Shown here: one piece after another, positions 1 to 44,520 of the stretch
How the letters are laid out: each line of letters starts with the position of its first letter
How positions within the stretch are numbered: position 1 is the first letter of the stretch
From: Candidatus Nomurabacteria bacterium
GTDB taxonomy: Bacteria > Patescibacteriota > Minisyncoccia > Phycocordibacterales > SBAW01
DNA: 44,520 nt
Direction of reading: 5' to 3'
Assembly: GCA_020854065.1 (NCBI GenBank)
Contig: JADZGF010000010.1
Location: 1-44,520, forward strand
Notes under the pieces: generated by a model
Told to the model about the DNA's origin: nothing
The model's database searches: none
Seen by the model: the letters and a program-made list of their open reading frames with translations, nothing else
Program-made: the position numbers and the translations under genes

Positions 1-70
1 ACCTCATATCTCGAATCTCGCCCCCGCCATGCCGACGAAGAAAAAAACGGCATAACCTCTCTTAACTAAT

Positions 71-1303
71 ATGATTGTCCGGACATTCCTGCTTGCGCTT
101 GCGTTTGGCGCAGCAACTGGTGCCTGGATGTATCTTCCAAGTGTGTTTGCGGTCACTTATAGCGAACCCACCACGGGAGCATTGCCGCTCGCGACATCTA
201 CACCGCCCGCCTACAAAGCAGAGATAGGTTTACATATTGAACGCCCTGAGCCACTCAAAGCGATTTATATGTCGCAGTGTGTTTCAGGCACACCGAGTTT
301 CAGACAAGAGCTTGTTGATCTTGTTGATTCTACAGAACTCAATGCCATCATTATCGACATCCGTGATTTTACGGGAAAGATTTCATTCCCCACTGAGAAC
401 CCGAACCTTTCAGGAATGGTCTCGGATAAGTGTGGGGCTAGAGATATGCGCAGTTTTATCAAAACACTGCACGAGAAAGATATCTTTGTCATCGGTCGTA
501 TCACGGTCTTCCAAAACCCATACTGGAGTGAGCTTCATCCGGAGCATGCAGTGCAGCATGTAGACGGTGGTGTGTGGCACGACCGCAAAGGACTTGCCTT
601 TGTTGATGTCGGTGCAAAACCGTATTGGGAGAGCGTGGTTGAGCTGGCAAAGGAATCGTACGCTATTGGATTTGATGAAATAAATTTTGATTACATCCGC
701 TATCCATCCGATGGTGTTATGGCAAATGCAGTCTACTCCTGGAGCGAAGGGGTGAGTAAGGAGAAAAAACTTGAGGAGTTCTATCAATACCTGCATGAGA
801 ATCTGAAAGACACCGGAATGGTACTTTCAGCTGATTTGTTTGGATATACCACCATCAATAATGATGACCTTGGTATTGGTCAGGTACTTGAACGTGCGCT
901 GCCATATTTTGACTATATATACCCCATGGTCTATCCGAGCCACTTTAACAATGGCTTTGCGGGGTTAACTTCTCCGAACGATGATGTGTATCAAGTCATC
1001 GCGCAGTCTATGGGGCCTGGTATCGCACGGGCGCTTGCCACAACGACTCGACACGCATCGCTCGTGTATGACGCTATTGCATCCACTAGTCCGCAGCTCT
1101 ATCAAAAGCCTGCGTATAAAGGAAAGGTGGTGCCGTGGCTCCAAGACTTTGACTACCCGGTTCCGTACACGCCTGAGATGGTACGGGCACAAATCAAAGC
1201 GACTGAGGATGTGGGGGAGCGATCGTATCTTTTCTGGGATGCGGGTAATAAATACTCGAGTTTACGCCAGGTATTGTCAGCTCAGGAAGTTGTGGTACAG
1301 TAG
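71..1303 (+). CDS. Putative secreted or membrane-anchored glycoside hydrolase, GHL10/DUF4015-like TIM-barrel family
   Basis: 410-aa ORF with an N-terminal hydrophobic signal/anchor (LLALAFGAATGAWMYL). Motifs IIIDIRDFTG, FQNPYW and DEINFDYIRYPSDG match this family as I recall it. Confidence 0.7.
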   Translation: MIVRTFLLALAFGAATGAWMYLPSVFAVTYSEPTTGALPLATSTPPAYKAEIGLHIERPEPLKAIYMSQCVSGTPSFRQELVDLVDSTELNAIIIDIRDFTGKISFPTENPNLSGMVSDKCGARDMRSFIKTLHEKDIFVIGRITVFQNPYWSELHPEHAVQHVDGGVWHDRKGLAFVDVGAKPYWESVVELAKESYAIGFDEINFDYIRYPSDGVMANAVYSWSEGVSKEKKLEEFYQYLHENLKDTGMVLSADLFGYTTINNDDLGIGQVLERALPYFDYIYPMVYPSHFNNGFAGLTSPNDDVYQVIAQSMGPGIARALATTTRHASLVYDAIASTSPQLYQKPAYKGKVVPWLQDFDYPVPYTPEMVRAQIKATEDVGERSYLFWDAGNKYSSLRQVLSAQEVVVQ

Positions 1304-1333
1304 TGCAGGTTTCCTCTCATATGGAGTCTATCC

Positions 1334-1594
1334 ATGCGTCGTATTAATCGACGTTCGCTCTTTCTTGCTTCTGCCGCATCGGTCGTAGTGGTCGGCACCC
1401 GTGCTGCAGTAGTTGCAGACGTGCGGCCGCCACACTCTGAGTTGGAAAAGAAATACTTCGACTCAATCTGCAATCTTGGCTTTGGTGACAAGGCATACAT
1501 CGAGGCGAATCCACTTCCACTTCCCGGCGACGGTCCTCATATGCTCTACTGCAAGTCCTGCTACCGTGATTTGACCGGCGTCCGCCCGGTCTGA
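1334..1594 (+). CDS. Small secreted protein with a twin-arginine-like signal peptide, function unknown
   Basis: 86-aa ORF. The N-terminus MRRINRRSLFLASAASVVVVG fits the S/T-R-R-x-F-L Tat pattern followed by a hydrophobic core. It has three Cys residues and is followed by terminator 1617-1645. Confidence 0.45.
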   Translation: MRRINRRSLFLASAASVVVVGTRAAVVADVRPPHSELEKKYFDSICNLGFGDKAYIEANPLPLPGDGPHMLYCKSCYRDLTGVRPV

Positions 1595-1616
1595 CGAATT
1601 CTGTTTCTGCAGCATT

Positions 1617-1645
1617 AAAACCCGGCCAATCAGCCGGGTTTTCTC
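1617..1645 (+). terminator. Rho-independent terminator
   Basis: aaaaCCCGGCcaatcaGCCGGGttttctc: a GC stem-loop followed by a T-run, directly after the stop at 1594. Confidence 0.6.
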
Positions 1646-1700
1646 TTGGCTCGGCGATAAAAAAGTAGTAGGGTAAGGTCGGATTCCTGGAGAGAACTTC

Positions 1701-1970
1701 ATGACAGATCTTGCTCCCGACTTCGATCGTTCGTGCCGCGCATGCGGTATCGAGCTCAAAGAAATGCCCATCATACCCTTCACGGAAGTGACTTTTTGTA
1801 TGCCCATACGCATCTTGCAGTGTTCAGGATGCAAAGGGCGACTCTTTGTCTTTGATGCTCCCGTGAAGCCGTTGGTGTTACGTAGTGACGAGATTCGTCA
1901 CCAGTATCCGTTTGCCGATTTCCTCGCTAGACGGATGGAGGCACATAGTCGCAAGCATAGCAGTAACTGA
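1701..1970 (+). CDS. Small zinc-ribbon-like protein, function unknown
   Basis: 89-aa ORF with a GGAG-type SD at 1688-1691. Two CxxC pairs (CRAC and CSGC) lie about 26 residues apart. Followed by terminator 1981-2007. Confidence 0.45.
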   Translation: MTDLAPDFDRSCRACGIELKEMPIIPFTEVTFCMPIRILQCSGCKGRLFVFDAPVKPLVLRSDEIRHQYPFADFLARRMEAHSRKHSSN

Positions 1971-1980
1971 TTATCTTAGA

Positions 1981-2007
1981 CCCGCGCCATGGCGCGGGTT
2001 TCGTTTT
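1981..2007 (+). terminator. Rho-independent terminator
   Basis: CCCGCGCCatGGCGCGGG palindromic GC hairpin followed by tttcgtttt, 11 nt after the stop at 1970. Confidence 0.65.
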
Positions 2008-2022
2008 GCTATACTTAAGCAC

Positions 2023-3762
2023 ATGTACGAGAACCCCGAGCAGATAACATACTTTGCAACCACCAACAGTCGGGGCAAAGAAACCCCTTTCGGTATCAAG
2101 CGCAAAGATCGCGCCCGCCACATGTACATCATCGGCAAGACCGGTATGGGGAAGTCGACCTTGCTCGAGAACATGGCTATCCAAGATATCCGCAATGGAG
2201 AAGGTATGGCCTTTATCGATCCGCACGGCTCTACCGCTGATCGCATCCTTGAATATGTCCCCAAACACCGCCTGAACGACGTGGTGTACTTTGCACCTTT
2301 CGATATGGAACATCCAGTTGCGTTCAATGTCATGGAAGACGTTGGATACGACAAACGTCACTTAGTGGTCTCAGGTCTTCTCTCCGCTTTCCGCAAGATT
2401 TGGGTTGATGCATGGAGTGCCCGCATGGAGTACATCCTCTCTAACACGTTGCTTGCATTGCTTGAGTATCCAGGCGCCACACTTTTGGATGTTAATCGCA
2501 TGTTGATTAATAAAAACTTCCGCAAGAAGGTTGTTGATAATGTGCAGGATCCGTTGGTGAAGAGTTTTTGGGTTGATGAGTTTGCGAACTACACTGATCG
2601 CTACACGCAAGATGCGACTCCCGCAATTCAGAACAAAGTGGGGCAGTTTACCTCAAACCCTCTCATCCGCAACATTGTGGGGCAGGCAAAGAGCTCGTTT
2701 GATATCCGCGAGATTATGGACGAGCGTAAGATCTTGATCATGAACCTCTCCAAGGGTCGCGTGGGTGAGGTGAATGCAACTCTTTTGGGTTCAATGCTCG
2801 TTACCAAAATCTATTTGGCTGCCATGTCTCGTGCCGATGTATCGGCTGATACTTTGCGCAATCTTCCCAACTTCTATTTTTACGTAGACGAGTTCCAGAA
2901 CTTTGCCAACGAATCTTTTAGCGACATTCTTTCTGAGGCGCGTAAGTACAAACTCAATCTTACGATTGCGCACCAGTACGTTGAGCAAATGGAAGAAGAA
3001 GTACGGGATGCAGTCTTTGGCAACGTGGGTACAACCGTTGCGTTTCGTGTCGGGCCGTTTGATGCAGAGACCTTGGAGAAAATATTTGAGCCGCAGTTTA
3101 ACGCCACCGACCTGGTCAATCTTGGCTTTGCTCAAATATATCTCACGCTCATGATAGACGGCGTTGGGTCTCCACCGTTTAGTGCCACCACGCTCCCTCC
3201 TTGGGATCCTCCTCCGGAGCGCTATACCGAAGATGTTATTGCTGCGTCACGTGCGCAGTTTGGTAAGCCACGTGCAGAAGTACAAACCCTTATCGATGAA
3301 TGGGTTCGTTCTGATCCGGTTGTGCAAGAGGCGCCAAAACCAAAGTATGGTGCGCGCAGTAATGGAAATAATGCACCACGTAGCAACCCTGAACCACGTC
3401 CGACACCGCCTCCTGTACCGGTGGTGCAGGAAAAACCATACGTTCATGTGGAAGCTCCGCGTGCACCCGCTCCAAAAGATCCGCATGAGTTAGGGGAGCG
3501 TTTGGCACACAAGCATGAGATGGCACAAAGCAAAGCGATGCGACCAGAGCCTCCAGCGCCGCGTGCTCCGCAACAGCCTCCGAAGCCAAAACTTGAAGGC
3601 GCAAACTCACTTAAGGATGCACTTGCGGCAATACAGCGGAACCGTCCGACACTGCACTCTTCAAAAGAATCTCCCGATCAGCATCCAAAAAGATCTGAGC
3701 GACCCCCCTTGTCTAAAGAGGAGATGGCGGCTATGCTAGCCGTCGATGAAACCGACCGTTAA
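2023..3762 (+). CDS. TraD/TraG/VirD4-family (type IV coupling-protein-like) P-loop ATPase, soluble, with a disordered Pro/Lys-rich tail
   Basis: The ORF track starts at 1885, but its first 46 codons span the terminator hairpin and overlap the upstream ORF. The first ATG after the terminator is 2023 (MYENPEQITYF). Walker A is GKTGMGKST and the Walker B-like segment is FYFYVDEFQNF. RKYKLNLTIAHQY...VGTTVAFRVG matches the TraG/TraD C-terminal module. No N-terminal TM helices. The last ~160 aa are low complexity (PKPK, PPAPRAPQQPPKPK). Confidence 0.75.
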   Translation: MYENPEQITYFATTNSRGKETPFGIKRKDRARHMYIIGKTGMGKSTLLENMAIQDIRNGEGMAFIDPHGSTADRILEYVPKHRLNDVVYFAPFDMEHPVAFNVMEDVGYDKRHLVVSGLLSAFRKIWVDAWSARMEYILSNTLLALLEYPGATLLDVNRMLINKNFRKKVVDNVQDPLVKSFWVDEFANYTDRYTQDATPAIQNKVGQFTSNPLIRNIVGQAKSSFDIREIMDERKILIMNLSKGRVGEVNATLLGSMLVTKIYLAAMSRADVSADTLRNLPNFYFYVDEFQNFANESFSDILSEARKYKLNLTIAHQYVEQMEEEVRDAVFGNVGTTVAFRVGPFDAETLEKIFEPQFNATDLVNLGFAQIYLTLMIDGVGSPPFSATTLPPWDPPPERYTEDVIAASRAQFGKPRAEVQTLIDEWVRSDPVVQEAPKPKYGARSNGNNAPRSNPEPRPTPPPVPVVQEKPYVHVEAPRAPAPKDPHELGERLAHKHEMAQSKAMRPEPPAPRAPQQPPKPKLEGANSLKDALAAIQRNRPTLHSSKESPDQHPKRSERPPLSKEEMAAMLAVDETDR

Positions 3763-4855
3763 AGCGCTAGCGACTCTCGCTCTCCTCGCTTTTGCCTTGC
3801 CTGCCCTTGCCGCGGTCAATATAAATACTGCCGGTCTGGACGAACTTGATGCCCTCCCAGGTATTGGGTCTGTAAAAGCTCAGGCCATTATCGACTACCG
3901 TACTGCAAACGGTCCGTTTGAAACAAAAGAGGAGTTACTCCAGGTCGATGGTATTGGGCAAGTAACATACGATGGACTTAAAGACCTCATCACAATTGAT
4001 GGGGAAAATAGTGCACACACCACTACCGCTGAAGACGATACCGACACTGCCGAGGAAACAGAAACTCCGTCAACGAGCTCCGGCTCATCTTCCAACAAGG
4101 GCGCGCCACTTAAGGGAGTAAAGATAAATTACGATACTGTTGTTGCTCAAGCGCCTACCACGTTCACTTCGGTAGTAACTGATACAAAAGGAACCGAACT
4201 TACCTACGGTGTACGTTACTGGTGGAATTTTGGCGACGGTACCACGGGGACCGACGCATTTCCTGTACATACGTACCAACATCCTGGTACGTACACGGTA
4301 ACTTTGCGCGTCACGCACAAAGATCTCGACGTATCCACTGAAGCAACAGTCGATGTGCTTACATCAGGTATTACACTGAGCACTCCGGGTGACGGTTCTG
4401 TTGCACTTAAAAATACAACGAATGCAGCAATAGATATTGGAGGTTGGATGCTGGTCGACCAAGATATCATCTTTACCATTCCTTCTGGTACGCGCATTGC
4501 AAAAGGTGCTGAAGTCCGTTTTGCCCGCTCCGTTACCGGACTTTTTGGCACGACATTTACGAGACTCTTGTTCCCGAACGGTATTCTTGCTGCTTCGGTA
4601 GTGGAGCCACAAAAGGATGTTCGAGTAGTGTCAGGAGCAGCGCCAAGTCATGTGCATCAAGAAATGGTGCCGCAAGAATCGGTACCTTCTGTAGATACTT
4701 CTCAATCAGCCGCTGTGGCACATACGCCACTTTCCCCATCTGTACTGCCATGGGCTGGACTTGTTGGCGTGGTGGCACTTGGATCTTTGGGTACCTACTT
4801 TTACACCCGCCGCCCGGTAACCAAGGCAAACCCTGAAGAGTTTGATATTGTGTAA
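3746..4855 (+). CDS. ComEA-like helix-hairpin-helix DNA-binding surface protein fused to PKD and lamin-tail (LTD)-like domains, C-terminally anchored
   Basis: Signal peptide MKPTVKALATLALLAFALPALA. INTAGLDELDALPGIGSVKAQAIIDYRTANGPFETKEELLQVDGIG is the ComEA HhH motif. An acidic Thr/Ser linker follows. WNFGDGTTG...HTYQHPGTYTVTLRVT is a PKD signature. VALKNTTNAAIDIGGWMLVD is LTD-like. The C-terminus has LPWAG plus a hydrophobic helix plus RRP. Confidence 0.75.
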   Translation: MKPTVKALATLALLAFALPALAAVNINTAGLDELDALPGIGSVKAQAIIDYRTANGPFETKEELLQVDGIGQVTYDGLKDLITIDGENSAHTTTAEDDTDTAEETETPSTSSGSSSNKGAPLKGVKINYDTVVAQAPTTFTSVVTDTKGTELTYGVRYWWNFGDGTTGTDAFPVHTYQHPGTYTVTLRVTHKDLDVSTEATVDVLTSGITLSTPGDGSVALKNTTNAAIDIGGWMLVDQDIIFTIPSGTRIAKGAEVRFARSVTGLFGTTFTRLLFPNGILAASVVEPQKDVRVVSGAAPSHVHQEMVPQESVPSVDTSQSAAVAHTPLSPSVLPWAGLVGVVALGSLGTYFYTRRPVTKANPEEFDIV

Positions 4856-4860
4856 CTAAC

Positions 4861-5709
4861 ATGGCTAAAACAGTAGTGGTAACCGGTGGAGCCGGATTTG
4901 TTGGTTCGCGTCTCTGTGAGCGCTTGGTGCGTGAAGGGTATCATGTTATCTCACTCGACAATTATTTTACGGGCACTGAGGAGAAACATATCGATGGGGT
5001 TGAATATCGAGTGGGACATACCAAAGATATTGCAAAGCTTGTCCCTGAAACACCCGACCTTATTTACCATTTGGGTGAGTATGCACGTGTTGAACAAAGC
5101 CTAAGCGAACCCCAAGTGGTGTGGGACCTTAATATAGCAGGAACTCAGGGTGTGCTTGAGTTTTGGCGTGCAAAAAAATGTAAACTCATTTATGCAGGTT
5201 CGAGCACCAAATTTGGCGATGGAGGTCTTTCTCGTGTAGCGACTCCGTATGCATGGACAAAGGCGGCCAATACCGAACTCGTTAAAAACTACGCAACATG
5301 GTATGGACTCCCTTTTGCTATTACCTACTTTTACAACGTATACGGCCCCGGTGAACGTGCCGGCAAGTATGGAACTGTCATTGAAATCTTCCGACAAAAG
5401 AAAGCTGCAGGAGAGCCGATTACGATAACCGCACCGGGTACTCAGAAGCGTAACTTTACGCACGTTGATGATATTGTTGATGGTCTAATCTTAGTTGGCG
5501 AGAAAGGTGAGGGTGAAGAATTTGGATTGGGTTCTGAGGAACCTTACTCTATACGCGAAGTAGCTGAGATGTTCGGCGGTCCTATCGAGATGCGCCCCGA
5601 AGCTGCAGGAAATCGTATGGACTCTATGCTTGATATCACGAAGTCTCGTGCAATTGGATGGTCTGCAAAAAAGAAACTGCCAGAATACATCAAGAGCATA
5701 CTCGCATGA
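4861..5709 (+). CDS. NAD-dependent nucleotide-sugar epimerase/dehydratase (extended SDR)
   Basis: VVVTGGAGFVGSRLCERL Rossmann motif, a YxxxK catalytic pair (YAWTK), and the GTQKRNFTHVDD motif typical of UDP-sugar epimerase/decarboxylase SDRs. Confidence 0.8.
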   Translation: MAKTVVVTGGAGFVGSRLCERLVREGYHVISLDNYFTGTEEKHIDGVEYRVGHTKDIAKLVPETPDLIYHLGEYARVEQSLSEPQVVWDLNIAGTQGVLEFWRAKKCKLIYAGSSTKFGDGGLSRVATPYAWTKAANTELVKNYATWYGLPFAITYFYNVYGPGERAGKYGTVIEIFRQKKAAGEPITITAPGTQKRNFTHVDDIVDGLILVGEKGEGEEFGLGSEEPYSIREVAEMFGGPIEMRPEAAGNRMDSMLDITKSRAIGWSAKKKLPEYIKSILA

Positions 5710-6788
5710 AACGCCTCCTTATATTTAGTCTTGCCTACCATCCGCGTGTGGGCGGTGCTGAGGTTGCAATAAAAGAGATTACGGACCGTATCCAAGATGT
5801 CGAGTTCCATCTTGTTACCAAGCGCTTTTCATCGAGTGACTCTGTGTTTGAGCGGTTAGGTAACGTGCAAGTGCATCGAGTAGGCGGTCCCGCATTTTTG
5901 TATCCGTTTGTGTCTTTCCTTAAAGCGCGCCAACTCCATCGGCAAAAAAAATTTGATGGTGCCTGGGCCATGATGTCATACATGGTTTTACCTATAGTGC
6001 TTCTGCGTATGGGTGGTATACGGCTTCCATATGTATTGACGCTCCAAGAAGGCGACACGTATGAGTATATGTTCGGTCGTCTCCACATTAAACCGTTTCT
6101 GCCATTTATCGATCGCGGCGTTCGCAACGCAGCCATTGTTCAGACAATCTCTACCTTCCTCAGTGTGTGGGCACGCAAGCGTGGCTATCACGGCGATATT
6201 GTCGTTGTGCCAAACGGAGTCGACACAAAAAAGTTTTCCGGTGAACATGTTCCGCAGAAAGGAACCACTCTTATTACGACCTCGCGCTTAGTGCATAAAA
6301 ACGGTATCGATACTGTCATCCGTGCGCTTCCGAATCTACCCAATGTTGAGTTTGTGATTTGTGGTACTGGTCCGGACGAGCAGATGCTGAAGACTCTTGC
6401 GAAAGAACTCGGGGTGACGGAGCGTGTTCATTGGCGCGGATTTGTAAGTCACGATGACATGCCACGACACTTGCATCACTCCGATATATTTATCCGCCCA
6501 AGTCGCTCCGAAGGAATGGGTAATTCATTTGTCGAAGCGATGGCTGCAGGTCTGCCTGTCATTGCTACACAAGAGGGTGGGCTCAAGGATTTTATCAATA
6601 GCCACACTGCCTGGGTGGTGTGCAAAGATCACCCCGAAGATATTGTTATGGCAGTGCAGGACATATTGGGTAACCCAGAGCACACTAACCGAGTTATACA
6701 AACTGCCCGGGAACTCGCATTTACAAAATATGACTGGGACCTTATTGCCAAAGACATGCGCGAGCAGGTCTTTGCCCGGGTGCTTTAA
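5706..6788 (+). CDS. Glycosyltransferase family 4 (GT-B)
   Basis: Start moved to ATG 5706 (MKRLLIFSLAYHPRVGGAEV), which forms an ATGA overlap with the upstream stop. The C-terminal E-x7-E region is RPSRSEGMGNSFVEAMAAGLPVIAT. Confidence 0.8.
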   Translation: MKRLLIFSLAYHPRVGGAEVAIKEITDRIQDVEFHLVTKRFSSSDSVFERLGNVQVHRVGGPAFLYPFVSFLKARQLHRQKKFDGAWAMMSYMVLPIVLLRMGGIRLPYVLTLQEGDTYEYMFGRLHIKPFLPFIDRGVRNAAIVQTISTFLSVWARKRGYHGDIVVVPNGVDTKKFSGEHVPQKGTTLITTSRLVHKNGIDTVIRALPNLPNVEFVICGTGPDEQMLKTLAKELGVTERVHWRGFVSHDDMPRHLHHSDIFIRPSRSEGMGNSFVEAMAAGLPVIATQEGGLKDFINSHTAWVVCKDHPEDIVMAVQDILGNPEHTNRVIQTARELAFTKYDWDLIAKDMREQVFARVL

Positions 6789-6806
6789 ATCCGCTACGAT
6801 TCATTC

Positions 6807-7796
6807 ATGCGCATCTTACTAGCTGCAGGACTCTACCCACCTGAAAGTGGTGGGCCTGCGACCTATACCAAACTTATTGAAGAGCGTCTTCCGGCGCACG
6901 GCTTTGATGTTACCGTGGTGCCATACCGGACCGTGCGACACTTGCCGGCGGGACTTCGGCATCTTGCCTACTTTGGCAAACTTTTACTTACGCCCACGGA
7001 CCTTATCTACGCGCAAGACACAGTCTCCGTTGGATTGCCGGCAGCGTGTGCGGCACTCTTTTTGCGTGTACCTTTAGTGGTGCGCGTGCCGGGCGACTAT
7101 GCATGGGAACAGGCACGGCAGCGCTTTGGGGTGACTGATGAGCTTGATGAGTTCCAGCAGAAATCGTATGGGCTGCGTGTGTGGTTCCTGCGCATGCTGC
7201 AACGCTTTGTGATTAATCGTGCGCGTCTCGTTATTACTCCGAGCGAGTATATGCGTACGTTAGTGGGGAAATGGACTGACCCAAAAAAGGTACATCGTGT
7301 GTACACTTCTTTACCACTACCTCCGCGCTACGAGTTGCCTGCTGAGCGACCTTCAGGTTTCTTAGTACTTACCGTCGCGCGTCCGGTTCCATGGAAAGGA
7401 CTTGAAGCGCTCGAACGTACTGTGGGGCGTAATAAGAACTGGGTGTATAAGCATATAAACGATCTTCCGCACGAACAGGCGATGGGTTGGATTAAATCGG
7501 CCGACGTGTTTGTGCTTAACTCAACCTATGAAGGACTCTCGCACGTATTAGTTGAGGCGCTGAGTTTGGGTACGCCAGTGATCGCAACAAATGTCGGCGG
7601 CAATCCAGAAGTTGTTGGCGACGCTGGGGTCCTTATCCCTGCGAAAGATGATGAAGCGCTTTATGCTGCATTAAGGGAGGTTGAGGATAATAAGGTGGCA
7701 ACGGCCGAGCGGGTAGCCTGTGGGTTGGTAAAGGTTAAACAGTTTGATATAGAGGTTGCGGTGGGACAACTCGCTGCTCTCCTAAAATCGATATGA
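6807..7796 (+). CDS. Glycosyltransferase family 4 (GT-B)
   Basis: MRILLAAGLYPPESGGPATY N-terminus and STYEGLSHVLVEALSLGTPVIATNVGG E-x7-E motif. Confidence 0.8.
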   Translation: MRILLAAGLYPPESGGPATYTKLIEERLPAHGFDVTVVPYRTVRHLPAGLRHLAYFGKLLLTPTDLIYAQDTVSVGLPAACAALFLRVPLVVRVPGDYAWEQARQRFGVTDELDEFQQKSYGLRVWFLRMLQRFVINRARLVITPSEYMRTLVGKWTDPKKVHRVYTSLPLPPRYELPAERPSGFLVLTVARPVPWKGLEALERTVGRNKNWVYKHINDLPHEQAMGWIKSADVFVLNSTYEGLSHVLVEALSLGTPVIATNVGGNPEVVGDAGVLIPAKDDEALYAALREVEDNKVATAERVACGLVKVKQFDIEVAVGQLAALLKSI

Positions 7797-8683
7797 AAGT
7801 CCTTGCAATAAGCGGCGATAAGCGTTTCAAGCCTGGTAACCCCCGCTACGACCTCCAAGCGTCTGCAGTAGACCTTGCAGTGGTGTACTGGGGTCGGGGA
7901 GCGTTATTTCCCCGTATCCCTGAGGGGCATTTTGATGTGGTGAGTGCACAAGATCCATTTTTCCGCGGTCTATTCGCGTGGTATGTAGCTAAAAGATTAA
8001 AGGCCCGCTTTAATGTTCAGGTGCATACTGATCTCTCAGCACAACCATTTTTTAAATACTTCATTGCAAAAAAAGTCTTGCGTCACGCCGACACTGTCCG
8101 TGTCGTTTCAAAAAAAGGGAAAAGCCAGATTGAACATATACGGGTGCGTGGGTGTATTTCGATACTTCCGGTGTTCACTGACCTCAGCCGTTTTTCCTCC
8201 ATTGTGCGCAAACCAGACCCGCATACTATTCTTTGGGTTGGTCGCTTTGAAGTAGAGAAGAATCCTTTCTATGCGCTTGATGTGCTTAAGTATGTACGAA
8301 AGCAGGGGGTTGATGCACGTCTTGTCATGTTGGGTGATGGCTCGCTGCGCGGAATGCTTGAGGGCAAGGCGTCCGCTCTGTCGCTTCCGGTTGAGTTTCC
8401 TGGTTGGCATGATCCCGCTCCCTATCTTGCAACAGCTACACTCGTGCTCTCGACCTCTGTCCATGAAAGTTGGGGTGCCAGTATTATCGAAGCACTCGCA
8501 GCAGGCGTGCCTGTCGTTGCTCCTGATGTGGGTATTGCGCGTGAGGCAGGAGCTATTGTAGTCTCACACGAGCATATGCCGGGTATTGTTACTGAAGCGC
8601 TCCAGAGCGGTGCAGAGACACACCTAGCGATCACTATGCCGTCTAAAGATGAATGGGTAAAAGAGTGGGTTACAACATTATGA
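7793..8683 (+). CDS. Glycosyltransferase family 4-like (GT-B)
   Basis: ATGA overlap with the upstream gene. Motifs WVGRFEVEKNP and HESWGASIIEALAAGVPVVAPDVG. Confidence 0.7.
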   Translation: MKVLAISGDKRFKPGNPRYDLQASAVDLAVVYWGRGALFPRIPEGHFDVVSAQDPFFRGLFAWYVAKRLKARFNVQVHTDLSAQPFFKYFIAKKVLRHADTVRVVSKKGKSQIEHIRVRGCISILPVFTDLSRFSSIVRKPDPHTILWVGRFEVEKNPFYALDVLKYVRKQGVDARLVMLGDGSLRGMLEGKASALSLPVEFPGWHDPAPYLATATLVLSTSVHESWGASIIEALAAGVPVVAPDVGIAREAGAIVVSHEHMPGIVTEALQSGAETHLAITMPSKDEWVKEWVTTL

Positions 8684-9561
8684 CGATTGGATTTATTGGC
8701 CAGGGTTTTATAGGTAAAAGTTACGCTGACGACATGGAGCGTCGTGGCTATCGTGTTGTGCGCTATGCGCTTGAGCCGGCGTATGTTGGCAACAAAGATA
8801 AGATCAAATCATGCGACATGGTCTTTATTGCGGTGCCCACGCCCACCACGCCTAAAGGTTTTGATTATTCGATTGTTGAGTCGGCACTGCATTTAGTGGG
8901 AGTAGGTAAGATCGCTATTATTAAGTCGACTATTTTACCGGGGACAACTGCACAGCTACAGAAAAAATTCCCCAAGCTTGTCATTATGCACTCACCGGAG
9001 TTTTTGGTGCTTAAACAAGCGGCCGAGGATGCGGCGCGTCCACTGCGCAACATTATTGGTGTTGCCAAAAACACCCCGACCTATCGATCTCATGCGCGCC
9101 GTGTGATGCGTGTGTTGCCCAAAGCGCCGTATGAGCTTGTATGTTCGGCAAAAGATGCTGAGTTGGTTAAGTACGGTGGCAACTTTTTCCTATATCTTAA
9201 GGTGCTCTATGCCAACCTTATGTACGAACTCAGTGAGCGTGCCGGTGCCAACTATGAGGTGGTAAAAGAAGCTATTGCCGCTGACCCGCGCATTGGCCCC
9301 TCACATCTCCAAGTGCTCCACGACAGTGGACACAAAGGTGCAAAACGGGGGCGTGGTGCCGGTGGAGTATGCTTTATTAAAGACGTGGCAGCATTTGCCG
9401 ACTTTTACAGCAAAGCCACAAAGAATAAGGCTGGGATGAATCTTATTCAGGCTGCAATTGATAAAAACATCGAACTCTTAATTGAGTCTGGAAAAGACTT
9501 AGACTTACTCGTCGGCGTACACGGTCCCCGTGTGTTGCGCAGAAAGGTTCGTCAAAAATAA
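8680..9561 (+). CDS. UDP-glucose/GDP-mannose dehydrogenase-family protein, short form (N-terminal and central domains only)
   Basis: Start moved to ATG 8680 (MTIGFIGQGFIGKSY, a GxGxxG motif), which forms an ATGA overlap. SPEFLVLKQAAEDAARPLRNIIG resembles the NPEFLREG motif. GGVCFIKD resembles the catalytic-Cys GGxCxxKD motif. At about 293 aa the C-terminal UDP-binding domain appears absent. Confidence 0.6.
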   Translation: MTIGFIGQGFIGKSYADDMERRGYRVVRYALEPAYVGNKDKIKSCDMVFIAVPTPTTPKGFDYSIVESALHLVGVGKIAIIKSTILPGTTAQLQKKFPKLVIMHSPEFLVLKQAAEDAARPLRNIIGVAKNTPTYRSHARRVMRVLPKAPYELVCSAKDAELVKYGGNFFLYLKVLYANLMYELSERAGANYEVVKEAIAADPRIGPSHLQVLHDSGHKGAKRGRGAGGVCFIKDVAAFADFYSKATKNKAGMNLIQAAIDKNIELLIESGKDLDLLVGVHGPRVLRRKVRQK

Positions 9562-10454
9562 TGAAACTCCTTATTTGTACCCAAGCACTCGATAGTAATG
9601 ACCCGATCTTGGGGTTTTTTGTACGGTGGGTTGCTGAGTTTGCTAAACATACAGAGCAAGTAACGGTTATTTGTCTGCGCAAAGGGGAGTACTCCCTCCC
9701 TCCAAATGTCCGCGTGTTCGCGCTTGGTGGAGGTGGCAAATTGATTCGTACGTACAAACTTCTGCGCGGCGCATACAAGTTCCACAATAACTACGACGCA
9801 GTGTTTGTGCATATGAACCCCGAATATTTGGTAGTTGCAGGATGGCTATGGCGTCTTCTGAATAAAAAAACAGTGCTTTGGTATACCCATAAACAGGTAG
9901 GACTCCGGCTCCGTATTGCAACGTTTTTTGCAAATACAGTATGTACTGCGTCTAAAGAAAGTTTTCGTCTTCCATCAAAAAAAGTTGAGGTTATGGGCCA
10001 TGGTATTGATACTGATTTTTTCACTCCCGGCACTTCAATTGTTCGCGGCACACACTATCTTTCAGTGGGCCGCTTAACGTATAGCAAGCGCCATGATCGT
10101 GCAATCGATACTGCAGCGAAAGAGGGTAAAGAACTACGTATTGTGGGCGATGGGCCCGAGCGTGCTGCGCTTGAAGTGCATGCACAAAAGGCTGGCGCAC
10201 AGGTGGTATTCCTTGGCGCTATGAAGCAGGAGCCGTTGCGAGAAGAATATCGCAGTGCAGCGTGCCTTATACACACGAGCGAGACAGGGTCGCTCGACAA
10301 AGTGGTGCTTGAAGCGCTTGCGTGTGGCTGCCCTATCCGTACCAATGATCCTGCATTGAAGCATCTTGAGTCAAAAGATCCGGAATATGTTCGTGAATAC
10401 CACGCCATTCCTCGACTAATTGAGAAAATTATGTCATGGTATAGGCATGTCTAA
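9561..10454 (+). CDS. Glycosyltransferase family 4-like (GT-B)
   Basis: TAATG overlap with the upstream gene. Motifs LSVGRLTYSKRHD and HTSETGSLDKVVLEALACGCPI (E-x7-E). Confidence 0.7.
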   Translation: MKLLICTQALDSNDPILGFFVRWVAEFAKHTEQVTVICLRKGEYSLPPNVRVFALGGGGKLIRTYKLLRGAYKFHNNYDAVFVHMNPEYLVVAGWLWRLLNKKTVLWYTHKQVGLRLRIATFFANTVCTASKESFRLPSKKVEVMGHGIDTDFFTPGTSIVRGTHYLSVGRLTYSKRHDRAIDTAAKEGKELRIVGDGPERAALEVHAQKAGAQVVFLGAMKQEPLREEYRSAACLIHTSETGSLDKVVLEALACGCPIRTNDPALKHLESKDPEYVREYHAIPRLIEKIMSWYRHV

Positions 10455-11910
10455 CGGGCAAAAGATACCGTGTTCGGTCTCACTCCTGACCTTCAATTCG
10501 GTCGATGGGCTTGAGCGGTGCCTTAATTCGCTTAAAGAATTTGAGGAGATTATTATTTGCGACGGTAATTCTACCGATGATACTCGCGTTATTGCGGAGC
10601 GATTTGGTGCTAAAATAATTTCTCAATACGACACCGACGAGTCTAATACCCGCTGCGCAATGGACAAGGCGGCGGTGCGCCAACGTGCTATGGGTACTTC
10701 AACGTTGCCATGGCGTTTCTTTATGGACTCAGACGATGAACTTTCTCCTGAGGTCTCTGCCGAAATCCGCGCTATCACCGCTCTTTCAAACCCTACGCAC
10801 TATGTTTGGCGTATGCCAACACGTATTTTTATTGATGGTCGTGAGATACGATACGAAGCTACCTATCCTTCATATCAGACTCGTCTTGTTAACAAATCGG
10901 TAGGTGCATATTTTAAAAATCCGGTCCACGATCGTCTTGCGTGGGATACATCTGTATATCCTGTCGGCACCATGCAAAGTTATTATAACTTTCATTGGCC
11001 TCAAGAACGGGTTGCCAACTATTGGGGATATCTCGGTGCCTATGCACGTCGCGAAGTACAGACATTTGAACTCTCAGGTTTTTTTGCACTTCTGTATTGG
11101 GCGTATCTCCGTCTGCGCACTATTGCAGGGTATTTATTGTGGCGTTTGCCTGCTATGTATCTACGCCATGGATTTGCCGAATCGATGCCTCTTTCAATTG
11201 AACTCACCATCGTTCGTTATCATGTTGCGCTACTCTTCGGTGTTATAGGTAAGTACGTTCGTACACGCGTGTGGGTGGAAATCCTTGTCGGTACACTCCA
11301 AGGAAAGGATATTAACCGTATCCTTTTTAATCTTGCAGCTACTCCATATGAAGCGTATGGTCGTGTGTTGGATATTGGGGGCGGAGTTAACCCAAGTTAT
11401 TGGCGCTATCTCCAAACGCGTCGCTGGTATCGCCGTATTAGTGCCGATCTTCCGCATACGAAACCTGATATAGTCACCAACTTGGAGGAAGCGTCGCTTC
11501 CACTTACCGATGGTTATTGCGATACAGTACTTCTCTTTAATGTGCTCGAGCATATTAACAATCGCGAATTGCTCTTGCGTGAGATCCGCCGCGTATTAAA
11601 ACGCGAGCGAGTGTTCATTGGCGTGGTACCGTTTTTAGTTGCGGTCCATCCCGACCCACACGACTATGTACGCTTTACCGATGAAGGTTTGCGCGACTTG
11701 TTAACAAAAGCTGGTTTTACTGACATTGTCGTAAAGCCGGTCGGTCGCGGCCCTCTCACTGCATCCTACTATCAAAGCGAATTTCTGTGGCCAAGGTTGT
11801 TGAAACTTCTTTTCCTTCCGTTGGTTCTCAACCTGGATGCTCTTATCCTTACCCTTCGACCTGCGTGGCGTGACAAGTTTCCACTCTCGTACGTCTTTTG
11901 CGCGCGGTAA
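10447..11910 (+). CDS. Fusion of glycosyltransferase family 2, a membrane segment and a class I SAM-dependent methyltransferase
   Basis: Start moved to ATG 10447 (MSNGQKIPCSVSLLTFNS). GT2 motifs are CDGNSTDDT and DSDDE. Central hydrophobic helices include FFALLYWAYLRLRTIAGYLLW. The C-terminal methyltransferase motifs are VLDIGGGVNP and LLFNVLEHINNRELLLREIRRVLKRERVFIGVVP. Confidence 0.7.
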   Translation: MSNGQKIPCSVSLLTFNSVDGLERCLNSLKEFEEIIICDGNSTDDTRVIAERFGAKIISQYDTDESNTRCAMDKAAVRQRAMGTSTLPWRFFMDSDDELSPEVSAEIRAITALSNPTHYVWRMPTRIFIDGREIRYEATYPSYQTRLVNKSVGAYFKNPVHDRLAWDTSVYPVGTMQSYYNFHWPQERVANYWGYLGAYARREVQTFELSGFFALLYWAYLRLRTIAGYLLWRLPAMYLRHGFAESMPLSIELTIVRYHVALLFGVIGKYVRTRVWVEILVGTLQGKDINRILFNLAATPYEAYGRVLDIGGGVNPSYWRYLQTRRWYRRISADLPHTKPDIVTNLEEASLPLTDGYCDTVLLFNVLEHINNRELLLREIRRVLKRERVFIGVVPFLVAVHPDPHDYVRFTDEGLRDLLTKAGFTDIVVKPVGRGPLTASYYQSEFLWPRLLKLLFLPLVLNLDALILTLRPAWRDKFPLSYVFCAR

Positions 11911-11919
11911 TCTATATCT

Positions 11920-13725
11920 ATGTGTGCTATTAACGGTATAGTCGGGGGCGGTCCCGATGCAAAGGAGGTGGTCGCTGCGATGAATGTGGCTACTTCTCAC
12001 CGTGGTCCTGATGGTACTGCGCTCTGGCACTCTGATGCGATAACACTTGGTCATAACCGCCTAGCGATCATAGATCTCTCTGCGGCTGCAAACCAACCAC
12101 TACACTCAGATTCCGGACGCACGACACTCGTTTTTAACGGTGAGATCTACAATTTTAAAGAGCTTCGTGCACAATTGCCCGACTATCAATACAAAAGCAA
12201 TGGCGATTCAGAAGTCATTATTGCGGCGTATGAAAAGTGGGGCACAGATGCCTTTGCAAAATTGCGCGGTATGTTTGCTTTTGCGCTTTGGGATAGTGCT
12301 TCGCAGGAACTTTTTTTAGTGCGGGATCAGTCGGGTATTAAACCACTCCTTTGGTGTCAAAAAGGAGAGAAGGTTTATTTTTCTTCCGAGCTCCGGGGAT
12401 TACTCCCCGTACTCCCCGAACGTCGTATTAATCGCGACTCGCTCAAAAATTATCTGCGTCTACGGTATGTACCAGGACCGCACTCACTCATCGAAGGTGT
12501 CAATAAAATCCCTTCAGCGTCGTATCTTCGTGTCAAAGACGGTGTACTTACACTTAAAACGTATGCATCGGTGGCATTAATACCAACCGCGCAAGGTTCT
12601 CTCGCACAGACAGCTGCGCTTATCGATAAAGCGGTTGCGTCTGAGTTGGTGTCCGATCGGCCTGTGGGACTCTTTCTATCCGGAGGACTCGACTCTACTA
12701 TTGTGCTCGATGCAGCCACACGTGCAGCTGGTACGGTAGAGACGTTTACCCTACGTTTTGGGGTAGAAGTGAGTGAGCAGGCTGCGAAGTTTAATGCAGA
12801 CGCTGACCTTGCGGCACAGACTGCCAAACACTATAAGACTAACCATCACGAGATCTTATTTACTGAAGAGCGTTTTATCGAATTGTTGCCTGAAGCAGCT
12901 CGGGCAAGTGAACCTATTGGCAACGCTACTGCTATTGCACAGCTACATCTTGCGCGAGAGGCACGAAAACATATTGTGGTAGCTCTTGTGGGCGACGGTG
13001 GCGACGAACTCTTCGGTGGATATCCGCGTTACAAACTATCACGATTGATGGATAGATATCAGATGCTCCCTCCGTCTATTCGTTCATTGCTAAATATTGT
13101 GCCGGTACTTCGTAAACTCAATACGCCTCCGAGAGTTGAGCGTGTAGAACTTTTTATGTTTGAGAAAGACGAGCAGCTTCGCCGTGCGGTAGTGGGGGAG
13201 TATATCTCAACAGAACCGTCTAGACAGTTTGCCGCACAGTACCTCACCACAAATAGTTCTGACTTTACGCAATTGTTTATGGACGCCGATCGCCGATCCT
13301 GGCTCGTTGATGAGGCACTTGCTCGCACCGATGCAGCCACAATGGCCTCGGCGCTTGAGGCTCGTGTGCCGCTGTTAAACTACGATCTTGTCGAGTATGC
13401 GTCGCGCCTACCCAACTCTTTGCGCCAAGGCAAACATCATCTTCGGGAGGCGTTCGCTACACGTTTGCCGCTGCACATTCTTAATGCCCCCAAGCGCGGA
13501 TTTTTCTCGCCTATTGCCAAATGGTTGCGTCGCCCCGCACTTCAGAAGATAGTTCGCACAACGCTCTCGCCGGGGTTTCATCCACAAACCGACGCACTGT
13601 TTAATTTCAATGAGCTTCGTATATTACTCAATGATCACGTCGAGGGCAAAACATATGCTGCCCCACTCATTTGGTCGCTCGTTATGTTTCGTCTATGGGC
13701 AAAAGAACACAACGCTATTCTATGA
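11920..13725 (+). CDS. asnB: Asparagine synthase (glutamine-hydrolysing) family amidotransferase
   Basis: MCAINGIV with the N-terminal nucleophile Cys2, GHNRLAIIDLS and FNGEIYNF (GATase-2 domain), and the SGGLDSTIV PP-loop of the synthetase domain. Confidence 0.9.
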   Translation: MCAINGIVGGGPDAKEVVAAMNVATSHRGPDGTALWHSDAITLGHNRLAIIDLSAAANQPLHSDSGRTTLVFNGEIYNFKELRAQLPDYQYKSNGDSEVIIAAYEKWGTDAFAKLRGMFAFALWDSASQELFLVRDQSGIKPLLWCQKGEKVYFSSELRGLLPVLPERRINRDSLKNYLRLRYVPGPHSLIEGVNKIPSASYLRVKDGVLTLKTYASVALIPTAQGSLAQTAALIDKAVASELVSDRPVGLFLSGGLDSTIVLDAATRAAGTVETFTLRFGVEVSEQAAKFNADADLAAQTAKHYKTNHHEILFTEERFIELLPEAARASEPIGNATAIAQLHLAREARKHIVVALVGDGGDELFGGYPRYKLSRLMDRYQMLPPSIRSLLNIVPVLRKLNTPPRVERVELFMFEKDEQLRRAVVGEYISTEPSRQFAAQYLTTNSSDFTQLFMDADRRSWLVDEALARTDAATMASALEARVPLLNYDLVEYASRLPNSLRQGKHHLREAFATRLPLHILNAPKRGFFSPIAKWLRRPALQKIVRTTLSPGFHPQTDALFNFNELRILLNDHVEGKTYAAPLIWSLVMFRLWAKEHNAIL

Positions 13726-14993
13726 TTCTTCAACTGCTTAGGACGGATCATGTGCTCCGCAGAGTACTTGTGGCGGTGCTCATAATCCATGTACTCTCTG
13801 CAATTTTTGTGGCGACTGTACGTCCCGGAAGCATCTCGCCGGTTCAAGATCCGCTTGAGTATCGCACTATCGCCGAGCATGTGCTTTCGCACAAAGTATT
13901 TTCAATCGCTCCTCCGGCCGATGAAAATCCCGATCTTTTGCGCGGACCGGGATATCCGCTTTTTTTAGCATCGACGTTCGTGTTTGATCGAAGTGGTACG
14001 CTCGCCATTATTCTTCAACAAGTCATGGTGGTGTGCTGCGGCGCATTCGCATTCCTCCTTATGCGGCGTTTTGGCTTATCGCACCTCACTTCTATAGGGC
14101 TTTCCGCTGCCGTTCTTTTTGAGCCACATCTGTGGCTCTATTCTCTACAGACAATGTCAGAGACGTTCTATGCGTTCGTATTGTGCACTACGCTGTATAT
14201 GATTTTTTATCCACCTGCGCGTTATGCCGCTGCATGGGTGGGGGTGCTACTCGGTGTCTCTGTTCTTATTAAACCCTCAGGGCTCATATTGGCGCCGTTC
14301 ATCCTTAGCTATTATTTGCTGAGGACAGAGTGGCGAACTCAGGTACGTACTTTTTTATTCGCAACACTGTGTCTCATGGTAGTACTTATGCCGTGGGTTA
14401 TTCGAAATTATGCCTTGACTGGCTCTTTTGTTCTCAGCTCGAGTCCTGCATACAACATAGTGCTCGGCCTCGGTACTCCGCAGGAACACGAAGCGCTTGA
14501 GTCCGAGGGAGCTATCTTCACCGACTCACTCAACAGGGAAGGGCGCATAATTCATGCGTTTACGGTTAACGGTTATGCCGACGTTGTCGCTCTCCAGCAG
14601 GAAGTCATTGAGCGTCGCGGCACTCTCGGAATCTTCCGCGAACAGATATTGTGTGCTCCGCGTGTGTGGACGGGTCATTCATATGGCGCGATTGCAGGCA
14701 TACTCTTTGGTTCAGGAGTAGCACAGTATGAAAGTACGATTTACACATTCGGAGTCATACTACATGCGTTTGTGGCAGCGTTGTTTGTGGGCGGCGCATA
14801 TATACTCATGCGTGACCCGCACACACGACTCATGGCACTGCCGCTTATCGGCATGGTCCTAGCGGTGACACTCTTCAATGCGTGCGTTTCCTATACTCGG
14901 ATGCTTATTCCGCTGTTTCCGATTATCGCTCTTGTAGTAGGTGTGTATATCGAGACTGTCGGCGCGCGCTTCATGCGCTCGGTATCTCGCTAA
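13722..14993 (+). CDS. GT-C fold membrane glycosyltransferase (GT39/ArnT/PMT_2-like)
   Basis: Start moved to ATG 13722 (ATGA overlap with the asnB stop). Polytopic membrane protein with at least 9 hydrophobic helices. The LRGPGYPLFLA loop after TM1 is typical of ArnT/PMT-like enzymes. Confidence 0.6.
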   Translation: MILQLLRTDHVLRRVLVAVLIIHVLSAIFVATVRPGSISPVQDPLEYRTIAEHVLSHKVFSIAPPADENPDLLRGPGYPLFLASTFVFDRSGTLAIILQQVMVVCCGAFAFLLMRRFGLSHLTSIGLSAAVLFEPHLWLYSLQTMSETFYAFVLCTTLYMIFYPPARYAAAWVGVLLGVSVLIKPSGLILAPFILSYYLLRTEWRTQVRTFLFATLCLMVVLMPWVIRNYALTGSFVLSSSPAYNIVLGLGTPQEHEALESEGAIFTDSLNREGRIIHAFTVNGYADVVALQQEVIERRGTLGIFREQILCAPRVWTGHSYGAIAGILFGSGVAQYESTIYTFGVILHAFVAALFVGGAYILMRDPHTRLMALPLIGMVLAVTLFNACVSYTRMLIPLFPIIALVVGVYIETVGARFMRSVSR

Positions 14994-15032
14994 TCTTGCC
15001 ATTTACCATTTTTTATGGTATTTCTGTAGCGC

Positions 15033-16289
15033 ATGACTTTTATTGAATGGGCATTTCGCGCAGGAGAAGGGCGTACCATAGTGCTTGATATTGATGGTAC
15101 GTTGGTGCCTGCAGGGGAGAGTGCAGTATCTCCGGACGTTGTTGAGGCGGTTTTTAAACTCAAGGAGCGTAACACGGTATTTCTTTTTTCAAACAAACAT
15201 CTGCCGGAGCGCAATCGCACAGTTGCGCATACTCTTGGTATTTCGCTCATTCAGTCCTCCTATCGCAAGCCGAATCCAAAAGTGCTCCGTGGTGTTTCTG
15301 AGGACGTAATCGTAGTGGGCGACAAGCACCTCACTGACGGACTGTTGGCATTTTTTTCCGGAGCCGAGTTCATACGGGTCGCTCGCGTAACTGCGGCTCA
15401 GGAACCCATTCTCGATAAAATTTTTAATGCGATCGATGATGTTGCAGGGCAGACGTGGTATTTTTTTAAGTGTTTGCGGCCGGAACAATGGAGTAAAAAT
15501 ATTCTTATATTTGTTCCGCTTTTCTTCGCTCATGCTGTTTTCAATCCCGCGGCACTCATGGCTACCGCTGCGGTATTTATTGCTTTCTGTTTTATTTCAA
15601 GCGCGACGTATATCGCCAACGACATGGCAGATGTTGCCACCGATCGCGAACATCCGACCAAGCGTTTCCGTCCACTTGCGCGCGGCGATGTGACGGTCCA
15701 GGGAGTGGTATTCCTTGGGGTCACGCTATTTCTCTCTGGGGCGCTTTTTGCATTTCTCTTTGCGCCGCTCGCGCTTCCGGTGCTTTGTGTATACGCACTC
15801 TCTTCAGTCTTTTATAGCGTCTACGGCAAGCATCTGCCGATTATTGAGATGCTCATGTTTATATGGTTTTATTTCGCACGTATGCTCGCTGGGGCGCTTG
15901 CCGCGTCCGTCCCGCTTTCAGCATGGTTCACACTCGCAGTGGTATTTCTCGCGCTCTTTATGATTGCCGCAAAACGATATACCGAGCGTATGCAAGATCG
16001 TTCGCGAGCGGTCTTGGCGCACTATTCACCTCTCTTTCTTCAGTCCATACTTATCGTGAGCGCCGCGCTCGTGGTCGCTTTTTATGCACTCTATACTGTA
16101 CTTGGTGAAGGTTCGACTCTTGCTGTATATTCGACCATCCCCGTAGTTTCCGGAATTGTGCGCTACTTGCAGCTGAGTCTTGGAGCCGAGTCGGCTGAAT
16201 CGCCCGAGCGACTTATTATTACCGACCCAGGACTTCTTGCGGCGGGCACTGTTTGGTTCCTGATGATGGTCGCGGTATTCTATTTCTAA
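15033..16289 (+). CDS. Fusion of a HAD-IIIA (YqeG-like) phosphatase and a UbiA-family polyprenyl-phosphate phosphoribosyltransferase (DPPR-synthase-like)
   Basis: The N-terminus has VLDIDGTLV (HAD motif I), FSNK and VGDKHLTD. The C-terminus has LRPEQWSKNILIF and NDMADVATDREHPTKRFRPLARGDV. As I recall, the latter is nearly identical in pattern to the Asp-rich motif of mycobacterial Rv3806c-type decaprenyl-phosphate phosphoribosyltransferases. About 8 TM helices. Confidence 0.75.
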   Translation: MTFIEWAFRAGEGRTIVLDIDGTLVPAGESAVSPDVVEAVFKLKERNTVFLFSNKHLPERNRTVAHTLGISLIQSSYRKPNPKVLRGVSEDVIVVGDKHLTDGLLAFFSGAEFIRVARVTAAQEPILDKIFNAIDDVAGQTWYFFKCLRPEQWSKNILIFVPLFFAHAVFNPAALMATAAVFIAFCFISSATYIANDMADVATDREHPTKRFRPLARGDVTVQGVVFLGVTLFLSGALFAFLFAPLALPVLCVYALSSVFYSVYGKHLPIIEMLMFIWFYFARMLAGALAASVPLSAWFTLAVVFLALFMIAAKRYTERMQDRSRAVLAHYSPLFLQSILIVSAALVVAFYALYTVLGEGSTLAVYSTIPVVSGIVRYLQLSLGAESAESPERLIITDPGLLAAGTVWFLMMVAVFYF

Positions 16290-16639
16290 TGGGGTACATC
16301 CTACTCATACTGGCACTTCTATTCAATGCGTTGGCAAATATCGCGCTGAAGCTCGGTGCCGCACAATTTGCGGCATTGCGCGAGACAGGGATAATGCGCG
16401 CGGTGTTTGAAAATCCGTATCTTCTTGGCGGTGTCGCACTTTTTGCATGCAATGTCGTGCTCTATGCGCTCGCATTGTCCCGTATTCCACTATCGGTGGG
16501 GTATCCAATTATGGTTGCGGGGGGAATCGTTATCGTTACGCTTGCCTCGGTGCTGTATATGAGAGAGACCATCGGTATATCACATTTCCTTGGTTTGGGA
16601 TTCCTGCTTATCGGAATTGTGCTTATTTCTTATAAGTAG
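16289..16639 (+). CDS. SMR/EamA-like 4-TM transporter, ArnE/ArnF-like candidate polyprenyl-phosphate-sugar flippase
   Basis: Start moved to ATG 16289 (TAATG overlap). 116 aa with four hydrophobic helices. ALANIALKLGA and VGYPIMVAGGIV are SMR-like. Confidence 0.6.
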   Translation: MGYILLILALLFNALANIALKLGAAQFAALRETGIMRAVFENPYLLGGVALFACNVVLYALALSRIPLSVGYPIMVAGGIVIVTLASVLYMRETIGISHFLGLGFLLIGIVLISYK

Positions 16640-16642
16640 AGT

Positions 16643-18169
16643 TTAGTGCCCACTTCTGCGGCACGCATACAAATGGACTGTTTCCGGCGTAAAGAGTGAG
16701 AATACGCTTGTCGGGTTTTCTACATGTCGGTCTGTGCGGGCGGTAAGAGTTTCGCATGCGTCTCCGGAGCTTGCACTCAACACCACATCCATGGAGGGTG
16801 TTCCAGTTGCGTAATGATAATAGTTCCAGGTTCCGAGCAGTTCTGTTTGTGCAAGTTTCTGGATGCGCGCCCCGGCAGGTCGGCCGACAAGTTCAGGATA
16901 AGAGAGATGCCACTGTGCCGCTTCCATACTGAGCGGTAATTCAATATCAATTCCAACTGCAGCAAGACGTTCGTCACGCGGAATATGTGTCTCTATCCAG
17001 TTTCGTGCAACAAGTGCTGGCGGGTCAGTGAGGTTCGAGAGCCACGCTATACTCCCGATCATGTTGAGAACGACGCACCCTATGCCAATCCATATTGGTG
17101 CACGAATCGCATGCATTACCGCAACTCCTAACAGAGTAAAAACTGCGGTAGGTAGTGCGAGCCACCGCACCGTATCCGGCATAGCGGCCACGAGTACCCA
17201 CACTATATAGGTCGCTATCGCCGCTATTGCCATGAGTCGAACATGGTGGTCGCGGCGGACCGCATAGAGAGTGCAGAGGGCTGCAAGAAACAGTAGGGCA
17301 GTTGCGGGTTCGAGTGCTACCCAATCTGTCCATAAAAAAGTGAGACGCTCCACAAGCGAATCGGCAGGAACTGCTTCTGCGAATGCCCCAGTCTCCCCAT
17401 GCATCCGCAAGGCTCCCAATATCATGGCAGCTGTTCCTTTAAAGTTGATGAGATAGAGCGGTATGCTTATCGCGGCGGCAGTGGCGACTCCTGGTACTAT
17501 GTCTCGCTTTTTTCGTAATGCAATAACTGGCCAGATAAACGCAATAATTCCGAGTACATGAGTACCGAAGGCCGCTGAAGCGAACGCTACTGATATAAGC
17601 CACACCCGCGAATTATTCGTAAGCCGTGCGTGCAGTCCGAAATACGCTGCCGCAAGAAAAAAAGCCAACATTGGTGCATGTGGCTTGCCCCAATGAGCGA
17701 CATTTATTTGTATAAGTGAGGTGGCGAAGATCGCGGCTCCGACAACTGCGTAACGCTGCTCTGCAAAAAGCCTGATGATGCGGTAGATCGCATATATGCT
17801 GGCAGTACTTGCCGCAGCTGCAGTAATACGTGCAGCGAGAATGAGTTCTGAAGTTCCATGGAGGAGTAAGTAATTCTCCAGCACGGTTGGAGAAAATCCT
17901 CTGGATTGTATCGCTATCCATGCAGACATTGCTAAAAATGCAGGTATGGTCGCGACCATCACGCCTGCAGGGTACGGTGATATAAATTCATTCCACACAG
18001 GCACGCCACTAAAAAGCCTCAGCAGGAACATAGAGGCGTCATGTTCGTCTGAAATAAGTCCAGTAAGAGGCATCCCCCATGTGAGTTGCCATATACGGAA
18101 GACAGCTCCAATAAACAGGATGCCAAGGAGGACAATTTCAAGAGGGACTCTCTTAATCATGTCTTTCAT
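16643..18169 (-). CDS. GT-C fold membrane glycosyltransferase (ArnT/PMT_2-like), minus strand
   Basis: 508-aa polytopic membrane protein with more than 10 helices and a soluble C-terminal domain of about 120 aa. It converges on the SMR gene with a 3-nt gap. The family call rests on topology and context only. Confidence 0.55.
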   Translation of the reverse strand: MKDMIKRVPLEIVLLGILFIGAVFRIWQLTWGMPLTGLISDEHDASMFLLRLFSGVPVWNEFISPYPAGVMVATIPAFLAMSAWIAIQSRGFSPTVLENYLLLHGTSELILAARITAAAASTASIYAIYRIIRLFAEQRYAVVGAAIFATSLIQINVAHWGKPHAPMLAFFLAAAYFGLHARLTNNSRVWLISVAFASAAFGTHVLGIIAFIWPVIALRKKRDIVPGVATAAAISIPLYLINFKGTAAMILGALRMHGETGAFAEAVPADSLVERLTFLWTDWVALEPATALLFLAALCTLYAVRRDHHVRLMAIAAIATYIVWVLVAAMPDTVRWLALPTAVFTLLGVAVMHAIRAPIWIGIGCVVLNMIGSIAWLSNLTDPPALVARNWIETHIPRDERLAAVGIDIELPLSMEAAQWHLSYPELVGRPAGARIQKLAQTELLGTWNYYHYATGTPSMDVVLSASSGDACETLTARTDRHVENPTSVFSLFTPETVHLYACRRSGH

Positions 18170-18186
18170 AATACTCGACTAAAGCG

Positions 18187-18195
18187 TGGTATAGT
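18187..18195 (+). promoter_or_regulatory. Extended -10 promoter element (TGgTATAGT) 9 nt upstream of ATG 18204, giving a near-leaderless transcript
   Basis: TGGTATAGT lies inside a 34-nt divergent intergenic gap. No SD sits between it and the ATG. Confidence 0.4.
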
Positions 18196-18203
18196 CCTCA
18201 ACG

Positions 18204-19238
18204 ATGAGGTATTTCGTTACCGGCGGGGCAGGTTTCTTGGGTATCAATCTCGCGCGACATCTCCTGGCGCAGGGGCATACAGTTGTCTCCTACGATATCG
18301 CCCCTTTCGATTACCCCGAAAAGGACACTATCACTGCGGTAATGGGCGATATCCGTGATTTTGAGTCGCTCAAACACGCGATGGCTGGTAGCGATGTAGT
18401 TATTCATACTGCTGCAGCGCTTCCGCTTTACAAACCTCACGACATTCGCTCGACTGATATCGACGGTACGCGCAATGTACTTAAGGCGGCGATGCAGTCG
18501 GGGGTCGCACGGGTCGTGCACGTCTCATCGACTGCTGTGTACGGTATTCCCGATCATCATCCTCTGGACGAGGATGATACGCTCGACGGCGTAGGGGAGT
18601 ACGGCAAAGCAAAGATCGCGGCCGAAGAACTCTGTGGTGAATATCGCGCCAAAGGATTGTGCGTGCCTATCGTACGTCCGAAATCATTCATTGGTCCGGA
18701 GCGTCTCGGTGTCTTTGCGCTTTTCTATGACTGGGCGGCAGATGGCAGAGGTTTCCCTATGATTGGCTCCGGCGCCAACCGCTACCAACTCCTTGATGTT
18801 GAAGATCTCTGTGACGCCATATATTTGTGTGCAACACTTTCATGCGAGCGGGTTAACGACGTGTTTAATATCGGAGCCAAGGAATTTACTACCATGCGCG
18901 AAGATTATCAGGCTGTGCTCGATCGTGCGGGTTTCGGTAAGAAAATAAGTGGTTTTCCTGCCGCTCCTATGATCTGGACTTTGCGCATCCTCGAGGCACT
19001 TAAACTTTCACCGCTCTATAAATGGGTATATGAGACTGCTAGCAAGGACAGCTTTGTTTCCATAGAAAAAGCCGAGCGGATATTAGGGTGGCGGCCCCGG
19101 TATTCAAATAAGCAGGCGCTTATCCGCAACTACGAATGGTACCTCGAACATCGCGGCGAATTTAAGAGTGCAAGTGGCGTGTCACACCGCGTTCCCTGGA
19201 GCCAAGGTATCCTCGCGCTTGCAAAGAAGTTTTTTTAG
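18204..19238 (+). CDS. NAD-dependent epimerase/dehydratase (extended SDR)
   Basis: [20 protein letters not shown] Rossmann motif, a YxxxK pair (YGKAK), and 344 aa in length. Confidence 0.8.
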
Positions 19239-19241
19239 CGT

Positions 19242-20333
19242 ATGCGTCTCTTCTATATTGCTAACATCCGCTTTCCGACCGAAAAGGCTCACGGAGCGCA
19301 AATAGCAAAGACGTGCGAAGCCCTCATGCATCAAGGAGCTGAGGTGACGCTCGTTACCACTGATCGTAAAACGGTGACCGAAACACCTCGCAATTATTAC
19401 AGGCTCTCCGTTGAGATTCCAACTATTCGCATCTCGGTACCCGATATTGTTTCCTGGGGGCCACTTGGTTTTTTTATCGAGTCATTGGTTTTTGCGTGGC
19501 GAATTAATTGTCCTGCACAAAGTGTTATCTATGGCCGCGATGAGTGGATATTGCTGGTTCTTTCGTATATGTGCAAATCGCCCATATATTGGGAATCACA
19601 TACCGGTGCGTGGAATCTTGGTGCTCGTATGCTTGCGAGACGTGCGGCAGGGATTGTGGTAATTTCCGAGGGTTTGCGCGACTTTTATATTGAACGGGGT
19701 GTTTCTGCCGGGCGCATGTTGGTTGCGTACGATGGAATCGACCTTGCGGCATTTGCGCATACGTTAGACAAAGAAGCCGCGCGCACTAAACTCGATCTTC
19801 CGCGTGACTCAAAAATCGTCATGTATGTGGGTCGTTTCGATGGATGGAAAGGGAGTGATACTTTTTTTAACGCTGCTTCGAGCCTTCCTGAGGACATGCT
19901 CGCGGTCGCGATTGGTGGCGAACCTACTCAGGTTGAATCCTTGCGCACTCGATATCCGGAAGTGCGTTTTCTCGGTTTTCGTCCCTATCGTGAGCTTGCC
20001 GACCATCTTGCTGCGGCCGATATACTGGCGCTTCCTAATACTGCAACCGACATTATTTCGGCGCGTTTCACCTCGCCGCTCAAGCTTTTTGCGTATATGG
20101 CATCTCAAAAGCCGATCGTTGCATCAGATCTTCCCAGTATTCGGGAAGTTCTTGATGAATCATGTGGGTATCTGGTTTCTCCCGACGACTCCGGTGCGCT
20201 TGCCGAGGGTATTCGTCGTGCGGTTGCGGATAGCGAAGCGTCCAACAAAGCAGCACTCGCACGAGAGCGGGTGGAGCAATACACCTGGACTGCACGTGCT
20301 GGCAAAATTCTCGGTATGCTTAAGAGTGTATGA
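19242..20333 (+). CDS. Glycosyltransferase family 4 (GT-B)
   Basis: MRLFYIANIRFPTEKAHGAQIAKT N-terminus, YVGRFDGWKG, and FTSPLKLFAYMASQKPIVASD at the C-terminal donor-binding region. Confidence 0.8.
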   Translation: MRLFYIANIRFPTEKAHGAQIAKTCEALMHQGAEVTLVTTDRKTVTETPRNYYRLSVEIPTIRISVPDIVSWGPLGFFIESLVFAWRINCPAQSVIYGRDEWILLVLSYMCKSPIYWESHTGAWNLGARMLARRAAGIVVISEGLRDFYIERGVSAGRMLVAYDGIDLAAFAHTLDKEAARTKLDLPRDSKIVMYVGRFDGWKGSDTFFNAASSLPEDMLAVAIGGEPTQVESLRTRYPEVRFLGFRPYRELADHLAAADILALPNTATDIISARFTSPLKLFAYMASQKPIVASDLPSIREVLDESCGYLVSPDDSGALAEGIRRAVADSEASNKAALARERVEQYTWTARAGKILGMLKSV

Positions 20334-21763
20334 CCTCATGGCTTCAATATGTGCTGATTCTGTGTGCAATCAGTTTGGTCGCGGTATTTTCAACGTACCG
20401 TCTTACTGAGTCGCCGCCGCTGTGGTATGACGAAGGGTACTATCTCCAAGCGGCTGTGAGTGTTGCTGAGCGCGGTGTTCAATCTATGCAAGTAGCACCG
20501 GGCGTGTATGAATCCACACAATACGTGACCGCGGGTTTTCCTCTTATCTACCCGGTTGGCGCTTCGATATGGATCTTCGGGGATTCAGTGGGGGCAGCCC
20601 GTGCGCCTATGGTGCTGTTTATCGCACTCTTTTGCGTTGCTGCATATGTTCTTGTGCGCCGCATTCACAATCCTTATGTCGCTGCGTGGGGAGTGCTCGC
20701 GCTCGCGTCTTTCCCGCTTCTGTACGGCAACGGCAAAAGTGTCCTCGGTGAAGTTCCGGGACTCCTCTTCCTTATGTGTGCATTGCTTTCGTTGTGGTTG
20801 CTTGAGCGCTCACAGTACCGAGAGTGGCGATATTACCTTCTTGTGGGTGTTATGAGCGGCCTCGCTCTTGCATCGAAGCCGATATTCATATTGTTTGTGG
20901 TTGCCCTTATGCTCACATGGTTGCTACGCTGGCGCTCGGTCCCAGTCACTCTTGTAGGTGTAGCTGCCGCTTTTGTTGGGTTTATGTCCGTTCTTGCAAT
21001 ATGGATACTCACCCAATTCGGGGGAGACGCGACACTCAGTTCGCTTGTCGCGTACTACGCTAATCCATACGAGATAGATCTTCTGCAAGCACTCCAATCG
21101 AATATTGTTCGGCTTGTAAGCGATGTGACGCCGCTTATGACGCTGATGCTTGTTGTGTTGTGGGGGATAGGGTTGGCACTTCGCCGCAGAAGCGGAGTTT
21201 CTTCCGCAGAATTGGCAGGGTTCATCTTTTGCGTGTTGATTATCTTGGCGTTCTTGCGGCTTGAAGGTTGGTACCGCTATCTCTTTCCTGCCGCAGCGGT
21301 CGCGCTTCCTTTTGCTCCGGCAGCACTCATTGTCCTTTTTGATCGGATACGATTCGTACTTCCGAAGCTTTTACAAACACCATGGATACCAGCAGTGGCA
21401 CTAGCTGTAATGGTGATCTTCCAGTATTCGCAACTCCTGAGTGGTTCCTTCGTTGCGCAATATTACGATAGTCATCGTGTGCGCAATCTTGCCGCTCTAT
21501 TACATGCCTATGATTCCGATACGTCCTTCTTTATATACAATGTCCCTGAAGTTGCGATCCTCCTTCCCTCGAAGAACTTTTACCAGTATATTGACGCTCA
21601 TGCCCGGGTGCAGATAGGTGAAGAGCAGCTCGAGGTGCTCCGTAGTGGCGGGGCTGATGTCACCATAGTGGACAAGGGTCTTTACGAGGTACGCCCGGGC
21701 GACTTTGCACGCTACACCCTCGCGCGATCGATCAATAATTACCGAATCTTAGAATTACAATGA
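20330..21763 (+). CDS. GT-C fold membrane glycosyltransferase (GT39/ArnT/PMT_2-like)
   Basis: ATGA overlap with the upstream gene. TM1 is followed by ESPPLWYDEGYYLQAA (an ArnT-type DExxY loop). More than 10 helices and a soluble C-terminal domain. Confidence 0.6.
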   Translation: MTSWLQYVLILCAISLVAVFSTYRLTESPPLWYDEGYYLQAAVSVAERGVQSMQVAPGVYESTQYVTAGFPLIYPVGASIWIFGDSVGAARAPMVLFIALFCVAAYVLVRRIHNPYVAAWGVLALASFPLLYGNGKSVLGEVPGLLFLMCALLSLWLLERSQYREWRYYLLVGVMSGLALASKPIFILFVVALMLTWLLRWRSVPVTLVGVAAAFVGFMSVLAIWILTQFGGDATLSSLVAYYANPYEIDLLQALQSNIVRLVSDVTPLMTLMLVVLWGIGLALRRRSGVSSAELAGFIFCVLIILAFLRLEGWYRYLFPAAAVALPFAPAALIVLFDRIRFVLPKLLQTPWIPAVALAVMVIFQYSQLLSGSFVAQYYDSHRVRNLAALLHAYDSDTSFFIYNVPEVAILLPSKNFYQYIDAHARVQIGEEQLEVLRSGGADVTIVDKGLYEVRPGDFARYTLARSINNYRILELQ

Positions 21764-22674
21764 CCTCCCGTATCTCAATCATTATTCCTTCCTATAACGA
21801 GGGTCAAAATGTTGATCTTTTGCACCGGCGTCTCAGTGCGGTGGCTCTTTTGCTGCCTGAATATGAGTTCGAATACATTTTCATAGACGACGGGAGTCGT
21901 GACGATACGTGGGGGCGTATCAAAACGCTGGGTGTCAGAGGTATTCGTTTCGCCCGTAATTTTGGCCATCAAGCGGCTATCGAGGCGGGCTTGCGCGCGG
22001 CAACGGGCGAGGCGGTTATTATGCTCGACGGTGATCTACAGCATCCGCCGGAGCTCATACCGACACTTATTGAGCGCTGGCGCGAAGGGTATGAAGTAGT
22101 TAATACAAAACGTGCCGACGCTGCGCACGCCGGGTACATCAAAAGATTGAGTTCTCATCTTTTCTATCGTGCTCTTAATACAATCTCCGAAATCACCATT
22201 GAGCCAGGTTCTGCCGACTTTCGTCTTATTGATCGTCGTGTCGTCGATGAGCTCAATAAACTGACGGAGAAGAATAAGTTCTATCGTGGTCTCGTCAACT
22301 GGCTTGGATTTCGCTCTGCGGTAGTGTCGTATGAGCCCAGTGAGCGTGTGCACGGCAATTCTTCCTATTCATTCCGCAAAATGATTTCCCTTGCGCGGGT
22401 CGGACTTACTTCCTTTAGCATGACACCAATCCGTTTTATTGCGTTTATGGGTGCGTGCATCTTTGTGTTTGGTGGACTCCTCACTGCATTTATGTTTTTA
22501 CACCGCCTTATTACGGCGACTGACTATTTCGGCGGCGCCGCAATCCTTGCCGGGTTTATTATCATGAACAACGGTTTCCTTATCTTTATCTTTGGACTCA
22601 TGTCTACGTATCAGGTGACCATGTATAAAGAACTTCAAAATCGTCCTGCGTATATTGTCCGCGAGGAACTATGA
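21760..22674 (+). CDS. GT2 polyprenyl-phosphate glycosyltransferase (ArnC/GtrB/DPM1/FlmF2-like)
   Basis: ISIIIPSYNEGQNV, IDDGSRDDT, FARNFGHQAAIEAGL and DGDLQHPPELIP, plus two C-terminal TM helices. This is the classic GtrB/ArnC architecture. Confidence 0.85.
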   Translation: MTSRISIIIPSYNEGQNVDLLHRRLSAVALLLPEYEFEYIFIDDGSRDDTWGRIKTLGVRGIRFARNFGHQAAIEAGLRAATGEAVIMLDGDLQHPPELIPTLIERWREGYEVVNTKRADAAHAGYIKRLSSHLFYRALNTISEITIEPGSADFRLIDRRVVDELNKLTEKNKFYRGLVNWLGFRSAVVSYEPSERVHGNSSYSFRKMISLARVGLTSFSMTPIRFIAFMGACIFVFGGLLTAFMFLHRLITATDYFGGAAILAGFIIMNNGFLIFIFGLMSTYQVTMYKELQNRPAYIVREEL

Positions 22675-23948
22675 TTCGCATTGATGTTATCGCCGATGAC
22701 TACGGCCTCTCGTCGGCGATCAATACGACTATTCTTGAGTGTATTGACCAAGGGGTTCTCACGGGAGTGAGTATGCTCGCAAATGGCGAAGCGCTGGAGG
22801 ATGCCGTAGTGCGGTATGTACCGCGCGCTAATCTCGCGTCACTTGCAGTGCATCTCAATCTCACCGAAGGCAAGGCACTTTCTCCGAGTGATATGATCCC
22901 GCTCCTGGTCGATGGCGTAGGCAATTTCCGCCATTCAGTTGCATCACTATGGTTGCATTATGTGTACGCTTCTAGTGCGGTTAAAGCGCAGTATCGTGCA
23001 CAGGTGGGGTTTGAGCTTCGTGCGCAGCTTGATCGCATTCGTGCCCTCCTTGCGCCACACAATCTCTCCGTTTCTGCAGTTGATGGTCATCAGCATGCGC
23101 ACATGATCCCGTTTGTGTTTGACGAAGTGCTTACGTTGCCGGGCATATCCCGCGTGCGTATATCCGCCGAGCCATGGTATTTTGCTCCCAGCTCGTTTGG
23201 CTCCTTAATAGGTGTCCACGCATTTGCACGAATTGTGCTCTCGTTTCTCGGACGTCGTAATCGTGCACTCGCTCGTGAAGCTGGTCTTACAGCACCTGAT
23301 ACGTTTCTCGGTGTTATGCATTCGGGGCGTATGACATATGCGGCTGTACGGGCAGGTCTGACACAGGTTGCTTCAGGGCACCATGTCGAGATAGGGGTAC
23401 ATCCTGGCATTGCAACCGAGACCGAATTGATACGCTGGCGGGAAGGTCGCGCAGATATTGCATGGCATTACTCACCATGGCGCGCTCGGGAACATGCACT
23501 GGTGTGTAGTAACGATTTGCGTGAACTCTTAGCTGCGTATCGGGGCGGTGCTTCGCTTCCGCGCCTGCCTATTGTGCGTATGGTATTGCGCTATCTTGTT
23601 TCAGGTACCATTGTGGCAGCAGTTGATTTCTCGCTGCTTTATCTTTTTGCCGAGATATTCGGCTGGTGGTATATCGCTGCAGCGACTGCGGCACTGATGG
23701 TAGCGTTTTTTGTTAGCTTTACTCTGCAAAAGTTTTGGACATTTAGTGACCGCTCCACACATGGTGTAGGTACACAACTTAAACTTTTTTTGATAATGAA
23801 CGTGTTTAATCTCGCTGCAAATGCATACTTGTTGCATCTGTTGGTTGAGGAGTATGGTATGTGGTACATGGCGGCCGAGTTCGCTATCCTTCTTGCAATA
23901 GCTGCATGGAGCTTTCTAATCATGCGGTTTGTTATCTTTAGATCATAG
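22671..23948 (+). CDS. Fusion of a YdjC/ChbG-family carbohydrate deacetylase (NaxD-like) and a GtrA-like 4-TM domain
   Basis: The N-terminus has IDVIADDYGLSSAINTTILECIDQGVLTGVSMLANG and VDGHQHAHM (YdjC motifs). The C-terminus has RYLVSGTIVAAVDFSLLYLFAE...FFVSFTLQKFWTF (GtrA family signature). Confidence 0.75.
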   Translation: MIRIDVIADDYGLSSAINTTILECIDQGVLTGVSMLANGEALEDAVVRYVPRANLASLAVHLNLTEGKALSPSDMIPLLVDGVGNFRHSVASLWLHYVYASSAVKAQYRAQVGFELRAQLDRIRALLAPHNLSVSAVDGHQHAHMIPFVFDEVLTLPGISRVRISAEPWYFAPSSFGSLIGVHAFARIVLSFLGRRNRALAREAGLTAPDTFLGVMHSGRMTYAAVRAGLTQVASGHHVEIGVHPGIATETELIRWREGRADIAWHYSPWRAREHALVCSNDLRELLAAYRGGASLPRLPIVRMVLRYLVSGTIVAAVDFSLLYLFAEIFGWWYIAAATAALMVAFFVSFTLQKFWTFSDRSTHGVGTQLKLFLIMNVFNLAANAYLLHLLVEEYGMWYMAAEFAILLAIAAWSFLIMRFVIFRS

Positions 23949-23950
23949 GT

Positions 23951-24637
23951 ATGGCTAACTGGGTAGATTTTTGGAATGGGGAACAAAGCGTGTATGTGTC
24001 ACCCCGACATATGCAGGCGTACTATAATACTCTCGCGCATAACATCAAGCGTGTGGTGGGGGGGAAGCGTCCGTATACACTTCTTGATTATGGATGTGGT
24101 GATGCATGGGCGGCAGGAGAACTTGCTGCAAGCGGTATCTCGGTCGTTCTGTATGATCCGGTCCCTAATGTTGCGGCACGCGCACATACTCGTTGGGGTG
24201 CTACGCCGGGTGTTCGCGTAGTCGACTCGCTTACCGAGATGGGTCCCGGGAGTGTAGACGGTATTCTTATTTTTTCAGTATTGCAGTATGTCTCAAAAGC
24301 CGATGCCGCAATATTAGTACGCGAACTTAAACACTATCTTGCTCCAGGTGGCACGCTGTATTTGGGCGATATTGTGCGGCCTGATACGGGGATGATTGCT
24401 GACGTTAGGGCGCTCTTTGTTGCTGGATTCAAACACGGTTTCTTTTTCGACGCGCTCATGGGGCTTATAAAGACATTCTTTTCCGATTATCGCCGTATCC
24501 GTAAGGAGCAGGGTTTTTCTACTTATACCGAGGATGAAATAACACAAATATTGGTACAAGCAGGATACACCGTTAAGCGTCTTCCAAATCTTGGCCTTTC
24601 TCCGCATCGGATGACCTTCGAGGCTACTTCCTCGTAA
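23951..24637 (+). CDS. Class I SAM-dependent methyltransferase
   Basis: LLDYGCGDAWAAGELAASG (motif I) and GGTLYLGDIV (post-motif II), 228 aa. Confidence 0.7.
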   Translation: MANWVDFWNGEQSVYVSPRHMQAYYNTLAHNIKRVVGGKRPYTLLDYGCGDAWAAGELAASGISVVLYDPVPNVAARAHTRWGATPGVRVVDSLTEMGPGSVDGILIFSVLQYVSKADAAILVRELKHYLAPGGTLYLGDIVRPDTGMIADVRALFVAGFKHGFFFDALMGLIKTFFSDYRRIRKEQGFSTYTEDEITQILVQAGYTVKRLPNLGLSPHRMTFEATSS

Positions 24638-24694
24638 CTAAGCTGCAAAAATAAGGGTTTTAGGGTATGATGGCCTAGTCAAAAGGCTATATCT

Positions 24695-26026
24695 ATGGCG
24701 AAAAAAGGGGACAAACAAAAAGTGGCATATATAGGCATGAGTGCCGACCTCGTACATCCGGGGCATCTTAATATCATTAAAGAGGGAGCCAAATTGGGCG
24801 AGGTAGTGATTGGTTTGCTTACCGATGAGGCAATTGCAAGCTACAAACGTCTGCCGTACATGAGCTATGAGCAGCGCCGCATTGTAGTAGAGAGTATTAA
24901 AGGTGTCTCGCGCGTTATCCCGCAAACGACGCTCGATTATCGGCCAAACCTTAAATTGCTCAAACCTGACTTTGTCGTCCATGGTGACGATTGGAAAGGT
25001 GGTGTGCAACGCGAGACTCGCCAGCAGGTTATAGACACACTAGAAAAGTGGGGTGGCAAACTTATTGAGCCAGCTTACACCAGCAACATATCTTCCACTG
25101 CACTTAACAACGCGCTTAAAGAGGTGGGTACTACACCAGACATTCGTCTTAAACGTTTTCGCCGCTTGCTTGGCACTAAACCAATTGTTCGCGGTATCGA
25201 GGTGCACAACGGTATTACCGGGCTTATTGTCGAACATGTATCGGTGAGTAAGAACAATAAAAAAGAGGAGTTCGATTTTATGTGGCTCTCTTCTCTTACC
25301 GACTCGACCGCTAAAGGTAAGCCTGATACTGAACTGGTTGATTCGACTTCACGTCTCACCACTATCCACGATGTGCTTGAGATAACTACCAAGCCGTTGG
25401 TATATGACGGCGATACTGGTGGATTGGCCGAGCATTTTCCATACACCGTACGTACGCTCGAGCGCCTCGGTGTCTCGGCAGTCATCATCGAAGACAAACA
25501 AGGTCTAAAGAAAAACTCCCTCTTTGGTACAGCAGTTAAACAAGAGCTGGCCGATCCGAAAGCGTTTGCAGAAAAGATCCGTGCGGGCAAAAAAGCACAG
25601 GTTACGCCCGACCTTATGATCATTGCCCGGCTCGAGAGCATGATCGCTGGTAAAGGTGTTAAAGACGCACTCAAGCGTGCAAAAATATATATCGACGCTG
25701 GTGCAGACGGTATTATGATCCACTCCAAAGAGAAGTCCCCCAAAGAGGTGCTTTCGTTTTGCCGCGAGTACGTCAAATTAAAAAACAAGGTTCCTTTGGT
25801 GGCGGTACCCAGCACCTACGACACGATTACTGAAGATGAGCTGCATAAAGCAGGTGTCTCGGTCGTTATCTACGCAAACCATCTTTTGCGCAGTGCCTAT
25901 CCGGCTATGGTTAAGACCGCGCAGACTATCCTAAATCATGGTCGTGCAACTGAGGCCTCGCAGGAGCTTTGCATGCCAATCTCTGAGATTTTGACGCTGA
26001 TTGAGCGCAAGAACAATGGATCCTAA
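24695..26026 (+). CDS. pepM: Fusion of an HxGH-type cytidylyltransferase domain and phosphoenolpyruvate mutase
   Basis: The N-terminus has [18 protein letters not shown] (HxGH motif at 24755-24766, TagD/CCT-like). The C-terminus belongs to the isocitrate-lyase/PEP-mutase superfamily. It carries the PEP-mutase-diagnostic EDKxxxxxNS motif ([10 protein letters not shown], 25490-25519). Confidence 0.85.
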
Positions 26027-27116
26027 ACAATTTCTCGATACGCTTGCGGGTCAAGGTATTACGTTTTTTACCGGTGTCCCTGACTCCTTGCTGAAGGAAT
26101 TTATTTCCTGCATCGAAGCGACTGTCCCACGCACGCACCATATTACTGCCGCTAACGAAGGTAATGCTATTGCGCTTGCTGCAGGGTACCAATTAGCAAC
26201 AGGGGCGGTGCCTGCAGTGTATTTGCAAAACTCTGGTCTGGGTAATGCGGTAAACCCACTTACTTCGCTCGCTGACAAAGAGGTGTACGCGATACCTATG
26301 CTGCTTATTGTTGGGTGGCGTGGCGAACCAGGCGTTAAAGACGAACCGCAGCATATAAAACAAGGCCGCATTACGCCTGCGCTTCTCGACATACTCGAAA
26401 TTCCTCGCACCGATAAGTTAGACGAGGTAGGTGCGCTTATTGAACGTGCTAAAGCAGAGAGTCGTCCGGTTGCACTTGTGGTGCATGCAGACGCATTTAG
26501 TGCATACCCAACAACTAAGGCGCCTGCAGCAGTGGCACTTACGCGCGAGGCTGCAATCGAGTCAGTTATTGCAGCACTTAACGAGCGCGACATTGTGGTA
26601 AGTACGACTGGCAAAATCTCTCGTGAACTGTATGAGGTGCGTAAACGCACAGGACAACCAACTAAAGATTTTCTTACCGTTGGCTCTATGGGCCACGCAA
26701 GCCAAATTGCACTTGGTATTGCGAGTCAAAAACCAGACAGACGCGTCGTGTGCCTCGATGGCGACGGTGCAACTATTATGCACATGGGTGCTCTTGCCAC
26801 CGCAGGGTTGGTTAAGCCAAACAATTTTCTACACATTGTACTTAACAACAAAGCGCACGAGTCGGTCGGGGGGCAGCCTTCTGCTGCGGGCGTTATCGAC
26901 ATTCCTGCGGTGGCGCGCGCTTGTGGTTATACCACCGCCACTGCAACTACCGTAAATGAAATTGGATCACGTATAGGTGAGTATAAAAATGCAGAAGGTC
27001 CGCACCTGCTCGAGATTATGGTTAATCTTGAGTCGCGCAAAGATCTTGCGCGCCCCGCAGAAACTCCTGCGCAAAATAAGCGATCATTTATTGATCATCT
27101 CCATGGCACAAACTGA
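26016..27116 (+). CDS. ppd: Phosphonopyruvate decarboxylase (ThDP-dependent)
   Basis: Start moved to ATG 26016 ([29 protein letters not shown], a typical Ppd N-terminus). ThDP-binding motif [16 protein letters not shown]...[14 protein letters not shown]. Overlaps the pepM stop by 11 nt. Confidence 0.85.
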
Positions 27117-28092
27117 GTATATTGGCGCGGGTGCACTTGCGCGTCTCTCCGAAATCATTGCGGAACACAACGCACAAAAAATATTTTTAGTGGTGGGGAA
27201 GAGTTCATACCAAGCTTCTGGAGCCGAAGCGGTTCTTGCGCCAATACTTGCGTCGCTTGCTGTCACACGATTTGACGAGCTTGGTGCACTCACGCTCGAG
27301 GAGCATGTAACAGAAGGTCTTTCGGTTTATAAAAAATGCGCACCTGACCTTGTTGTTGCAGTGGGAGGTGGCCATGTGCTGGATGCTGCAAAAGCTATCA
27401 ACGCTATGGGTAATAGGGTGCCGCTTGTGGCGGTTCCAACCACAGGAGGGAGCGGTGCCGAAGCAACACCTTTTGCAGTTATATATAAAGCAGGGGTAAA
27501 GACATCGCTCGATGGTCCTGAGGTTTTACCGACCTACGCTATTATCGATCCTCTGCTTATTGCATCGACTCCGCGTACAGCCGCTATTGCTTCCGGGCTT
27601 GATGCGCTCTGCCAAGCGCTTGAGTCACTGTGGGCTAAGGGCGCAACTAATGAATCTCGAGGATACGCCACAGAGGCGCTCGAACTTGTTGTACCGACAC
27701 TTAAAACCGCAGTCGACACGCGAGATCCTGCTGCGCTTGATTCGCTTGCACGTGGTGCGCATTGTGCGGGCAAAGCTATTGCTATTAGTAAGACTACTGC
27801 AGCCCATGCACTTTCCTACGGGCTTACATATCGCTTTGGTATTCCGCATGGTATTGCCGCCGCACTTTTAATGCCGCCTCTTATGCGTATAAACAAGGTG
27901 ATGTTGCCTGTCTCTGCCGAGGATATTGAGTCGCTGCTTAGACACTGTGACGTCGGTCCGCTCTCGCGCTTTGGCGTTAAAAGGTCTGACGCCGCATCGT
28001 TATCCGACGGTGTAGATCCAGAGCGTCTTGGCAACAATCCGAGAGCGCTTTCGAAAGAGGATATACAACAGCTATATATGAACATACTATAA
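27103..28092 (+). CDS. Group III (iron-type) alcohol dehydrogenase, candidate phosphonoacetaldehyde reductase (PhpC/FomC-like)
   Basis: Start moved to ATG 27103 ([10 protein letters not shown]). Motifs GGGHVLDAAK, PTTGGSGAEAT, DALCQALE and AHALSYGLTYRFGIPHG. It sits immediately downstream of pepM-ppd and overlaps ppd by 14 nt. Confidence 0.7.
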   Translation: MAQTEYIGAGALARLSEIIAEHNAQKIFLVVGKSSYQASGAEAVLAPILASLAVTRFDELGALTLEEHVTEGLSVYKKCAPDLVVAVGGGHVLDAAKAINAMGNRVPLVAVPTTGGSGAEATPFAVIYKAGVKTSLDGPEVLPTYAIIDPLLIASTPRTAAIASGLDALCQALESLWAKGATNESRGYATEALELVVPTLKTAVDTRDPAALDSLARGAHCAGKAIAISKTTAAHALSYGLTYRFGIPHGIAAALLMPPLMRINKVMLPVSAEDIESLLRHCDVGPLSRFGVKRSDAASLSDGVDPERLGNNPRALSKEDIQQLYMNIL

Positions 28093-28099
28093 GAGCATT

Positions 28100-28726
28100 A
28101 TGACCACGGACAAAATACGCACCCGCACTCCTGAAGAGTTAGAATATCGCCGCAAGGCGTTCTTTGAAATGTGCGATGTGCTCGATAAAGCAAATATCCC
28201 TTGTTTTTTGTGGGGAGGAGTACTCCTTGGAGCAATGCGCGAGAAGGATTTTATTGAGTGGGATTGGGATATTGAGATAGGGGTTTTTGCAGATGGCGTT
28301 AAAGGTCGCGCCCAGGAACTTGCCGCCCTTTTTTCTGCAGGCGGGTTTGAGGTATTTCGTGTCGACGATAACTATGAGAACTTTAAGATCGACATGGCTA
28401 AATATATGCCGGCCGAGGTATCGTCTTTTACCGTATGCAGTTGGTATAAAGAAGATGATATGTGGGTACGCAGTCTGTGGAAGATCCCCGCACCTTTCCT
28501 CGATACGTTGGGCGAAATCGAGTTTTTAGGTCGCACTTTTAAGTGCCCCAGCAATCCTGAGAAGTTTCTTGAATATCAGTACGGCGATTGGCGCACTCCA
28601 AAACGTACCGCAGACCAACGCGAATATCTTTCGGCTGCATTTTTTCGCACCGATAAGACGAAGGGGAATGTGTTTAAAAAGAATATCCAGCGTGCGGTAT
28701 CGTTACTGCGAGGTCTATTACGTTAA
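28100..28726 (+). CDS. LicD-family phosphotransferase (candidate CMP-phosphonate:glycan headgroup transferase)
   Basis: IPCFLWGGVLLGAMREKDFIEWDWDIEIGV matches the LicD pattern GTLLGAvR..gFIPWDDDiDi. 208 aa. Confidence 0.7.
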   Translation: MTTDKIRTRTPEELEYRRKAFFEMCDVLDKANIPCFLWGGVLLGAMREKDFIEWDWDIEIGVFADGVKGRAQELAALFSAGGFEVFRVDDNYENFKIDMAKYMPAEVSSFTVCSWYKEDDMWVRSLWKIPAPFLDTLGEIEFLGRTFKCPSNPEKFLEYQYGDWRTPKRTADQREYLSAAFFRTDKTKGNVFKKNIQRAVSLLRGLLR

Positions 28727-29436
28727 TTTTTTTTCACTACAACCGCAAAGAGCTGTTGACCATTTTTTGATGTGGCGTGCATATGGGTGCGCGTATATTG
28801 TCGGTATAAATAGGAAATGAGGGGTTGGTAGTTAAGGATGAAGAAGCGATTTGCCAAGAGTCGCGCAATGGTCGGTGCGGGTGTTTGTGCGTAATCGATC
28901 CGCTCTACCGTGAAGTGTTTTTCTAAAACAGTGCGTAGTGTTGTGTCGCTGAAGTGTTGGTAGTGTTTATCCTGTAGCGGCAGATTATCGGAAGGGACAG
29001 TAATTATGCCAAATCCTCCAGGCTTAAGATTTGCCGATACTGAATGTAAGAAAGAATCTACTTCTCCGAGGGGAATATGTTCCAGTACCTCCATAAGAAC
29101 AAAGGAGTCGAAAACCTCACTGGTCTGCGAAAGGAATTCTACTTCCGGGCAGAAAGCTTTCGCAAAACGCAGAGAGCGTTCCGAGTAGTCTGTTCCAACT
29201 ACGCGTCGGTTAGGAAATCGTTTCGTAATTTCGTACGTCAACTTGCCGTCGCCACAGCCAATATCGACGAGCGAATTCCATGTCCGTTTTGAGAGTTCGG
29301 CAAGGGTCATTTCTATACGGTGGGCGTAGCGGTATCCCCACCAAACGTATTTTGTTTGAGAAAAAGGCTCAATCTCTACCGCGTGGTGGTAGGGAAAGGA
29401 ATATTCTTCTTCCTGAAACCTCTGTGTCTTATCCAT
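28723..29436 (-). CDS. Class I SAM-dependent methyltransferase
   Basis: LVDIGCGDGKLTYEITKRFPNRRVVGTDYS (motif I) and FVLMEVLEHIP. Convergent with licD, with a 4-nt overlap. Confidence 0.75.
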   Translation of the reverse strand: MDKTQRFQEEEYSFPYHHAVEIEPFSQTKYVWWGYRYAHRIEMTLAELSKRTWNSLVDIGCGDGKLTYEITKRFPNRRVVGTDYSERSLRFAKAFCPEVEFLSQTSEVFDSFVLMEVLEHIPLGEVDSFLHSVSANLKPGGFGIITVPSDNLPLQDKHYQHFSDTTLRTVLEKHFTVERIDYAQTPAPTIARLLANRFFILNYQPLISYLYRQYTRTHMHATSKNGQQLFAVVVKKN

Positions 29437-29438
29437 AT

Positions 29439-30719
29439 TTAATTATGCAGTCGGGAAAATTGCCACACCGCTAAACTCATACGTACGCCCCGGTAGATGA
29501 ATTGGCTTATGATCGCACCCCAGATCCCATACATGATAGTAAGAGGCGGCAAGAGCAGCAAGAGCAGCACGGCACTCCCGTTGGTTGCAATATAGAGTGC
29601 TTTAGTTTTTTGATGCGCTTGGAGGGCCGCCATCAGAGGTGCTGTGCACGCAATAAACAGGAGTGAAATAGCATAGACTTGGGAGTATGGTATCGAGTCT
29701 AGATAAACAGGGAAGAATACGCTGAATAGATATGGCGCTACGACGATATAGGCGGTAATACCTGCCCCCAGCACTCCGGCTAAAACAAAGATCCGTTTCC
29801 AGATCGTCTGTTTGATTTCCCCAAGCGTTCGCTCTGCAAACTTTGGCATCGATAGTGGCACAAGGTTTTTTAACATACCTTTTATTTGCTCTGGTATAGC
29901 AATTGCGTAGGCATATACACCAAGCTGTGCCGGTCCGAGAAGGTTAAAGATCATCAGACTATCAATCTTGTCCGCGATAGTCGCTATAAAACCCATAACA
30001 CTCAGATGACTACTGTAATGCAGCAGCTGAGGTTCTTGTTCATTGTTGCGTGCGTGGCGGATAGTCAGCCAGTAGCAGATGCCTGCAAGGGCTGTCATAC
30101 CGATAAAGTACGCTGCTACATACACGATAGCCCGGTCACTCAAAAACAAAGCCCCAAGCAATAACAAAGTAGGGAAGAACGAGTCAAAAATCCCATACAA
30201 TGTGTTGCGGCGGAAATCTTTCTTCCCAATAAGATAGGGATCATATAGGGTAAAACCATTCAGTAGCGGTAATAACACAGCCACAATACATAAAGATGTG
30301 GCAAGAAAAAGATTTTGTTCAGCGAATCCGTAATACGCTGCTGCAGCAAGCGAGATAACGGTAATGCCCCAACTCCATCGCAGATTAAGTTTCCATGCTT
30401 GTTGAAGCACCCCTTCCTTTCCACGAGCTACCGCTTGGATAATAGCGGTCCCAAGTCCTGTTAACGAAAAGGCGCCGATAAGCGCTGCTGCGGTAAGGAC
30501 ATATTTGTAGTTTCCATACGCATCTTGAGTTGCCAAATGGCCAAAGCCAACAGCTAGGGTAAAACTCATAACAACCGCAGCGACTTGTCCTACAGTGAGC
30601 CAAAAACCACCTTGCGCCAGATAGAGCATATCGGTCTTGGTATAGCGCTCCGACCACCGCAAAAGCCGGGTTAAGCGCTCCTTTCCGTGAGCTAGCATGC
30701 GGTCAGTATAACTCGACAA
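29439..30719 (-). CDS. Wzx-like oligo/polysaccharide flippase (MOP superfamily)
   Basis: 426-aa protein with about 12 TM helices and a basic N-terminal stretch, typical of polysaccharide biosynthesis/flippase proteins. The start is uncertain: TTG at 30719 or the internal ATG at Met8. Confidence 0.7.
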   Translation of the reverse strand: MSSYTDRMLAHGKERLTRLLRWSERYTKTDMLYLAQGGFWLTVGQVAAVVMSFTLAVGFGHLATQDAYGNYKYVLTAAALIGAFSLTGLGTAIIQAVARGKEGVLQQAWKLNLRWSWGITVISLAAAAYYGFAEQNLFLATSLCIVAVLLPLLNGFTLYDPYLIGKKDFRRNTLYGIFDSFFPTLLLLGALFLSDRAIVYVAAYFIGMTALAGICYWLTIRHARNNEQEPQLLHYSSHLSVMGFIATIADKIDSLMIFNLLGPAQLGVYAYAIAIPEQIKGMLKNLVPLSMPKFAERTLGEIKQTIWKRIFVLAGVLGAGITAYIVVAPYLFSVFFPVYLDSIPYSQVYAISLLFIACTAPLMAALQAHQKTKALYIATNGSAVLLLLLLPPLTIMYGIWGAIISQFIYRGVRMSLAVWQFSRLHN

Positions 30720-30723
30720 CCTA

Positions 30724-30732
30724 TGCTATAGT
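30724..30732 (+). promoter_or_regulatory. Extended -10 promoter element (TGcTATAGT) 9 nt upstream of ATG 30741
   Basis: TGCTATAGT lies within a 21-nt divergent gap. There is no room for a leader or an SD. Confidence 0.4.
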
Positions 30733-30740
30733 TCCTCCGT

Positions 30741-32984
30741 ATGAGATATGACACGTACCTCTATTGGGGGGTTTTGGGAGCATTATTTGCAGTACTATTT
30801 GTACCTTTTGTAATAGCTGATGGTGCGGCAAATTGGGCAACTCAGCCCATGACCTATATCCCGTTTTTCAACATGTTCTTCCCGTATATCACGGGTAAAA
30901 ATTTCGTCTTCCGTATTTTGGTTGAAATAGCACTTATTCTGTATGTGCTCTTAGCATTGAAACGTCCTGAGTTTCGGCCACGTGCGTCGCACGTTCTCTA
31001 CGCACTTGGCGGTCTTGTGGTGTGGATGGGGCTTGCAACGTTACTCTCGGTTGATCCTCTAAAGAGTTTTTGGTCCAATTTTGAGCGTATGGAAGGGTAC
31101 GTCGGGTTAGTGCATTTGTTTGTCTTCTTTGTTATTGCAGGTGCAGTACTTACGCAATCTAAGTTGTGGGACAAGTTCCTTACCACGTCAGTTGGCGCTT
31201 CTACATATATAGGCTTTCTGGCGCTCCTGCAGATTATGGGGGCTCTGCCTATTAGCTCTCAGTCGGGAGCTCGTGCCGACATTAACTTTGGTAACGCAAC
31301 GTACTTGGCGGTGTACATGCTCATCCATTTCTTCCTGACACTCTATTTACTTTCTCGTGAGCGAGTGTCGCGTGGTATGCAGGCCTTTTACGGTATTGCA
31401 TTGGTGTTGCAGGCAATGGGTATCTACTACACCCAAACCCGAGGTGCACTCTTGGGTCTTGTGGGGGGTCTTATTATTGCGGCAATCTATGTTGCGGTGC
31501 GCGGCTCTGCAGGCGAGTATGCGTCCTTGCGCAAATGGGCTCTCGGCGGCCTTACCAGCATAGTCGTCCTTGCAGGACTCTTTGTGGTGTTGCGCGATAC
31601 ACCAATTGTCCAAAGCTCTGAAACCCTTGCCCGTCTTGCCTCGATCTCGGTTAATGACCCAACTACTCGTTCGCGTCTTTTTAACATTTGGCCGATGGCT
31701 GTCTCGGGCGGCTTGGAGCGCCCTATTACGGGCTGGGGGCAAGAGAACTTTAGTTACATCTTTAATGCGAATTATCGCCCAGAGATGTATATCCAAGAGG
31801 CGTGGTTTGATCGGGCGCACAACCAGTTCCTCGACTATTTGGTTGCAGGTGGTGTGCCGGCATTTCTCCTCTACCTGTCGCTCTATGCACTTGCGGCGTG
31901 GGTAATACTGCGTTCAGCTCTCAATATCCCGCAACAAGCAGCACTCATTGGACTTTTGGCAGCCTATGCGTTTAACAACATGTTTGTGTTCGACAACTTA
32001 GGCTCAGCCATCTTCTTTATGGTCTTGCTGGCGTTTATTCACGGACTTTCTCGCAAAGAGCTGCCAAGCCGTATTCTGTTTACTCAACCAGTTTCCGATC
32101 GTGCACTATCGGTCGTTGCCCCTGCGCTTGTTGTGGTGATGCTTGTTGCAAGCTGGAGTTTAAATGCTCCTGGTATTGCGCGCGCACGCCACTTAACTGC
32201 CGCCGTCTCAAGCACTCCTGACGTTGCTTTCACTCACTACCAAGCAGCAATCAATAGCACAGTGTGGCCATACACAGCACTTGGGTATCAAGAGTCGGTA
32301 GAGCAGCTCATGCAATTTGCCTCTGCTGCTGCAGGCAATAGTGCCGTTGATCCCGCGCTCCGCGATGACATATTTGCGCTCGCAACTTCTTCGGGGGAGC
32401 GGCTTGTGGCGATGCGTAAAGATGATGCGCGTATAGAACTCTTCCTTTCGAGTCTGTACAACGCACTGGGGGATGAGAAGAAGTCACTTGAGTATGCGCG
32501 TTCGGCAGTTGCGCTCTCTCCACAAAAGCAGCAACTTCTCTTCCAATTGGGTGGTATGCAACTTGAGATAGGGGATGTTAATGAAGCGCTTAAGACATTT
32601 GAGCGAGCATGGCGTCTTGCGCCTGAGTACACACTGGCGCGCCTTATGTACGCACAAGCGCTGTATCTTGCTGGTGATACACGAGCTGCCGATCTACATA
32701 TTCAGGAGCATCTTGGTGATCTAATTGTTGACGATGATCGACTCCTCTCGATCTATACCGCAACCCGTCAATATGACCGGGCAGTGGCAATTTGGCAGCT
32801 TCGTATCGATAAAAGTCCTGAAGACGTGAACCTCCGTGTAGGACTCGCACAGCTGTATCTCAAGGCCGGCAATAAAGCGAAAGCCATTGAGATACTCCGC
32901 ACGATCCCTGCTATTCGCCCAACACTTACCACTCAAATTGAGCAAATTATTCAGCAAATACAGAGCGGCCTCCTTTCTCTCTAG
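30741..32984 (+). CDS. Wzy_C/O-antigen-ligase-family membrane protein with a C-terminal TPR domain (candidate glycan ligase or O-oligosaccharyltransferase)
   Basis: About 12 TM helices. YYTQTRGALLGLVGG and the periplasmic-loop motif FDRAHNQFLDYLVAGG are typical of the WaaL/PglL/Wzy_C family. The C-terminal ~270 aa contain TPR-like repeats (ALGDEKKSLEYARSAVALSP, EALKTFERAWRLAPEY, KAKAIEILRTI). Confidence 0.75.
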   Translation: MRYDTYLYWGVLGALFAVLFVPFVIADGAANWATQPMTYIPFFNMFFPYITGKNFVFRILVEIALILYVLLALKRPEFRPRASHVLYALGGLVVWMGLATLLSVDPLKSFWSNFERMEGYVGLVHLFVFFVIAGAVLTQSKLWDKFLTTSVGASTYIGFLALLQIMGALPISSQSGARADINFGNATYLAVYMLIHFFLTLYLLSRERVSRGMQAFYGIALVLQAMGIYYTQTRGALLGLVGGLIIAAIYVAVRGSAGEYASLRKWALGGLTSIVVLAGLFVVLRDTPIVQSSETLARLASISVNDPTTRSRLFNIWPMAVSGGLERPITGWGQENFSYIFNANYRPEMYIQEAWFDRAHNQFLDYLVAGGVPAFLLYLSLYALAAWVILRSALNIPQQAALIGLLAAYAFNNMFVFDNLGSAIFFMVLLAFIHGLSRKELPSRILFTQPVSDRALSVVAPALVVVMLVASWSLNAPGIARARHLTAAVSSTPDVAFTHYQAAINSTVWPYTALGYQESVEQLMQFASAAAGNSAVDPALRDDIFALATSSGERLVAMRKDDARIELFLSSLYNALGDEKKSLEYARSAVALSPQKQQLLFQLGGMQLEIGDVNEALKTFERAWRLAPEYTLARLMYAQALYLAGDTRAADLHIQEHLGDLIVDDDRLLSIYTATRQYDRAVAIWQLRIDKSPEDVNLRVGLAQLYLKAGNKAKAIEILRTIPAIRPTLTTQIEQIIQQIQSGLLSL

Positions 32985-33063
32985 CTTGACGGGTAAGGAG
33001 TAGAGAGTACACTAAAACATGTGAGTGCCAGGATGCTGGCTTAACAAAACACAGTCTTACGAA

Positions 33064-33095
33064 GAACTCCGCCTCGGCGGAGTTCGTCGTTTTTG
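33064..33095 (+). terminator. Rho-independent terminator
   Basis: GAACTCCGCCtcgGGCGGAGTTC: a perfect 10-bp stem followed by gtcgttttt. Confidence 0.7.
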
Positions 33096-33126
33096 GGATT
33101 ACATTTTTGCGGTTTATACTACAAGG

Positions 33127-33219
33127 GAGTGTGCTTCGAGTGGGGAGCGACTGCACTCACATTAAGACAATGTTTTGGAGCTCGCATCCGCTTCCCACTC
33201 GGTGCATACAAATTTTTTT
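33127..33219 (+). ncRNA. Candidate small structured RNA of about 93 nt with its own promoter and terminator-like end, family unknown
   Basis: The promoter is TTGGGA (33093-33098), a 16-nt spacer, then TATACT (33115-33120). A long imperfect hairpin follows: CGAGTGGGGAGCG (33137-33149) pairs with CGCTTCCCACTCG (33189-33201). The outer pairs 33229-33234/33204-33209 extend it, reading 33129-33134 for the 5-prime arm. The element ends in T7 (33213-33219). No ORF. Confidence 0.3.
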
Positions 33220-33246
33220 AAAAATATTTTTTAAAAAATAAAAAAG

Positions 33247-33255
33247 TTATCCACA
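33247..33255 (+). promoter_or_regulatory. Perfect consensus DnaA box TTATCCACA next to an AT-only near-palindrome
   Basis: TTATCCACA sits at 33247-33255, directly after the AT-only stretch 33213-33246 (tttttttaaaaatattttttaaaaaataaaaaag). Confidence 0.3.
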
Positions 33256-33256
33256 C

Positions 33257-33277
33257 ACAATGAATAATATTCATTGT
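33257..33277. promoter_or_regulatory. Perfect 9-bp inverted repeat, operator-like (ACAATGAAT-aat-ATTCATTGT)
   Basis: Read directly from the sequence. It overlaps a possible -35 element (TTGTAA 33274-33279), which is followed 17 nt later by GATACT. Confidence 0.35.
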
Positions 33278-33406
33278 AAGTGCAGACTTAATGTTCGATA
33301 CTTACTCCTAGAGCATCGTTGAGTGTATTTGCGTCGTCCTAGGGCGCGTCAAAACTACACGGTCGAGCGGTGCGCAGCCCAAATGTGCGACCTAGTCGCA
33401 ACTACT

Positions 33407-33457
33407 ATGGCAAAAAAGAAAAAGAAAGCAAAGAAAGCAGCAAAGAAGCGCCGCTAA
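33407..33457 (+). CDS. Possible 16-codon polybasic micro-ORF (MAKKKKKAKKAAKKRR)
   Basis: ATG GCA AAA AAG AAA AAG AAA GCA AAG AAA GCA GCA AAG AAG CGC CGC TAA. No SD. It is followed by a 9-bp hairpin (33465-33489) and a terminator-like hairpin. Whether it is coding is unproven. Confidence 0.2.
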   Translation: MAKKKKKAKKAAKKRR

Positions 33458-33508
33458 CGCGCTACTCGTACGGTTATCTGCCGTACGAGATCCTCTCGAT
33501 CAGAAAGA

Positions 33509-33536
33509 CCCTCACCAATCGACGGCGGGGGTTTTT
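33509..33536 (+). terminator. Terminator or attenuator-like hairpin 41 nt upstream of secA
   Basis: CCCTCACC-aatcgac-GGCGGGGG (one G-U pair, one mismatch) followed by TTTTT. Confidence 0.4.
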
Positions 33537-33560
33537 CTGTGCGCAAAAAACCTCTATCTG

Positions 33561-33569
33561 TGGTACTAT
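33561..33569 (+). promoter_or_regulatory. Extended -10 element (TGgTACTAT) 8 nt upstream of the secA ATG, giving a leaderless-type start
   Basis: TGGTACTAT at 33561-33569 and ATG at 33577, with no SD in between. Confidence 0.4.
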
Positions 33570-33576
33570 CCATGCC

Positions 33577-36033
33577 ATGTTTTCGCTCAAAGGTCTCTTT
33601 GGGGACCCGTCCCAAAAGCTGCTAAAAGACGCTTCTGCGCGTGTGGCCTCTATCAACGCGCTTGAGGGTAAATACCAAGCCCTTTCTGACGAGGAGCTTA
33701 AAACACTCACCCATACCTTCCGCAACCGTATTGCTGCAGGGGAGTCGCAGGATGAGCTTCTGCCTGATGCATTTGCTGCGGTTCGTGAGTCTGCTCGCCG
33801 TACTTTAGGACTCCGTCATTTCGACGTGCAACTTATCGGCGGTATGGTGCTCTGGAATCGCGGCATCGCCGAGATGAAAACCGGCGAGGGTAAAACCTTA
33901 GTAGCAACACTTCCGGCATATCTCGGTGCGTTAATGGCTAAAGGTGTGCATGTGGTCACGGTCAACGACTATCTTGCTCGTCGTGACGCTGTGTGGATGG
34001 GACAGGTATATCACGCGCTTGGCATGTCGGTTGGCATCATTGGTCAGAACGAAAGCTTCCGATACGATCCCTCACACACGAATAAAGATAAAGAAGTGGA
34101 TGAGGTTGGTTCATTCCGTGTGGTCCACGAGTACTTGCGTCCCTGCACGCGCACCGAAGCGTATGAAGCAGATATCACATACGGTACCAACTCAGAGTTT
34201 GGTTTCGACTATTTGCGTGACCATATTTCGTTTGAAAAACGTGACATCCGCCAGCGAGGTCATGTCTTTGCTATCGTGGACGAAATTGACTCTATCTTAA
34301 TTGACGAGGCCCGCACGCCGCTCATTATCTCCGCACCCACAACTGAATCCGAAGATTTATACCGAAGCTTTTCCCGTATTGCTGCTTCACTTGAAGCCGA
34401 AAAAGACTACACGATCGACGAGAAGCGTCGCGCTATTCAATTAACCGACGATGGTATTACCAAATCCGAAAAGGCACTAGGTATAGACAATCTCTACACC
34501 GAGGGCGGGATTAAGCTCGTACACCATCTTGAGACTGCGGTGCGTGCCAAAGCACTCTTCCGTCGTGATCAAGAGTATGTGGTGCAAGGGGGAGAAATCA
34601 TCATTGTTGATCCAAACACCGGACGCCTACAGCCTGGCCGTCGTTGGTCTGAAGGGTTGCACCAAGCCATTGAAGCAAAAGAAGGTGTTCCCCTTCAGCG
34701 CGAGAGCCGTACCTACGCATCTGTTACCTACCAAAATTACTTCCGCCTGTACGACCGCCTTGCTGGCATGACGGGTACCGCTAAAACATCTGCCGAAGAG
34801 TTTTATAAGGTATATCAACTCGAGGTGGTTGAGGTGCCGACAAATAAGCCAGTTACCCGCATAGACGGCAACGATCTTATCTTCCAAACAGAGAAGGGTA
34901 AATTTACCGCTCTTGCACGTGAGGTGAAAAAACTCCATGAGAAAGGGCAGCCAGTCCTTATTGGTACCGTGTCGATTGAGAAAAACGAATTACTCTCCGC
35001 TTTTCTTAAGCGCGAAGGTGTCCCGCACGAAATCCTCAACGCAAAGAATCACGAACGTGAAGGCGAAATTGTCGCCGGCGCAGGAGAGAAGGGTAAGGTG
35101 ACCGTTGCTACCAACATGGCCGGTCGCGGTGTCGACATTAAGCTCGGTGGTGCCACCGCCACTAAAGAAGAATACGAAGAGGTTAAGAACCTAGGAGGCT
35201 TGTTTGTGGTTGGTACTGAACGCCATGAGGCGCGCCGTATTGATAACCAGTTGCGTGGCCGCTCGGGACGCCAGGGTGACCCAGGAGAGACTCGTTTCTT
35301 TGTATCGCTTGAGGATAGCCTCTTGCGCATCTTTGCCCCTGATTCACTTAAAACTATGATGGGCCGCTTTGGTATTGCTGAGGATGAGCCGATAGAAAAC
35401 GCGATGGTTTCGCGTGCGCTCGAGAGTGCCCAGACCAAGATAGAAGGCTTTAACTTCGATGCACGTAAACAGGTGTTGGAGTATGACAATATTCTTGATA
35501 AACAGCGCCGTGCTATATATGAGCGTCGTACGAAGATGCTCATGGGCAGACCTCCTGCTATCGCAGAGCTTTTGCAGGAGTTGGCAGGAGAGAGTACAGA
35601 AGCGCAAGAGATGCTTGCCCGAAAGACTGAAGAGCTTGGTGAAGAGAAGTTTTTGGAAGGAGCACGCCGTTTAGCGCTACGTACGCTTGACCTCTTGTGG
35701 GTAGAACATCTCGAGAGTATGGAGTATCTACGCGGCTCAGTATCGCTGCGTGCCTATGGTCAGCGCGATCCTTTAACTGAATACCGCAAAGAGGGTACAC
35801 GGCTCTATAAAGAGATGGAGGAAATCTTCCGCGGTCAATTATTTGAGTCACTCGAGAAGATGACTGACTCTCCAGCAGAATCACAAACACCAATTGTCAC
35901 GGCGCCTCCGCAGCCTGGAGAAGAGGCTGGTCGCAATGATCCATGCCCGTGTGGATCCGGGAAAAAGTACAAAAACTGCGGGCTTAAAAATACCCCAGAA
36001 CACCAGGTTGCAATGGCTGCCGCGGCACACTAA
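33577..36033 (+). CDS. secA: Preprotein translocase ATPase SecA
   Basis: The track ORF starts at 33370, but the SecA-like sequence begins at Met70 ([17 protein letters not shown]). Motifs [20 protein letters not shown]-type ([20 protein letters not shown]), [18 protein letters not shown] and [14 protein letters not shown], plus the C-terminal zinc motif [13 protein letters not shown]. Confidence 0.95.
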   Translation: [818 protein letters not shown]

Positions 36034-36040
36034 CTAACAG

Positions 36041-36583
36041 TTAGAGGGCAGGGGTAACACTCTCAACATAGGTTGCTCCACATTCTTCCATGATTTGCGA
36101 AGCGCTATCAGAATCCTCTGTATGTGCGCTCACCAATATGTCTCCCGCTTGTACCCGATCTTCGTAGCGTAGTGCAGTCTCTTCATCCATACCCCAACTA
36201 GTGAGTGCGCCAATAAGGCCACCTGCTGCAGCACCCGTTACTGCTCCTGCGGCTCCAGTGCCAAGTGCACCTGCGCCGAGTCCTAATGCAGACACGAGCG
36301 GCCCGGCTGCCACAATGGGTCCAAGTACAGGCAGCATACCTGCAGCGACTGCAAGTCCTGCGACTCCACCCAGTGCGCCGCCTGTTATTGCACCCCGTGT
36401 AGCGCCTTCAGCTGGTCTGCTCGAGCTCACGCGGCTTGTGTCTACTTCCTGCACGCGACCGTTTGCAGAGCGGTATATATAAGAAATTTCGTCATCTCCA
36501 ATCATCGCTTCTCGATGGAGTCGATTAATTGCTTTTTCTGCGTCCTCACGGGCGCTAAATGCGCCGATTACTAGTTCTTTCAT
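36041..36583 (-). CDS. Glycine-zipper membrane/stress protein (YflT/general-stress-protein-17M-like ends, DUF1269-like core)
   Basis: The N-terminus is VIGAFSAREDAEKAINRL. The central Gly/Ala-rich helices include GGALGGVAGLAVAAG...GAGALGTGAAGAVTGAAAGGLIGAL. The C-terminus is EETALRYEDRVQAGDILVSAHTE. Confidence 0.6.
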   Translation of the reverse strand: MKELVIGAFSAREDAEKAINRLHREAMIGDDEISYIYRSANGRVQEVDTSRVSSSRPAEGATRGAITGGALGGVAGLAVAAGMLPVLGPIVAAGPLVSALGLGAGALGTGAAGAVTGAAAGGLIGALTSWGMDEETALRYEDRVQAGDILVSAHTEDSDSASQIMEECGATYVESVTPAL

Positions 36584-36651
36584 AGTCTTATTCTTTAAGA
36601 GTAATTAGGTGCGTTCTTTGTAACTAAAACACAGGAGACTGAAAAACGAGT

Positions 36652-36657
36652 TAAAAT
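36652..36657 (+). promoter_or_regulatory. -10 hexamer TAAAAT 7 nt upstream of the ccdA ATG, giving a leaderless-type start
   Basis: gagtTAAAATagcggaATG, with no SD. Confidence 0.35.
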
Positions 36658-36663
36658 AGCGGA

Positions 36664-37428
36664 ATGTTCGAGATACCGCTCCTTATTGGAGCTTTTATTG
36701 CAGGAATCCTGATGTTTCTGGCGCCCTGCACGCTTCCTATCGTGCCAGCCTACCTCGCGTTCATCGCAGGCGTACCGCTTGATGCGCTTTCTCAAACTGA
36801 TGTTGCAGCACGTCGCAAAGCGCGGCGCGCAGTTATGCGCAACGCGTTAGCGTTTGTTATTGGTTTTTCTCTTATCTTTATTCTTCTCGGTGCTTCTGCA
36901 GGAGTGTTAGGGTCCTTACTTGGACCATGGCGTGGTCTTATTGCGAAAGTTGGAGGAGCTATAGTCATCTTCTTTGGCCTCACCATGCTTGGTCTTATCA
37001 ATGTATCGTTCGTCAATCGGGAACGCCACGTTCGCCTCCCTTCATTCTTGCGTCTCGGCACATTGCCAAGCTCTACGCTTATTGGCGCGCTCTTTGCAGT
37101 GGGGTGGAGTCCCTGCATCGGTCCTATCTTGGGTACCGTGCTCCTTATCGCCAGTAACCAAGCGACCGTCGTGTATGGAGCGGTATTGCTTGGTGTCTTT
37201 AGTCTCGGTTTAGCCATTCCATTTCTGTTAGTTGCTCGTGCGGTTGCAGAGGCAAGTGTACTTCTTGCGAAGCTCTCAGGCTTTGTCAGAGTGGTCTCAA
37301 TAGTGGGCGGTATCGGACTTGTGCTTGGCGGTACATTGATGCTTACAGGAAATATGAACTTGCTGGTTGCGTGGGGGTTCGAACTCTTTAATGGATTGGG
37401 GTATGAACGTTTGCTTGATTACCTCTAG
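36664..37428 (+). CDS. ccdA: Cytochrome c biogenesis protein CcdA / DsbD-family thiol-disulfide electron transporter
   Basis: FLAPCTLPIVPAYLAFIAG and GWSPCIGPILG, the two conserved Cys-Pro motifs, with six TM helices. Confidence 0.85.
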   Translation: MFEIPLLIGAFIAGILMFLAPCTLPIVPAYLAFIAGVPLDALSQTDVAARRKARRAVMRNALAFVIGFSLIFILLGASAGVLGSLLGPWRGLIAKVGGAIVIFFGLTMLGLINVSFVNRERHVRLPSFLRLGTLPSSTLIGALFAVGWSPCIGPILGTVLLIASNQATVVYGAVLLGVFSLGLAIPFLLVARAVAEASVLLAKLSGFVRVVSIVGGIGLVLGGTLMLTGNMNLLVAWGFELFNGLGYERLLDYL

Positions 37429-37434
37429 TAGGTA

Positions 37435-37473
37435 TATAGTGCCGAAAGATCACGTTCATCTATAAAAGGAGGG
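37435..37473 (+). promoter_or_regulatory. Promoter -10 (TATAGT 37435-37440) plus a strong Shine-Dalgarno (AAGGAGGG 37466-37473) for the Ubl cassette
   Basis: Read directly from the sequence. The SD ends 7 nt before ATG 37481 and is the strongest SD in the window. Confidence 0.45.
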
Positions 37474-37480
37474 AAGACAC

Positions 37481-38182
37481 ATGTCCTGGCTAAAACTGCC
37501 GGAATGGCGATTCCTTGGAAGACTAAAGGGGGCGACGGTTCCCGCGCCACTCCCTGTTGCGGCAGATCGCGATCGATGGATACGACTGCGCGAGATGTTC
37601 ACCGAAGAAAAAGGAATGGAGGAGTTTTTCGGGGGAGAATTCGACACACTGCGCAACCACGAACATATCAGGCGTATCCGCGTGAGCGAGGACTATACCG
37701 TGAGTGTCAAGACAAAAAGATTGTTTGCAACGGTCCTCGACAGGACCTGCGGCAAACATAAGAGGCTCTATATAGGAGCCTTTAGGATTACGCTTTCGAT
37801 CGAACCAGGGACTCCAGTGATGGGTCTTGCAAATCGGCCTCGTGCGAAACTTCACACCATAGAGTGCTTGAGCTCAGGCAGACATGATGGCAAGAAAACC
37901 ACTATGTATGTTGTTGGTGGTAACGAGACAGGAGGCTTCTGTTTTGGGGCTCAAGAGGGGAATTCTTTTGTCACCCAACTGGTGACGTCGGGCGAGTTCT
38001 TCACACTTATCTTGTTCGTCATGGCGAGACTTGCTCACGTCAATAAAGAGAATGAGGCAAGTGCGCTGCGCGAGTATCGGCAAGTGCTTCCGGATGGAAG
38101 TGTTGCACAGCGCAGAAAGCCGCCACCCAAGGAAAGGTTGGTCCTCTTGCAAGGTGAATGGCCTATAGGAGAAGAACCATGA
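37481..38182 (+). CDS. Uncharacterised 233-aa protein, first gene of the E1/Ubl cassette (weak UBC/E2-like pattern, unproven)
   Basis: Strong SD and an ATGA coupling to the E1-like gene. No TM helix or signal peptide. Cys residues at positions 90, 129 and 154. The segment KRLYIGAFRITLSIEPG...LHTIECL...HDG...GGFCFG loosely recalls E2 core motifs. Confidence 0.6.
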   Translation: MSWLKLPEWRFLGRLKGATVPAPLPVAADRDRWIRLREMFTEEKGMEEFFGGEFDTLRNHEHIRRIRVSEDYTVSVKTKRLFATVLDRTCGKHKRLYIGAFRITLSIEPGTPVMGLANRPRAKLHTIECLSSGRHDGKKTTMYVVGGNETGGFCFGAQEGNSFVTQLVTSGEFFTLILFVMARLAHVNKENEASALREYRQVLPDGSVAQRRKPPPKERLVLLQGEWPIGEEP

Positions 38183-38853
38183 CTCTCTATCCCGACAGAT
38201 TAGGGTATGGCGTGGTGTGTGTTGGTGCAGGAGGTATTGGCAGCCATGTGCTACCCATGCTTGCTCGTGCCGGCGTCACCCGCTTTGTCCTCTACGACGA
38301 TGACACGGTCGCTGATGTAAATCTCCAGATGCAAAACTTCAATGCTGACGAAATTGGCCAGCATAAAGTGTATGTGATGGAGAAACGCTTGCGGGCTATC
38401 AACCCCGCCGTGTGCATATCGGCACGACCGGTGCGATTTGGTGACTCGGCGGCACTTGACGGTATTGTCGTAAGCGCCGTAGACTCAATGCAGAGCCGCA
38501 CAGAGATCTTTGACGCAGTTCGTCAGAGGCGAAACACCATCGCGCTCTTTATCGATGGGAGGCTGACACGATCAGGAGATTTCATCGATCTGTATTTCAT
38601 CGACCCGAAAAATGGTTACGATATGCAGAGCTATGAATCTCTCTTGTTTGGAGATCCCGGGGGCCCTCAGCCCCCGCGGCCCGACAGTATGACGGCACAC
38701 GTGCCGCTCGTGCTCGCAGGACTCATTGGCGAAGTGCTTGCCCAATGGGGAGCCGGCAGGCGTCACCCCTGGAAGGTGACATATGATGGGTTGGCGCACC
38801 ATACCGAAAGGTATTATGCGCAAGCCTTTTCACAACTGGAGGCTGCTTCATGA
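38179..38853 (+). CDS. Minimal ThiF/MoeB/E1-like adenylyltransferase (adenylation domain only)
   Basis: Start moved to ATG 38179 (ATGA overlap; AGGAG at 38167-38171). Motifs VCVGAGGIGSHVLPMLARAGV, FVLYDDDTVADVNLQMQNF and VVSAVDSMQSR. No CxxC zinc motifs, and no Cys after residue 85. Confidence 0.8.
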   Translation: MTLYPDRLGYGVVCVGAGGIGSHVLPMLARAGVTRFVLYDDDTVADVNLQMQNFNADEIGQHKVYVMEKRLRAINPAVCISARPVRFGDSAALDGIVVSAVDSMQSRTEIFDAVRQRRNTIALFIDGRLTRSGDFIDLYFIDPKNGYDMQSYESLLFGDPGGPQPPRPDSMTAHVPLVLAGLIGEVLAQWGAGRRHPWKVTYDGLAHHTERYYAQAFSQLEAAS

Positions 38854-39056
38854 TCCGTTTTCTGAAAGCTGGCGACACACCCAAGAATGTTCTCTGCAGT
38901 TTCGACAAGACAACGGCAGGTGATGTCCTTGGACAACTCGGCGAAAATGTCGGTGGTGGCAGTGTTCTCACGATCAACGGTCGCGGCGCACAGCCCTCAG
39001 ACCCGGTGAAGCCTGGCGACACCGTGTCGGTTCAACCTCAGGCCCGCAACGGCTAA
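38850..39056 (+). CDS. Ubiquitin-like / ThiS-MoaD-like beta-grasp protein ending in ...ARNG
   Basis: 68 aa, with an ATGA overlap to the E1-like gene. TAGDVLGQLGEN...VLTINGRGAQPSDPVKPGDTVSVQPQARNG-stop matches the ThiS/MoaD pattern (..vNg....pl.dGD.v.i.p...G). Confidence 0.6.
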   Translation: MIRFLKAGDTPKNVLCSFDKTTAGDVLGQLGENVGGGSVLTINGRGAQPSDPVKPGDTVSVQPQARNG

Positions 39057-39080
39057 TAATCAACGTTCGGCAACTTATAC

Positions 39081-39116
39081 GGCGTTGTGCATCATGCACG
39101 GCGCCCTTTTCTTTTT
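39081..39116 (+). terminator. Rho-independent terminator closing the Ubl cassette
   Basis: GGCGTTGTGC-atcat-GCACGGCGCC (10-bp stem with two G-U pairs) followed by cttttcttttt. Confidence 0.6.
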
Positions 39117-39129
39117 GTGTGAGCACAGC

Positions 39130-39135
39130 TAGTAT
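39130..39135 (+). promoter_or_regulatory. -10 hexamer TAGTAT 7 nt upstream of ATG 39142, giving a leaderless-type start
   Basis: gcTAGTATagggttATG, with no SD. Confidence 0.35.
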
Positions 39136-39141
39136 AGGGTT

Positions 39142-39480
39142 ATGTTAGTTAAAGCACTCGTTCATATCATCGCTACAGCCGCCGCGCTCGTGGTTATGAC
39201 TCGTATGGTCCCCGGCATATCAGTCGAGGGCTGGTATAGCGCCCTGATCGTCGCTGTCGTCTGGGGTCTTTTGGGGGTTACGATTCGTCCTATTTTGGGG
39301 CTTTTGACGCTTCCTATAAATATCATCACGTTCGGGCTTTTCTCATTCGTACTGAATGCGCTCCTCTTTTGGTTTGTTGCCTCTATTATCCAAGGGTTCG
39401 ATGTAGCAGGGTTTGTCCCCGCGCTTATCGCTTCCGCCATCCTCGCTCTGGTCTCTTACGCGGTGGGCATGCTTTTCTAA
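39142..39480 (+). CDS. DUF360 / phage-holin-4-family small membrane protein (YvlD-like)
   Basis: 112 aa with four hydrophobic helices. Motifs ITFGLFSFVLNALLFWFVASII and GFDVAGFVPALIASAIL. Confidence 0.75.
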   Translation: MLVKALVHIIATAAALVVMTRMVPGISVEGWYSALIVAVVWGLLGVTIRPILGLLTLPINIITFGLFSFVLNALLFWFVASIIQGFDVAGFVPALIASAILALVSYAVGMLF

Positions 39481-39481
39481 T

Positions 39482-40456
39482 ATGGCTCTTGTAGATGAAC
39501 TAACAATCGAGGCCCGGGCCGGCCGCGGGGGAGATGGCGTTGTCCGCTGGCTCCACCTCAAAGGCAAAGAATATTCTGGAGCAGCTGGGGGAAACGGCGG
39601 CAATGGTGGTGATGTATACGTACGTGCAGTACGGGATATTTCTTTACTTGCACGATACCGTGGAGAAAAGAAATTTGTCGCAGGCAATGGCGATGCGGGT
39701 GGTAATCAAAGTAAACACGGCAAACAAGGAAGCGACATAATTGTTGATGTGCCTGTTGGTTCAATTGTGCGAAATACTGCAACAGGTGAAGTCTTTGATC
39801 TCACTGCCGACAATCAAACGCAATTAGTTTTGAAAGGGGGGAGAGGTGGCGCAGGTAATGTCGTGTTTAAGTCCTCTGTTAATACTGCTCCTACTGAATG
39901 CACACCCGGACAAGAAGGCGAGCATGCCATTCTTAAAATTGAGTTGCGCCTTATTGCCGACGCAGGTCTTATTGGACTTCCAAATGCAGGCAAGTCATCA
40001 CTTCTTAATGCACTTACTGCAGCAGGTGCAAAAGTCGGCTCCTACGCGTTTACCACCCTTGACCCAAACCTCGGTGCATTTTATGGCTATGTTTTGGCAG
40101 ATATCCCCGGTCTTATCGAAGGGGCTTCAGATGGGAAAGGATTGGGTACCAAATTCCTTCGTCATATTGCTCGCACGAAGCTTTTGGTGCACTGTGTCTC
40201 TCTTGAGTCAGATGATCCTCTCCGAGATTACGAGACTGTCCGGGCCGAGATATCGGCTTATGAAGACGGTATTTTGGGAAAAAAGACCGAGATTATCGTC
40301 TTGACCAAATCGGATATGCGCGACCCTGAAACTATTGCAGCGGTACGTAAGGACTTCGAAGGGAAAGGACTCACCGTACTTGAGGTCACTATTCTTGACG
40401 ATGCCTCAGTCAAAGCGTTTGGAGAGAGGCTTGTTTCTTTGCTCCGGGCAGCCTAA
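39482..40456 (+). CDS. obg: GTPase Obg/CgtA (short form)
   Basis: Start moved to ATG 39482 (MALVDELTIEARAGRGGDGVVRW, the Obg fold with Gly-rich repeats). G1 is GLPNAGKSSLLNALT, G3 is DIPGLIEGA and G4 is LTKSD. Confidence 0.9.
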   Translation: MALVDELTIEARAGRGGDGVVRWLHLKGKEYSGAAGGNGGNGGDVYVRAVRDISLLARYRGEKKFVAGNGDAGGNQSKHGKQGSDIIVDVPVGSIVRNTATGEVFDLTADNQTQLVLKGGRGGAGNVVFKSSVNTAPTECTPGQEGEHAILKIELRLIADAGLIGLPNAGKSSLLNALTAAGAKVGSYAFTTLDPNLGAFYGYVLADIPGLIEGASDGKGLGTKFLRHIARTKLLVHCVSLESDDPLRDYETVRAEISAYEDGILGKKTEIIVLTKSDMRDPETIAAVRKDFEGKGLTVLEVTILDDASVKAFGERLVSLLRAA

Positions 40457-40469
40457 ACTCTCCTTATAT

Positions 40470-41822
40470 ATGGCTTCCTATACTCCGACCATCGGACTTG
40501 AGATTCATGCTGAGCTCAAGACCGCAACAAAGATGTTTTGTGGGTGCCGCAACAATCCAGACGAGGTGGCGCCTAATACCAATGTATGTGCAGTATGTCT
40601 CGCGCATCCCGGCACGCTTCCCGTTATGAACGGCGAGGCAGTACGCAAAGTACTTTTGGTTGGTAAAGCACTTAATGCAACACTCGCAGATTTTAGTGAG
40701 TTTGATCGCAAGAACTATTTCTATCCAGATATCCCAAAGGGATATCAAATCAGTCAGTATCAGTATCCGCTGGTGCAGGGAGGTTCACTTGGCGGAGTTG
40801 CGGTTACGCGTGTTCATCTTGAAGAAGATACTGCGCGCTCACAACACGTGGGCGATAAATCGCTCGTCGACTATAACCGTGCAGGAGTACCGCTCATGGA
40901 ATTAGTGACTGAACCGGTTATCCACGATGCAGCAACTGCTGGTGCATTTGCTCGTGAACTCCAACTCCTTTTGCGGACCCTTGGGGCCGGGGAGGCCAAT
41001 ATGGAGAAGGGTGAAATGCGTGTGGAGGCCAACATCTCTGTCTCCAAAGATGCCACGTTTGGTACAAAAGTAGAGGTCAAAAACCTTAACTCCTTCCGCT
41101 CTGTTGAACGCGCTATCGAATATGAAGTGAAGCGCCAAATCGAACTTATTGAATCTGGCGGCACTGTTGTGCAAGAGACACGTGGCTGGGACGAAGCTAA
41201 GCAAGTTACCTTCTCTCAGCGCAAGAAAGAATCGTCACACGACTATCGGTATTTCCCTGATCCAGATCTACCAAAACTTATGGTGTCTGAATCTCCAACA
41301 CTTTCACATCTTGAACTTCCAGAACTTCCATCACAGATGCGTGAGCGTTTGCGCGCAATGGGCTTCTTGCAGGATCAAGACATTGAACAGTTGGTAGGGG
41401 ATGCACAACTCACGCAGCTCTTTGCTGCTGTCGAATCAAAGAATGCTGATCCAGCGATTCTTAAAGTTGCTGCAAACTTTATTCTCAATGACATCGCAGG
41501 GCAGATTAAAAAAGATCCTGTGTGGCAGCTTCCCTCAGCGGACTTTCTCCTCGAGGTAATAACAAAATATCAGAGCGGTGCAATTGCATCTCCACAAGCA
41601 AAAGCATCCATACTCACCGGAGTGCATGCGGAGGCAATGAGTACTGACGCGCTCAGTGATATTGCAAAACAAGTGATTGATGCGAATCCTTCTGTCGTTG
41701 CCGAGTTTAAAGCTGGCAAGGAGGCATCAATGCAATTTCTCGTAGGGCAGGGTATGAAGCTCTCTAAGGGCTCGGCTAACCCACAGGCGCTACGGGATGC
41801 CATACAAACGATTCTCGCCTAG
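40470..41822 (+). CDS. gatB: Asp-tRNA(Asn)/Glu-tRNA(Gln) amidotransferase subunit B
   Basis: Start moved to ATG 40470 (MASYTPTIGLEIHAELKTATKMFCGC). Motifs PGTLPVMN, DRKNYFYPDIPKGYQISQ, HLEEDTA and MRVEANISV. Confidence 0.95.
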   Translation: MASYTPTIGLEIHAELKTATKMFCGCRNNPDEVAPNTNVCAVCLAHPGTLPVMNGEAVRKVLLVGKALNATLADFSEFDRKNYFYPDIPKGYQISQYQYPLVQGGSLGGVAVTRVHLEEDTARSQHVGDKSLVDYNRAGVPLMELVTEPVIHDAATAGAFARELQLLLRTLGAGEANMEKGEMRVEANISVSKDATFGTKVEVKNLNSFRSVERAIEYEVKRQIELIESGGTVVQETRGWDEAKQVTFSQRKKESSHDYRYFPDPDLPKLMVSESPTLSHLELPELPSQMRERLRAMGFLQDQDIEQLVGDAQLTQLFAAVESKNADPAILKVAANFILNDIAGQIKKDPVWQLPSADFLLEVITKYQSGAIASPQAKASILTGVHAEAMSTDALSDIAKQVIDANPSVVAEFKAGKEASMQFLVGQGMKLSKGSANPQALRDAIQTILA

Positions 41823-41841
41823 TACTCGGTAGGGGGAGTTG

Positions 41842-41868
41842 TTGCACATTGCTTAGGCGAGGTATACT
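41842..41868 (+). promoter_or_regulatory. Promoter (TTGCAC, 15-nt spacer, TATACT) ending 7 nt before ATG 41875, giving a leaderless-type start
   Basis: The -35 is at 41842-41847 and the -10 at 41863-41868. The A of the ATG falls at the expected TSS position. Confidence 0.45.
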
Positions 41869-41874
41869 ACCCGC

Positions 41875-42564
41875 ATGGACGAGCTTGAACTTTCTGGTCG
41901 ACGTCATCTCTCGGCAAAGCGTGCTGCGCGTGAGCATCGCTATCATAGTGATTACATTGGACAGCTTATCCGCTCGGGTAAAGTTGCAGGCCAAAAGGTT
42001 GGCCGTTCCTGGTATGTCGATGCAGAGTCTCTGAGTGCCTACCTTGCGGGGGAGTCACAGCCTGCCGCTCCGGCACAGGTGCCACCACCTGTTCCAACTC
42101 CTCCTCCGGCACCTGTTGAGGCTCCTGCCCCGCAACCAGTAGTAGAGACTCCGGTTGTCGAAGTAGAAGAAAAAGAAGAAGTTGAAGTTGTTGTGCCGCA
42201 ACCCGTGCGCATAACAAAAACTCCTGAACCAATTGTCGTCGAAGAAAAACCGCAACCTATAAAAATTTCTACACCATCACCTGTTCCACAACCAACAGGT
42301 TTACGATTTGTTCCTGACGATGAACCTATTGTGCGTGCGGTGCATACTATGCCAACACCGCAGACAGCGTACGACGATAGTGACGATGAAGGAGACGTTG
42401 TCATCACTCCTTCAGTGAAGTCATCTCGCATGCAACCCGTTATGCTCGCGACACTTGCAGTGTGTGCATTCGCTCTCACGCTTGCATCATCATATTTTTT
42501 TGTACATCGCACTATAGTTGCAGGCAGCAACACAAGTGCAGCGGTGCAGTTAAGCGGTAAGTAG
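41875..42564 (+). CDS. Membrane-tethered helix-turn-helix protein: excisionase/MerR-like HTH, Pro-rich linker and C-terminal TM
   Basis: LSAKRAAREHRYHSDYIGQLIRSGKVAGQKVGRSWYVDAESLSAYL is an HTH_17-like pattern. The Pro/Val/Glu linker reads PAAPAQVPPPVPTPPPAPVEAPAPQP. The TM helix is VMLATLAVCAFALTLASSYFFV. Confidence 0.6.
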   Translation: MDELELSGRRHLSAKRAAREHRYHSDYIGQLIRSGKVAGQKVGRSWYVDAESLSAYLAGESQPAAPAQVPPPVPTPPPAPVEAPAPQPVVETPVVEVEEKEEVEVVVPQPVRITKTPEPIVVEEKPQPIKISTPSPVPQPTGLRFVPDDEPIVRAVHTMPTPQTAYDDSDDEGDVVITPSVKSSRMQPVMLATLAVCAFALTLASSYFFVHRTIVAGSNTSAAVQLSGK

Positions 42565-42735
42565 CATTTATAAGAGCTTCTCAATCAGCTTCTTCGGGGG
42601 CTTTTTTATATTGTGCGACAGATTGCCAGTGGTATTTTTGTATTTTTAAAAGATAATTCTGCATGCTTGAAGAGTTCTTTATAAAAGACGCCACCTTGCT
42701 TTCCCGAAACATCAATCAATGCCCTTTAGTGGCAG

Positions 42736-42812
42736 ATAGCCGAGTATTTTTCTGGGTTCGAGTATCCGAGATATAGCCGAGTATTGCTTATGCAGTATGA
42801 GTATCTCGATAT
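42736..42812 (+). repeat. Cluster of phased short direct repeats (13-bp ATAGCCGAGTATT x2; GAGTAT x4 at 18-20 bp spacing)
   Basis: ATAGCCGAGTATT occurs at 42736-42748 and 42773-42785. GAGTAT starts at 42742, 42760, 42779 and 42799. CCGAGATAT / ATATCGG form a partial inverted pair. Confidence 0.45.
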
Positions 42813-42923
42813 CGGCAATCCGGTCCTATTAAGTAAGGAATGTTTTTTGCTGCGAGGAGCCAATTTTTTCCTTGGCTCTATAGGGCTCGAGGTATAGGCC
42901 AGAGGGAAATATCGATCGTGTCT

Positions 42924-42932
42924 TTATCCACA
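42924..42932 (+). promoter_or_regulatory. Second perfect DnaA box TTATCCACA, inside a 479-bp AT-rich non-coding region
   Basis: tctTTATCCACAtaa. A degenerate copy, ATATCCATA, lies about 60 bp downstream. Confidence 0.3.
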
Positions 42933-43043
42933 TAATTTTTAGGTTTTTTGACCTTTGATACGACAAATAAAAATAAAATATATCCATACAGCAATTCTCG
43001 AACTTTCTGAGAAAAATAAAGACTTTTCGACCTTTTTTGCACA

Positions 43044-44520
43044 ATGACCTCGGATAACAAATCATATATAGCTACGAACGAGGTAATCCTTTCTGCAAAG
43101 GAGGCTGCGAATCTTTTGCAGTGCACTCCAGACTACATCACCAAACTTGCCAGAGAAGGCAAGCTCGACGGTACGCAAAACGGTAAGGGTTGGCAGGTGA
43201 CTCATTCGTCACTCAAGCGTTATGAGGCAACGCGTGATAACCAGAAAGCCGAGCGAGCGAAAGACCTTGCAGAGGAACGTCGCCGTGAGCTTGTTGCGTC
43301 AACTCCAACTTCGCTCAAGCACGTATACGTTGCGCTCATGCTCTCACTTGTGTTTGGTGCTACAACATTTTCTCTTGCGTCCGTTATCAAACACGATGTT
43401 GCCGGAATACAGGCAGCTTCTCTTGGTCGTGTTGAATCACCTTTCTTTGCTTCATTTGATCTTGGAGGTGTAGTTGGTTCTGTACGCGATGCAGTTGCTC
43501 GCTTGTTTGCGCCATCAACAAATCTTTCACCAGTTGCGAATCAAAATATCTCGACACCAAACACAGCAACCACAACGATAGTAAACAATTACACGACCGC
43601 TCAGGTTGTTGAACGAATTGTTGAGCGTGTTGCACCAGCAGACTCAGCAACACTCACGGTTAACTTTAGTGACTGGGCTACTGCTTTTGAGACTCGCTTT
43701 GAACTGCAGGTCAACCGCATTTTTGATGTTATTGGTGACCTTGAAACTGGTGGGGGCGGAATTAGCACCATTACCGATGCCGACGTCCCGGACACTATAA
43801 CCGCAAGTAACTATCTACCACTCGCAGGAGGCACCCTGACCGGTGATCTCTTTGGTACCACTGCAACCTTTGACTCGATCTTGGTGACGGATGCTACTTC
43901 GACCAATGCAACGACGACTAATTTCTGGTTGCTTGGTGCGGCAGAAGGGTGTGCGCAGTTTGATACCAACGGCAAATTAACATCGACTGGCACGAACTGT
44001 GGCAGCGGTGGCGGCGGCGCTGATGGTAACTGGGTGTACTTCAATGGTTCTGGTATTCGTCTGGCAACAACCTCGGTTCAGGTAGTCATTGGTGCAACTG
44101 CTACATCGAGTGATTCAAAAGTACAAATTGTCGGTGGTCTTACGCTCGACAACTCCACAACAACCAGCGCCACAACAACCACCTTTGGAATCACTGCACT
44201 TCAAAACGCACTTCTTGGTACGAACGCAGAAGGGTCTGTCATTGCAACTACTTCACTCTCTATCAGTCAGTACCTAACGGGCACTCTTCCTGTTGCAAAC
44301 GGCGGTACCGGCGCATCCTCTCTCACATCTGGCCAGCTCCTCTATGGAGCAGGAACCGGTGCAGTACAGAGTGTTGCAACCGGCACCGTCTCCTCCGGCG
44401 CAGGTATCTCAGTGACTGCAGGCCAGTACATCATCGGCTCAGGGCTTACCATCACCAACACCGGCGTTACCTCTCTTGCAGGCACGGCAAACCAAATCAC
44501 TGCAAGTGCTGCAACTGGTG
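43044..44520 (+). CDS. Large surface protein, 3-prime partial: N-terminal HTH, TM helix and an extracellular Thr/Gly-rich region with phage-tail-fibre-like motifs
   Basis: Not in the ORF track because it runs off the window. Hand translation from ATG 43044 gives 492 codons with no stop. The HTH is LSAKEAANLLQCTPDYITKLAREGKLDGTQNGKGWQV. The TM helix is VYVALMLSLVFGATTFSLASVI. Other motifs are YLPLAGGTLTGDL (43812-43850) and LPVANGGTGASSL (44286-44324). Confidence 0.65.
   Translation, partial: MTSDNKSYIATNEVILSAKEAANLLQCTPDYITKLAREGKLDGTQNGKGWQVTHSSLKRYEATRDNQKAERAKDLAEERRRELVASTPTSLKHVYVALMLSLVFGATTFSLASVIKHDVAGIQAASLGRVESPFFASFDLGGVVGSVRDAVARLFAPSTNLSPVANQNISTPNTATTTIVNNYTTAQVVERIVERVAPADSATLTVNFSDWATAFETRFELQVNRIFDVIGDLETGGGGISTITDADVPDTITASNYLPLAGGTLTGDLFGTTATFDSILVTDATSTNATTTNFWLLGAAEGCAQFDTNGKLTSTGTNCGSGGGGADGNWVYFNGSGIRLATTSVQVVIGATATSSDSKVQIVGGLTLDNSTTTSATTTTFGITALQNALLGTNAEGSVIATTSLSISQYLTGTLPVANGGTGASSLTSGQLLYGAGTGAVQSVATGTVSSGAGISVTAGQYIIGSGLTITNTGVTSLAGTANQITASAATG

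Follow-up and report, generated by a model that had tools for sequence, protein, structure and literature searches.

The locus reported here resembles several described systems. In the fosfomycin pathway of Streptomyces wedmorensis, Fom1 joins an N-terminal PF01467 cytidylyltransferase (CyTase) to a C-terminal PEP mutase, and its cytidylyltransferase domain turns 2-hydroxyethylphosphonate (HEP) into CMP-HEP (PMC6697681). Phosphonopyruvate decarboxylase (Ppd; Fom2) and a group-III alcohol dehydrogenase (ADH; FomC) supply the next steps to HEP and CMP-HEP, and the latter is a transient intermediate that Fom3, Fom4 and FomD convert to fosfomycin. The HEP-type (PhpC-class) clusters of Stackebrandtia nassauensis and Glycomyces belong to an exopolysaccharide with 2-HEP (Yu et al. 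2014, cited in PMC8942020); as far as they are described there, pepM, ppd and Fe-ADH genes lie within a polysaccharide locus, SAM-dependent methyltransferases are nearby and the HEP substituent is predicted or proven. In the Pnt pathway, with its PntC cytidylyltransferases, Ppm is fused to a nucleotidyltransferase, the phosphonate is activated with CMP, and LicD-like phosphotransferases or glycosyltransferases are found nearby (Rice et al. 2019, PMC6697681). The characterised PntCs have a PF12804 (LicC-like) domain and prefer 2-aminoethylphosphonate (AEP), with an AEP transaminase in their clusters (PMC6697681). LicD, FKRP and fukutin transfer phosphocholine or ribitol-phosphate from CDP donors.

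We analyzed a window of 44,520 nt (44.5 kb) from an uncultivated ultra-small bacterium (Patescibacteria, CPR). Its core cassette (24695-28092, + strand) encodes a Fom1-type CyTase-PepM fusion followed by Ppd and a group-III ADH, as in the fosfomycin pathway, whereas Fom3, Fom4 and FomD are absent from the window, and CMP-HEP is here the predicted donor of a LicD protein in a glycan locus. The arrangement within a polysaccharide locus with nearby methyltransferases is shared with the actinomycete HEP clusters as described; the window differs from them in belonging to Patescibacteria rather than Actinomycetota, in its LicD-type transferase and in being known from genes alone. The mutase-nucleotidyltransferase fusion, the predicted CMP activation and the LicD-like neighbor are shared with the Pnt pathway, but the window has a PF01467 domain and an ADH as branch enzyme. 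The seven ORFs that a first-pass annotation had placed at 23951-30719 are each present (Table 1), and all motifs that it quoted were found.

Table 1. Features of the glycan locus and its phosphonate cassette. Where two starts are given, the mechanical ORF start precedes the internal ATG.
Feature	Coordinates	Strand	Evidence
PMT_2 GT-C glycosyltransferase	20330-21763	+	Pfam/NCBIfam
GT2 polyprenyl-phosphate sugar synthase, PgfS/ArnC type	21760-22674	+	Pfam/NCBIfam
YdjC deacetylase-GtrA fusion	22671-23948	+	Pfam/NCBIfam
MT1, class-I SAM methyltransferase	23951-24637	+	Methyltransf_23 and Methyltransf_11 matches
CyTase-PepM fusion, Fom1-type, bifunctional, 443 aa	24695-26026	+	TIGR02320, 5X3D, residues
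Ppd, ThDP-dependent phosphonopyruvate decarboxylase	26001/26016-27116	+	TIGR03297
Fe-ADH, group-III (Fe/Zn) alcohol dehydrogenase	26977/27103-28092	+	Pfam Fe-ADH
LicD, short LicD-family phosphotransferase, 208 aa	28100-28726	+	Pfam LicD, FKRP matches
MT2, class-I SAM methyltransferase	28723-29436	-	Several methyltransferase Pfam families
Wzx-like polysaccharide flippase (Polysacc_synt)	29439-30719	-	PF01943, PF13440
Wzy_C + C-terminal TPR membrane protein	30741-32984	+	PF04932, several TPR families

The mechanical ORF starts of Ppd and ADH are TTG/GTG codons. Translation of Ppd likely begins at the internal ATG at 26016 rather than at the TTG at 26001, and that of ADH likely at the internal ATG at 27103. 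With these starts, the overlaps are 11 nt between ppd and the end of pepM and 14 nt between adh and the end of ppd, and the spacings from CyTase-PepM to Wzx are, in order, -11, -14, +7, -4 and +2 nt. Within the region, a single clear terminator-like hairpin was seen (33064-33085), after the Wzy_C-TPR gene.

The fusion protein contains a cytidylyltransferase domain in approximately residues 1-145 (HPGH at 21-24, ISST at 132-135) and a PEP mutase domain in approximately residues 155-443. Among NCBIfam profiles it scores 377.3 bits with TIGR02320 PEP_mutase (cutoff 319.55), against 136.5 bits with PPH and 101 bits with prpB, and the TIGR02320 score also far exceeds that of the CPEP mutase profile. 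The Mytilus PepM residues W44, S46, L48, D58, D85, D87, E114, K120, N122, S123, R159 and H190 are all kept, and the EDKxxxxxNS motif (residues 266-275) retains NS, whereas PPH 2DUA carries TS. The equivalog score and the complete set of catalytic residues confirm the PepM identity claimed at first pass; both speak against a methylisocitrate lyase or phosphonopyruvate hydrolase. The N-terminal domain is 62% identical to the Fom1 CyTase domain (PDB 5X3D; 87/140 residues, E 7e-58), and homologues of 82-84% identity bear the JGI label 'PEP phosphomutase / 2-hydroxyethylphosphonate cytidylyltransferase'. PF01467 domains fused to Ppm are known in AEP-type clusters too (PMC8942020), so the domain family alone leaves the substrate unfixed. 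Ppd surpasses the TIGR03297 equivalog cutoff (454.5 against 312.5 bits, profile positions 1-360 of 360), which upholds its assignment; it has the GDG-X25-NN motif, and in the PDB it most closely matches 9IZ3, in its putative Ppd alpha and beta subunits. The ADH matches Pfam Fe-ADH with 115 bits, and its best NCBIfam family is the phosphonate-associated Phn_Fe-ADH (TIGR03405; 150 bits, cutoff of 423.7 not reached), nearly equaled by the lactaldehyde reductase profile. Its metal site (D167/Q171/H235/H249) has the D/Q/H/H pattern of the Zn-dependent sulfoacetaldehyde reductase. The Pfam scores for Fe-ADH, LicD, Polysacc_synt and Wzy_C all exceed their gathering scores. Sequence and structure tests thus establish family membership and active-site integrity for PepM, Ppd, CyTase, the ADH metal site and the LicD fold, while all substrate assignments draw on homology or context. 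For the ADH, the predicted role is that of a phosphonoacetaldehyde reductase yielding HEP.

The LicD protein scores 39 bits with Pfam LicD (gathering score 22.6) in a match that spans residues 30-61 only, and FKRP sequence and fold matches stretch the similarity over most of the protein. In sequence, the protein aligns with the catalytic domain of FKRP (E 1.5e-10), the DxD motif (WDWDIE, residues 53-58, within WDWDIEIG) included. The AlphaFold2 model (pLDDT 90.1) predicts a C-terminal helix at residues 187-207, and its best Foldseek matches are FKRP 6L7S/6KAM (E 2.6e-9, TMq 0.62). The LicD-family assignment therefore stands, with an FKRP-like phosphotransferase fold. LicD shares with LicD/FKRP/fukutin proteins the DxD motif, the nucleotidyltransferase-like fold and the pairing with a cytidylyltransferase, FKRP being its best PDB match in sequence and fold, but it is far shorter, and with a CMP-phosphonate as predicted donor it would form a phosphonate monoester bond, not a phosphodiester. 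A word-indexed search retrieved only 11 clusters of this short form. We predict that it is a CMP-HEP:acceptor HEP-phosphonyl transferase, its donor and acceptor being read from context.

Several observations place LicD in an envelope glycan locus. More than ten glycosyltransferase genes surround it, and the PMT_2, GT2 and YdjC-GtrA genes, syntenic with L081, L084 and L087, are the backbone that hosts the cassette. The Wzx-like protein (PF01943, 41 bits; PF13440, 40 bits), whose gene is convergent with the cassette, has syntenic homologues of 53-93% identity in L081, L084, L085 and L087 and forms a conserved backbone with LicD and Wzy_C. Wzy_C-TPR, of the O-antigen ligase/polymerase/oligosaccharyltransferase family (PF04932, 73 bits), is kept beside Wzx, with secA close downstream wherever contigs extend. 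No priming phosphoglycosyltransferase (PF02397, PF00953) was found in the window, so the Wzx/Wzy-type assembly line is incomplete within it. The first-pass annotation had listed both methyltransferases together with the phosphonate branch; they are indeed neighbors, but membership is not demonstrable, for the phosphonate-free L087 has an MT1 homologue after YdjC-GtrA (42% identity) and an MT2 homologue between LicD and Wzx (59%). No MT1-like gene was found among 80 related cassette loci, and genes with weak similarity to MT2 occur close to the cassette in L028 and L046. MT1 belongs with the conserved YdjC-GtrA/MT1 backbone rather than with the phosphonate branch, and MT2 is part of the LicD/Wzx backbone and may methylate a sugar. 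Actinomycete HEP glycans reportedly contain O-methylated galactose.

In 62 of 80 related loci, which span numerous phyla with CPR and DPANN among them, pepM, ppd and adh adjoin one another and point the same way. A relative, L081, has a PepM 95% identical and the same gene order. In syntenic Patescibacteria loci, the position preceding LicD is occupied by a stand-alone cytidylyltransferase, which suggests a swappable donor module. The Obg homologues are all from Patescibacteria, the fusion protein places within a CPR clade, and G+C and GC3 do not distinguish the cassette from its neighbors; on this basis we regard the cassette as native to the lineage. The pathway type is already catalogued (PMC6697681, PMC8942020) and is scarcely discussed in this lineage. 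The rarity claimed at first pass holds in that sense, but public CPR and DPANN genomes contain many homologous cassettes, and therefore what is rare is their discussion rather than the cassettes themselves.

No aminotransferase, HEPD/MpnS or radical-SAM gene was found across the 44.5 kb window, and the ADH is present; therefore the predicted product is HEP, as CMP-HEP, and not AEP, with HEP taken from context as the ADH product and the CyTase substrate. AEP or an N-methylated form, made by a transaminase encoded elsewhere while the ADH is otherwise employed, would fit the frequency of AEP as the commonest surface phosphonate (56% of Ppm neighborhoods, PMC8942020), the phosphocholine-like groups that are classic LicD cargo and the two or three methyltransferases flanking the cassette. 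We consider it very improbable, given the lack of an aminotransferase in the window, the fixation of the ADH in the cassette across phyla, a CyTase of the Fom1 (HEP) type rather than the AEP-preferring PF12804 PntC type, and the occurrence of MT1 and MT2 in L087. A diffusible natural product, fosfomycin-like or phosphinothricin-like, is suggested by the shared fom1/fom2/fomC homologues, since the Fom1-like fusion, Ppd and FomC/PhpC-like ADH equal fosfomycin steps one to three (PMC6697681, PMC13576164). However, Fom3-type radical-SAM methyltransferase, Fom4 epoxidase, HEPD, MpnS, NRPS and ATP-grasp genes were not found in the window and the neighbors are all glycan-assembly genes, which makes this reading extremely improbable.

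The same CMP-HEP route could also end on a membrane lipid or glycolipid, with LicD forming a phosphonolipid head group. LicD and its homologues match a single NCBIfam family, Mf1, a Mycoplasma diacylglycerol/glycolipid cholinephosphotransferase (53-74 bits, 53.5 for LicD itself, below cutoff), which leaves room for a lipid acceptor; the long C-terminal helix of the model might rest on the membrane, and in the close CPR relatives L003, L006 and L082 the cassette is followed by an enzyme of lipid head groups, a CDP-alcohol phosphatidyltransferase. This seems unlikely, however, for a gene set amid the glycosyltransferases and directly beside Wzx and Wzy_C-TPR in five loci (window, L081, L084, L085 and L086), and beside Wzx in L087, where the contig then ends. 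FKRP, structurally its nearest relative, acts on a glycan, and characterised LicD proteins mostly decorate glycans. Another view is that LicD uses a donor made elsewhere (CDP-glycerol, CDP-ribitol or CDP-choline), that CMP-HEP is used by a transferase encoded outside the window or HEP is released as a soluble or intermediate metabolite, and that their adjacency is an accident of a permissive slot. The L087 LicD, 62% identical, has no cytidylyltransferase or phosphonate genes nearby, so a neighboring donor module is not strictly needed by LicD; what follows the cassette is usually a TagF-like gene (21/60 loci) or another transferase rather than LicD, and L001 and L002 carry the cassette elsewhere in the syntenic GT4 block. 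On the other side, 11 of 80 loci have LicD-like genes a few genes away from the cassette at most, and an independent LicD lies between ppd and adh in L028 and adjacent to the cassette in L014, L025, L065, L068 and L078. The one-strand packing is tight, with 7 nt between adh and licD, and the arrangement is kept in L081. Moreover, PF01467 enzymes recurrently adjoin or lie near members of the short LicD subfamily (L084, L085/L086, L089, L091/L092), and the PepM-fused domain is the sole one in the window. We consider a donor made elsewhere decidedly unlikely.

Sequence-level tests all agree with the earlier proposal that a LicD-type transferase encoded in a glycan locus receives a CMP-activated C2 phosphonate. 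CMP-HEP is probably made by the cassette and its HEP group moved by LicD to a saccharide exported by Wzx/Wzy_C, an export route suggested by gene context. In this scheme, the PepM domain would isomerise PEP to phosphonopyruvate, and Ppd would convert this to phosphonoacetaldehyde, the decarboxylation pulling the unfavorable mutase equilibrium. The ADH would reduce phosphonoacetaldehyde to HEP, and the fused cytidylyltransferase would combine HEP with CTP to give CMP-HEP. A cytoplasmic LicD/FKRP-type transferase would then move the HEP-phosphonyl group to a hydroxyl of a lipid-linked saccharide, the Wzx-like protein would flip it, and Wzy_C-TPR would polymerise or ligate it outside the membrane. 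The envelope-glycan locus that hosts the cassette is conserved in Patescibacteria (Paceibacteria), and secA follows closely downstream. Relatives have a stand-alone cytidylyltransferase in the same slot, and therefore HEP may best be seen as a swapped-in replacement, which would act as a hydrolysis-resistant stand-in for a phosphate-ester head group.

All seven genes that the first-pass annotation had placed between 23951 and 30719 were recovered in our ORF list with their coordinates (see the table), and every motif quoted there is present in the translated ORFs. The ORFs for the phosphonopyruvate decarboxylase (Ppd) and the alcohol dehydrogenase (ADH) open mechanically with TTG and GTG, respectively, which are probably not the true starts. 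With the internal ATG codons, gene spacings are -11, -14, +7, -4 and +2 nt, and therefore the description of the genes as mostly overlapping is correct. A promoter scan was uninformative (14 matches against a shuffled expectation of 15.0 +/- 3.6). The hairpin at 33064-33085 is the sole terminator-like site found that looks real.

Positions of the cassette genes and of the genes flanking them in the window
Feature	Position	Internal ATG	Strand	Source
MT1, class-I SAM methyltransferase	23951-24637		+	ORF list
CyTase-PepM fusion, 443 aa	24695-26026		+	ORF list
Ppd, ThDP enzyme	26001-27116	26016	+	ORF list
Fe-type ADH	26977-28092	27103	+	ORF list
LicD, 208 aa	28100-28726		+	ORF list
MT2, class-I SAM methyltransferase	28723-29436		-	ORF list
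Wzx-like protein	29439-30719		-	ORF list
Wzy_C+TPR protein, 747 aa	30741-32984		+	ORF list

Conversion of PEP to phosphonopyruvate by the C-terminal domain of the fusion protein, and of phosphonopyruvate to phosphonoacetaldehyde by Ppd, are predicted as securely as sequence evidence allows. [quoted passage not shown] The PEP-mutase equivalog TIGR02320 (NCBIfam) gives 377.3 bits, with a cutoff of 319.55, and the sister families score lower (PPH 136.5, the methylisocitrate lyase prpB 101 and CPEP mutase 36.6 bits). In a HMMER alignment to Mytilus PepM (1M1B), the residues D58, D85, D87, E114, K120, N122, S123, R159 and H190, which we take to be catalytic or Mg-binding, are all kept, the equivalents in the fusion being D211, D238, D240, E266, K272, N274, S275, R312 and H343. 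These equivalog scores, the NS motif and the catalytic residues put a methylisocitrate lyase, an oxaloacetate hydrolase or a PPH look-alike out of consideration; a grouping with the first two, which the first-pass annotation had raised against its own PepM call, was checked and not borne out. Ppd matches the whole profile of the equivalog TIGR03297 with 454.5 bits (cutoff 312.5). Both TPP_enzyme_N and TPP_enzyme_C match it, and GDG-X25-NN is present where GDG-X(24-27)-NN is expected.

The N-terminal 145 residues of the fusion form a cytidylyltransferase (CyTase) domain, recognised by Pfam PF01467 with 51 bits over residues 16-137. Its nucleotide-binding motifs are HPGH at 21-24 (HxGH) and ISST at 132-135 ((I/T)SST). 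By far the best PDB match is the Fom1 N-terminal domain (5X3D; 199.6 bits, E 7e-58, 87/140 identical), against only 43.8 bits for TagD (1COZ). The Fom1 domain joins 2-hydroxyethylphosphonate (HEP) and CTP into CMP-HEP, as summarised by Rice et al. (PMC6697681). Here too HEP is the probable substrate, judging from the co-encoded ADH, the lack of a transaminase in the window, homology and fixed synteny.

The ADH belongs to group III and matches Pfam Fe-ADH with 115 bits. Its best NCBIfam model is TIGR03405, the phosphonate-associated Fe-ADH, yet the score of 150.1 bits lies below the cutoff of 423.7, and therefore the functional call is based on context and not on that model; lactaldehyde reductase follows with 141.6 bits. 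The metal site is intact (D167/Q171/H235/H249). The second position of this site is Q in 57/65 of the ADHs linked to related cassettes (loci L001-L080), so that these group-III enzymes carry D-x3-Q in place of the usual D-x3-H. The same D/Q/H/H ligand set binds Zn in a sulfoacetaldehyde reductase (PMC13576164), and the D-x3-Q site could be a signature of phosphono/sulfo-acetaldehyde reductases. Homology and fixed synteny point to phosphonoacetaldehyde as the predicted substrate.

The ORF scan of the 44.5 kb took in every ORF of at least 150 aa, except a few lying wholly inside longer ones. Among the scanned ORFs there was no match to a transaminase, a HEPD/MpnS-type dioxygenase or a radical-SAM family. 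The markers of an AEP-type (2-aminoethylphosphonate) Pnt system, Aminotran_5 and a PF12804 LicC-like cytidylyltransferase, were both absent from them, as was any radical-SAM or cupin/epoxidase gene that could stand for Fom3 (B12/radical-SAM methyltransferase) or Fom4 (epoxidase). The AEP branch was rejected on the lack of a transaminase and of a PF12804 domain in the window, and we regard AEP in place of HEP as very improbable. The ORF at 13671-14993 encodes 440 aa, presumably about the size of HEPD/MpnS; it has no Pfam match, is strongly hydrophobic and is probably a membrane protein. Since it does not read as a dioxygenase and no radical-SAM gene was found, the methylphosphonate, hydroxymethylphosphonate and fosfomycin branches were rejected as well. 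The architecture equals that of Fom1/Fom2/FomC minus the fosfomycin tailoring genes, and a diffusible antibiotic as the end product would be extremely improbable. The predicted product is HEP, activated as CMP-HEP, because the ADH is fixed behind Ppd and the CyTase is of the Fom1 type. The CMP-activated C2 phosphonate of the first-pass annotation is thereby supported, and narrowed to HEP by the ADH, the Fom1-type CyTase and the lack of a transaminase. The HEP route corresponds to the 'PhpC' branch point, found in 8.5% of Ppm neighbourhoods by Li and Horsman (PMC8942020).

LicD matches PF04991 with 39.0 bits (gathering score 22.6), the profile covering residues 30-61 only. With phmmer, residues 23-163 align with the catalytic domain of FKRP, and WDWDIE falls over the FKRP sequence WDYDVD (DxD). 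D55 and D57 are invariant across the subfamily alignment. AF2 gives a confident model (pLDDT 90.1, pTM 0.83), for which the top 13 PDB matches from Foldseek are all FKRP (E down to 2.6e-9, TMq 0.59-0.63). This short LicD subfamily is small, comprising 11 clusters in a word-indexed search, and its members have a PF01467 gene next to them or nearby in L084, L085/L086, L089 and L091/L092; a neighbouring PF01467 enzyme usually serves this type of LicD. The sole PF01467 domain of the window is the one fused to PepM. Together these two facts are the best available argument that the putative donor, assigned by gene association, is CMP-HEP, and it appears quite unlikely that LicD takes its donor from outside the cassette. 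A lipid acceptor, which we consider unlikely but somewhat less so, has in its favour that the only NCBIfam match of LicD is the Mf1 lipid cholinephosphotransferase and that relatives of the cassette use CDP-OH transferases.

In the route that we propose, PepM would convert PEP into phosphonopyruvate, Ppd would decarboxylate this to phosphonoacetaldehyde, the ADH would reduce the aldehyde to HEP and the CyTase domain would form CMP-HEP. At the cytoplasmic face of the membrane, LicD would then transfer the HEP-phosphonyl group as an ester to a hydroxyl on a sugar of the lipid-linked glycan, which Wzx would flip and the Wzy_C-TPR protein would polymerise or ligate. Acceptor and export route are suggested by the neighbourhood. 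The window holds Wzx-like and Wzy_C proteins and no PF02397/PF00953 initiating phosphoglycosyltransferase; the gene for such an enzyme may be located in another part of the genome. The Wzy_C family also includes ligases and protein O-oligosaccharyltransferases, and thus polysaccharide, protein and lipid are all candidate final carriers.

Relatives of the fusion protein number in the thousands. The nearest named ones are from Candidatus Kaiserbacteria and Paceibacterota, and some carry the JGI label 'PEP phosphomutase / 2-hydroxyethylphosphonate cytidylyltransferase'. We compared the best 80 of more than 580 stretches encoding a fusion relative, taken from one-genome-per-species contigs. These best 80 come from CPR bacteria, DPANN archaea, Bacteroidota, Ignavibacteria, Cloacimonadota, Desulfobacterota, Proteobacteria and others. 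The first-pass annotation had proposed a survey of the four-gene block pepM-ppd-adh-licD. The first three genes are contiguous and co-directional in 62 of the best 80 loci, most of the others being truncated by the contig end. In 11 of the 80, a LicD-like gene is found a few genes or less away from the cassette. The gene following the ADH is most commonly TagF-like (Glyphos_transf, 21/60), with LicD and CDP-alcohol phosphatidyltransferase found three times each. Enzymes of all three families draw on donors activated with CDP or CMP, consistent with CMP-HEP as the currency. In L001 and L002 the cassette is placed elsewhere, after a GT4 block homologous to 5658-10454 of the window, and in L003, L006 and L082 it is followed by other transferases, a CDP-alcohol phosphatidyltransferase and then a TagF-like protein. 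Therefore pepM-ppd-adh behaves as a portable module joined to different transferases. In the latter three loci (L003:11439-14137, L006:11361-14586 and L082:10099-12796) the TagF-like protein is a homologue of CDP-glycerol glycerophosphotransferase. Because HEP has a free hydroxyl, such an enzyme might in principle build a polyphosphonate resembling teichoic acid from CMP-HEP.

In a neighbour-joining (NJ) tree the fusion protein of the window falls in a CPR clade with L001-L008, and the named relatives of the Obg protein of the window are from Patescibacteria only. G+C and GC3 of the cassette are like those of its neighbours, and no direct or inverted repeats beyond chance-size matches flank it. 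There is thus no signal of recent horizontal insertion or contamination in composition, repeats or clade, and the clade, the Obg relatives and the unremarkable G+C and GC3 together indicate that the cassette is native to a Paceibacteria-type CPR bacterium. The Obg ORF itself (39413-40456) opens with TTG and encodes 347 aa, exceeding its homologues by about 23 residues; these are all of about 322-324 aa and cover 93% of the ORF, the true start of which is probably downstream. Five DPANN loci (L010, L011, L023, L070 and L072, from Woesearchaeota, Nanoarchaeota and Aenigmatarchaeota) encode fusions 65-69% identical to that of the window, followed by ppd and adh. In the rough NJ tree they group with L056, labelled Saccharibacteria, a placement suggesting that ultra-small bacteria and archaea have exchanged the cassette.

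The nearest syntenic relative, L081 (PepM 95% identical), has exactly the gene order of the window plus one extra methyltransferase. This is a 202-aa class-I enzyme (L081:10548-11156, +) between licD and MT2, genes that in the window overlap tail to tail by 4 nt (28723-28726), making a clean presence/absence difference. Further loci with short-LicD relatives, L084 and L085/L086, have in common PMT_2, a GtrA-family protein (in L084 a fusion with YdjC), GT2, LicD, Wzx, Wzy_C-TPR, MurB and SecA; identity to the window proteins is about 50% for LicD, 53-57% for Wzx and 60-67% for SecA. On the 5' side of LicD, the position taken up by the phosphonate cassette in the window is filled there by a stand-alone PF01467 cytidylyltransferase of 139-147 aa and a protein of 180-189 aa. 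The latter (L084:7458-8000, L085:7423-7992), lying between the cytidylyltransferase and LicD, matches no Pfam family; the L084 copy is faintly similar to the pyruvate-kinase barrel (E about 2e-4), and the protein may make the substrate that is cytidylylated. Another arrangement occurs in L092 (584-3234), where a Methyltransf_24 protein and a 362-aa radical-SAM protein stand directly 5' of LicD and a PF01467 cytidylyltransferase directly 3', and which may represent yet another kind of activated head group.

The first-pass annotation had listed the two methyltransferases with the phosphonate branch, a placement that is not supported. L087 has no phosphonate genes and retains GT4, PMT_2, YdjC-GtrA, MT1 (42%), GT2, LicD (62%), MT2 (59%) and Wzx (60%), and no MT1-like gene was found in the 80 cassette loci. 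Since their homologues occupy the same positions in a phosphonate-free locus, MT1 and MT2 are genes of the glycan backbone; a role in phosphonate tailoring is unsupported.

We put forward, as a tentative proposal, that a conserved set of envelope-glycan genes in Paceibacteria (PMT_2, YdjC-GtrA, GT2, LicD, Wzx and Wzy_C-TPR, closely followed by secA) forms a backbone in which the module supplying the activated head group for LicD is interchangeable. In the window PepM-Ppd-ADH would have replaced a stand-alone cytidylyltransferase serving a phosphate-ester donor, and the surface would bear a phosphonate monoester instead of a phosphodiester. This apparent swap of donor modules within a conserved envelope locus is little explored. 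An exchange of cytidylyltransferase and cassette at one slot is a natural experiment, with small soluble proteins in which the donor specificity of LicD can be studied.

At 20330-23948 of the window, a GT2 of the PgfS/ArnC type, a fusion of YdjC deacetylase and GtrA flippase-like protein (kept in L081, L084 and L087) and a PMT_2 GT-C transferase resemble the ArnC/ArnD/ArnE-F/ArnT logic, by which a polyprenyl-P-N-acyl sugar would be made, deacylated, flipped and transferred outside. The very large glycan locus at 4861-20333 contains six GT4 genes, two epimerase/dehydratases, a 302-aa protein of the UDP-glucose/GDP-mannose dehydrogenase family (short, without the C-terminal domain), a GT2-methyltransferase fusion, an asparagine synthase homologue, a UbiA-family prenyl/phosphoribosyl transferase, a PMT_2 GT-C enzyme and the probable membrane protein of 13671-14993, which has no family. 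At 1885-4855 a homologue of TrwB/TraG-like coupling proteins (625 aa) precedes a helix-hairpin-helix protein that resembles ComEA and has PKD and lamin-tail domains.

A study of phosphonoglycans from Stackebrandtia and Glycomyces reportedly describes the only chemically proven HEP-glycans. In its logic the window cassette is the same as the phosphonyl-tailoring scheme described by Rice et al. (PMC6697681), who found 23.6% of RefSeq Ppm fused to PF01467, and LicD-like genes in the neighbourhoods. It likewise corresponds to the PhpC/HEP class defined by Li and Horsman (PMC8942020). That class contains the HEP-exopolysaccharide of Stackebrandtia, the only one with chemical proof. With the pathway logic already described in these two papers (PMC6697681, PMC8942020), our results extend known biology and bring no new chemistry; less trodden is the CPR/Patescibacteria host lineage of an HEP cassette. 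The first-pass annotation called phosphonoglycans rarely documented in ultra-small lineages. A literature search of limited reach found no relevant paper linking phosphonates to CPR/Patescibacteria, which agrees with that statement, but as rarity it was overstated, for public CPR and DPANN genomes carry the cassette in numbers.

CPR/Patescibacteria cells live attached to hosts, and to our knowledge their cell-surface chemistry is almost unknown. The predicted HEP substituent is a specific envelope structure that can be tested in enrichment cultures or in the samples from which the metagenomes came. If the proposed swap is true, the C-P bond of the surface phosphonate monoester could not be split by phosphatases, and for an obligate episymbiont the modification could matter for host attachment or for protection from the host and from phages. 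HEP is among the main phosphonates of environmental high-molecular-weight organic phosphorus (PMC8931226), and the abundant groundwater and sediment CPR and DPANN that carry the cassette would be an unaccounted source of phosphonate.

Follow-up and report, generated by a model that had tools for sequence, protein, structure and literature searches.

The 44,520-nucleotide stretch of DNA analysed here, which we refer to as the window, carries on its forward strand a compact set of three chained genes encoding a 233-residue protein (37,481-38,182; hereafter protein A), a 224-residue E1-like adenylase (38,179-38,853) and a 68-residue ubiquitin-like protein (Ubl) that ends in QARNG (38,850-39,056). 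The reading frames are joined by two ATGA stop/start overlaps, at 38,179-38,182 and 38,850-38,853, which can be read directly from the DNA; the gene lengths and both overlaps given in a preliminary description of this locus were reproduced. An alternative in-frame ATG at 38,158 would yield a 231-residue adenylase, and the start at 38,179 is the one favoured by relatives. Upstream of the first gene, an AAGGAGG Shine-Dalgarno sequence (37,466-37,472, forward strand) lies 8 nt 5' of the protein A ATG. This element had been described as the strongest of its kind in the window; it is indeed strong and well placed, but since it is one of five AAGGAGG sites on the forward strand (11 on both strands, against 3.5 expected by chance), it is not uniquely the strongest. 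The promoter proposed for the unit likewise stood only in part: the TATAGT hexamer at 37,435-37,440, a candidate -10 box on the forward strand, is present, but a sigma-70 scan at this position found no complete -35/-10 pair. At the other end, the hairpin and U-tract said to close the unit were recovered by a hairpin scan and fold as a terminator-like element on the forward strand (39,081-39,116), whose 11-bp stem (39,081-39,105) has seven GC pairs and a 3-nt loop, is followed by the T-rich tail CTTTTCTTTT, and folds at -23.1 kcal/mol (z = -2.6).

The triad is flanked on its 5' side by genes for SecA, an unannotated 180-residue protein (minus strand) and a DsbD_TM/CcdA protein, and on its 3' side by genes for a Phage_holin_4_2/DUF360 protein, Obg and GatB, in agreement with the position between ccdA and DUF360/obg/gatB assigned to it earlier. 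Protein A, E1 and Ubl genes recur in the same order among relatives (the window, L001, L008, L010/11/19, L016, L018, L023 and L024), with the full set present wherever the sequence extends far enough and the A-E1 pair present in all shorter contigs. At the loci examined, the protein A gene always lies directly upstream of the E1 gene, and the three-gene order is kept in relatives whose protein A identity falls to 24-37%. That all three genes keep recurring in one fixed order indicates that the triad is not a chance association, and establishes it as a conserved unit. At least two different genomic contexts are represented, one (SecA-CcdA-triad-DUF360-Obg-GatB) being kept down to ~27% protein A identity and the other consisting of an MFS gene before the triad and DNA_alkylation and PurD genes after it. 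The GC fraction of the triad (0.50-0.55) falls within about the range of its flanks (0.49-0.54), and is therefore not anomalous. The best explanation is that the triad is chromosomal and vertically inherited in a clade of Parcubacteria (Patescibacteria); a Parcubacteria MAG is among the relatives, in keeping with the earlier guess of a reduced genome.

Genome and contig scans returned few further examples. The E1 alignment retrieved one MAG (L016) from GTDB genomes and only three loci from metagenome contigs, a five-sequence protein A alignment gave no match in the GTDB genome scan, and a Rosetta-stone search of 120 E1 relatives found no protein A-E1 or Ubl-E1 fusion. As had been noted for the window, no ThiG, MoaE, JAB, CD-NTase or ParB gene is adjacent to the triad there or in its relatives, and no gene for ThiG/ThiH, MoaE, CysM or similar proteins adjoins it in the window or at L001, L008, L010, L011, L016, L019, L023 and L024. 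A literature search for ubiquitin-like/ThiF systems in CPR/Patescibacteria found no paper.

The middle protein matches the Pfam ThiF family (PF00899) over residues 12-118 with 78 bits (cutoff 28.1), which, together with NCBIfam matches and an alignment to E. coli ThiF, bears out the E1/ThiF identity first proposed for it; judged by its sequence, the protein is a true ThiF-family E1 adenylase. NCBIfam and PADLOC models cover only its N-terminal half, for which the best HMM matches are ThiF and MoeB, and the PRTRC ThiF model TIGR03736 reaches 46.5 bits against a cutoff of 144.75. The L016 homologue is annotated as a ThiS adenylyltransferase. A column-by-column comparison of 26 triad-type E1s with 90 sister E1s shows that the nucleotide-binding GAGGIGS motif, D40/D42 (the Asp following strand 2), K63 and D102 all line up with ThiF and reach 92-100% conservation in each group, K63 and D102 being the equivalents of the catalytic MoeB K86 and D130.

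Inspection of two further columns revealed departures from the canonical enzymes. The Arg of the NLxRQ motif (ThiF R70, MoeB R73) is replaced, the window protein reading NLQMQN where ThiF has NLQRQ, and triad-type E1s show M, Q, A or V at this position, where the sister group mostly has N; as the E1 is without this canonical ATP-contacting residue, its adenylation activity is one that we assume. At the crossover-loop column equivalent to ThiF C184, which holds the conserved Cys of thioester-forming E1s such as UbaA, UBA5 and the Cap2 E1, 25 of the 26 triad-type E1s have Arg (R167 in the window protein), whereas 89 of the 90 sister E1s have Cys. This replacement of Cys by Arg is a new point that goes beyond the preliminary description. 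The alignments show no other positionally conserved Cys in triad-type E1s, and the two CxxC Zn-binding pairs that ThiF and MoeB proper have in their C-terminal half are absent from them.

For the last protein, Pfam searches with the single sequence gave weak Ub-Mut7C and ThiS matches below the gathering cutoffs (ThiS, 18.2 bits versus 22.5). A 10-sequence profile, by comparison, aligns over its full length with Pyrococcus furiosus SAMP2 (5lda_B; E = 1.2e-7, query 5-71 on chain 3-69) and with PF1061 (E = 1.3e-7), and more weakly with MoaD (E = 6e-3), Haloferax volcanii SAMP2 and TtuB; SAMP2, the nearest solved relative, is a conjugated modifier. The terminal Gly is invariant in the nine Ubls of alignment A8, which comprises triad and bare-Gly sister proteins. 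Triad tails read NG or LG, with a single Gly and no C-terminal Gly-Gly, and GG occurs only in the sister Ubls of L022 (RGG) and L026 (GGA; not part of A8). The profile match and the invariant Gly support the assignment, suggested at the outset, of the 68-residue protein to the ThiS/MoaD/SAMP beta-grasp class with an exposed C-terminal Gly.

Protein A had been reported to match no family, and searches of Pfam, NCBIfam, PADLOC and PHROGs, as well as a profile search of PDB sequences (0 matches), all came back empty; Pfam run on all 34 aligned members gave no UQ_con or Prok-E2 match at E <= 1. With about 36 clusters or relatives among 1.84 billion representatives, protein A is, by these searches, the founder of a new, rare and previously undescribed family. 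The triad also offers a tractable three-protein system for in vitro work. Cys154, within GGFCFG, does not vary among the 34 aligned members or the further members that were read; G133 and E172 are also invariant, D136 and N188 are nearly so, and the motifs SGRHDG and LDSLxHIN characterize the family. N-terminal tails are variable and highly charged. A confident AlphaFold2 model (pLDDT 86.7) places helices at residues 26-41 and 47-58, strands at 63-68, 74-87, 92-108 and 121-132, Cys154 after these, and helices at 160-170, 173-184 and 189-198, a predicted order of elements that is UBC-like, the loop that follows strand 4 carrying the Cys.

Comparisons of this model and profile with known folds gave marginal values. 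Foldseek searches of PDB and BFVD returned nothing at E < 1e-3 (best E, 0.11); the matches include the TSG101 UEV domain five times (E = 0.18-0.97) and Cap2 twice (0.35 and 0.72), with TM scores of 0.12-0.24. OB-fold single-stranded DNA-binding proteins score equally well, so Foldseek is not proof of the protein A fold and was set aside as such. In hhalign comparisons with six eukaryotic E2s, protein A aligned colinearly over 80 columns with Cys154 paired with the catalytic Cys85 (P = 0.16), and an authentic Prok-E2_D used as control reached only P = 0.027 across 22 columns. Against PRTRC-B (Prok-E2_D), GGFCFG paired with GxICIG at a non-significant, at most suggestive P of 0.03-0.04; against PRTRC-A (JAB), nothing aligned. 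The HPN motif that precedes the Cys by ~8-10 residues is absent; its positional equivalent is the RHD of SGRHDG, 18 residues before the Cys and with a His that is not invariant, and an H-x-N element (H186-x-N188) follows 32 residues after Cys154. A rhodanese or papain-like reading is ruled out by the motif order and predicted topology. Pfam, NCBIfam, PADLOC and Foldseek show no significant sequence or structure link between protein A and any E2 family, and the Foldseek and hhalign matches hint, weakly, toward E2/UBC; taken with its sequence motifs and predicted model, protein A is probably an E2-like partner of the E1.

The sister E1s offer a point of comparison. A JAB peptidase gene adjoins the E1 gene in three of the four sister loci inspected, and in one Parcubacteria locus (L021) the cassette is exactly JAB-E1-Ubl, with the E1 Cys retained. 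Two sister cassettes encode a ~300-residue protein and, after it, JAB, an E1 that has the Cys, and a Ubl, a four-gene set of the classical conjugation type; these ~300-residue proteins share with protein A a G-[FV]-C-L-G and helix core (hhalign P = 1.3e-4, probability 54%). In the L022 protein, an HPH-x7-C stretch resembles HPN-x7-C; it is not conserved in the L026 homologue, and was therefore dropped as evidence. Sister E1s with Cys and, in most inspected loci, JAB, set against triad E1s with Arg and protein A, would constitute a natural experiment on ways in which the thioester step could pass from the E1 to a partner, a contrast that complements the recent Bub oxyester findings.

We propose, with about even confidence, that the triad is a Ubl conjugation module in which protein A acts as an E2-like carrier and provides, in trans, the cysteine for the thioester. 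The 68-residue Ubl is made with its C-terminal Gly already exposed, as can be seen in its sequence; because it has no propeptide, a dedicated JAB peptidase would not be needed for its maturation. The E1 would bind the Ubl and adenylate Gly68, as its conserved Rossmann, Asp, Lys and Asp residues suggest. Since the crossover Cys is Arg and no other Cys is conserved, the E1 would be unable to hold the Ubl as an E1 thioester; Cys154 of protein A may instead attack the acyl-adenylate, so that one protein would combine the E1 cysteine with the E2 carrier. Protein A loaded with the Ubl could, more speculatively, hand the tag to lysines of one or more target proteins or to itself, and the charged N-terminal tails found in the family might serve to recognize targets.

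Several observations argue for the conjugation module. The A-E1-Ubl linkage is strict across relatives and in at least two contexts, and the ATGA overlap couples protein A translationally to the E1. The E1 Cys is lost specifically in A-linked E1s, which suggests that its function has moved to protein A. SAMP2 is a conjugated modifier, and the Ubl tail is xG rather than the GG of obligate sulfur carriers. Two sister cassettes combine an A-like Cys core with JAB, a Cys-containing E1 and a Ubl. Finally, Bub pathways provide a precedent for a working bacterial E1 without a catalytic Cys that is paired with a diverged UBC-fold E2 (PMC11601596).

An alternative is that the triad is a sulfur-carrier system, for example for tRNA thiolation, in which a persulfide on Cys154, received from a cysteine desulfurase, turns Ubl-AMP into a Ubl-thiocarboxylate in the manner of TtuB/TtuC, Urm1/Uba4 or SAMP2/UbaA. 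MoeB resolves its adenylate independently of an E1 Cys, through an external persulfide, and the triad E1 would follow the same mechanism; the closeness of this E1 to ThiF and MoeB by HMM, the ThiS adenylyltransferase annotation at L016, the Ubl profile matches to SAMP2, MoaD and TtuB, and the vertical inheritance of the triad among housekeeping genes all fit. SAMP2-type Ubls act as sulfur carriers too, a point against conjugation. Nevertheless, we consider a sulfur carrier unlikely: no ThiG, ThiH, MoaE, CysM, TtuA/Ncs6 PP-loop, rhodanese or cysteine desulfurase gene adjoins the triad at any locus, the Ubl ends in NG or LG and not in GG as thiocarboxylate carriers typically do, protein A is predicted to form a long antiparallel meander rather than a rhodanese-type parallel sheet and has no CX5R loop, and the sister cassettes pair JAB with a protein bearing an A-like Cys motif. 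CPR genomes are generally not known to encode thiamin and Moco pathways, which also speaks against such a role.

Protein A might alternatively be non-catalytic, acting as dedicated substrate, adaptor or regulator of E1-only tagging of the sampylation or Cap2-less type, with the Ubl passing directly from its adenylate onto a Lys or Cys residue in protein A, or with protein A as a mere scaffold for the E1. Archaeal sampylation and TtuB conjugation require no E2, a dedicated substrate would explain the strict A-E1-Ubl linkage equally well, and protein A shows no significant homology to E2s. Yet an invariant Cys in a Gly-rich loop, accompanied by E172, D136 and N188, resembles an active site and not a modification site, the loss of the E1 Cys is specific to A-linked E1s, and the Cys core appears again in the ~300-residue proteins of four-gene cassettes, which together make this reading distinctly improbable. 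It seems very unlikely that the triad serves in phage defence or conflict, tagging phage proteins in the manner of CBASS-Cap2, Bil or Bub. The Rossmann half of the E1 does match PADLOC E1-E2 (Cap2) models and the NCBIfam 6A-MBL cap2_3 model, and the L022 sister cassette has phage-like surroundings, rich in small ORFs and including a MazG gene; these matches, however, are limited to the generic adenylation core, and protein A and the Ubl have no match in PADLOC or PHROGs. Two viral contig scans, one with the L022 ~300-residue protein and one with the E1, were empty, GC is not anomalous, and the triad comes with neither an effector nor a CD-NTase, a DUF6527 protease or a CapH/CapP/CapW regulator. 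The position of the triad, fixed down to ~27% protein A identity, is unlike that of a defence island; the triad belongs to the core genome of these ultra-reduced CPR bacteria and not to a mobile element. Protein A could also be a new catalytic module that took over the cysteine lost from the E1, and not a diverged known E2; the triad would then be a split E1, with adenylation on one polypeptide and thioester formation on another, within a housekeeping tagging pathway of the Parcubacteria clade; we regard this as doubtful. Were it so, the targets might be core machinery encoded nearby, for secretion or ribosome assembly, selected by the charged N-terminal tails.

Known systems share parts of this arrangement. 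Like the triad, archaeal sampylation (SAMP1-3/UbaA/HvJAMM1) and Thermus TtuB/TtuC pair a small ThiS/MoaD-type modifier with a single minimal ThiF/MoeB-type E1, but UbaA and TtuC retain the Cys of the crossover loop and work without an E2, whereas the triad has Arg and an obligatory Cys protein, an xG rather than a GG tail, and no JAMM gene. ThiF-ThiS and MoeB-MoaD likewise use a beta-grasp carrier of similar size, and MoeB works without an E1 Cys; the triad differs in lacking the Zn CxxC pairs, the Cys184 equivalent, the canonical Arg, the GG tail and biosynthetic partner genes, and in having protein A as an extra obligatory Cys protein. The cassettes described by Iyer, Burroughs and Aravind, including PRTRC (Prok-E2_D, Prok_Ub, Prok-JAB and PRTRC ThiF), share its gene logic of E2-like protein, E1 and small Ubl, and in Prok-E2_D a G-x-[IF]-C-[IF]-G motif is followed ~30 residues on by H-x-N (C159 and HPN at 188-190), as C154 is by H186-x-N188 in protein A. 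Unlike PRTRC, the triad is chromosomal rather than on a plasmid or ICE, has no Pfam Prok-E2, Prok_Ub or Prok-JAB match and no ParB, JAB or PRTRC E/F genes, and does not look like the reference PRTRC locus (L017). Compared with type II CBASS (Cap2/Cap3), PADLOC E1-E2 models cover only residues 12-120 of the E1, and there is no CD-NTase or JAB. At ~525 residues, with no protease, E3 or fusion, the triad would make the smallest self-contained set of E1, E2-like protein and Ubl to date.

The Bub (6E/DUF6527) systems resemble the triad in their homodimer-type minimal E1 without a catalytic Cys, the lack of an E3, and a strongly diverged UBC-like E2, as protein A is predicted to be (Ye et al., 2024; PMC11601596). 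They proceed through Ser/Tyr oxyester intermediates, include Ubl-E2, JAB-E1 and E2-E1 fusions and a DUF6527 serine protease, and lie near defence regulators (PMC11601596), whereas the triad proteins are separate, the putative E2 retains a Cys, a protease gene is lacking, and the surroundings are core-genome. Pfam, NCBIfam and PADLOC show no Bub sequence match in the triad proteins, and judged by the hallmarks of the pathway (the DUF6527 protease BubE, the fusions and a Ser nucleophile in the E2), the triad has only the Cys-less E1 in common with it.

UFM1/UBA5/UFC1, as well as non-canonical E1 systems of the ATG7 type, are built like the triad from three components on a minimal homodimeric E1, with a Ubl that ends in xG. 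UFC1 has an extra N-terminal helix, a feature that it shares with the model of protein A. The E1 profile finds UBA5 among its best solved matches (E = 1.5e-10), and UBA5 carries its catalytic Cys250 where the triad E1 has Arg.

Open reading frame calls in the window bear out the proposed chain of three genes on the forward strand, encoding the 233-residue protein A (37481-38182), a 224-residue E1 (38179-38853) and a 68-residue ubiquitin-like protein (Ubl; 38850-39056) that ends in QARNG; the two ATGA overlaps that join them are readable directly in the sequence. The closing hairpin and U-tract are likewise present (an 11-bp stem with 7 GC, then CTTTTCTTTT, at 39081-39116), while the two upstream signals named in the preliminary description hold in part. 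A TATAGT box does lie at 37435-37440, but a sigma-70 scan scored no full promoter there; the AAGGAGG Shine-Dalgarno sequence lies 8 nt 5' of the first ATG but, having been put forward as the strongest in the window, is one among 5 such sites on the forward strand. The GC content of the triad is unremarkable. Upstream are genes for SecA, a 180-residue Gly/Ala-rich protein on the minus strand (36041-36583) and a DsbD_TM/CcdA protein, and downstream those for Phage_holin_4_2 (DUF360), Obg and GatB. The Gly/Ala-rich ORF, between secA and ccdA, has no Pfam match and is missing from syntenic relatives, in which NUDIX or M24 genes stand instead. For obg, the longest ORF begins at a TTG at 39413, where the DUF360 gene has not yet ended; the Obg domain runs from an ATG at 39488, which is the likelier start.

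The three genes are linked well beyond this contig. Wherever a gene of family A (protein A and its relatives) occurs, an E1 gene follows immediately downstream, as does a Ubl gene wherever the sequence is long enough: full triads were read in the window and at loci L001, L008, L010/11/19, L016, L018, L023 and L024, and A-E1 pairs at L002-7, L012, L013 and L020. This neighbourhood check, which the preliminary description had called for, finds the same linkage across the loci read and the triad conserved as a unit. Most loci share the order SecA-(NUDIX/M24)-CcdA-triad-DUF360-Obg-GatB, and since this synteny persists where protein A identity has fallen to about 27%, it indicates that the triad is vertically inherited within a lineage; L016 derives from a metagenome-assembled genome (MAG), 'Parcubacteria group bacterium Gr01-1014_56'. 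The L024 triad has a different neighbourhood (MFS ... DNA_alkylation, PurD), indicating that the three genes can also move together. Its Ubl ORF (7603-7803; 66 residues, ending IRNG) is hidden from annotation by a miscalled overlapping gene, the public call at 7590-8762 running the DNA_alkylation-family gene upstream over it in another frame. As reported for the window, the usual partners are absent, with no JAB, CD-NTase or ParB gene adjoining any triad locus; thiamin and Moco genes, neighbours that had been named as counting against a conjugation-like reading, adjoin none of these loci either, nor do cysteine genes.

The middle protein matches the Pfam ThiF model at 78 bits (cutoff 28.1), which places it by sequence in the E1/ThiF family, as first proposed; further matches, to many NCBIfam models (ThiF, MoeB, UbaA and PRTRC) and to PADLOC E1-E2 models, are all confined to its N-terminal Rossmann half. 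A profile search with this E1 returned a tight group of 26 clusters of triad type (E < 1e-51) and, beyond a gap, a large sister group of ~220-residue E1s at about 30% identity. The acyl-disulfide between ThiF and ThiS is made through C184 of ThiF, a crossover-loop Cys that is the counterpart of the E1 thioester Cys. Alignment of the 26 triad-type and 90 sister E1s with E. coli ThiF places Cys in this column in 89 of the 90 sister proteins (motif PCTAR) and Arg in 25 of the 26 triad-type proteins (motif PRxD..AH.P), the latter having no other positionally conserved Cys in the alignment. This comparison shows that the crossover-loop Cys has been lost from the triad-type E1. Conserved positions include GxGxxG, D40/D42, K63, D102, R107, R128 and Y152, and neither aligned group has Zn CxxC pairs. 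The canonical, ATP-contacting Arg of NLxRQ is replaced throughout the minimal CPR E1 lineage, by M, Q or A in triad-type E1s (NLQMQN at residues 48-53 of the window E1, 38320-38337) and by N in sister E1s.

Searched singly, the 68-residue Ubl gives only sub-threshold matches to Ub-Mut7C and ThiS. A profile of ten Ubl sequences aligns end to end with Pyrococcus SAMP2 (5lda_B; E = 1.2e-7), supporting the ThiS/MoaD-class assignment, and with PF1061 (E = 1.3e-7), its last Gly opposite the terminal Gly of each; MoaD, Haloferax SAMP2 and TtuB match more weakly. The exposed C-terminal Gly noted for the window is invariant and follows N or L. These alignments show what is, by homology, a SAMP-like protein with a free Gly.

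Protein A, for which no family could be named at the outset, has none in Pfam, NCBIfam, PADLOC or PHROGs. A word-indexed search of 5.8 billion proteins recovered only four close homologues, and an exhaustive HMMER search of 1.84 billion representatives recovered 36 relatives; none of the 34 that were aligned has a library match, and searching the whole set of PDB sequences with the family profile returned nothing. The family alignment shows C154, the candidate active residue, to be invariant along with G133 and E172; D136 and N188 are near-invariant, and the shared motifs comprise SGRHDG, GGFCFG and GE-F...LDSLxHIN. The family varies in its N-terminal tails, which in many members are strongly Arg/Glu/Gln-rich; those of the window protein (37481-37570), of family members P0027, P0029, P0032 and P0036 and of the L023 protein differ in length, are often coiled-coil-like and may have a role in target or nucleic-acid binding.

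A confident AlphaFold2 model of protein A built with 34 sequences (pLDDT 86.7, pTM 0.78) has two helices, four long antiparallel strands, the C154 loop and three helices, which, apart from an additional helix at the N terminus, is the element order of the UBC/E2 fold. Foldseek gave no significant match to this model; its weak matches include TSG101 UEV (five chains) and Cap2 (two), with OB-fold SSBs scoring similarly. Compared by hhalign with six eukaryotic E2s, protein A is colinear over 80 columns with C154 opposite the catalytic Cys (P = 0.16), a test in which the accepted Prok-E2_D family (PRTRC-B), run as a control, attains no better than P = 0.027 over 22 columns. Against Prok-E2_D itself, GGFCFG falls opposite GxICIG (P = 0.03), and both families have H-x-N about 30 residues after the Cys. 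Taken together, the fold order, the weak Foldseek and hhalign matches and the H-x-N motif make an E2-like protein A coherent but unproven.

Cassettes containing sister E1s extend this picture. In the MAG Parcubacteria RIFCSPLOWO2_01_FULL_48_18, a SAMP-like trio adjoining AlaRS (L021, 4291-5949) encodes a JAB protein (HSHx7SxxD; Prok-JAB match at 7e-5), a Cys-containing E1 and a Ubl ending VANG, with no A-type protein. Two CPR contigs carry four-gene cassettes encoding a ~300-residue protein, JAB, a ~220-residue E1 that keeps the crossover-loop Cys, and a Ubl (L022, 3501-6003, Ubl ending IRGG; L026, 2509-4992, Ubl ending SGGA); of the four sister loci read, L024 alone lacks JAB. The ~300-residue family has no Pfam or PHROG match, and its C-terminal ~40 residues (G-[FV]-C-L-G and the next helix) can be aligned to the family A Cys core (hhalign P = 1.3e-4, probability 54%; P = 2.4e-3 for single sequences). 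On this alignment, the predicted A-type Cys module has partnered this lineage of E1s and Ubls repeatedly. The L026 Ubl (4747-4992) ends VSGGA, one residue past GG, in a cassette that has JAB, and the extra residue implies that this Ubl would be processed by JAB; Ubls of the JAB-less triads always end in the Gly. The triad appears to be derived, having dispensed with JAB, acquired a Ubl that is mature as made, and exchanged the E1 Cys for another residue.

We infer a scheme in which the E1 would adenylate Gly68 of the Ubl, Cys154 of protein A would attack the adenylate or take over the tag as an E2-like carrier, and the tag would then be passed to targets; we give such a carrier role even chances. 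Bub (bacterial ubiquitination-like) pathways combine a working E1 that lacks a catalytic Cys with a very diverged UBC-fold E2 (PMC11601596), a precedent for the triad, in which a Cys-less E1 would act with a putative E2-like protein. The triad differs in that the Ser/Tyr oxyesters, fusions and DUF6527 protease of Bub (PMC11601596) are not seen in it.

The main rival is a sulfur-carrier system with protein A as persulfide donor, which would suit both the nearest relatives of the Ubl (SAMP2, TtuB and MoaD) and an E1 without its Cys, this residue being dispensable in MoeB-type chemistry. Set against it are the xG tail of the Ubl, the lack of an acceptor enzyme or rhodanese beside the triad, the non-rhodanese topology predicted for protein A, and sister cassettes that contain JAB together with an A-like Cys module. 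A role in defence is unlikely: the triad has a fixed position in the core genome, and neither protein A nor the Ubl has a PADLOC, PHROG or viral match. The triad falls within a class already known, that of prokaryotic E1/Ubl modules; what is new is the partner family, the combination of a Cys-less E1 with a Cys protein in trans, and the housekeeping-like chromosomal setting. In the literature searched, no paper ties CPR/Patescibacteria to a Ubl/ThiF system.

Elsewhere in the window, genes for a TrwB/TraG-like coupling-protein ATPase (1885-3762) and, directly after it, a ComEA-like protein bearing HHH, PKD and lamin-tail domains (3746-4855) possibly represent a DNA-uptake or type IV-like apparatus. 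Beyond this pair, about 28 kb (4861-32984) are taken up by a cluster for cell-envelope glycosylation, which encodes many GT1, GT2 and GT4 glycosyltransferases, epimerases, asparagine synthase, PMT_2 mannosyltransferase-like proteins, YdjC-GtrA, UbiA and a Wzy_C-TPR protein.

Follow-up and report, generated by a model that had tools for sequence, protein, structure and literature searches.

Protein conjugation by the bacterial Cap2 (CBASS), Bil and Bub systems has been shown only recently, and each of these systems revealed unexpected chemistry. Among the stand-alone E2-like families, Prok-E2_D (PF14460) corresponds to PRTRC system protein B and to operon type '6d' of Iyer, Burroughs and Aravind 2006 (PMC1779556); in the part of that paper drawn on here, the family is described as having no classical E2 histidine before its cysteine, and an absolutely conserved histidine C-terminal to it. 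For the Bub systems, the part of PMC11601596 drawn on here describes E1 proteins that have no conserved cysteine and carry the ubiquitin-like protein (Ubl) on a tyrosine as an oxyester. The locus described below lies in a window (the whole stretch of DNA analyzed) of 44,520 nucleotides from Candidatus Nomurabacteria bacterium, and encodes an unclassified cysteine protein, termed X, beside an E1-like protein and a Ubl. The literature on ubiquitin-like systems of Patescibacteria/CPR and on PRTRC yielded no description of the X family; supplementary operon catalogues (e.g., PMC11601596 Table S1) could include it.

The three genes form a tight operon in the order X, E1-like adenylyltransferase, Ubl, with the following features in window coordinates.

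37466..37473, + strand: Shine-Dalgarno-like AAGGAGGG, 7 nt 5' of the X ATG, read directly from the sequence
37481..38182, + strand: X open reading frame, 233 aa, soluble, unclassified family; proposed E2-like Ubl acceptor/transferase
37769..37783, + strand: Y97-I-G99-A-F101, the conserved [YF]-x-G-x-[YF], at a predicted strand start
37874..37891, + strand: S132-G-R-H-D-G137, the family signature SGRxDG of the X alignment
37907..37909, + strand: codon of Y143, aligning with the last residue of HPH/APH/PPN in larger relatives (the E2 'HPN' position)
37940..37942, + strand: codon of C154, within GGFCFG; the only invariant nucleophile, proposed thioester site
38036..38044, + strand: H186-V-N188, closing the long helix that follows the cysteine
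38179..38853, + strand: E1-like adenylyltransferase of the ThiF family (224 aa), with an ATG that overlaps the X stop (ATGA) and an alternative ATG at 38158
38850..39056, + strand: ubiquitin-like beta-grasp protein, 68 aa, ending ...ARNG; its ATG overlaps the E1 stop
39081..39115, + strand: strong terminator-like hairpin of 11 pairs (7 G-C), then CTTTTCTTTT; end of the operon

The second gene encodes a member of the ThiF family (Pfam PF00899, 8.5e-22, scoring 77.9 bits where the cut-off is 28.1), and is the sole ThiF match in the 620-kb host genome. The protein also matches the PADLOC E1-E2 (Cap2) models (4.9e-19) and the PRTRC_ThiF model (2.6e-12), and its profile search of the PDB places the conjugating E1s UBA5 (8e-18), Uba1, UBA6 and UBA7 above ThiF (4.6e-14) and MoeB (4.7e-11), with Cap2 chains at 6e-10. 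It carries the Rossmann GxGxxG together with the adenylation-site Asp and Lys; G16, G18, G21, D40, D42, N48, K63, D102, R107, D126 and R128 are invariant in seven sequences, as is Y152 (7/7), and no cysteine is conserved. The Ubl has sub-threshold Pfam matches to Ub-Mut7C (0.001) and ThiS (0.0037), and its stop codon directly follows Gly68. All five Ubl orthologues end in the same manner, xG-stop (NG, NG, LG, NG, NG), with a single glycine and not Gly-Gly.

This trio is present at every X locus with enough flanking sequence (5/5), and an E1-like gene adjoins X or an X-like domain in 11 of 14 loci. The cassette includes no JAB, alpha-helical protein or Prok_Ub, and a search of the host genome for a JAB peptidase gave no match. 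The locus is chromosomal, among housekeeping genes, and occupies the same place in four syntenic loci, not a defense island. The cassette was not detected in any of the four other genomes of the genus, nor in 295 of 301 genomes across the order. In two RNA libraries from a single study, contigs cover 38607-38868 and 38737-38986 at 100% identity, bridging the E1/Ubl junction; such libraries may contain DNA, and these matches were not counted as evidence of transcription, nor the stretches uncovered in the two libraries as evidence of silence.

The initial annotation had described X as a soluble orphan protein with a faint E2-like motif arrangement, possibly a divergent E2-like acceptor for the adjacent Ubl. 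Its reading of the gene was largely accurate: the open reading frame 37481-38182 (+) encodes 233 aa with exactly three cysteines, at positions 90, 129 and 154 (codons 37865-37867 for C129 and 37940-37942 for C154), the hairpin-like stretch KRLYIGAFRITLSIEPG occupies residues 94-110, and RPRAKLHTIECL, HDG, GGFCFG and FFTLILFVMARLAHV begin at residues 119, 135, 151 and 173, respectively. The spacer between HDG and GGFCFG comprises 13 residues, against the 15 first given. The longest uncharged stretch of X is 10 residues, so a transmembrane helix is indeed absent. X is also no orphan, as it has four close relatives, and 36 cluster representatives among 1.84 billion match it at E<=1e-3. X matched no family in the Pfam, NCBIfam, PADLOC and PHROG models; the lone NCBIfam row, F430_CfbC (E 0.19), was rejected as noise.

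Conservation was assessed in an alignment of 35 X members (A2), from which five of the 36 representatives had been left out beforehand: P0026 and P0039, repeat proteins of 2052 and 5546 aa that are probably compositional matches; P0028 (308 aa), which has an N-terminal extension; and the fragments P0030 and P0033. Two cysteines had been put forward as catalytic, together with a preceding histidine. C154 is invariant (35/35), and remains so in A5 (17 sequences) and A9 (9 sequences), on the addition of four or nine distant domains. C129 is conserved in 29/35 members and H135 in only 17/35, and a catalytic role is unsupported for both; C90 is kept in 5/35. The hairpin-like motif fared better, with Tyr or Phe in 28/35 members at Y97 and in 32/35 at F101, and at G99 a glycine in 28/35 and an alanine in seven; the equivalent of G99 is invariant in nine related larger proteins. 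The signature SGRxDG, in which x is H135, is retained to differing extents (S in 33, G in 35, R in 30, D in 32 and the final G in 26 of the 35), and position 143 is Tyr in 34/35 and His in 1/35. Farther downstream, N188 is found in 33/35 members and H186 in 25/35, with Y, K, W, N or S at the latter position in the other 10.

Searches for longer fused forms of X found none, which is weak evidence. X had no tblastn match in 50,697 phage records, and scans of viral contigs and genome contigs for related loci found nothing. An E1 of crAss-like phages shares 25-27% identity with the cassette E1; the three proteins neighboring it are unrelated to X (hhalign 0.1-1.1%).

Genomes of the same order encode larger proteins whose C-terminal domain is homologous to X (hhalign 98.3%, E 2.3e-14), with reciprocal HMM matches between the two groups; as judged from sequence comparison, these distant domains are true homologues of X. 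They have HPH, APH or PPN at the column of Y143, followed 7-8 residues on by C-[FL]-G, within the stretches HPHINKEGTPCFGN, HPHIFGQDGSDVCLGN and PPNINRQGLVSCFGD; the pattern H-P-H-I-N-x-x-G-x-x-C occurs among them. The canonical E2 motif is HPN-x7-Cys, and the aligned HPH/PPN-to-Cys spacing of the larger relatives appears to match this classical E2-like arrangement. The H-x-N motif formed by H186 and N188 in X is absent from them, and their long N-terminal regions match no family. An E1 adjoins six of the nine larger-relative loci, two of the three misses being cut by contig ends. JAMM-motif (JAB) peptidases are encoded at two of the loci, and one locus reads Ubl(...RGN)-JAB-E1-X-like, with a Ubl tail of Gly+1.

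Comparison with E2 models gave no statistically sound match of X to UBC, RWD or Prok-E2. The Pfam E2 models returned nothing at E<=1 for the 35 X members, nothing for four larger proteins and nothing at E<=10 for nine domains; also at E<=10, the host genome gave no match to PF14460 or PF00179 and five related genomes gave none to PF14460, with PRTRC B (2.3e-57) as the positive control for PF14460. X thus stays below the membership threshold of PF14460 (a match >25 bits). Sequence and profile searches of the PDB with X produced rows at chance level and no E2. With hhalign against a 65-sequence Prok-E2_D alignment, X reached 0.7% (P=0.079) and the larger relatives 3.4% (P=0.013); shuffled Prok-E2_D templates equaled the real score in 6/100 and 1/100 cases, respectively, and for X the reversed template outscored the real one. 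The register was constant, pairing Y143/C154 with PPYFN..ICIG of Prok-E2_D and with NHQ..C of the Cap2 E2 part, and H186-V-N188 aligned with THPN of Prok-E2_D at the permissive hhalign setting only. Single-sequence hhalign comparisons of X with PRTRC B, PRTRC A and the Cap2 E2 part (0.06-0.43%) were dropped.

At the level of predicted structure, the ESM Atlas model of X (pTM 0.68) matched, over 138 residues, a cluster of Prok-E2_D proteins with TM values of 0.36/0.38, below the usual bar of 0.5; Prok-E2_D was the only E1-associated family in the structural list for X, and a search for named features in the Atlas gave nothing usable. A crude secondary-structure profile of X shows a helix, four strands, the Cys loop and further helices, and C154 would lie after the meander and before the crossover helix as in UBC proteins, a placement taken from this crude propensity profile only. 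The genomic association with E1 and Ubl genes is as expected of prokaryotic UBC proteins. In the UBC superfamily, an HPN motif stands ~10 residues before the cysteine; HPN is absent from X, where T-M-Y143 occupies its position and H135 is not conserved. H186 lies 32 residues past C154, against a spacing of 29 residues in PRTRC B (manual count on printed sequences).

In our reading, held at a probability of about 0.55, X belongs to a new and highly divergent E2-like family acting through C154 and is the transfer enzyme of a minimal three-gene Ubl cassette. The earlier suggestion of an E2-like acceptor is partly supported, by the linkage to E1 and Ubl, the invariant C154 and the HPH/PPN of the homologues, and not by C129, H135 or matches to E2 models. 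In the mechanism that we propose, the E1-like protein would use ATP to adenylate Gly68 of the Ubl; since no cysteine is conserved in this E1, C154 of X would accept the activated Ubl in thioester linkage, whether directly or via the invariant Tyr152 of the E1. X, presumably with a UBC-like fold, would then transfer the Ubl to an amino group of whichever target X itself recognizes. As the Ubl is synthesized tail-less, no JAB peptidase would be needed.

A bolder version, which we consider rather unlikely and offer as speculation, would make the cassette a conjugation system of ultra-small (CPR-type) bacteria that has two enzymes, no JAB and no earlier description, and in which the Ubl passes by a hybrid relay from a Tyr152 oxyester to a Cys154 thioester and X doubles as target recognition; the larger HPH-type relatives, with their JAB peptidases and tailed Ubls and with Atlas look-alikes in phages, would then be ancestral.

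The alternative that survives best is that X is a substrate or effector of unrelated fold, modified or regulated by the Ubl like the CD-NTase of type II CBASS, with C154 having a structural role or some other chemistry. The lack of significant similarity to any E2 family and the long N-terminal regions of the larger relatives, which match no family, are consistent with this, as is the rate at which X changes: no gene of the locus evolves faster, identities being 32-40% in X, 40-53% in the E1 and 57-74% in the housekeeping neighbors. However, an invariant cysteine in G-x-C-[FL]-G after HPH/PPN, maintained across very distant relatives, is not expected of a substrate, and because the E1 has no conserved cysteine, a thioester route would require some partner to provide the nucleophile. 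We regard a substrate or effector role as a minority possibility.

It is improbable that the operon is instead a sulfur-carrier cassette of the ThiS/MoaD/TtuB/CysO type, in which the Ubl would form a thiocarboxylate and C154 would act as a persulfide relay or X as a sulfur-consuming enzyme. The best named matches of the E1 and the Ubl are indeed to ThiF and ThiS models, the E1-like gene is the only one in the genome, a cysteine desulfurase-type gene is present elsewhere in it, and the conserved position among housekeeping genes would suit such a role; however, those ThiF and ThiS scores lie far under the curated cut-offs, and the PDB profile of the E1 favors conjugating E1s. Known sulfur carriers end in Gly-Gly and have a sulfur-using partner enzyme, whereas the five Ubls have a single terminal glycine and X matches no rhodanese, PP-loop or other sulfur-enzyme family. 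For a core pathway of cofactor or tRNA metabolism, the rarity of the cassette in the genus and the order would be surprising. A role for X as a cysteine peptidase that deconjugates the Ubl, with a papain-like triad of C154, H186 and N188, is very improbable: the Cys...His-x-Asn order, the conservation of N188 and H186 and the missing JAB peptidase would fit, but H186 is replaced in 10/35 members, the homologous larger proteins lack H-x-N and some have a JAB neighbor of their own, the Ubl needs no processing, and X matches no peptidase family.

The X family escaped every curated library tried and is found in bacteria with genomes of about 600 kb; with a Cys-less E1, a Ubl that has no tail and a single Cys protein, the cassette is the smallest of its kind. 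Should X be an E2, the E2 superfamily would be extended, a three-protein system that is easily reconstituted would be at hand, and the question would arise whether the targets tagged in an ultra-small, probably host-dependent bacterium are its own proteins or those of its host or of phages. The hybrid oxyester-thioester relay, if true, would add a new E2 branch and chromosomal protein tagging at a genome size of about 600 kb. If X is not an E2, then E1/Ubl pairs would have a partner of a new type.

Among known systems, Prok-E2_D is one of the close parallels. Like X, it is a stand-alone protein (about 200-240 aa) whose one conserved cysteine sits in a G-x-(I/F)-C-(I/F)-G loop and whose gene adjoins those of a ThiF-type E1 and a Ubl, both small; Prok-E2_D and X, as far as the cited account of Prok-E2_D extends, have no classical histidine before the cysteine and a downstream histidine on the next helix. 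That histidine is kept in most X members and absent from the larger relatives. PF14460 nevertheless fails to detect X or the larger relatives (hhalign P=0.013-0.08), and the plasmid-borne PRTRC operons add JAB, an alpha-helical protein, ParB and Prok_Ub, whereas the X cassette consists of three genes, has no JAB and is chromosomal and syntenic. With UBC proteins (UQ_con, PF00179), X shares the order of an N-terminal helix, a [YF]-x-G-x-[YF] strand, a Cys loop and a long helix, and its larger relatives share the HPN-x7-C spacing; X differs in that UQ_con does not match it at any threshold tried, in that Tyr replaces HPN, and in a variable insertion between predicted strands 3 and 4 and the extra SGRxDG signature. 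Cap2 of type II CBASS, BilB of Bil and BubB/BubBD of Bub (6E), as described in the part of PMC11601596 drawn on here, have in common with the cassette an E1-type adenylation domain, an E2-type partner and a donor with a C-terminal glycine, and an E3 features in none of them. The Bub E1s resemble the cassette E1, with no conserved cysteine and one invariant tyrosine (Y152 here), but the Bub E2s use serine where X keeps cysteine (PMC11601596, same part). The cassette has no JAB, DUF6527 protease, CD-NTase or effector gene, and PADLOC has no model for X. X is not fused to its E1, and it is encoded in an ultra-small genome, among housekeeping genes rather than in a defense island.

The ORF at 37481-38182 encodes a protein of 233 residues (X), and is followed by genes for a ThiF-type adenylyltransferase (E1) and a ubiquitin-like protein (Ubl) of 68 residues:

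37481-38182, + strand: X, ORF of 233 residues
7 nt upstream of X, + strand: AAGGAGGG, ribosome-binding site by reading of the sequence
38179-38853, + strand: E1, 224 aa, ThiF/E1 adenylation domain, clear match
39081-39115, after the Ubl: hairpin of 11 pairs, then a T-run

The X stop codon overlaps the E1 ATG (ATGA at 38179-38182) and the E1 stop codon overlaps the ATG of the Ubl, which ends in ...ARNG with its stop codon immediately after; given these overlaps and the trailing hairpin, the three genes form one unit, headed by X. Pfam matches of the Ubl to Ub-Mut7C and ThiS are both sub-threshold. A DsbD_TM/CcdA-like membrane protein (36664-37428) is encoded upstream of the cassette, likewise in locus L004, and a four-TM PF04020 protein of the "phage holin 4_2" family (39142-39480) just downstream, as in L003 and L004 (one gene further on in L005); both neighbors may be functionally tied to the cassette or reflect mere synteny. 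Between secA and the DsbD-like gene lies a 180-aa ORF (36041-36583, - strand) with a Gly/Ala-rich, glycine-zipper-like middle and a weak Pfam Gly-zipper_Omp match (E 0.0022), in whose place L004 has a NUDIX gene. As seen in translation, the ORFs at 41875-42564 and 43044-44519 resemble each other at the N terminus (SAKRAARE.../...LAREGKLDG..GKGW.V..SL); a hydrophobic stretch comes next, then long low-complexity regions rich in Pro or in Thr/Gly.

X has no match in Pfam, PADLOC, NCBIfam, PHROGs, or a sequence search of the PDB. It had been taken for an orphan, yet 36 of 1.84 billion cluster representatives match it at E<=1e-3 in an exhaustive search, 17 of them at E<=1e-10, and a word-indexed search gave four relatives of 52-90% identity; judged by sequence, X is an unclassified protein with a family. 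We aligned 35 sequences (31 of the 36 representatives plus close relatives). Of the five representatives set aside, two are giant repeat proteins, two are fragments, and one carries an N-terminal extension. G133 and C154 are invariant, S132, D136, Y143 (34/35, the exception being His), F153, F155, G156, E172, and N188 nearly so, and the family signature reads SGRxDG ... Y ... GGFCFG ... GE ... L(D/E)SLxH(I/V)N. The initial annotation, which tentatively raised an E2-like protein with C129 and C154 as candidate catalytic residues, correctly placed all its motifs, the only three cysteines (90, 129, and 154), and a conserved hairpin motif (Y/F97 28/35, G99 28/35, Y/F101 32/35), and rightly saw no TM helix, as a long hydrophobic stretch is absent. 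Its spacer between HDG and GGFCFG counts 13 residues rather than 15, and the His ahead of the cysteine that it singled out for a conservation check, H135, is not conserved (17/35). With C154 in 35/35 and C129 in 29/35, just one of its two candidate cysteines, C154, is the conserved one; C90 is found in 5/35.

Relatives of X were found in five metagenome loci, and the four with enough flank all show X followed by a ThiF-family gene and an ORF of ~70 aa. All five Ubl sequences end in xG-stop (NG, NG, LG, NG, NG). The order secA ... X-E1-Ubl ... PF04020 membrane protein ... obg/gatB is common to the window, L004, and L005, and partly to L003. Identity to the window genes is 57-74% for housekeeping neighbors, 40-53% for E1, 41-56% for the Ubl, and just 32-40% for X, which being below all its neighbors thus evolves fastest. 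Distribution is patchy: the family HMM has hits in 1/401 sampled genomes of the phylum (this genome only), 6/301 of the order, and 0/4 other genomes of the genus. This genome (620 kb, 17 contigs, 95% complete) encodes one class-V aminotransferase; searches found no second ThiF-family gene besides the cassette E1 and no JAB match at E<=1. By its size and the genes it carries, we judge the bacterium to be ultra-small and of the CPR/Patescibacteria type.

We favor X as an E2-like enzyme in a relay from E1 through X to a target, with a probability of about 0.55; the claim is that X works like an E2, not that it belongs to a given family. E1 would adenylate Gly68 of the Ubl; C154 of X would then accept the Ubl in thioester linkage, either without an intermediate or via Tyr152 of E1, and X would pass it to a target that it recognizes itself. 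The data show the operon, the family, its invariant Cys, the homology to domains of the HPH type, and the linkage to E1, JAB, and Ubl genes, from which fold, thioester, transfer, and target are inferred. That X is instead a substrate or effector with an unrelated fold seems rather unlikely. The literature searched, with supplementary catalogs outside its scope, held no description of a Ubl system in these bacteria.

E1 matches Pfam ThiF at 8.5e-22, PADLOC E1-E2 models down to 4.9e-19, and PRTRC_ThiF at 2.6e-12 among many sub-threshold NCBIfam rows. Its nucleotide-binding and Asp/Lys/Arg positions are invariant; where the N-L-x-R-Q motif usually has Arg, the window E1 has Met (NLQMQ). A profile search of the PDB ranks UBA5 (8e-18), Uba1, UBA6, and UBA7 above ThiF (4.6e-14), MoeB (4.7e-11), and Uba4 (2.8e-9). 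These preferences, together with the xG termini of the Ubl and the patchy occurrence of the cassette, argue against a sulfur-carrier pathway in which C154 would be a persulfide or enzyme cysteine, a reading we consider quite improbable. Two crAss-like phages (L008, MT774387.1, 912-4813; L007, PQ006092.1) encode an E1-like protein with 25-27% identity to E1 over ~85% of its length, adjoining a protein with an annotated metalloprotease domain and uncharacterized proteins of 224-426 aa; hhalign found no relation of the latter to X. On a Klebsiella plasmid (L016, CP093316.1, 1853-4822), the gene annotated for a CBASS-type E2 part, with a weak UQ_con match, is split from that for the ThiF part by an IS5-family transposase; their neighbors include a patatin-like gene and one of the MPN/JAB type.

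Weaker X-HMM matches in the order, followed by a search with their own alignment (10/301 genomes), yielded nine larger proteins of 261-649 codons whose C-terminal ~150 residues are homologous to X (hhalign 98.3%, E 2.3e-14). In a small local database the X HMM finds 8/9 of these and their HMM 3/5 X proteins; the latter also matches X of another genome, G447, at 4.6e-6 per genome. The Cys and the next Gly are invariant in this domain too, and the Y143 column is occupied by HPH, APH, or PPN (HPHINKEGTPCFGN, HPHIFGQDGSDVCLGN, HPHLSAPNGPCFGN, PPNINRQGLVSCFGD). The canonical UBC signature has HPN, seven residues, and Cys, with a Gly three residues ahead of the Cys; the larger relatives share this spacing. 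That X is a Cys peptidase is highly improbable, since H186 varies (25/35 in the alignment) and the H-x-N motif is absent from the larger relatives.

An E1 gene adjoins the larger relative in 6/9 loci; of the remaining loci, two lie on contigs that stop where E1 would be, and the third, L038, has no E1 within the 10 kb covered. An exact JAMM motif (H-x-H-x7-S-x-x-D) occurs in proteins of two of these loci. Genome G503 has the order Ubl-like ORF, JAB, E1, X-like (L017, G503:C2, 3220-6660), the Ubl-like ORF ending in ...REIRGN, one residue beyond the Gly. It is coherent that a JAB peptidase is present with a tailed Ubl and absent with the window Ubl ending at Gly. The X-like protein of G503 has 481 aa, with its C-terminal domain homologous to X and no family match in its first ~290 residues.

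The ESM Atlas model of X (pTM 0.68) has as best structural neighbors unnamed viral proteins (TM 0.50-0.55 by query), whose 392-477 aa match the larger relatives in size. The nearest feature-space clusters (0.93, 0.90, 0.89) are likewise unnamed and mostly viral (Uroviricota), as are the three best structural neighbors; despite these viral neighbors, our searches of phage records and IMG/VR gave no relatives. Among the named families in the Atlas list, Prok-E2_D alone is associated with E1; its TM of 0.36/0.38, across 138 residues, falls short of the 0.5 bar. This family is PRTRC protein B, as confirmed on a Cupriavidus plasmid (PF14460, 2.3e-57) with the operon ParB, E, C (Prok_Ub), F (alpha-hel2), B (PF14460), A (JAB), ThiF, which is type 6d in the relevant passages of Iyer et al. 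2006 (PMC1779556).

Against an alignment of 65 sequences kept at <80% identity out of 120 PRTRC B homologs, hhalign gave 0.7% (P=0.079) for the X family and 3.4% (P=0.013) for the larger relatives, in a constant register that sets Y143 and C154 on PPYFN...G-K-I-C-I-G; a permissive setting also sets SLxHIN on SAFTHPN. This match is weak, because the real score was reached in 6/100 column shuffles for X and 1/100 for the larger relatives, and for X the reversed template outscores the real one. PF14460 and UQ_con have no match in this genome at E<=10, nor PF14460 in five related genomes; hmmscan detected no E2 family among the 35+4+9 proteins, and profile searches of the PDB found no E2. Since no such model matched, we do not file X in UQ_con or Prok-E2_D. 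Crude secondary-structure propensities over the alignment suggest a helix at 31-58 and then four strand segments; Y143 and C154 fall in a loop that precedes helices at 164-184 and 193-199. This arrangement would be compatible with UBC topology.

Across five orthologs and two distant relatives, E1 has no conserved Cys and no CxxC pairs, and Tyr152 (codon 38632-38634) is invariant (7/7), ~50 residues past the Mg-binding Asp, a spacing that suggests a place in the crossover loop. Passages of the Bub preprint, which also covers Bil, describe Bub E1s without a crossover-loop Cys, in which an invariant Tyr forms a Ubl~Tyr oxyester, and propose target recognition by the E2 itself for the Bil E2s (PMC11601596); Tyr152 of E1 resembles that catalytic tyrosine.

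Follow-up and report, generated by a model that had tools for sequence, protein, structure and literature searches.

The operon and its Ubl

The window, which is the whole stretch of 44,520 nucleotides analyzed from contig JADZGF010000010.1 of Candidatus Nomurabacteria, contains three genes at positions 37481–39056 of the forward strand, whose translations are protein A, an E1-like protein and a Ubl, in that order (Table 1). The ATG of the E1-like gene overlaps the stop codon of the protein A gene as ATGA and is preceded by AGGAGA. The start codon of the Ubl gene and the stop codon of the E1-like gene overlap likewise as ATGA, and a terminator-like hairpin with a T-run is found at the 3′ end. 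The genes for protein A, the E1-like protein and the Ubl form one translationally coupled operon. Short contigs from three RNA libraries of one study spanned the E1/Ubl junction and hint weakly at transcription. The cassette itself shows no evident target, E3 or deconjugating peptidase. In four cassettes, a gene for a CcdA-like thiol-disulfide membrane protein is located directly upstream. The cassette is rare, as the E1 query identified it in 2 of 401 sampled genomes of the phylum and the protein A profile in 3 of 401, the genome of the window being counted in both cases.

Table 1. Positions of the genes and sequence features discussed in the text.
Feature	Position	Strand	Basis or detail
Protein A, 233 aa, unrecognized family, one invariant Cys, putative E2-like carrier	37481–38182	+	ORF; linkage to E1 gene
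Codon of protein A Cys154 (G-G-F-C-F-G), family-invariant	37940–37942	+	157-domain alignment
E1-like/ThiF-family adenylyltransferase, 224 aa, without NLxRQ Arg, loop Cys and Zn site	38179–38853	+	PF00899
NLQMQ, Met51 for the ATP-contacting Arg of NLxRQ	38320–38334	+	HMMER alignment
D126-G127-R128, clade-specific Arg, candidate substitute	38554–38562	+	Invariant in 15-member alignment A2
Crossover-region segment P166-R167...H174	38674–38700	+	Arg at the crossover-loop Cys position of relatives; H174 invariant in A2
Ubl, 68 aa, ThiS/SAMP2-type beta-grasp, C-terminal Asn67-Gly68 (39048–39053)	38850–39056	+	Profile A8 against PDB
Terminator-like hairpin and T-run, 3′ end of operon	39081–39115	+	11 pairs, 7 GC

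The Ubl is a real beta-grasp protein. Its profile A8 matched SAMP2 (5lda_B, E 1.5e-6) in PDB over the full length, with an alignment that reached the terminal Gly, and also PF1061 (1rws, E 2.8e-6). The single-sequence Pfam matches of the Ubl were below the cut-offs, which were 19.4 against 23 for Ub-Mut7C and 18.2 against 22.5 for ThiS. As described in an earlier reading of the DNA from sequence only, the translated tail is QARNG and thus ends in Asn-Gly instead of Gly-Gly. The terminal Gly was found in all six distinct cassettes and NG in five of them, the exception being L007 with Leu-Gly.

The E1-like protein and its missing residues

PF00899 matched residues 12–118 of the E1-like protein with 78 bits against a cut-off of 28.1 (E 7.9e-22), and a scan of the genome with PF00899 identified the E1-like gene as its sole ThiF-family gene (77.4 bits). 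The top NCBIfam rows were ThiF and MoeB, and the E1-like protein was below every equivalog cut-off, including those of PRK08644 (74.3 against 159), TIGR02356 (59.8 against 275) and PRK05690 (55.8 against 266). PADLOC E1-E2 (Cap2) models matched its Rossmann half. Among 21 sequences that included canonical MoeB-like proteins, G16, G18, G19, D40, N48, Q52, K63, D102 and R107 were invariant and G21 was invariant or nearly so; the GxGxxG loop, the acidic ribose ligand, the Lys and the Mg-binding Asp are all kept. The N-terminal segment is short, with residue 11 aligned to residue 30 of ThiF.

The sequence-only reading reported two Cys residues and no CxxC motif, and both observations were reproduced. 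In the translation of 38179–38853, Cys occurs at residues 14 (VVCVGAGG) and 79 (AVCISARP) only, with none past residue 79, and a regular-expression search of the whole protein found no CxxC. S-Y-E-S aligned to the first canonical CxxC, which is C-Y-R-C in P0019–P0021, and the C-terminal CxxC region of the canonical proteins was missing. The same reading had placed the crossover loop at IDGRLTRSGDFIDLYFIDP (residues 125–143), but this segment lies upstream of the crossover region, which alignment with canonical MoeB/ThiF-like proteins located at about residues 150–176 (QSYES...PRPDSMTAHVP). The conclusion that the crossover region is devoid of Cys stands under either placement.

In canonical thioester E1s, such as Uba1, UBA5, BilD and Cap2, a conserved catalytic Cys belongs to the crossover loop or to an insertion in it. 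The E1-like protein was rejected as a canonical thioester-forming E1 on the grounds that it has no Cys past residue 79, that the 15-sequence family alignment contains no column with an invariant Cys and that Arg167 occupies the position of the Cys of the sister lineages. Alignment A5 and the ORF table showed the crossover Cys in all relatives outside a CPR subclade and R (or M) inside it. In the tree, the Cys-less subclade (16 rows) was monophyletic (100/100) and was grouped with Cys-bearing, protein-A-linked E1s (86/84). The loss of Cys is derived, later and a single event confined to one CPR subclade. It may be that the crossover Cys in the sister lineages, similar to that of MoeB, was never catalytic, in which case its loss may say little. 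Of the residues around the crossover region that bear a hydroxyl or imidazole group, only Y152 and H174 are invariant in the 15-member family. Because the other adenylation residues are kept and a conserved Cys is lacking, an E1 that makes only the adenylate, as was first proposed from the sequence, would be the simplest reading.

NLQMQ corresponds to residues 48–52 and is located exactly where it was first reported (38320–38334), with Met51 in the position of the NLxRQ Arg. HMMER paired it with NLQRQ of E. coli ThiF (1zud) and NLTRQ of MccB. The replacement of Arg by Met is not an oddity of one protein but follows the rule across a large uncharacterized clade. The Arg was found in 0 of 15 close homologs, of which 11 had M, 2 had Q and 2 had A at this position and whose identities ranged from 43 to 78%. 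Likewise, 78 of the 79 E1-like ORFs at the retrieved loci were devoid of it, the exception being a PRTRC ThiF (NVGRQ). The tree separated the 37 rows of the Arg-less clade from the canonical and PRTRC proteins with support of 96/91; the PRTRC ThiF was outside the clade, though long-branched. The Arg-less relatives were from CPR genomes, marine phage-like contigs, crAss-like phages and Flavobacterium phages. The loss of Arg is clade-wide, and neither the deviations of the E1-like protein nor the NG tail are chance features of one sequence.

The D-x-R motif that includes R128 was found in 77 of 77 Arg-less ORFs covering the site and was absent from three canonical proteins and the PRTRC ThiF. 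By its distribution, R128 looks like an active-site Arg relocated from NLxRQ. Canonical, Bil and Bub E1s lose adenylation when the Arg of the NLxRQ type is mutated, as reported for R246A, R227A and R219A. Thus, the activity of the E1-like protein without this Arg is an assumption.

Protein A and its linkage to E1-like genes

Protein A had no match in Pfam, NCBIfam, PADLOC, PHROG or PDB sequences. Its family comprises at least 170 representatives at E ≤ 1e-3, many of which are 400–700 amino acid residues long with N-terminal regions of no assigned function. In the 157-domain alignment, C154 was conserved in 152 of 152, G156 in 150 of 152 and N188 in 136 of 147 sequences. Position 143 was Y in 95 and H in 40 of 147, position 141 was H in 68 of 117 and position 142 was P in 64 of 142, while position 186 was H in 55 and S in 51 of 149, so that H186 is not conserved. 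C129 and C154 were both invariant within the close CPR set, but C129 was found in only 70 of 128 sequences family-wide. Classical E2s have HPN 7–10 residues ahead of the Cys. Of the 154 representatives, 56 carry an HP[YHFW]-x(3-20)-C-hydrophobic-G motif, as do 27 of the 33 marine relatives of ~600 residues; the protein of the window has T-M-Y.

Genes for protein A adjoin E1-like genes at L001, L002, L003, L007, L069, L077, L088, L092 and L093, and were next to Arg-less E1 genes in 3 of 3 further CPR genomes that were found by the protein A profile or the E1. Moreover, upstream sequence of 3 kb or more was available for 42 Arg-less E1 loci, and 36 of these had protein A or the related HPY...C-x-G family of ~600 residues within 3.5 kb upstream. 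The hhalign comparison between these two families gave a probability of 59.5% (E 9e-5).

For the Atlas model of protein A, Prok-E2_D was the only named neighbor of comparable size, with TM values of 0.36/0.38 over 138 residues that are below 0.5. The hhalign alignment was co-linear, with Y...C-x-G of protein A over PPY...IC-I-G of Prok-E2_D and H-x-N over H-P-N, and was non-significant (probability 1.3–2.5%, E 0.02–0.04). Pfam E2 models matched 0 of 47 members of the protein A family. We read protein A as a putative E2-like carrier and the probable recipient of the Ubl. Among the partners that the sequence-only reading had considered for the adenylate, protein A would fit best, given the Cys conserved in 152 of 152, the ATGA coupling and the adjacency to E1 genes in 3 of 3 CPR genomes. 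The option of a persulfide donor was weakened, as a search of the 95.4%-complete genome did not find ThiG, MoaE, ATP_bind_3 or the ThiS Pfam family.

Proposed mechanism, alternatives and related systems

The model that we prefer, to which we give a little less than an even chance, is a minimal activation and transfer module in which the E1 only adenylates and the Cys of protein A takes the Ubl directly. We infer that the E1-like protein would bind ATP via the usual Rossmann residues, that R128, as an Arg shifted from the NLxRQ helix to D-G-R after strand beta-5, would contact the phosphates and the acyl-adenylate, and that Gly68 at the C-terminus of the SAMP2/ThiS-like Ubl would be adenylated. 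Since the crossover Cys has been replaced by Arg167 and the Zn site and other conserved Cys are absent, no E1~Ubl thioester would be formed. Instead, the invariant Cys154 of protein A, a putative divergent E2-like carrier with the signature HP[Y/H]...C-F-G...H-x-N, would attack the Ubl-adenylate directly, and the resulting Ubl~protein A thioester would then hand the Ubl to a putative target. The operon points to an abridged ubiquitin-type cascade of a kind not yet described.

MoeB-type enzymes function without an E1 thioester. The Ubl might be a sulfur carrier whose adenylate is converted to a thiocarboxylate via a persulfide, supplied by Cys129/Cys154 of protein A or the single cysteine desulfurase-like protein of the genome, and which feeds some sulfur-insertion reaction. 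The E1-like protein shares its adenylation domain family with MoeB/ThiF, which act with MoaD/ThiS, and with archaeal UbaA, which acts with SAMP2, and the adenylate-only chemistry of MoeB-type enzymes is the one proposed for it. The closest matches of the Ubl (SAMP2, PF1061 and MoaD-type proteins), the ThiF and MoeB rows at the head of the NCBIfam results, the invariance of both C129 and C154 in the close CPR set, the one Aminotran_5 gene of the genome and the CcdA-like gene directly upstream in four cassettes are all consistent with this role. However, the 95.4%-complete genome yielded no ThiG (PF05690), MoaE (PF02391) or ATP_bind_3 (PF01171, TtuA/NcsA-type), and no ThiS Pfam family. The ThiF/MoeB equivalog scores were far under the cut-offs (e.g., 74 against 159), the E1-like protein lacks the Zn CxxC motifs and the NLxRQ Arg, the Ubl tail is NG instead of GG and C129 is poorly conserved family-wide. 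Moreover, relatives are hosted by phage-like contigs with JAB-like genes, and the rarity of the cassette is unlike that of a housekeeping cofactor pathway. A sulfur carrier is unlikely. The E1-like protein was rejected as a ThiF/MoeB proper on the absent CxxC, the missed equivalog cut-offs and the ThiG/MoaE/TtuA-type proteins not found in the genome, whose missing part may encode them.

It is quite improbable that protein A is not a carrier but another Cys enzyme (for instance, a peptidase or deconjugase that uses a Cys/His-or-Ser/Asn set) or the substrate itself, with the adenylate resolved by an amine or another protein. No E2 model matched protein A significantly, its Cys...[H/S]-x-N pattern (C154, H186/S, N188) could be read as a hydrolase-type set and many of its relatives carry the N-terminal regions of no assigned function. 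However, H186 is not conserved, and the HP[Y/H]-x(n)-C motif, like the order of the motifs, fits E2-like proteins. In addition, the CPR Ubl terminates exactly at Gly and thus requires no processing, whereas Ubls with a C-terminal extension are accompanied by an extra JAB-like or unassigned gene (L069 and L092).

Similar to the cassette of the window, Bub is a bacterial Ubl-E1-E2 operon whose E1 (BubCD/BubBD) has no crossover-loop Cys and breaks the E1-thioester rule, and Bub E1s employ an invariant crossover-loop Tyr, according to PMC11601596. By analogy, the Ubl could form an oxyester on Tyr152, His174 or a crossover Ser/Thr of the E1-like protein before it is handed to protein A, and Y152 and H174 are indeed invariant in the 15-member family. 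Y152, however, looks structural because it is equally invariant in the canonical MoeB-like proteins, inside their first Zn CxxC (C-Y-R-C). The same paper describes a Tyr oxyester with a Ser E2, an E1 that retains the adenylation Arg (R227/R219) and carries a fused JAB peptidase, and a DUF6527 protease, whereas protein A keeps an invariant Cys, the E1-like protein lacks the Arg and neither Prok-JAB nor DUF6527 (BubE) was found in this genome. An oxyester of this type, including the Ser/Thr acceptor raised in the sequence-only reading, has a small probability. Least probable of all, a catalytically dead E1-like scaffold or pseudoenzyme that binds only the Ubl or nucleotide would explain the short N-terminal segment, the lost Zn site and the loss of an Arg whose mutation is reported to kill Bil and Bub E1 adenylation, but it would require a whole large clade to be dead despite invariant nucleotide and Mg residues across long divergence (43–78% identity), an invariant and possibly compensating Arg and a terminal Gly preserved in 6 of 6 cassettes.

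The cassette was also compared with other systems. PRTRC, i.e., Iyer-Aravind class 6d (Prok_Ub, Prok-E2_D, DUF2016+Prok-JAB and PRTRC ThiF), likewise has a small single-domain E1-like protein without the Zn CxxC pair, encoded right after its partner gene in a cassette that also specifies a beta-grasp protein of small size and an E2-like protein bearing a Cys, and Prok-E2_D and protein A share the motif order Y...C-x-G...H-x-N. PRTRC ThiF, however, keeps both the Arg and the crossover Cys, which the E1-like protein lacks, and the cassette is without the ParB, JAB and PRTRC E/F genes. Membership in PRTRC was rejected: TIGR03736, the PRTRC ThiF model, scored 46.5 against a cut-off of 144.75, Prok-E2 Pfam models did not match protein A, and no PRTRC Pfam family (ParB, Prok_Ub, Prok-E2_D or DUF2016-JAB) was found among the operon neighbors. 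Type I/II Bil (BilABCD) and CBASS Cap2/Cap3 are also bacterial modules of an E1, an E2 and a Ubl (or Ubl-like C-terminus) that are often mobile and patchy. The Arg (R246), four-Cys Zn site and catalytic Cys domain (C417) reported for Bil E1 are all absent from the cassette, as are the E2-E1 fusion of Cap2 and the JAB of Cap3.

The JAB-E1 dyads of phages labeled 'thiamine biosynthesis protein ThiF' (crAss-like cr111_1, Flavobacterium phage FpV4 and marine phage-like contigs) belong to the same Arg-less, D-G-R, Zn-less clade as the E1-like protein. Their marine phage-like members have an upstream protein of ~600 residues with an HPY...C-x-G core related to protein A. Different from the E1-like protein, these dyads retain the crossover Cys and lie next to a JAB-like gene. 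Non-systematic inspection did not identify a small Ubl gene beside most of them, and the literature searched contained no experimental characterization of them. Tentatively, and with appreciably less confidence than an even chance, the Arg-less D-G-R E1-like proteins and the HP[Y/H]...C-x-G proteins may constitute a widespread undescribed Ubl transfer system of phages and CPR bacteria, with the adenylation Arg on another structural element and a CPR branch that omits the E1 thioester step and lets the E2-like Cys attack the Ubl-adenylate.

The bacterial Ubl systems Cap2/Cap3, Bil and Bub each upset a supposed E1-E2 rule, and the cassette would add two exceptions. The first is an adenylating E1 without the NLxRQ Arg, whose mutation serves as the standard "dead" control in the Bil and Bub studies and which may be replaced from another strand. 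The second is a cascade that omits the E1 thioester though the partner still carries a Cys. The results also provide the first functional context for a family with no Pfam model and no fewer than 170 sequence clusters, and place the 'thiamine biosynthesis protein ThiF' genes of crAss-like and Flavobacterium phages in an Arg-less, JAB-linked clade and not in thiamine synthesis. They also place a Ubl system in the ultra-small genomes of CPR bacteria, where each retained gene is informative. With 233, 224 and 68 residues, the three proteins are an easy target for reconstitution. If the model is true, the operon would be a natural two-enzyme, one-thioester cascade that tolerates an Asn-Gly tail and whose mechanism would be intermediate, with MoeB-type sulfur carriers on one side and canonical E1-E2 ubiquitination on the other.

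The Three-Gene Operon and Its Surroundings

The three ORFs of the cassette, which encode protein A, the E1-like protein and the small ubiquitin-like protein (Ubl), overlapped at both junctions by a stop/start ATGA. Shine-Dalgarno-like sequences were found 5' of the protein A start (AAGGAGG) and of the E1 start (AGGAGA), and the three ORFs make up a single translationally coupled operon. A promoter scan of the cassette yielded one weak internal match, which did not exceed the count in shuffled sequences. The host genome comprised 620 kb in 17 contigs and was 95.4% complete.

Coordinates of the cassette, its neighbors and features of related loci
Feature	Sequence	Coordinates	Strand	Description
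CcdA/DsbD-like gene	window	36664-37428	+	thiol-disulfide membrane protein
Cassette	window	37481-39056	+	three ORFs
Protein A ORF	window	37481-38182	+	233 aa
E1-like ORF	window	38179-38853	+	224 aa
NLQMQ motif	window	38320-38334	+	E1-like residues 48-52
Ubl ORF	window	38850-39056	+	68 aa, tail QARNG
Terminator-like hairpin	window	39081-39115		11 pairs, then T-run
Neighboring ORF	window	41875-42564	+	helix-turn-helix-like N-terminus
Neighboring ORF	window	43044-44519	+	similar N-terminus; runs off window
Marine phage-like cassette	L060	3008-6627		three genes
ThiF-annotated gene region	L084	2637-4642		crAss-like phage cr111_1
ThiF-annotated gene region	L085	2686-4618		Flavobacterium phage FpV4
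Tandem beta-grasp-like protein	L092	4384-4995	-	203 aa, genome G185
ORF between protein-A-domain gene and E1	L092	5837-6679		280 aa, unassigned

On one side, the operon adjoined a gene for a CcdA-like membrane protein; on the other were genes for a small membrane protein and Obg. The CcdA/DsbD-like gene directly upstream was found at the same position in the related loci L001, L002, and L007; the Saccharibacteria locus L003 was without this gene, which is kept upstream in the Paceibacteria-type loci. Further downstream, two neighboring ORFs shared similar helix-turn-helix-like N-termini (…YI..L.R.GK..G.K.G..W…), followed by Pro-rich or Thr/Gly-rich regions that are probably surface-exposed. 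The GC content of the cassette (0.51–0.56) differed too slightly from that around it (about 0.48–0.52) to indicate a foreign origin by composition.

Metatranscriptome contigs of 250–262 nt from three wastewater libraries of one study covered positions 38607–39006 without differences and bridged the E1/Ubl junction. These were assembled RNA-library contigs rather than raw reads, DNA carry-over in the libraries is possible, and the uncovered parts of the cassette carry no meaning; they provide a weak hint of cassette transcription.

Loss of Arg and Cys in the E1-Like Clade

The E1-like protein scored 78 bits against PF00899 (cut-off, 28.1), with the match limited to residues 12–118, and by this profile it is clearly assigned to the ThiF family. 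It fell far under every cut-off of the NCBIfam equivalogs for ThiF, MoeB, UbaA, PRTRC ThiF, and the Cap2 type. The sequence-only reading had described an enzyme with two Cys residues, no CxxC motif and Met in place of the Arg of NLxRQ. Translation bore this out: Cys was found at residues 14 and 79 only, no CxxC was present, and HMMER paired NLQMQ with NLQRQ of Escherichia coli ThiF and NLTRQ of MccB. The crossover loop had also been called Cys-free, which holds, but the stretch taken for it (residues 125–143) lies upstream of the true equivalent at about residues 150–176.

Of 647 candidates from a word-indexed search, 21 proteins reached E ≤ 1e-3, and 15 of these were 43–78% identical to the query. 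The position of the NLxRQ Arg was occupied by Met in 11 of these close homologs, by Gln in two and by Ala in two, and never by Arg. No column of invariant Cys existed in this 15-member family. Residues G16, G18, G19, D40, N48, Q52, K63, D102, and R107 were invariant even when compared with three canonical MoeB-like proteins, and the family-specific invariants included D126-G127-R128, R131, Y152, H174, P176, and P197-W198-K199.

In a wider set, 79 E1-like ORFs came from 83 loci found by scanning genome and metagenome contigs and from further loci in phages, plasmids and the window's own genome. The NLxRQ-type Arg was kept in one of them, a PRTRC ThiF with NVGRQ. Each of the 77 Arg-less ORFs spanning the position of R128 had a D-x-R motif whose Arg aligned with this residue, and the ORF of L078, which is cut, does not span it; no Arg was found at this position in the three canonical proteins or the PRTRC ThiF. 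From this co-variation, R128 is inferred to be a relocated active-site Arg. All Arg-less relatives had the crossover-loop Cys apart from eight rows: the window, L001, L002, L003, L005 (identical to L003), L004, L006, and L007. In these rows the position was occupied by Arg, save for Met in L004.

A maximum-likelihood tree of 41 rows, which included 5 hand-picked members of about 55 near-identical marine sequences, split the Arg-less clade (37 rows) from the canonical and PRTRC proteins at 96/91. The 16 Cys-less rows were monophyletic (100/100) and joined Cys-bearing E1s of other CPR genomes (86/84). The root was assumed, with the canonical proteins as outgroup, and the PRTRC branch was long. 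Given this outgroup, the tree supports an old loss of Arg and a single later loss of Cys.

Protein A and Its Linkage to E1-Like Genes

Neither protein A alone nor its family matched any entry in Pfam, NCBIfam, PADLOC, PHROGs, or PDB sequences, and a search of the Atlas named clusters gave nothing usable. Pfam, NCBIfam, PADLOC, and PHROGs contain no model that covers protein A. An exhaustive profile search identified 170 representatives at E ≤ 1e-3, including 46 at E ≤ 1e-10. About half were 300–1000 aa long and carried the domain C-terminally. Among 157 aligned domains, C154 was invariant (152/152), G156 nearly so (150/152), and N188 was found in 136/147. Ahead of the Cys, His was found in 68/117, Pro in 64/142, and Tyr or His in 95 and 40 of 147, respectively. 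The signature of the family is HP[Y/H]-x(n)-C-[FL]-G...[H/S]-x-N. C129, a second Cys conserved in CPR, was not general (70/128).

The gene for protein A is strongly linked to that for E1. Protein A was directly ahead of E1 in L001, L002, L003, and L007, and homologs adjoined E1-like genes in L069, with a GG-type Ubl and a possible JAB-like gene that had no Pfam match at E ≤ 0.01, and in L077. In a phylum-wide sample of 401 genomes, the window's own included, the protein A profile was found in 3 and the E1 in 2. The genomic context of protein A relatives was taken from three further CPR genomes, all of which carried a protein-A-domain gene beside an Arg-less E1-like gene. Upstream sequence of 3 kb or more was available for 42 Arg-less E1 loci. 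Of these, 36 had protein A or a ~600-aa relative within 3.5 kb upstream, and 35 had a JAB-like gene; the six CPR-type loci possessed protein A but lacked JAB.

The E1 of marine phage-like contigs was preceded by a JAB-like gene and by a protein of ~600 aa, whose core (HPY...N-I-C-x-G) aligned to the protein A profile with an hhalign probability of 59.5% (E 9e-5). BLAST searches with P0076 and proteins like it did not recover these ~600-aa proteins. The long relatives (400–700 aa) P0064 and P0072 had no match in viral contigs, nor did tblastn of P0064 and P0028 find one in the phage collection. The marine arrangement was a conserved three-gene cassette, found in L010, L016, L026, L036, L049, L060, L068, and about 25 more marine metagenome loci. 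It comprised the ~600-aa protein, a JAB-like protein of ~300 aa (21 bits to Prok-JAB, under the cut-off) and an E1-like protein without the Arg (NIGVS), and it adjoined replication-type genes. The ThiF-annotated genes of cr111_1 and FpV4 fell in the E1 clade that lacks the NLxRQ Arg and bears D-G-R and the Cys, and each came after a JAB-like or "metalloprotease-domain" gene. Their annotation as thiamine biosynthesis protein (ThiF) is probably wrong.

Judging by sequence motifs, genomic neighborhood and a weak indication from the Atlas model, we consider it slightly better than an even chance that protein A is E2-like. It sits in an E1/Ubl cassette, possesses a lone invariant Cys downstream of the HP[Y/H] motif and aligns co-linearly with Prok-E2_D in motif order (PPY...IC-I-G...H-P-N). 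Moreover, Prok-E2_D was the only named neighbor of comparable size for its Atlas model (TM 0.36/0.38 over 138 residues). This TM is below 0.5, however, hhalign to Prok-E2_D gave a non-significant probability of 1.3–2.5%, and E2 Pfam models matched 0 of 47 members. By hhalign, the protein A profiles had no relation to the PRTRC protein A (JAB) or the crAss JAB-like protein.

The Ubl and the Putative Role of the Cassette

The Ubl ends in QARNG, in agreement with the earlier claim that its tail is not GG. Its single-sequence Pfam scores were sub-threshold (Ub-Mut7C, 19.4 bits; ThiS, 18.2 bits). A profile built from eight small proteins linked to the cassettes matched Pyrococcus SAMP2 (5lda_B; E 1.5e-6), PF1061 (1rws; E 2.8e-6) and Haloferax SAMP2 (E about 5e-4) end to end, with the two terminal Gly residues aligned and Asn67 opposite the penultimate Gly. 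The tails of related cassettes were LANNG (L001), KAKNG (L002), VARNG (L003), AVNG (L088), GDLG (L007), GG followed by two residues (L069), and a second beta-grasp ending in PNG, followed by a Cys-containing extension (L092). Because of these tails, NG is regarded as a family trait. In L088, the NG-tailed Ubl was paired with a Cys-bearing E1. The L092 protein, encoded downstream of the E1-like gene, resembled two tandem beta-grasp domains, the second ending in ...KPNG with a CxxC in the extension. In MccB chemistry, Asn is the terminal residue. The tail Asn had suggested MccB-like succinimide chemistry here, which was rejected, as the terminal residue is Gly and MccB keeps NLTRQ.

The host genome possessed a single ThiF-family gene and one Aminotran_5 (cysteine desulfurase-like) gene; the Pfam families ThiS, MoaE, ThiG, ATP_bind_3, and Prok-JAB as well as DUF6527 were not found in it. 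For PF01171 (ATP_bind_3, TilS/TtuA family), no match was found at E ≤ 1e-3, and the family was present in 14 of 14 control genomes. If TilS is required, this absence is odd in a genome that is 95% complete. The lack of known acceptors, the rarity in the phylum and the kinship with JAB-linked phage E1s argue against a role in thiamine, Moco or tRNA thiolation and favor an accessory module of the conjugation or defence type. A novel sulfur pathway is possible.

In the mechanism proposed, the E1 would adenylate Gly68 of the Ubl, with R128 standing in for the NLxRQ Arg, and would do so without a thioester because it has no Cys for one. C154 of protein A would then attack the Ubl-adenylate directly and carry the Ubl to a target. 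An adenylate-only E1 with attack by protein A, as suggested by the sequence-only reading, is the best-supported option, though unproven. Alternatively, a Bub-like E1 intermediate may form on Y152 or H174; Y152, however, is equally invariant in canonical Zn-binding E1-like proteins, where it lies inside C-Y-R-C.

In published accounts, the Bil E1 depends on R246, on C417 and on a Zn site of four Cys, and the Bub E1 is without Cys, with a crossover Tyr, a Ser E2 and the Arg kept (PMC11601596). Different from Bil, the window's E1 lacks all three canonical features (Arg, Zn site, and Cys) that the Bil E1 needs. Different from Bub, whose E1 keeps the Arg and whose E2 uses Ser, the Arg is lost here and the partner keeps Cys. 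The combination of such an E1 with a Cys-bearing partner appears to match no described system. Among the papers searched, none connected Patescibacteria, ThiF and ubiquitin-like proteins. For crAss, ThiF and ubiquitin, only unrelated work was among the matches listed. The E1-like superfamily survey of Burroughs et al. may include Arg-less E1 clades, and members of the family may be in the Bil/Bub supplementary operon lists. On sequence grounds, the cassette is rated as belonging to the bacterial E1/E2-like/Ubl kind, of which it would represent a variant not matching the described ones.
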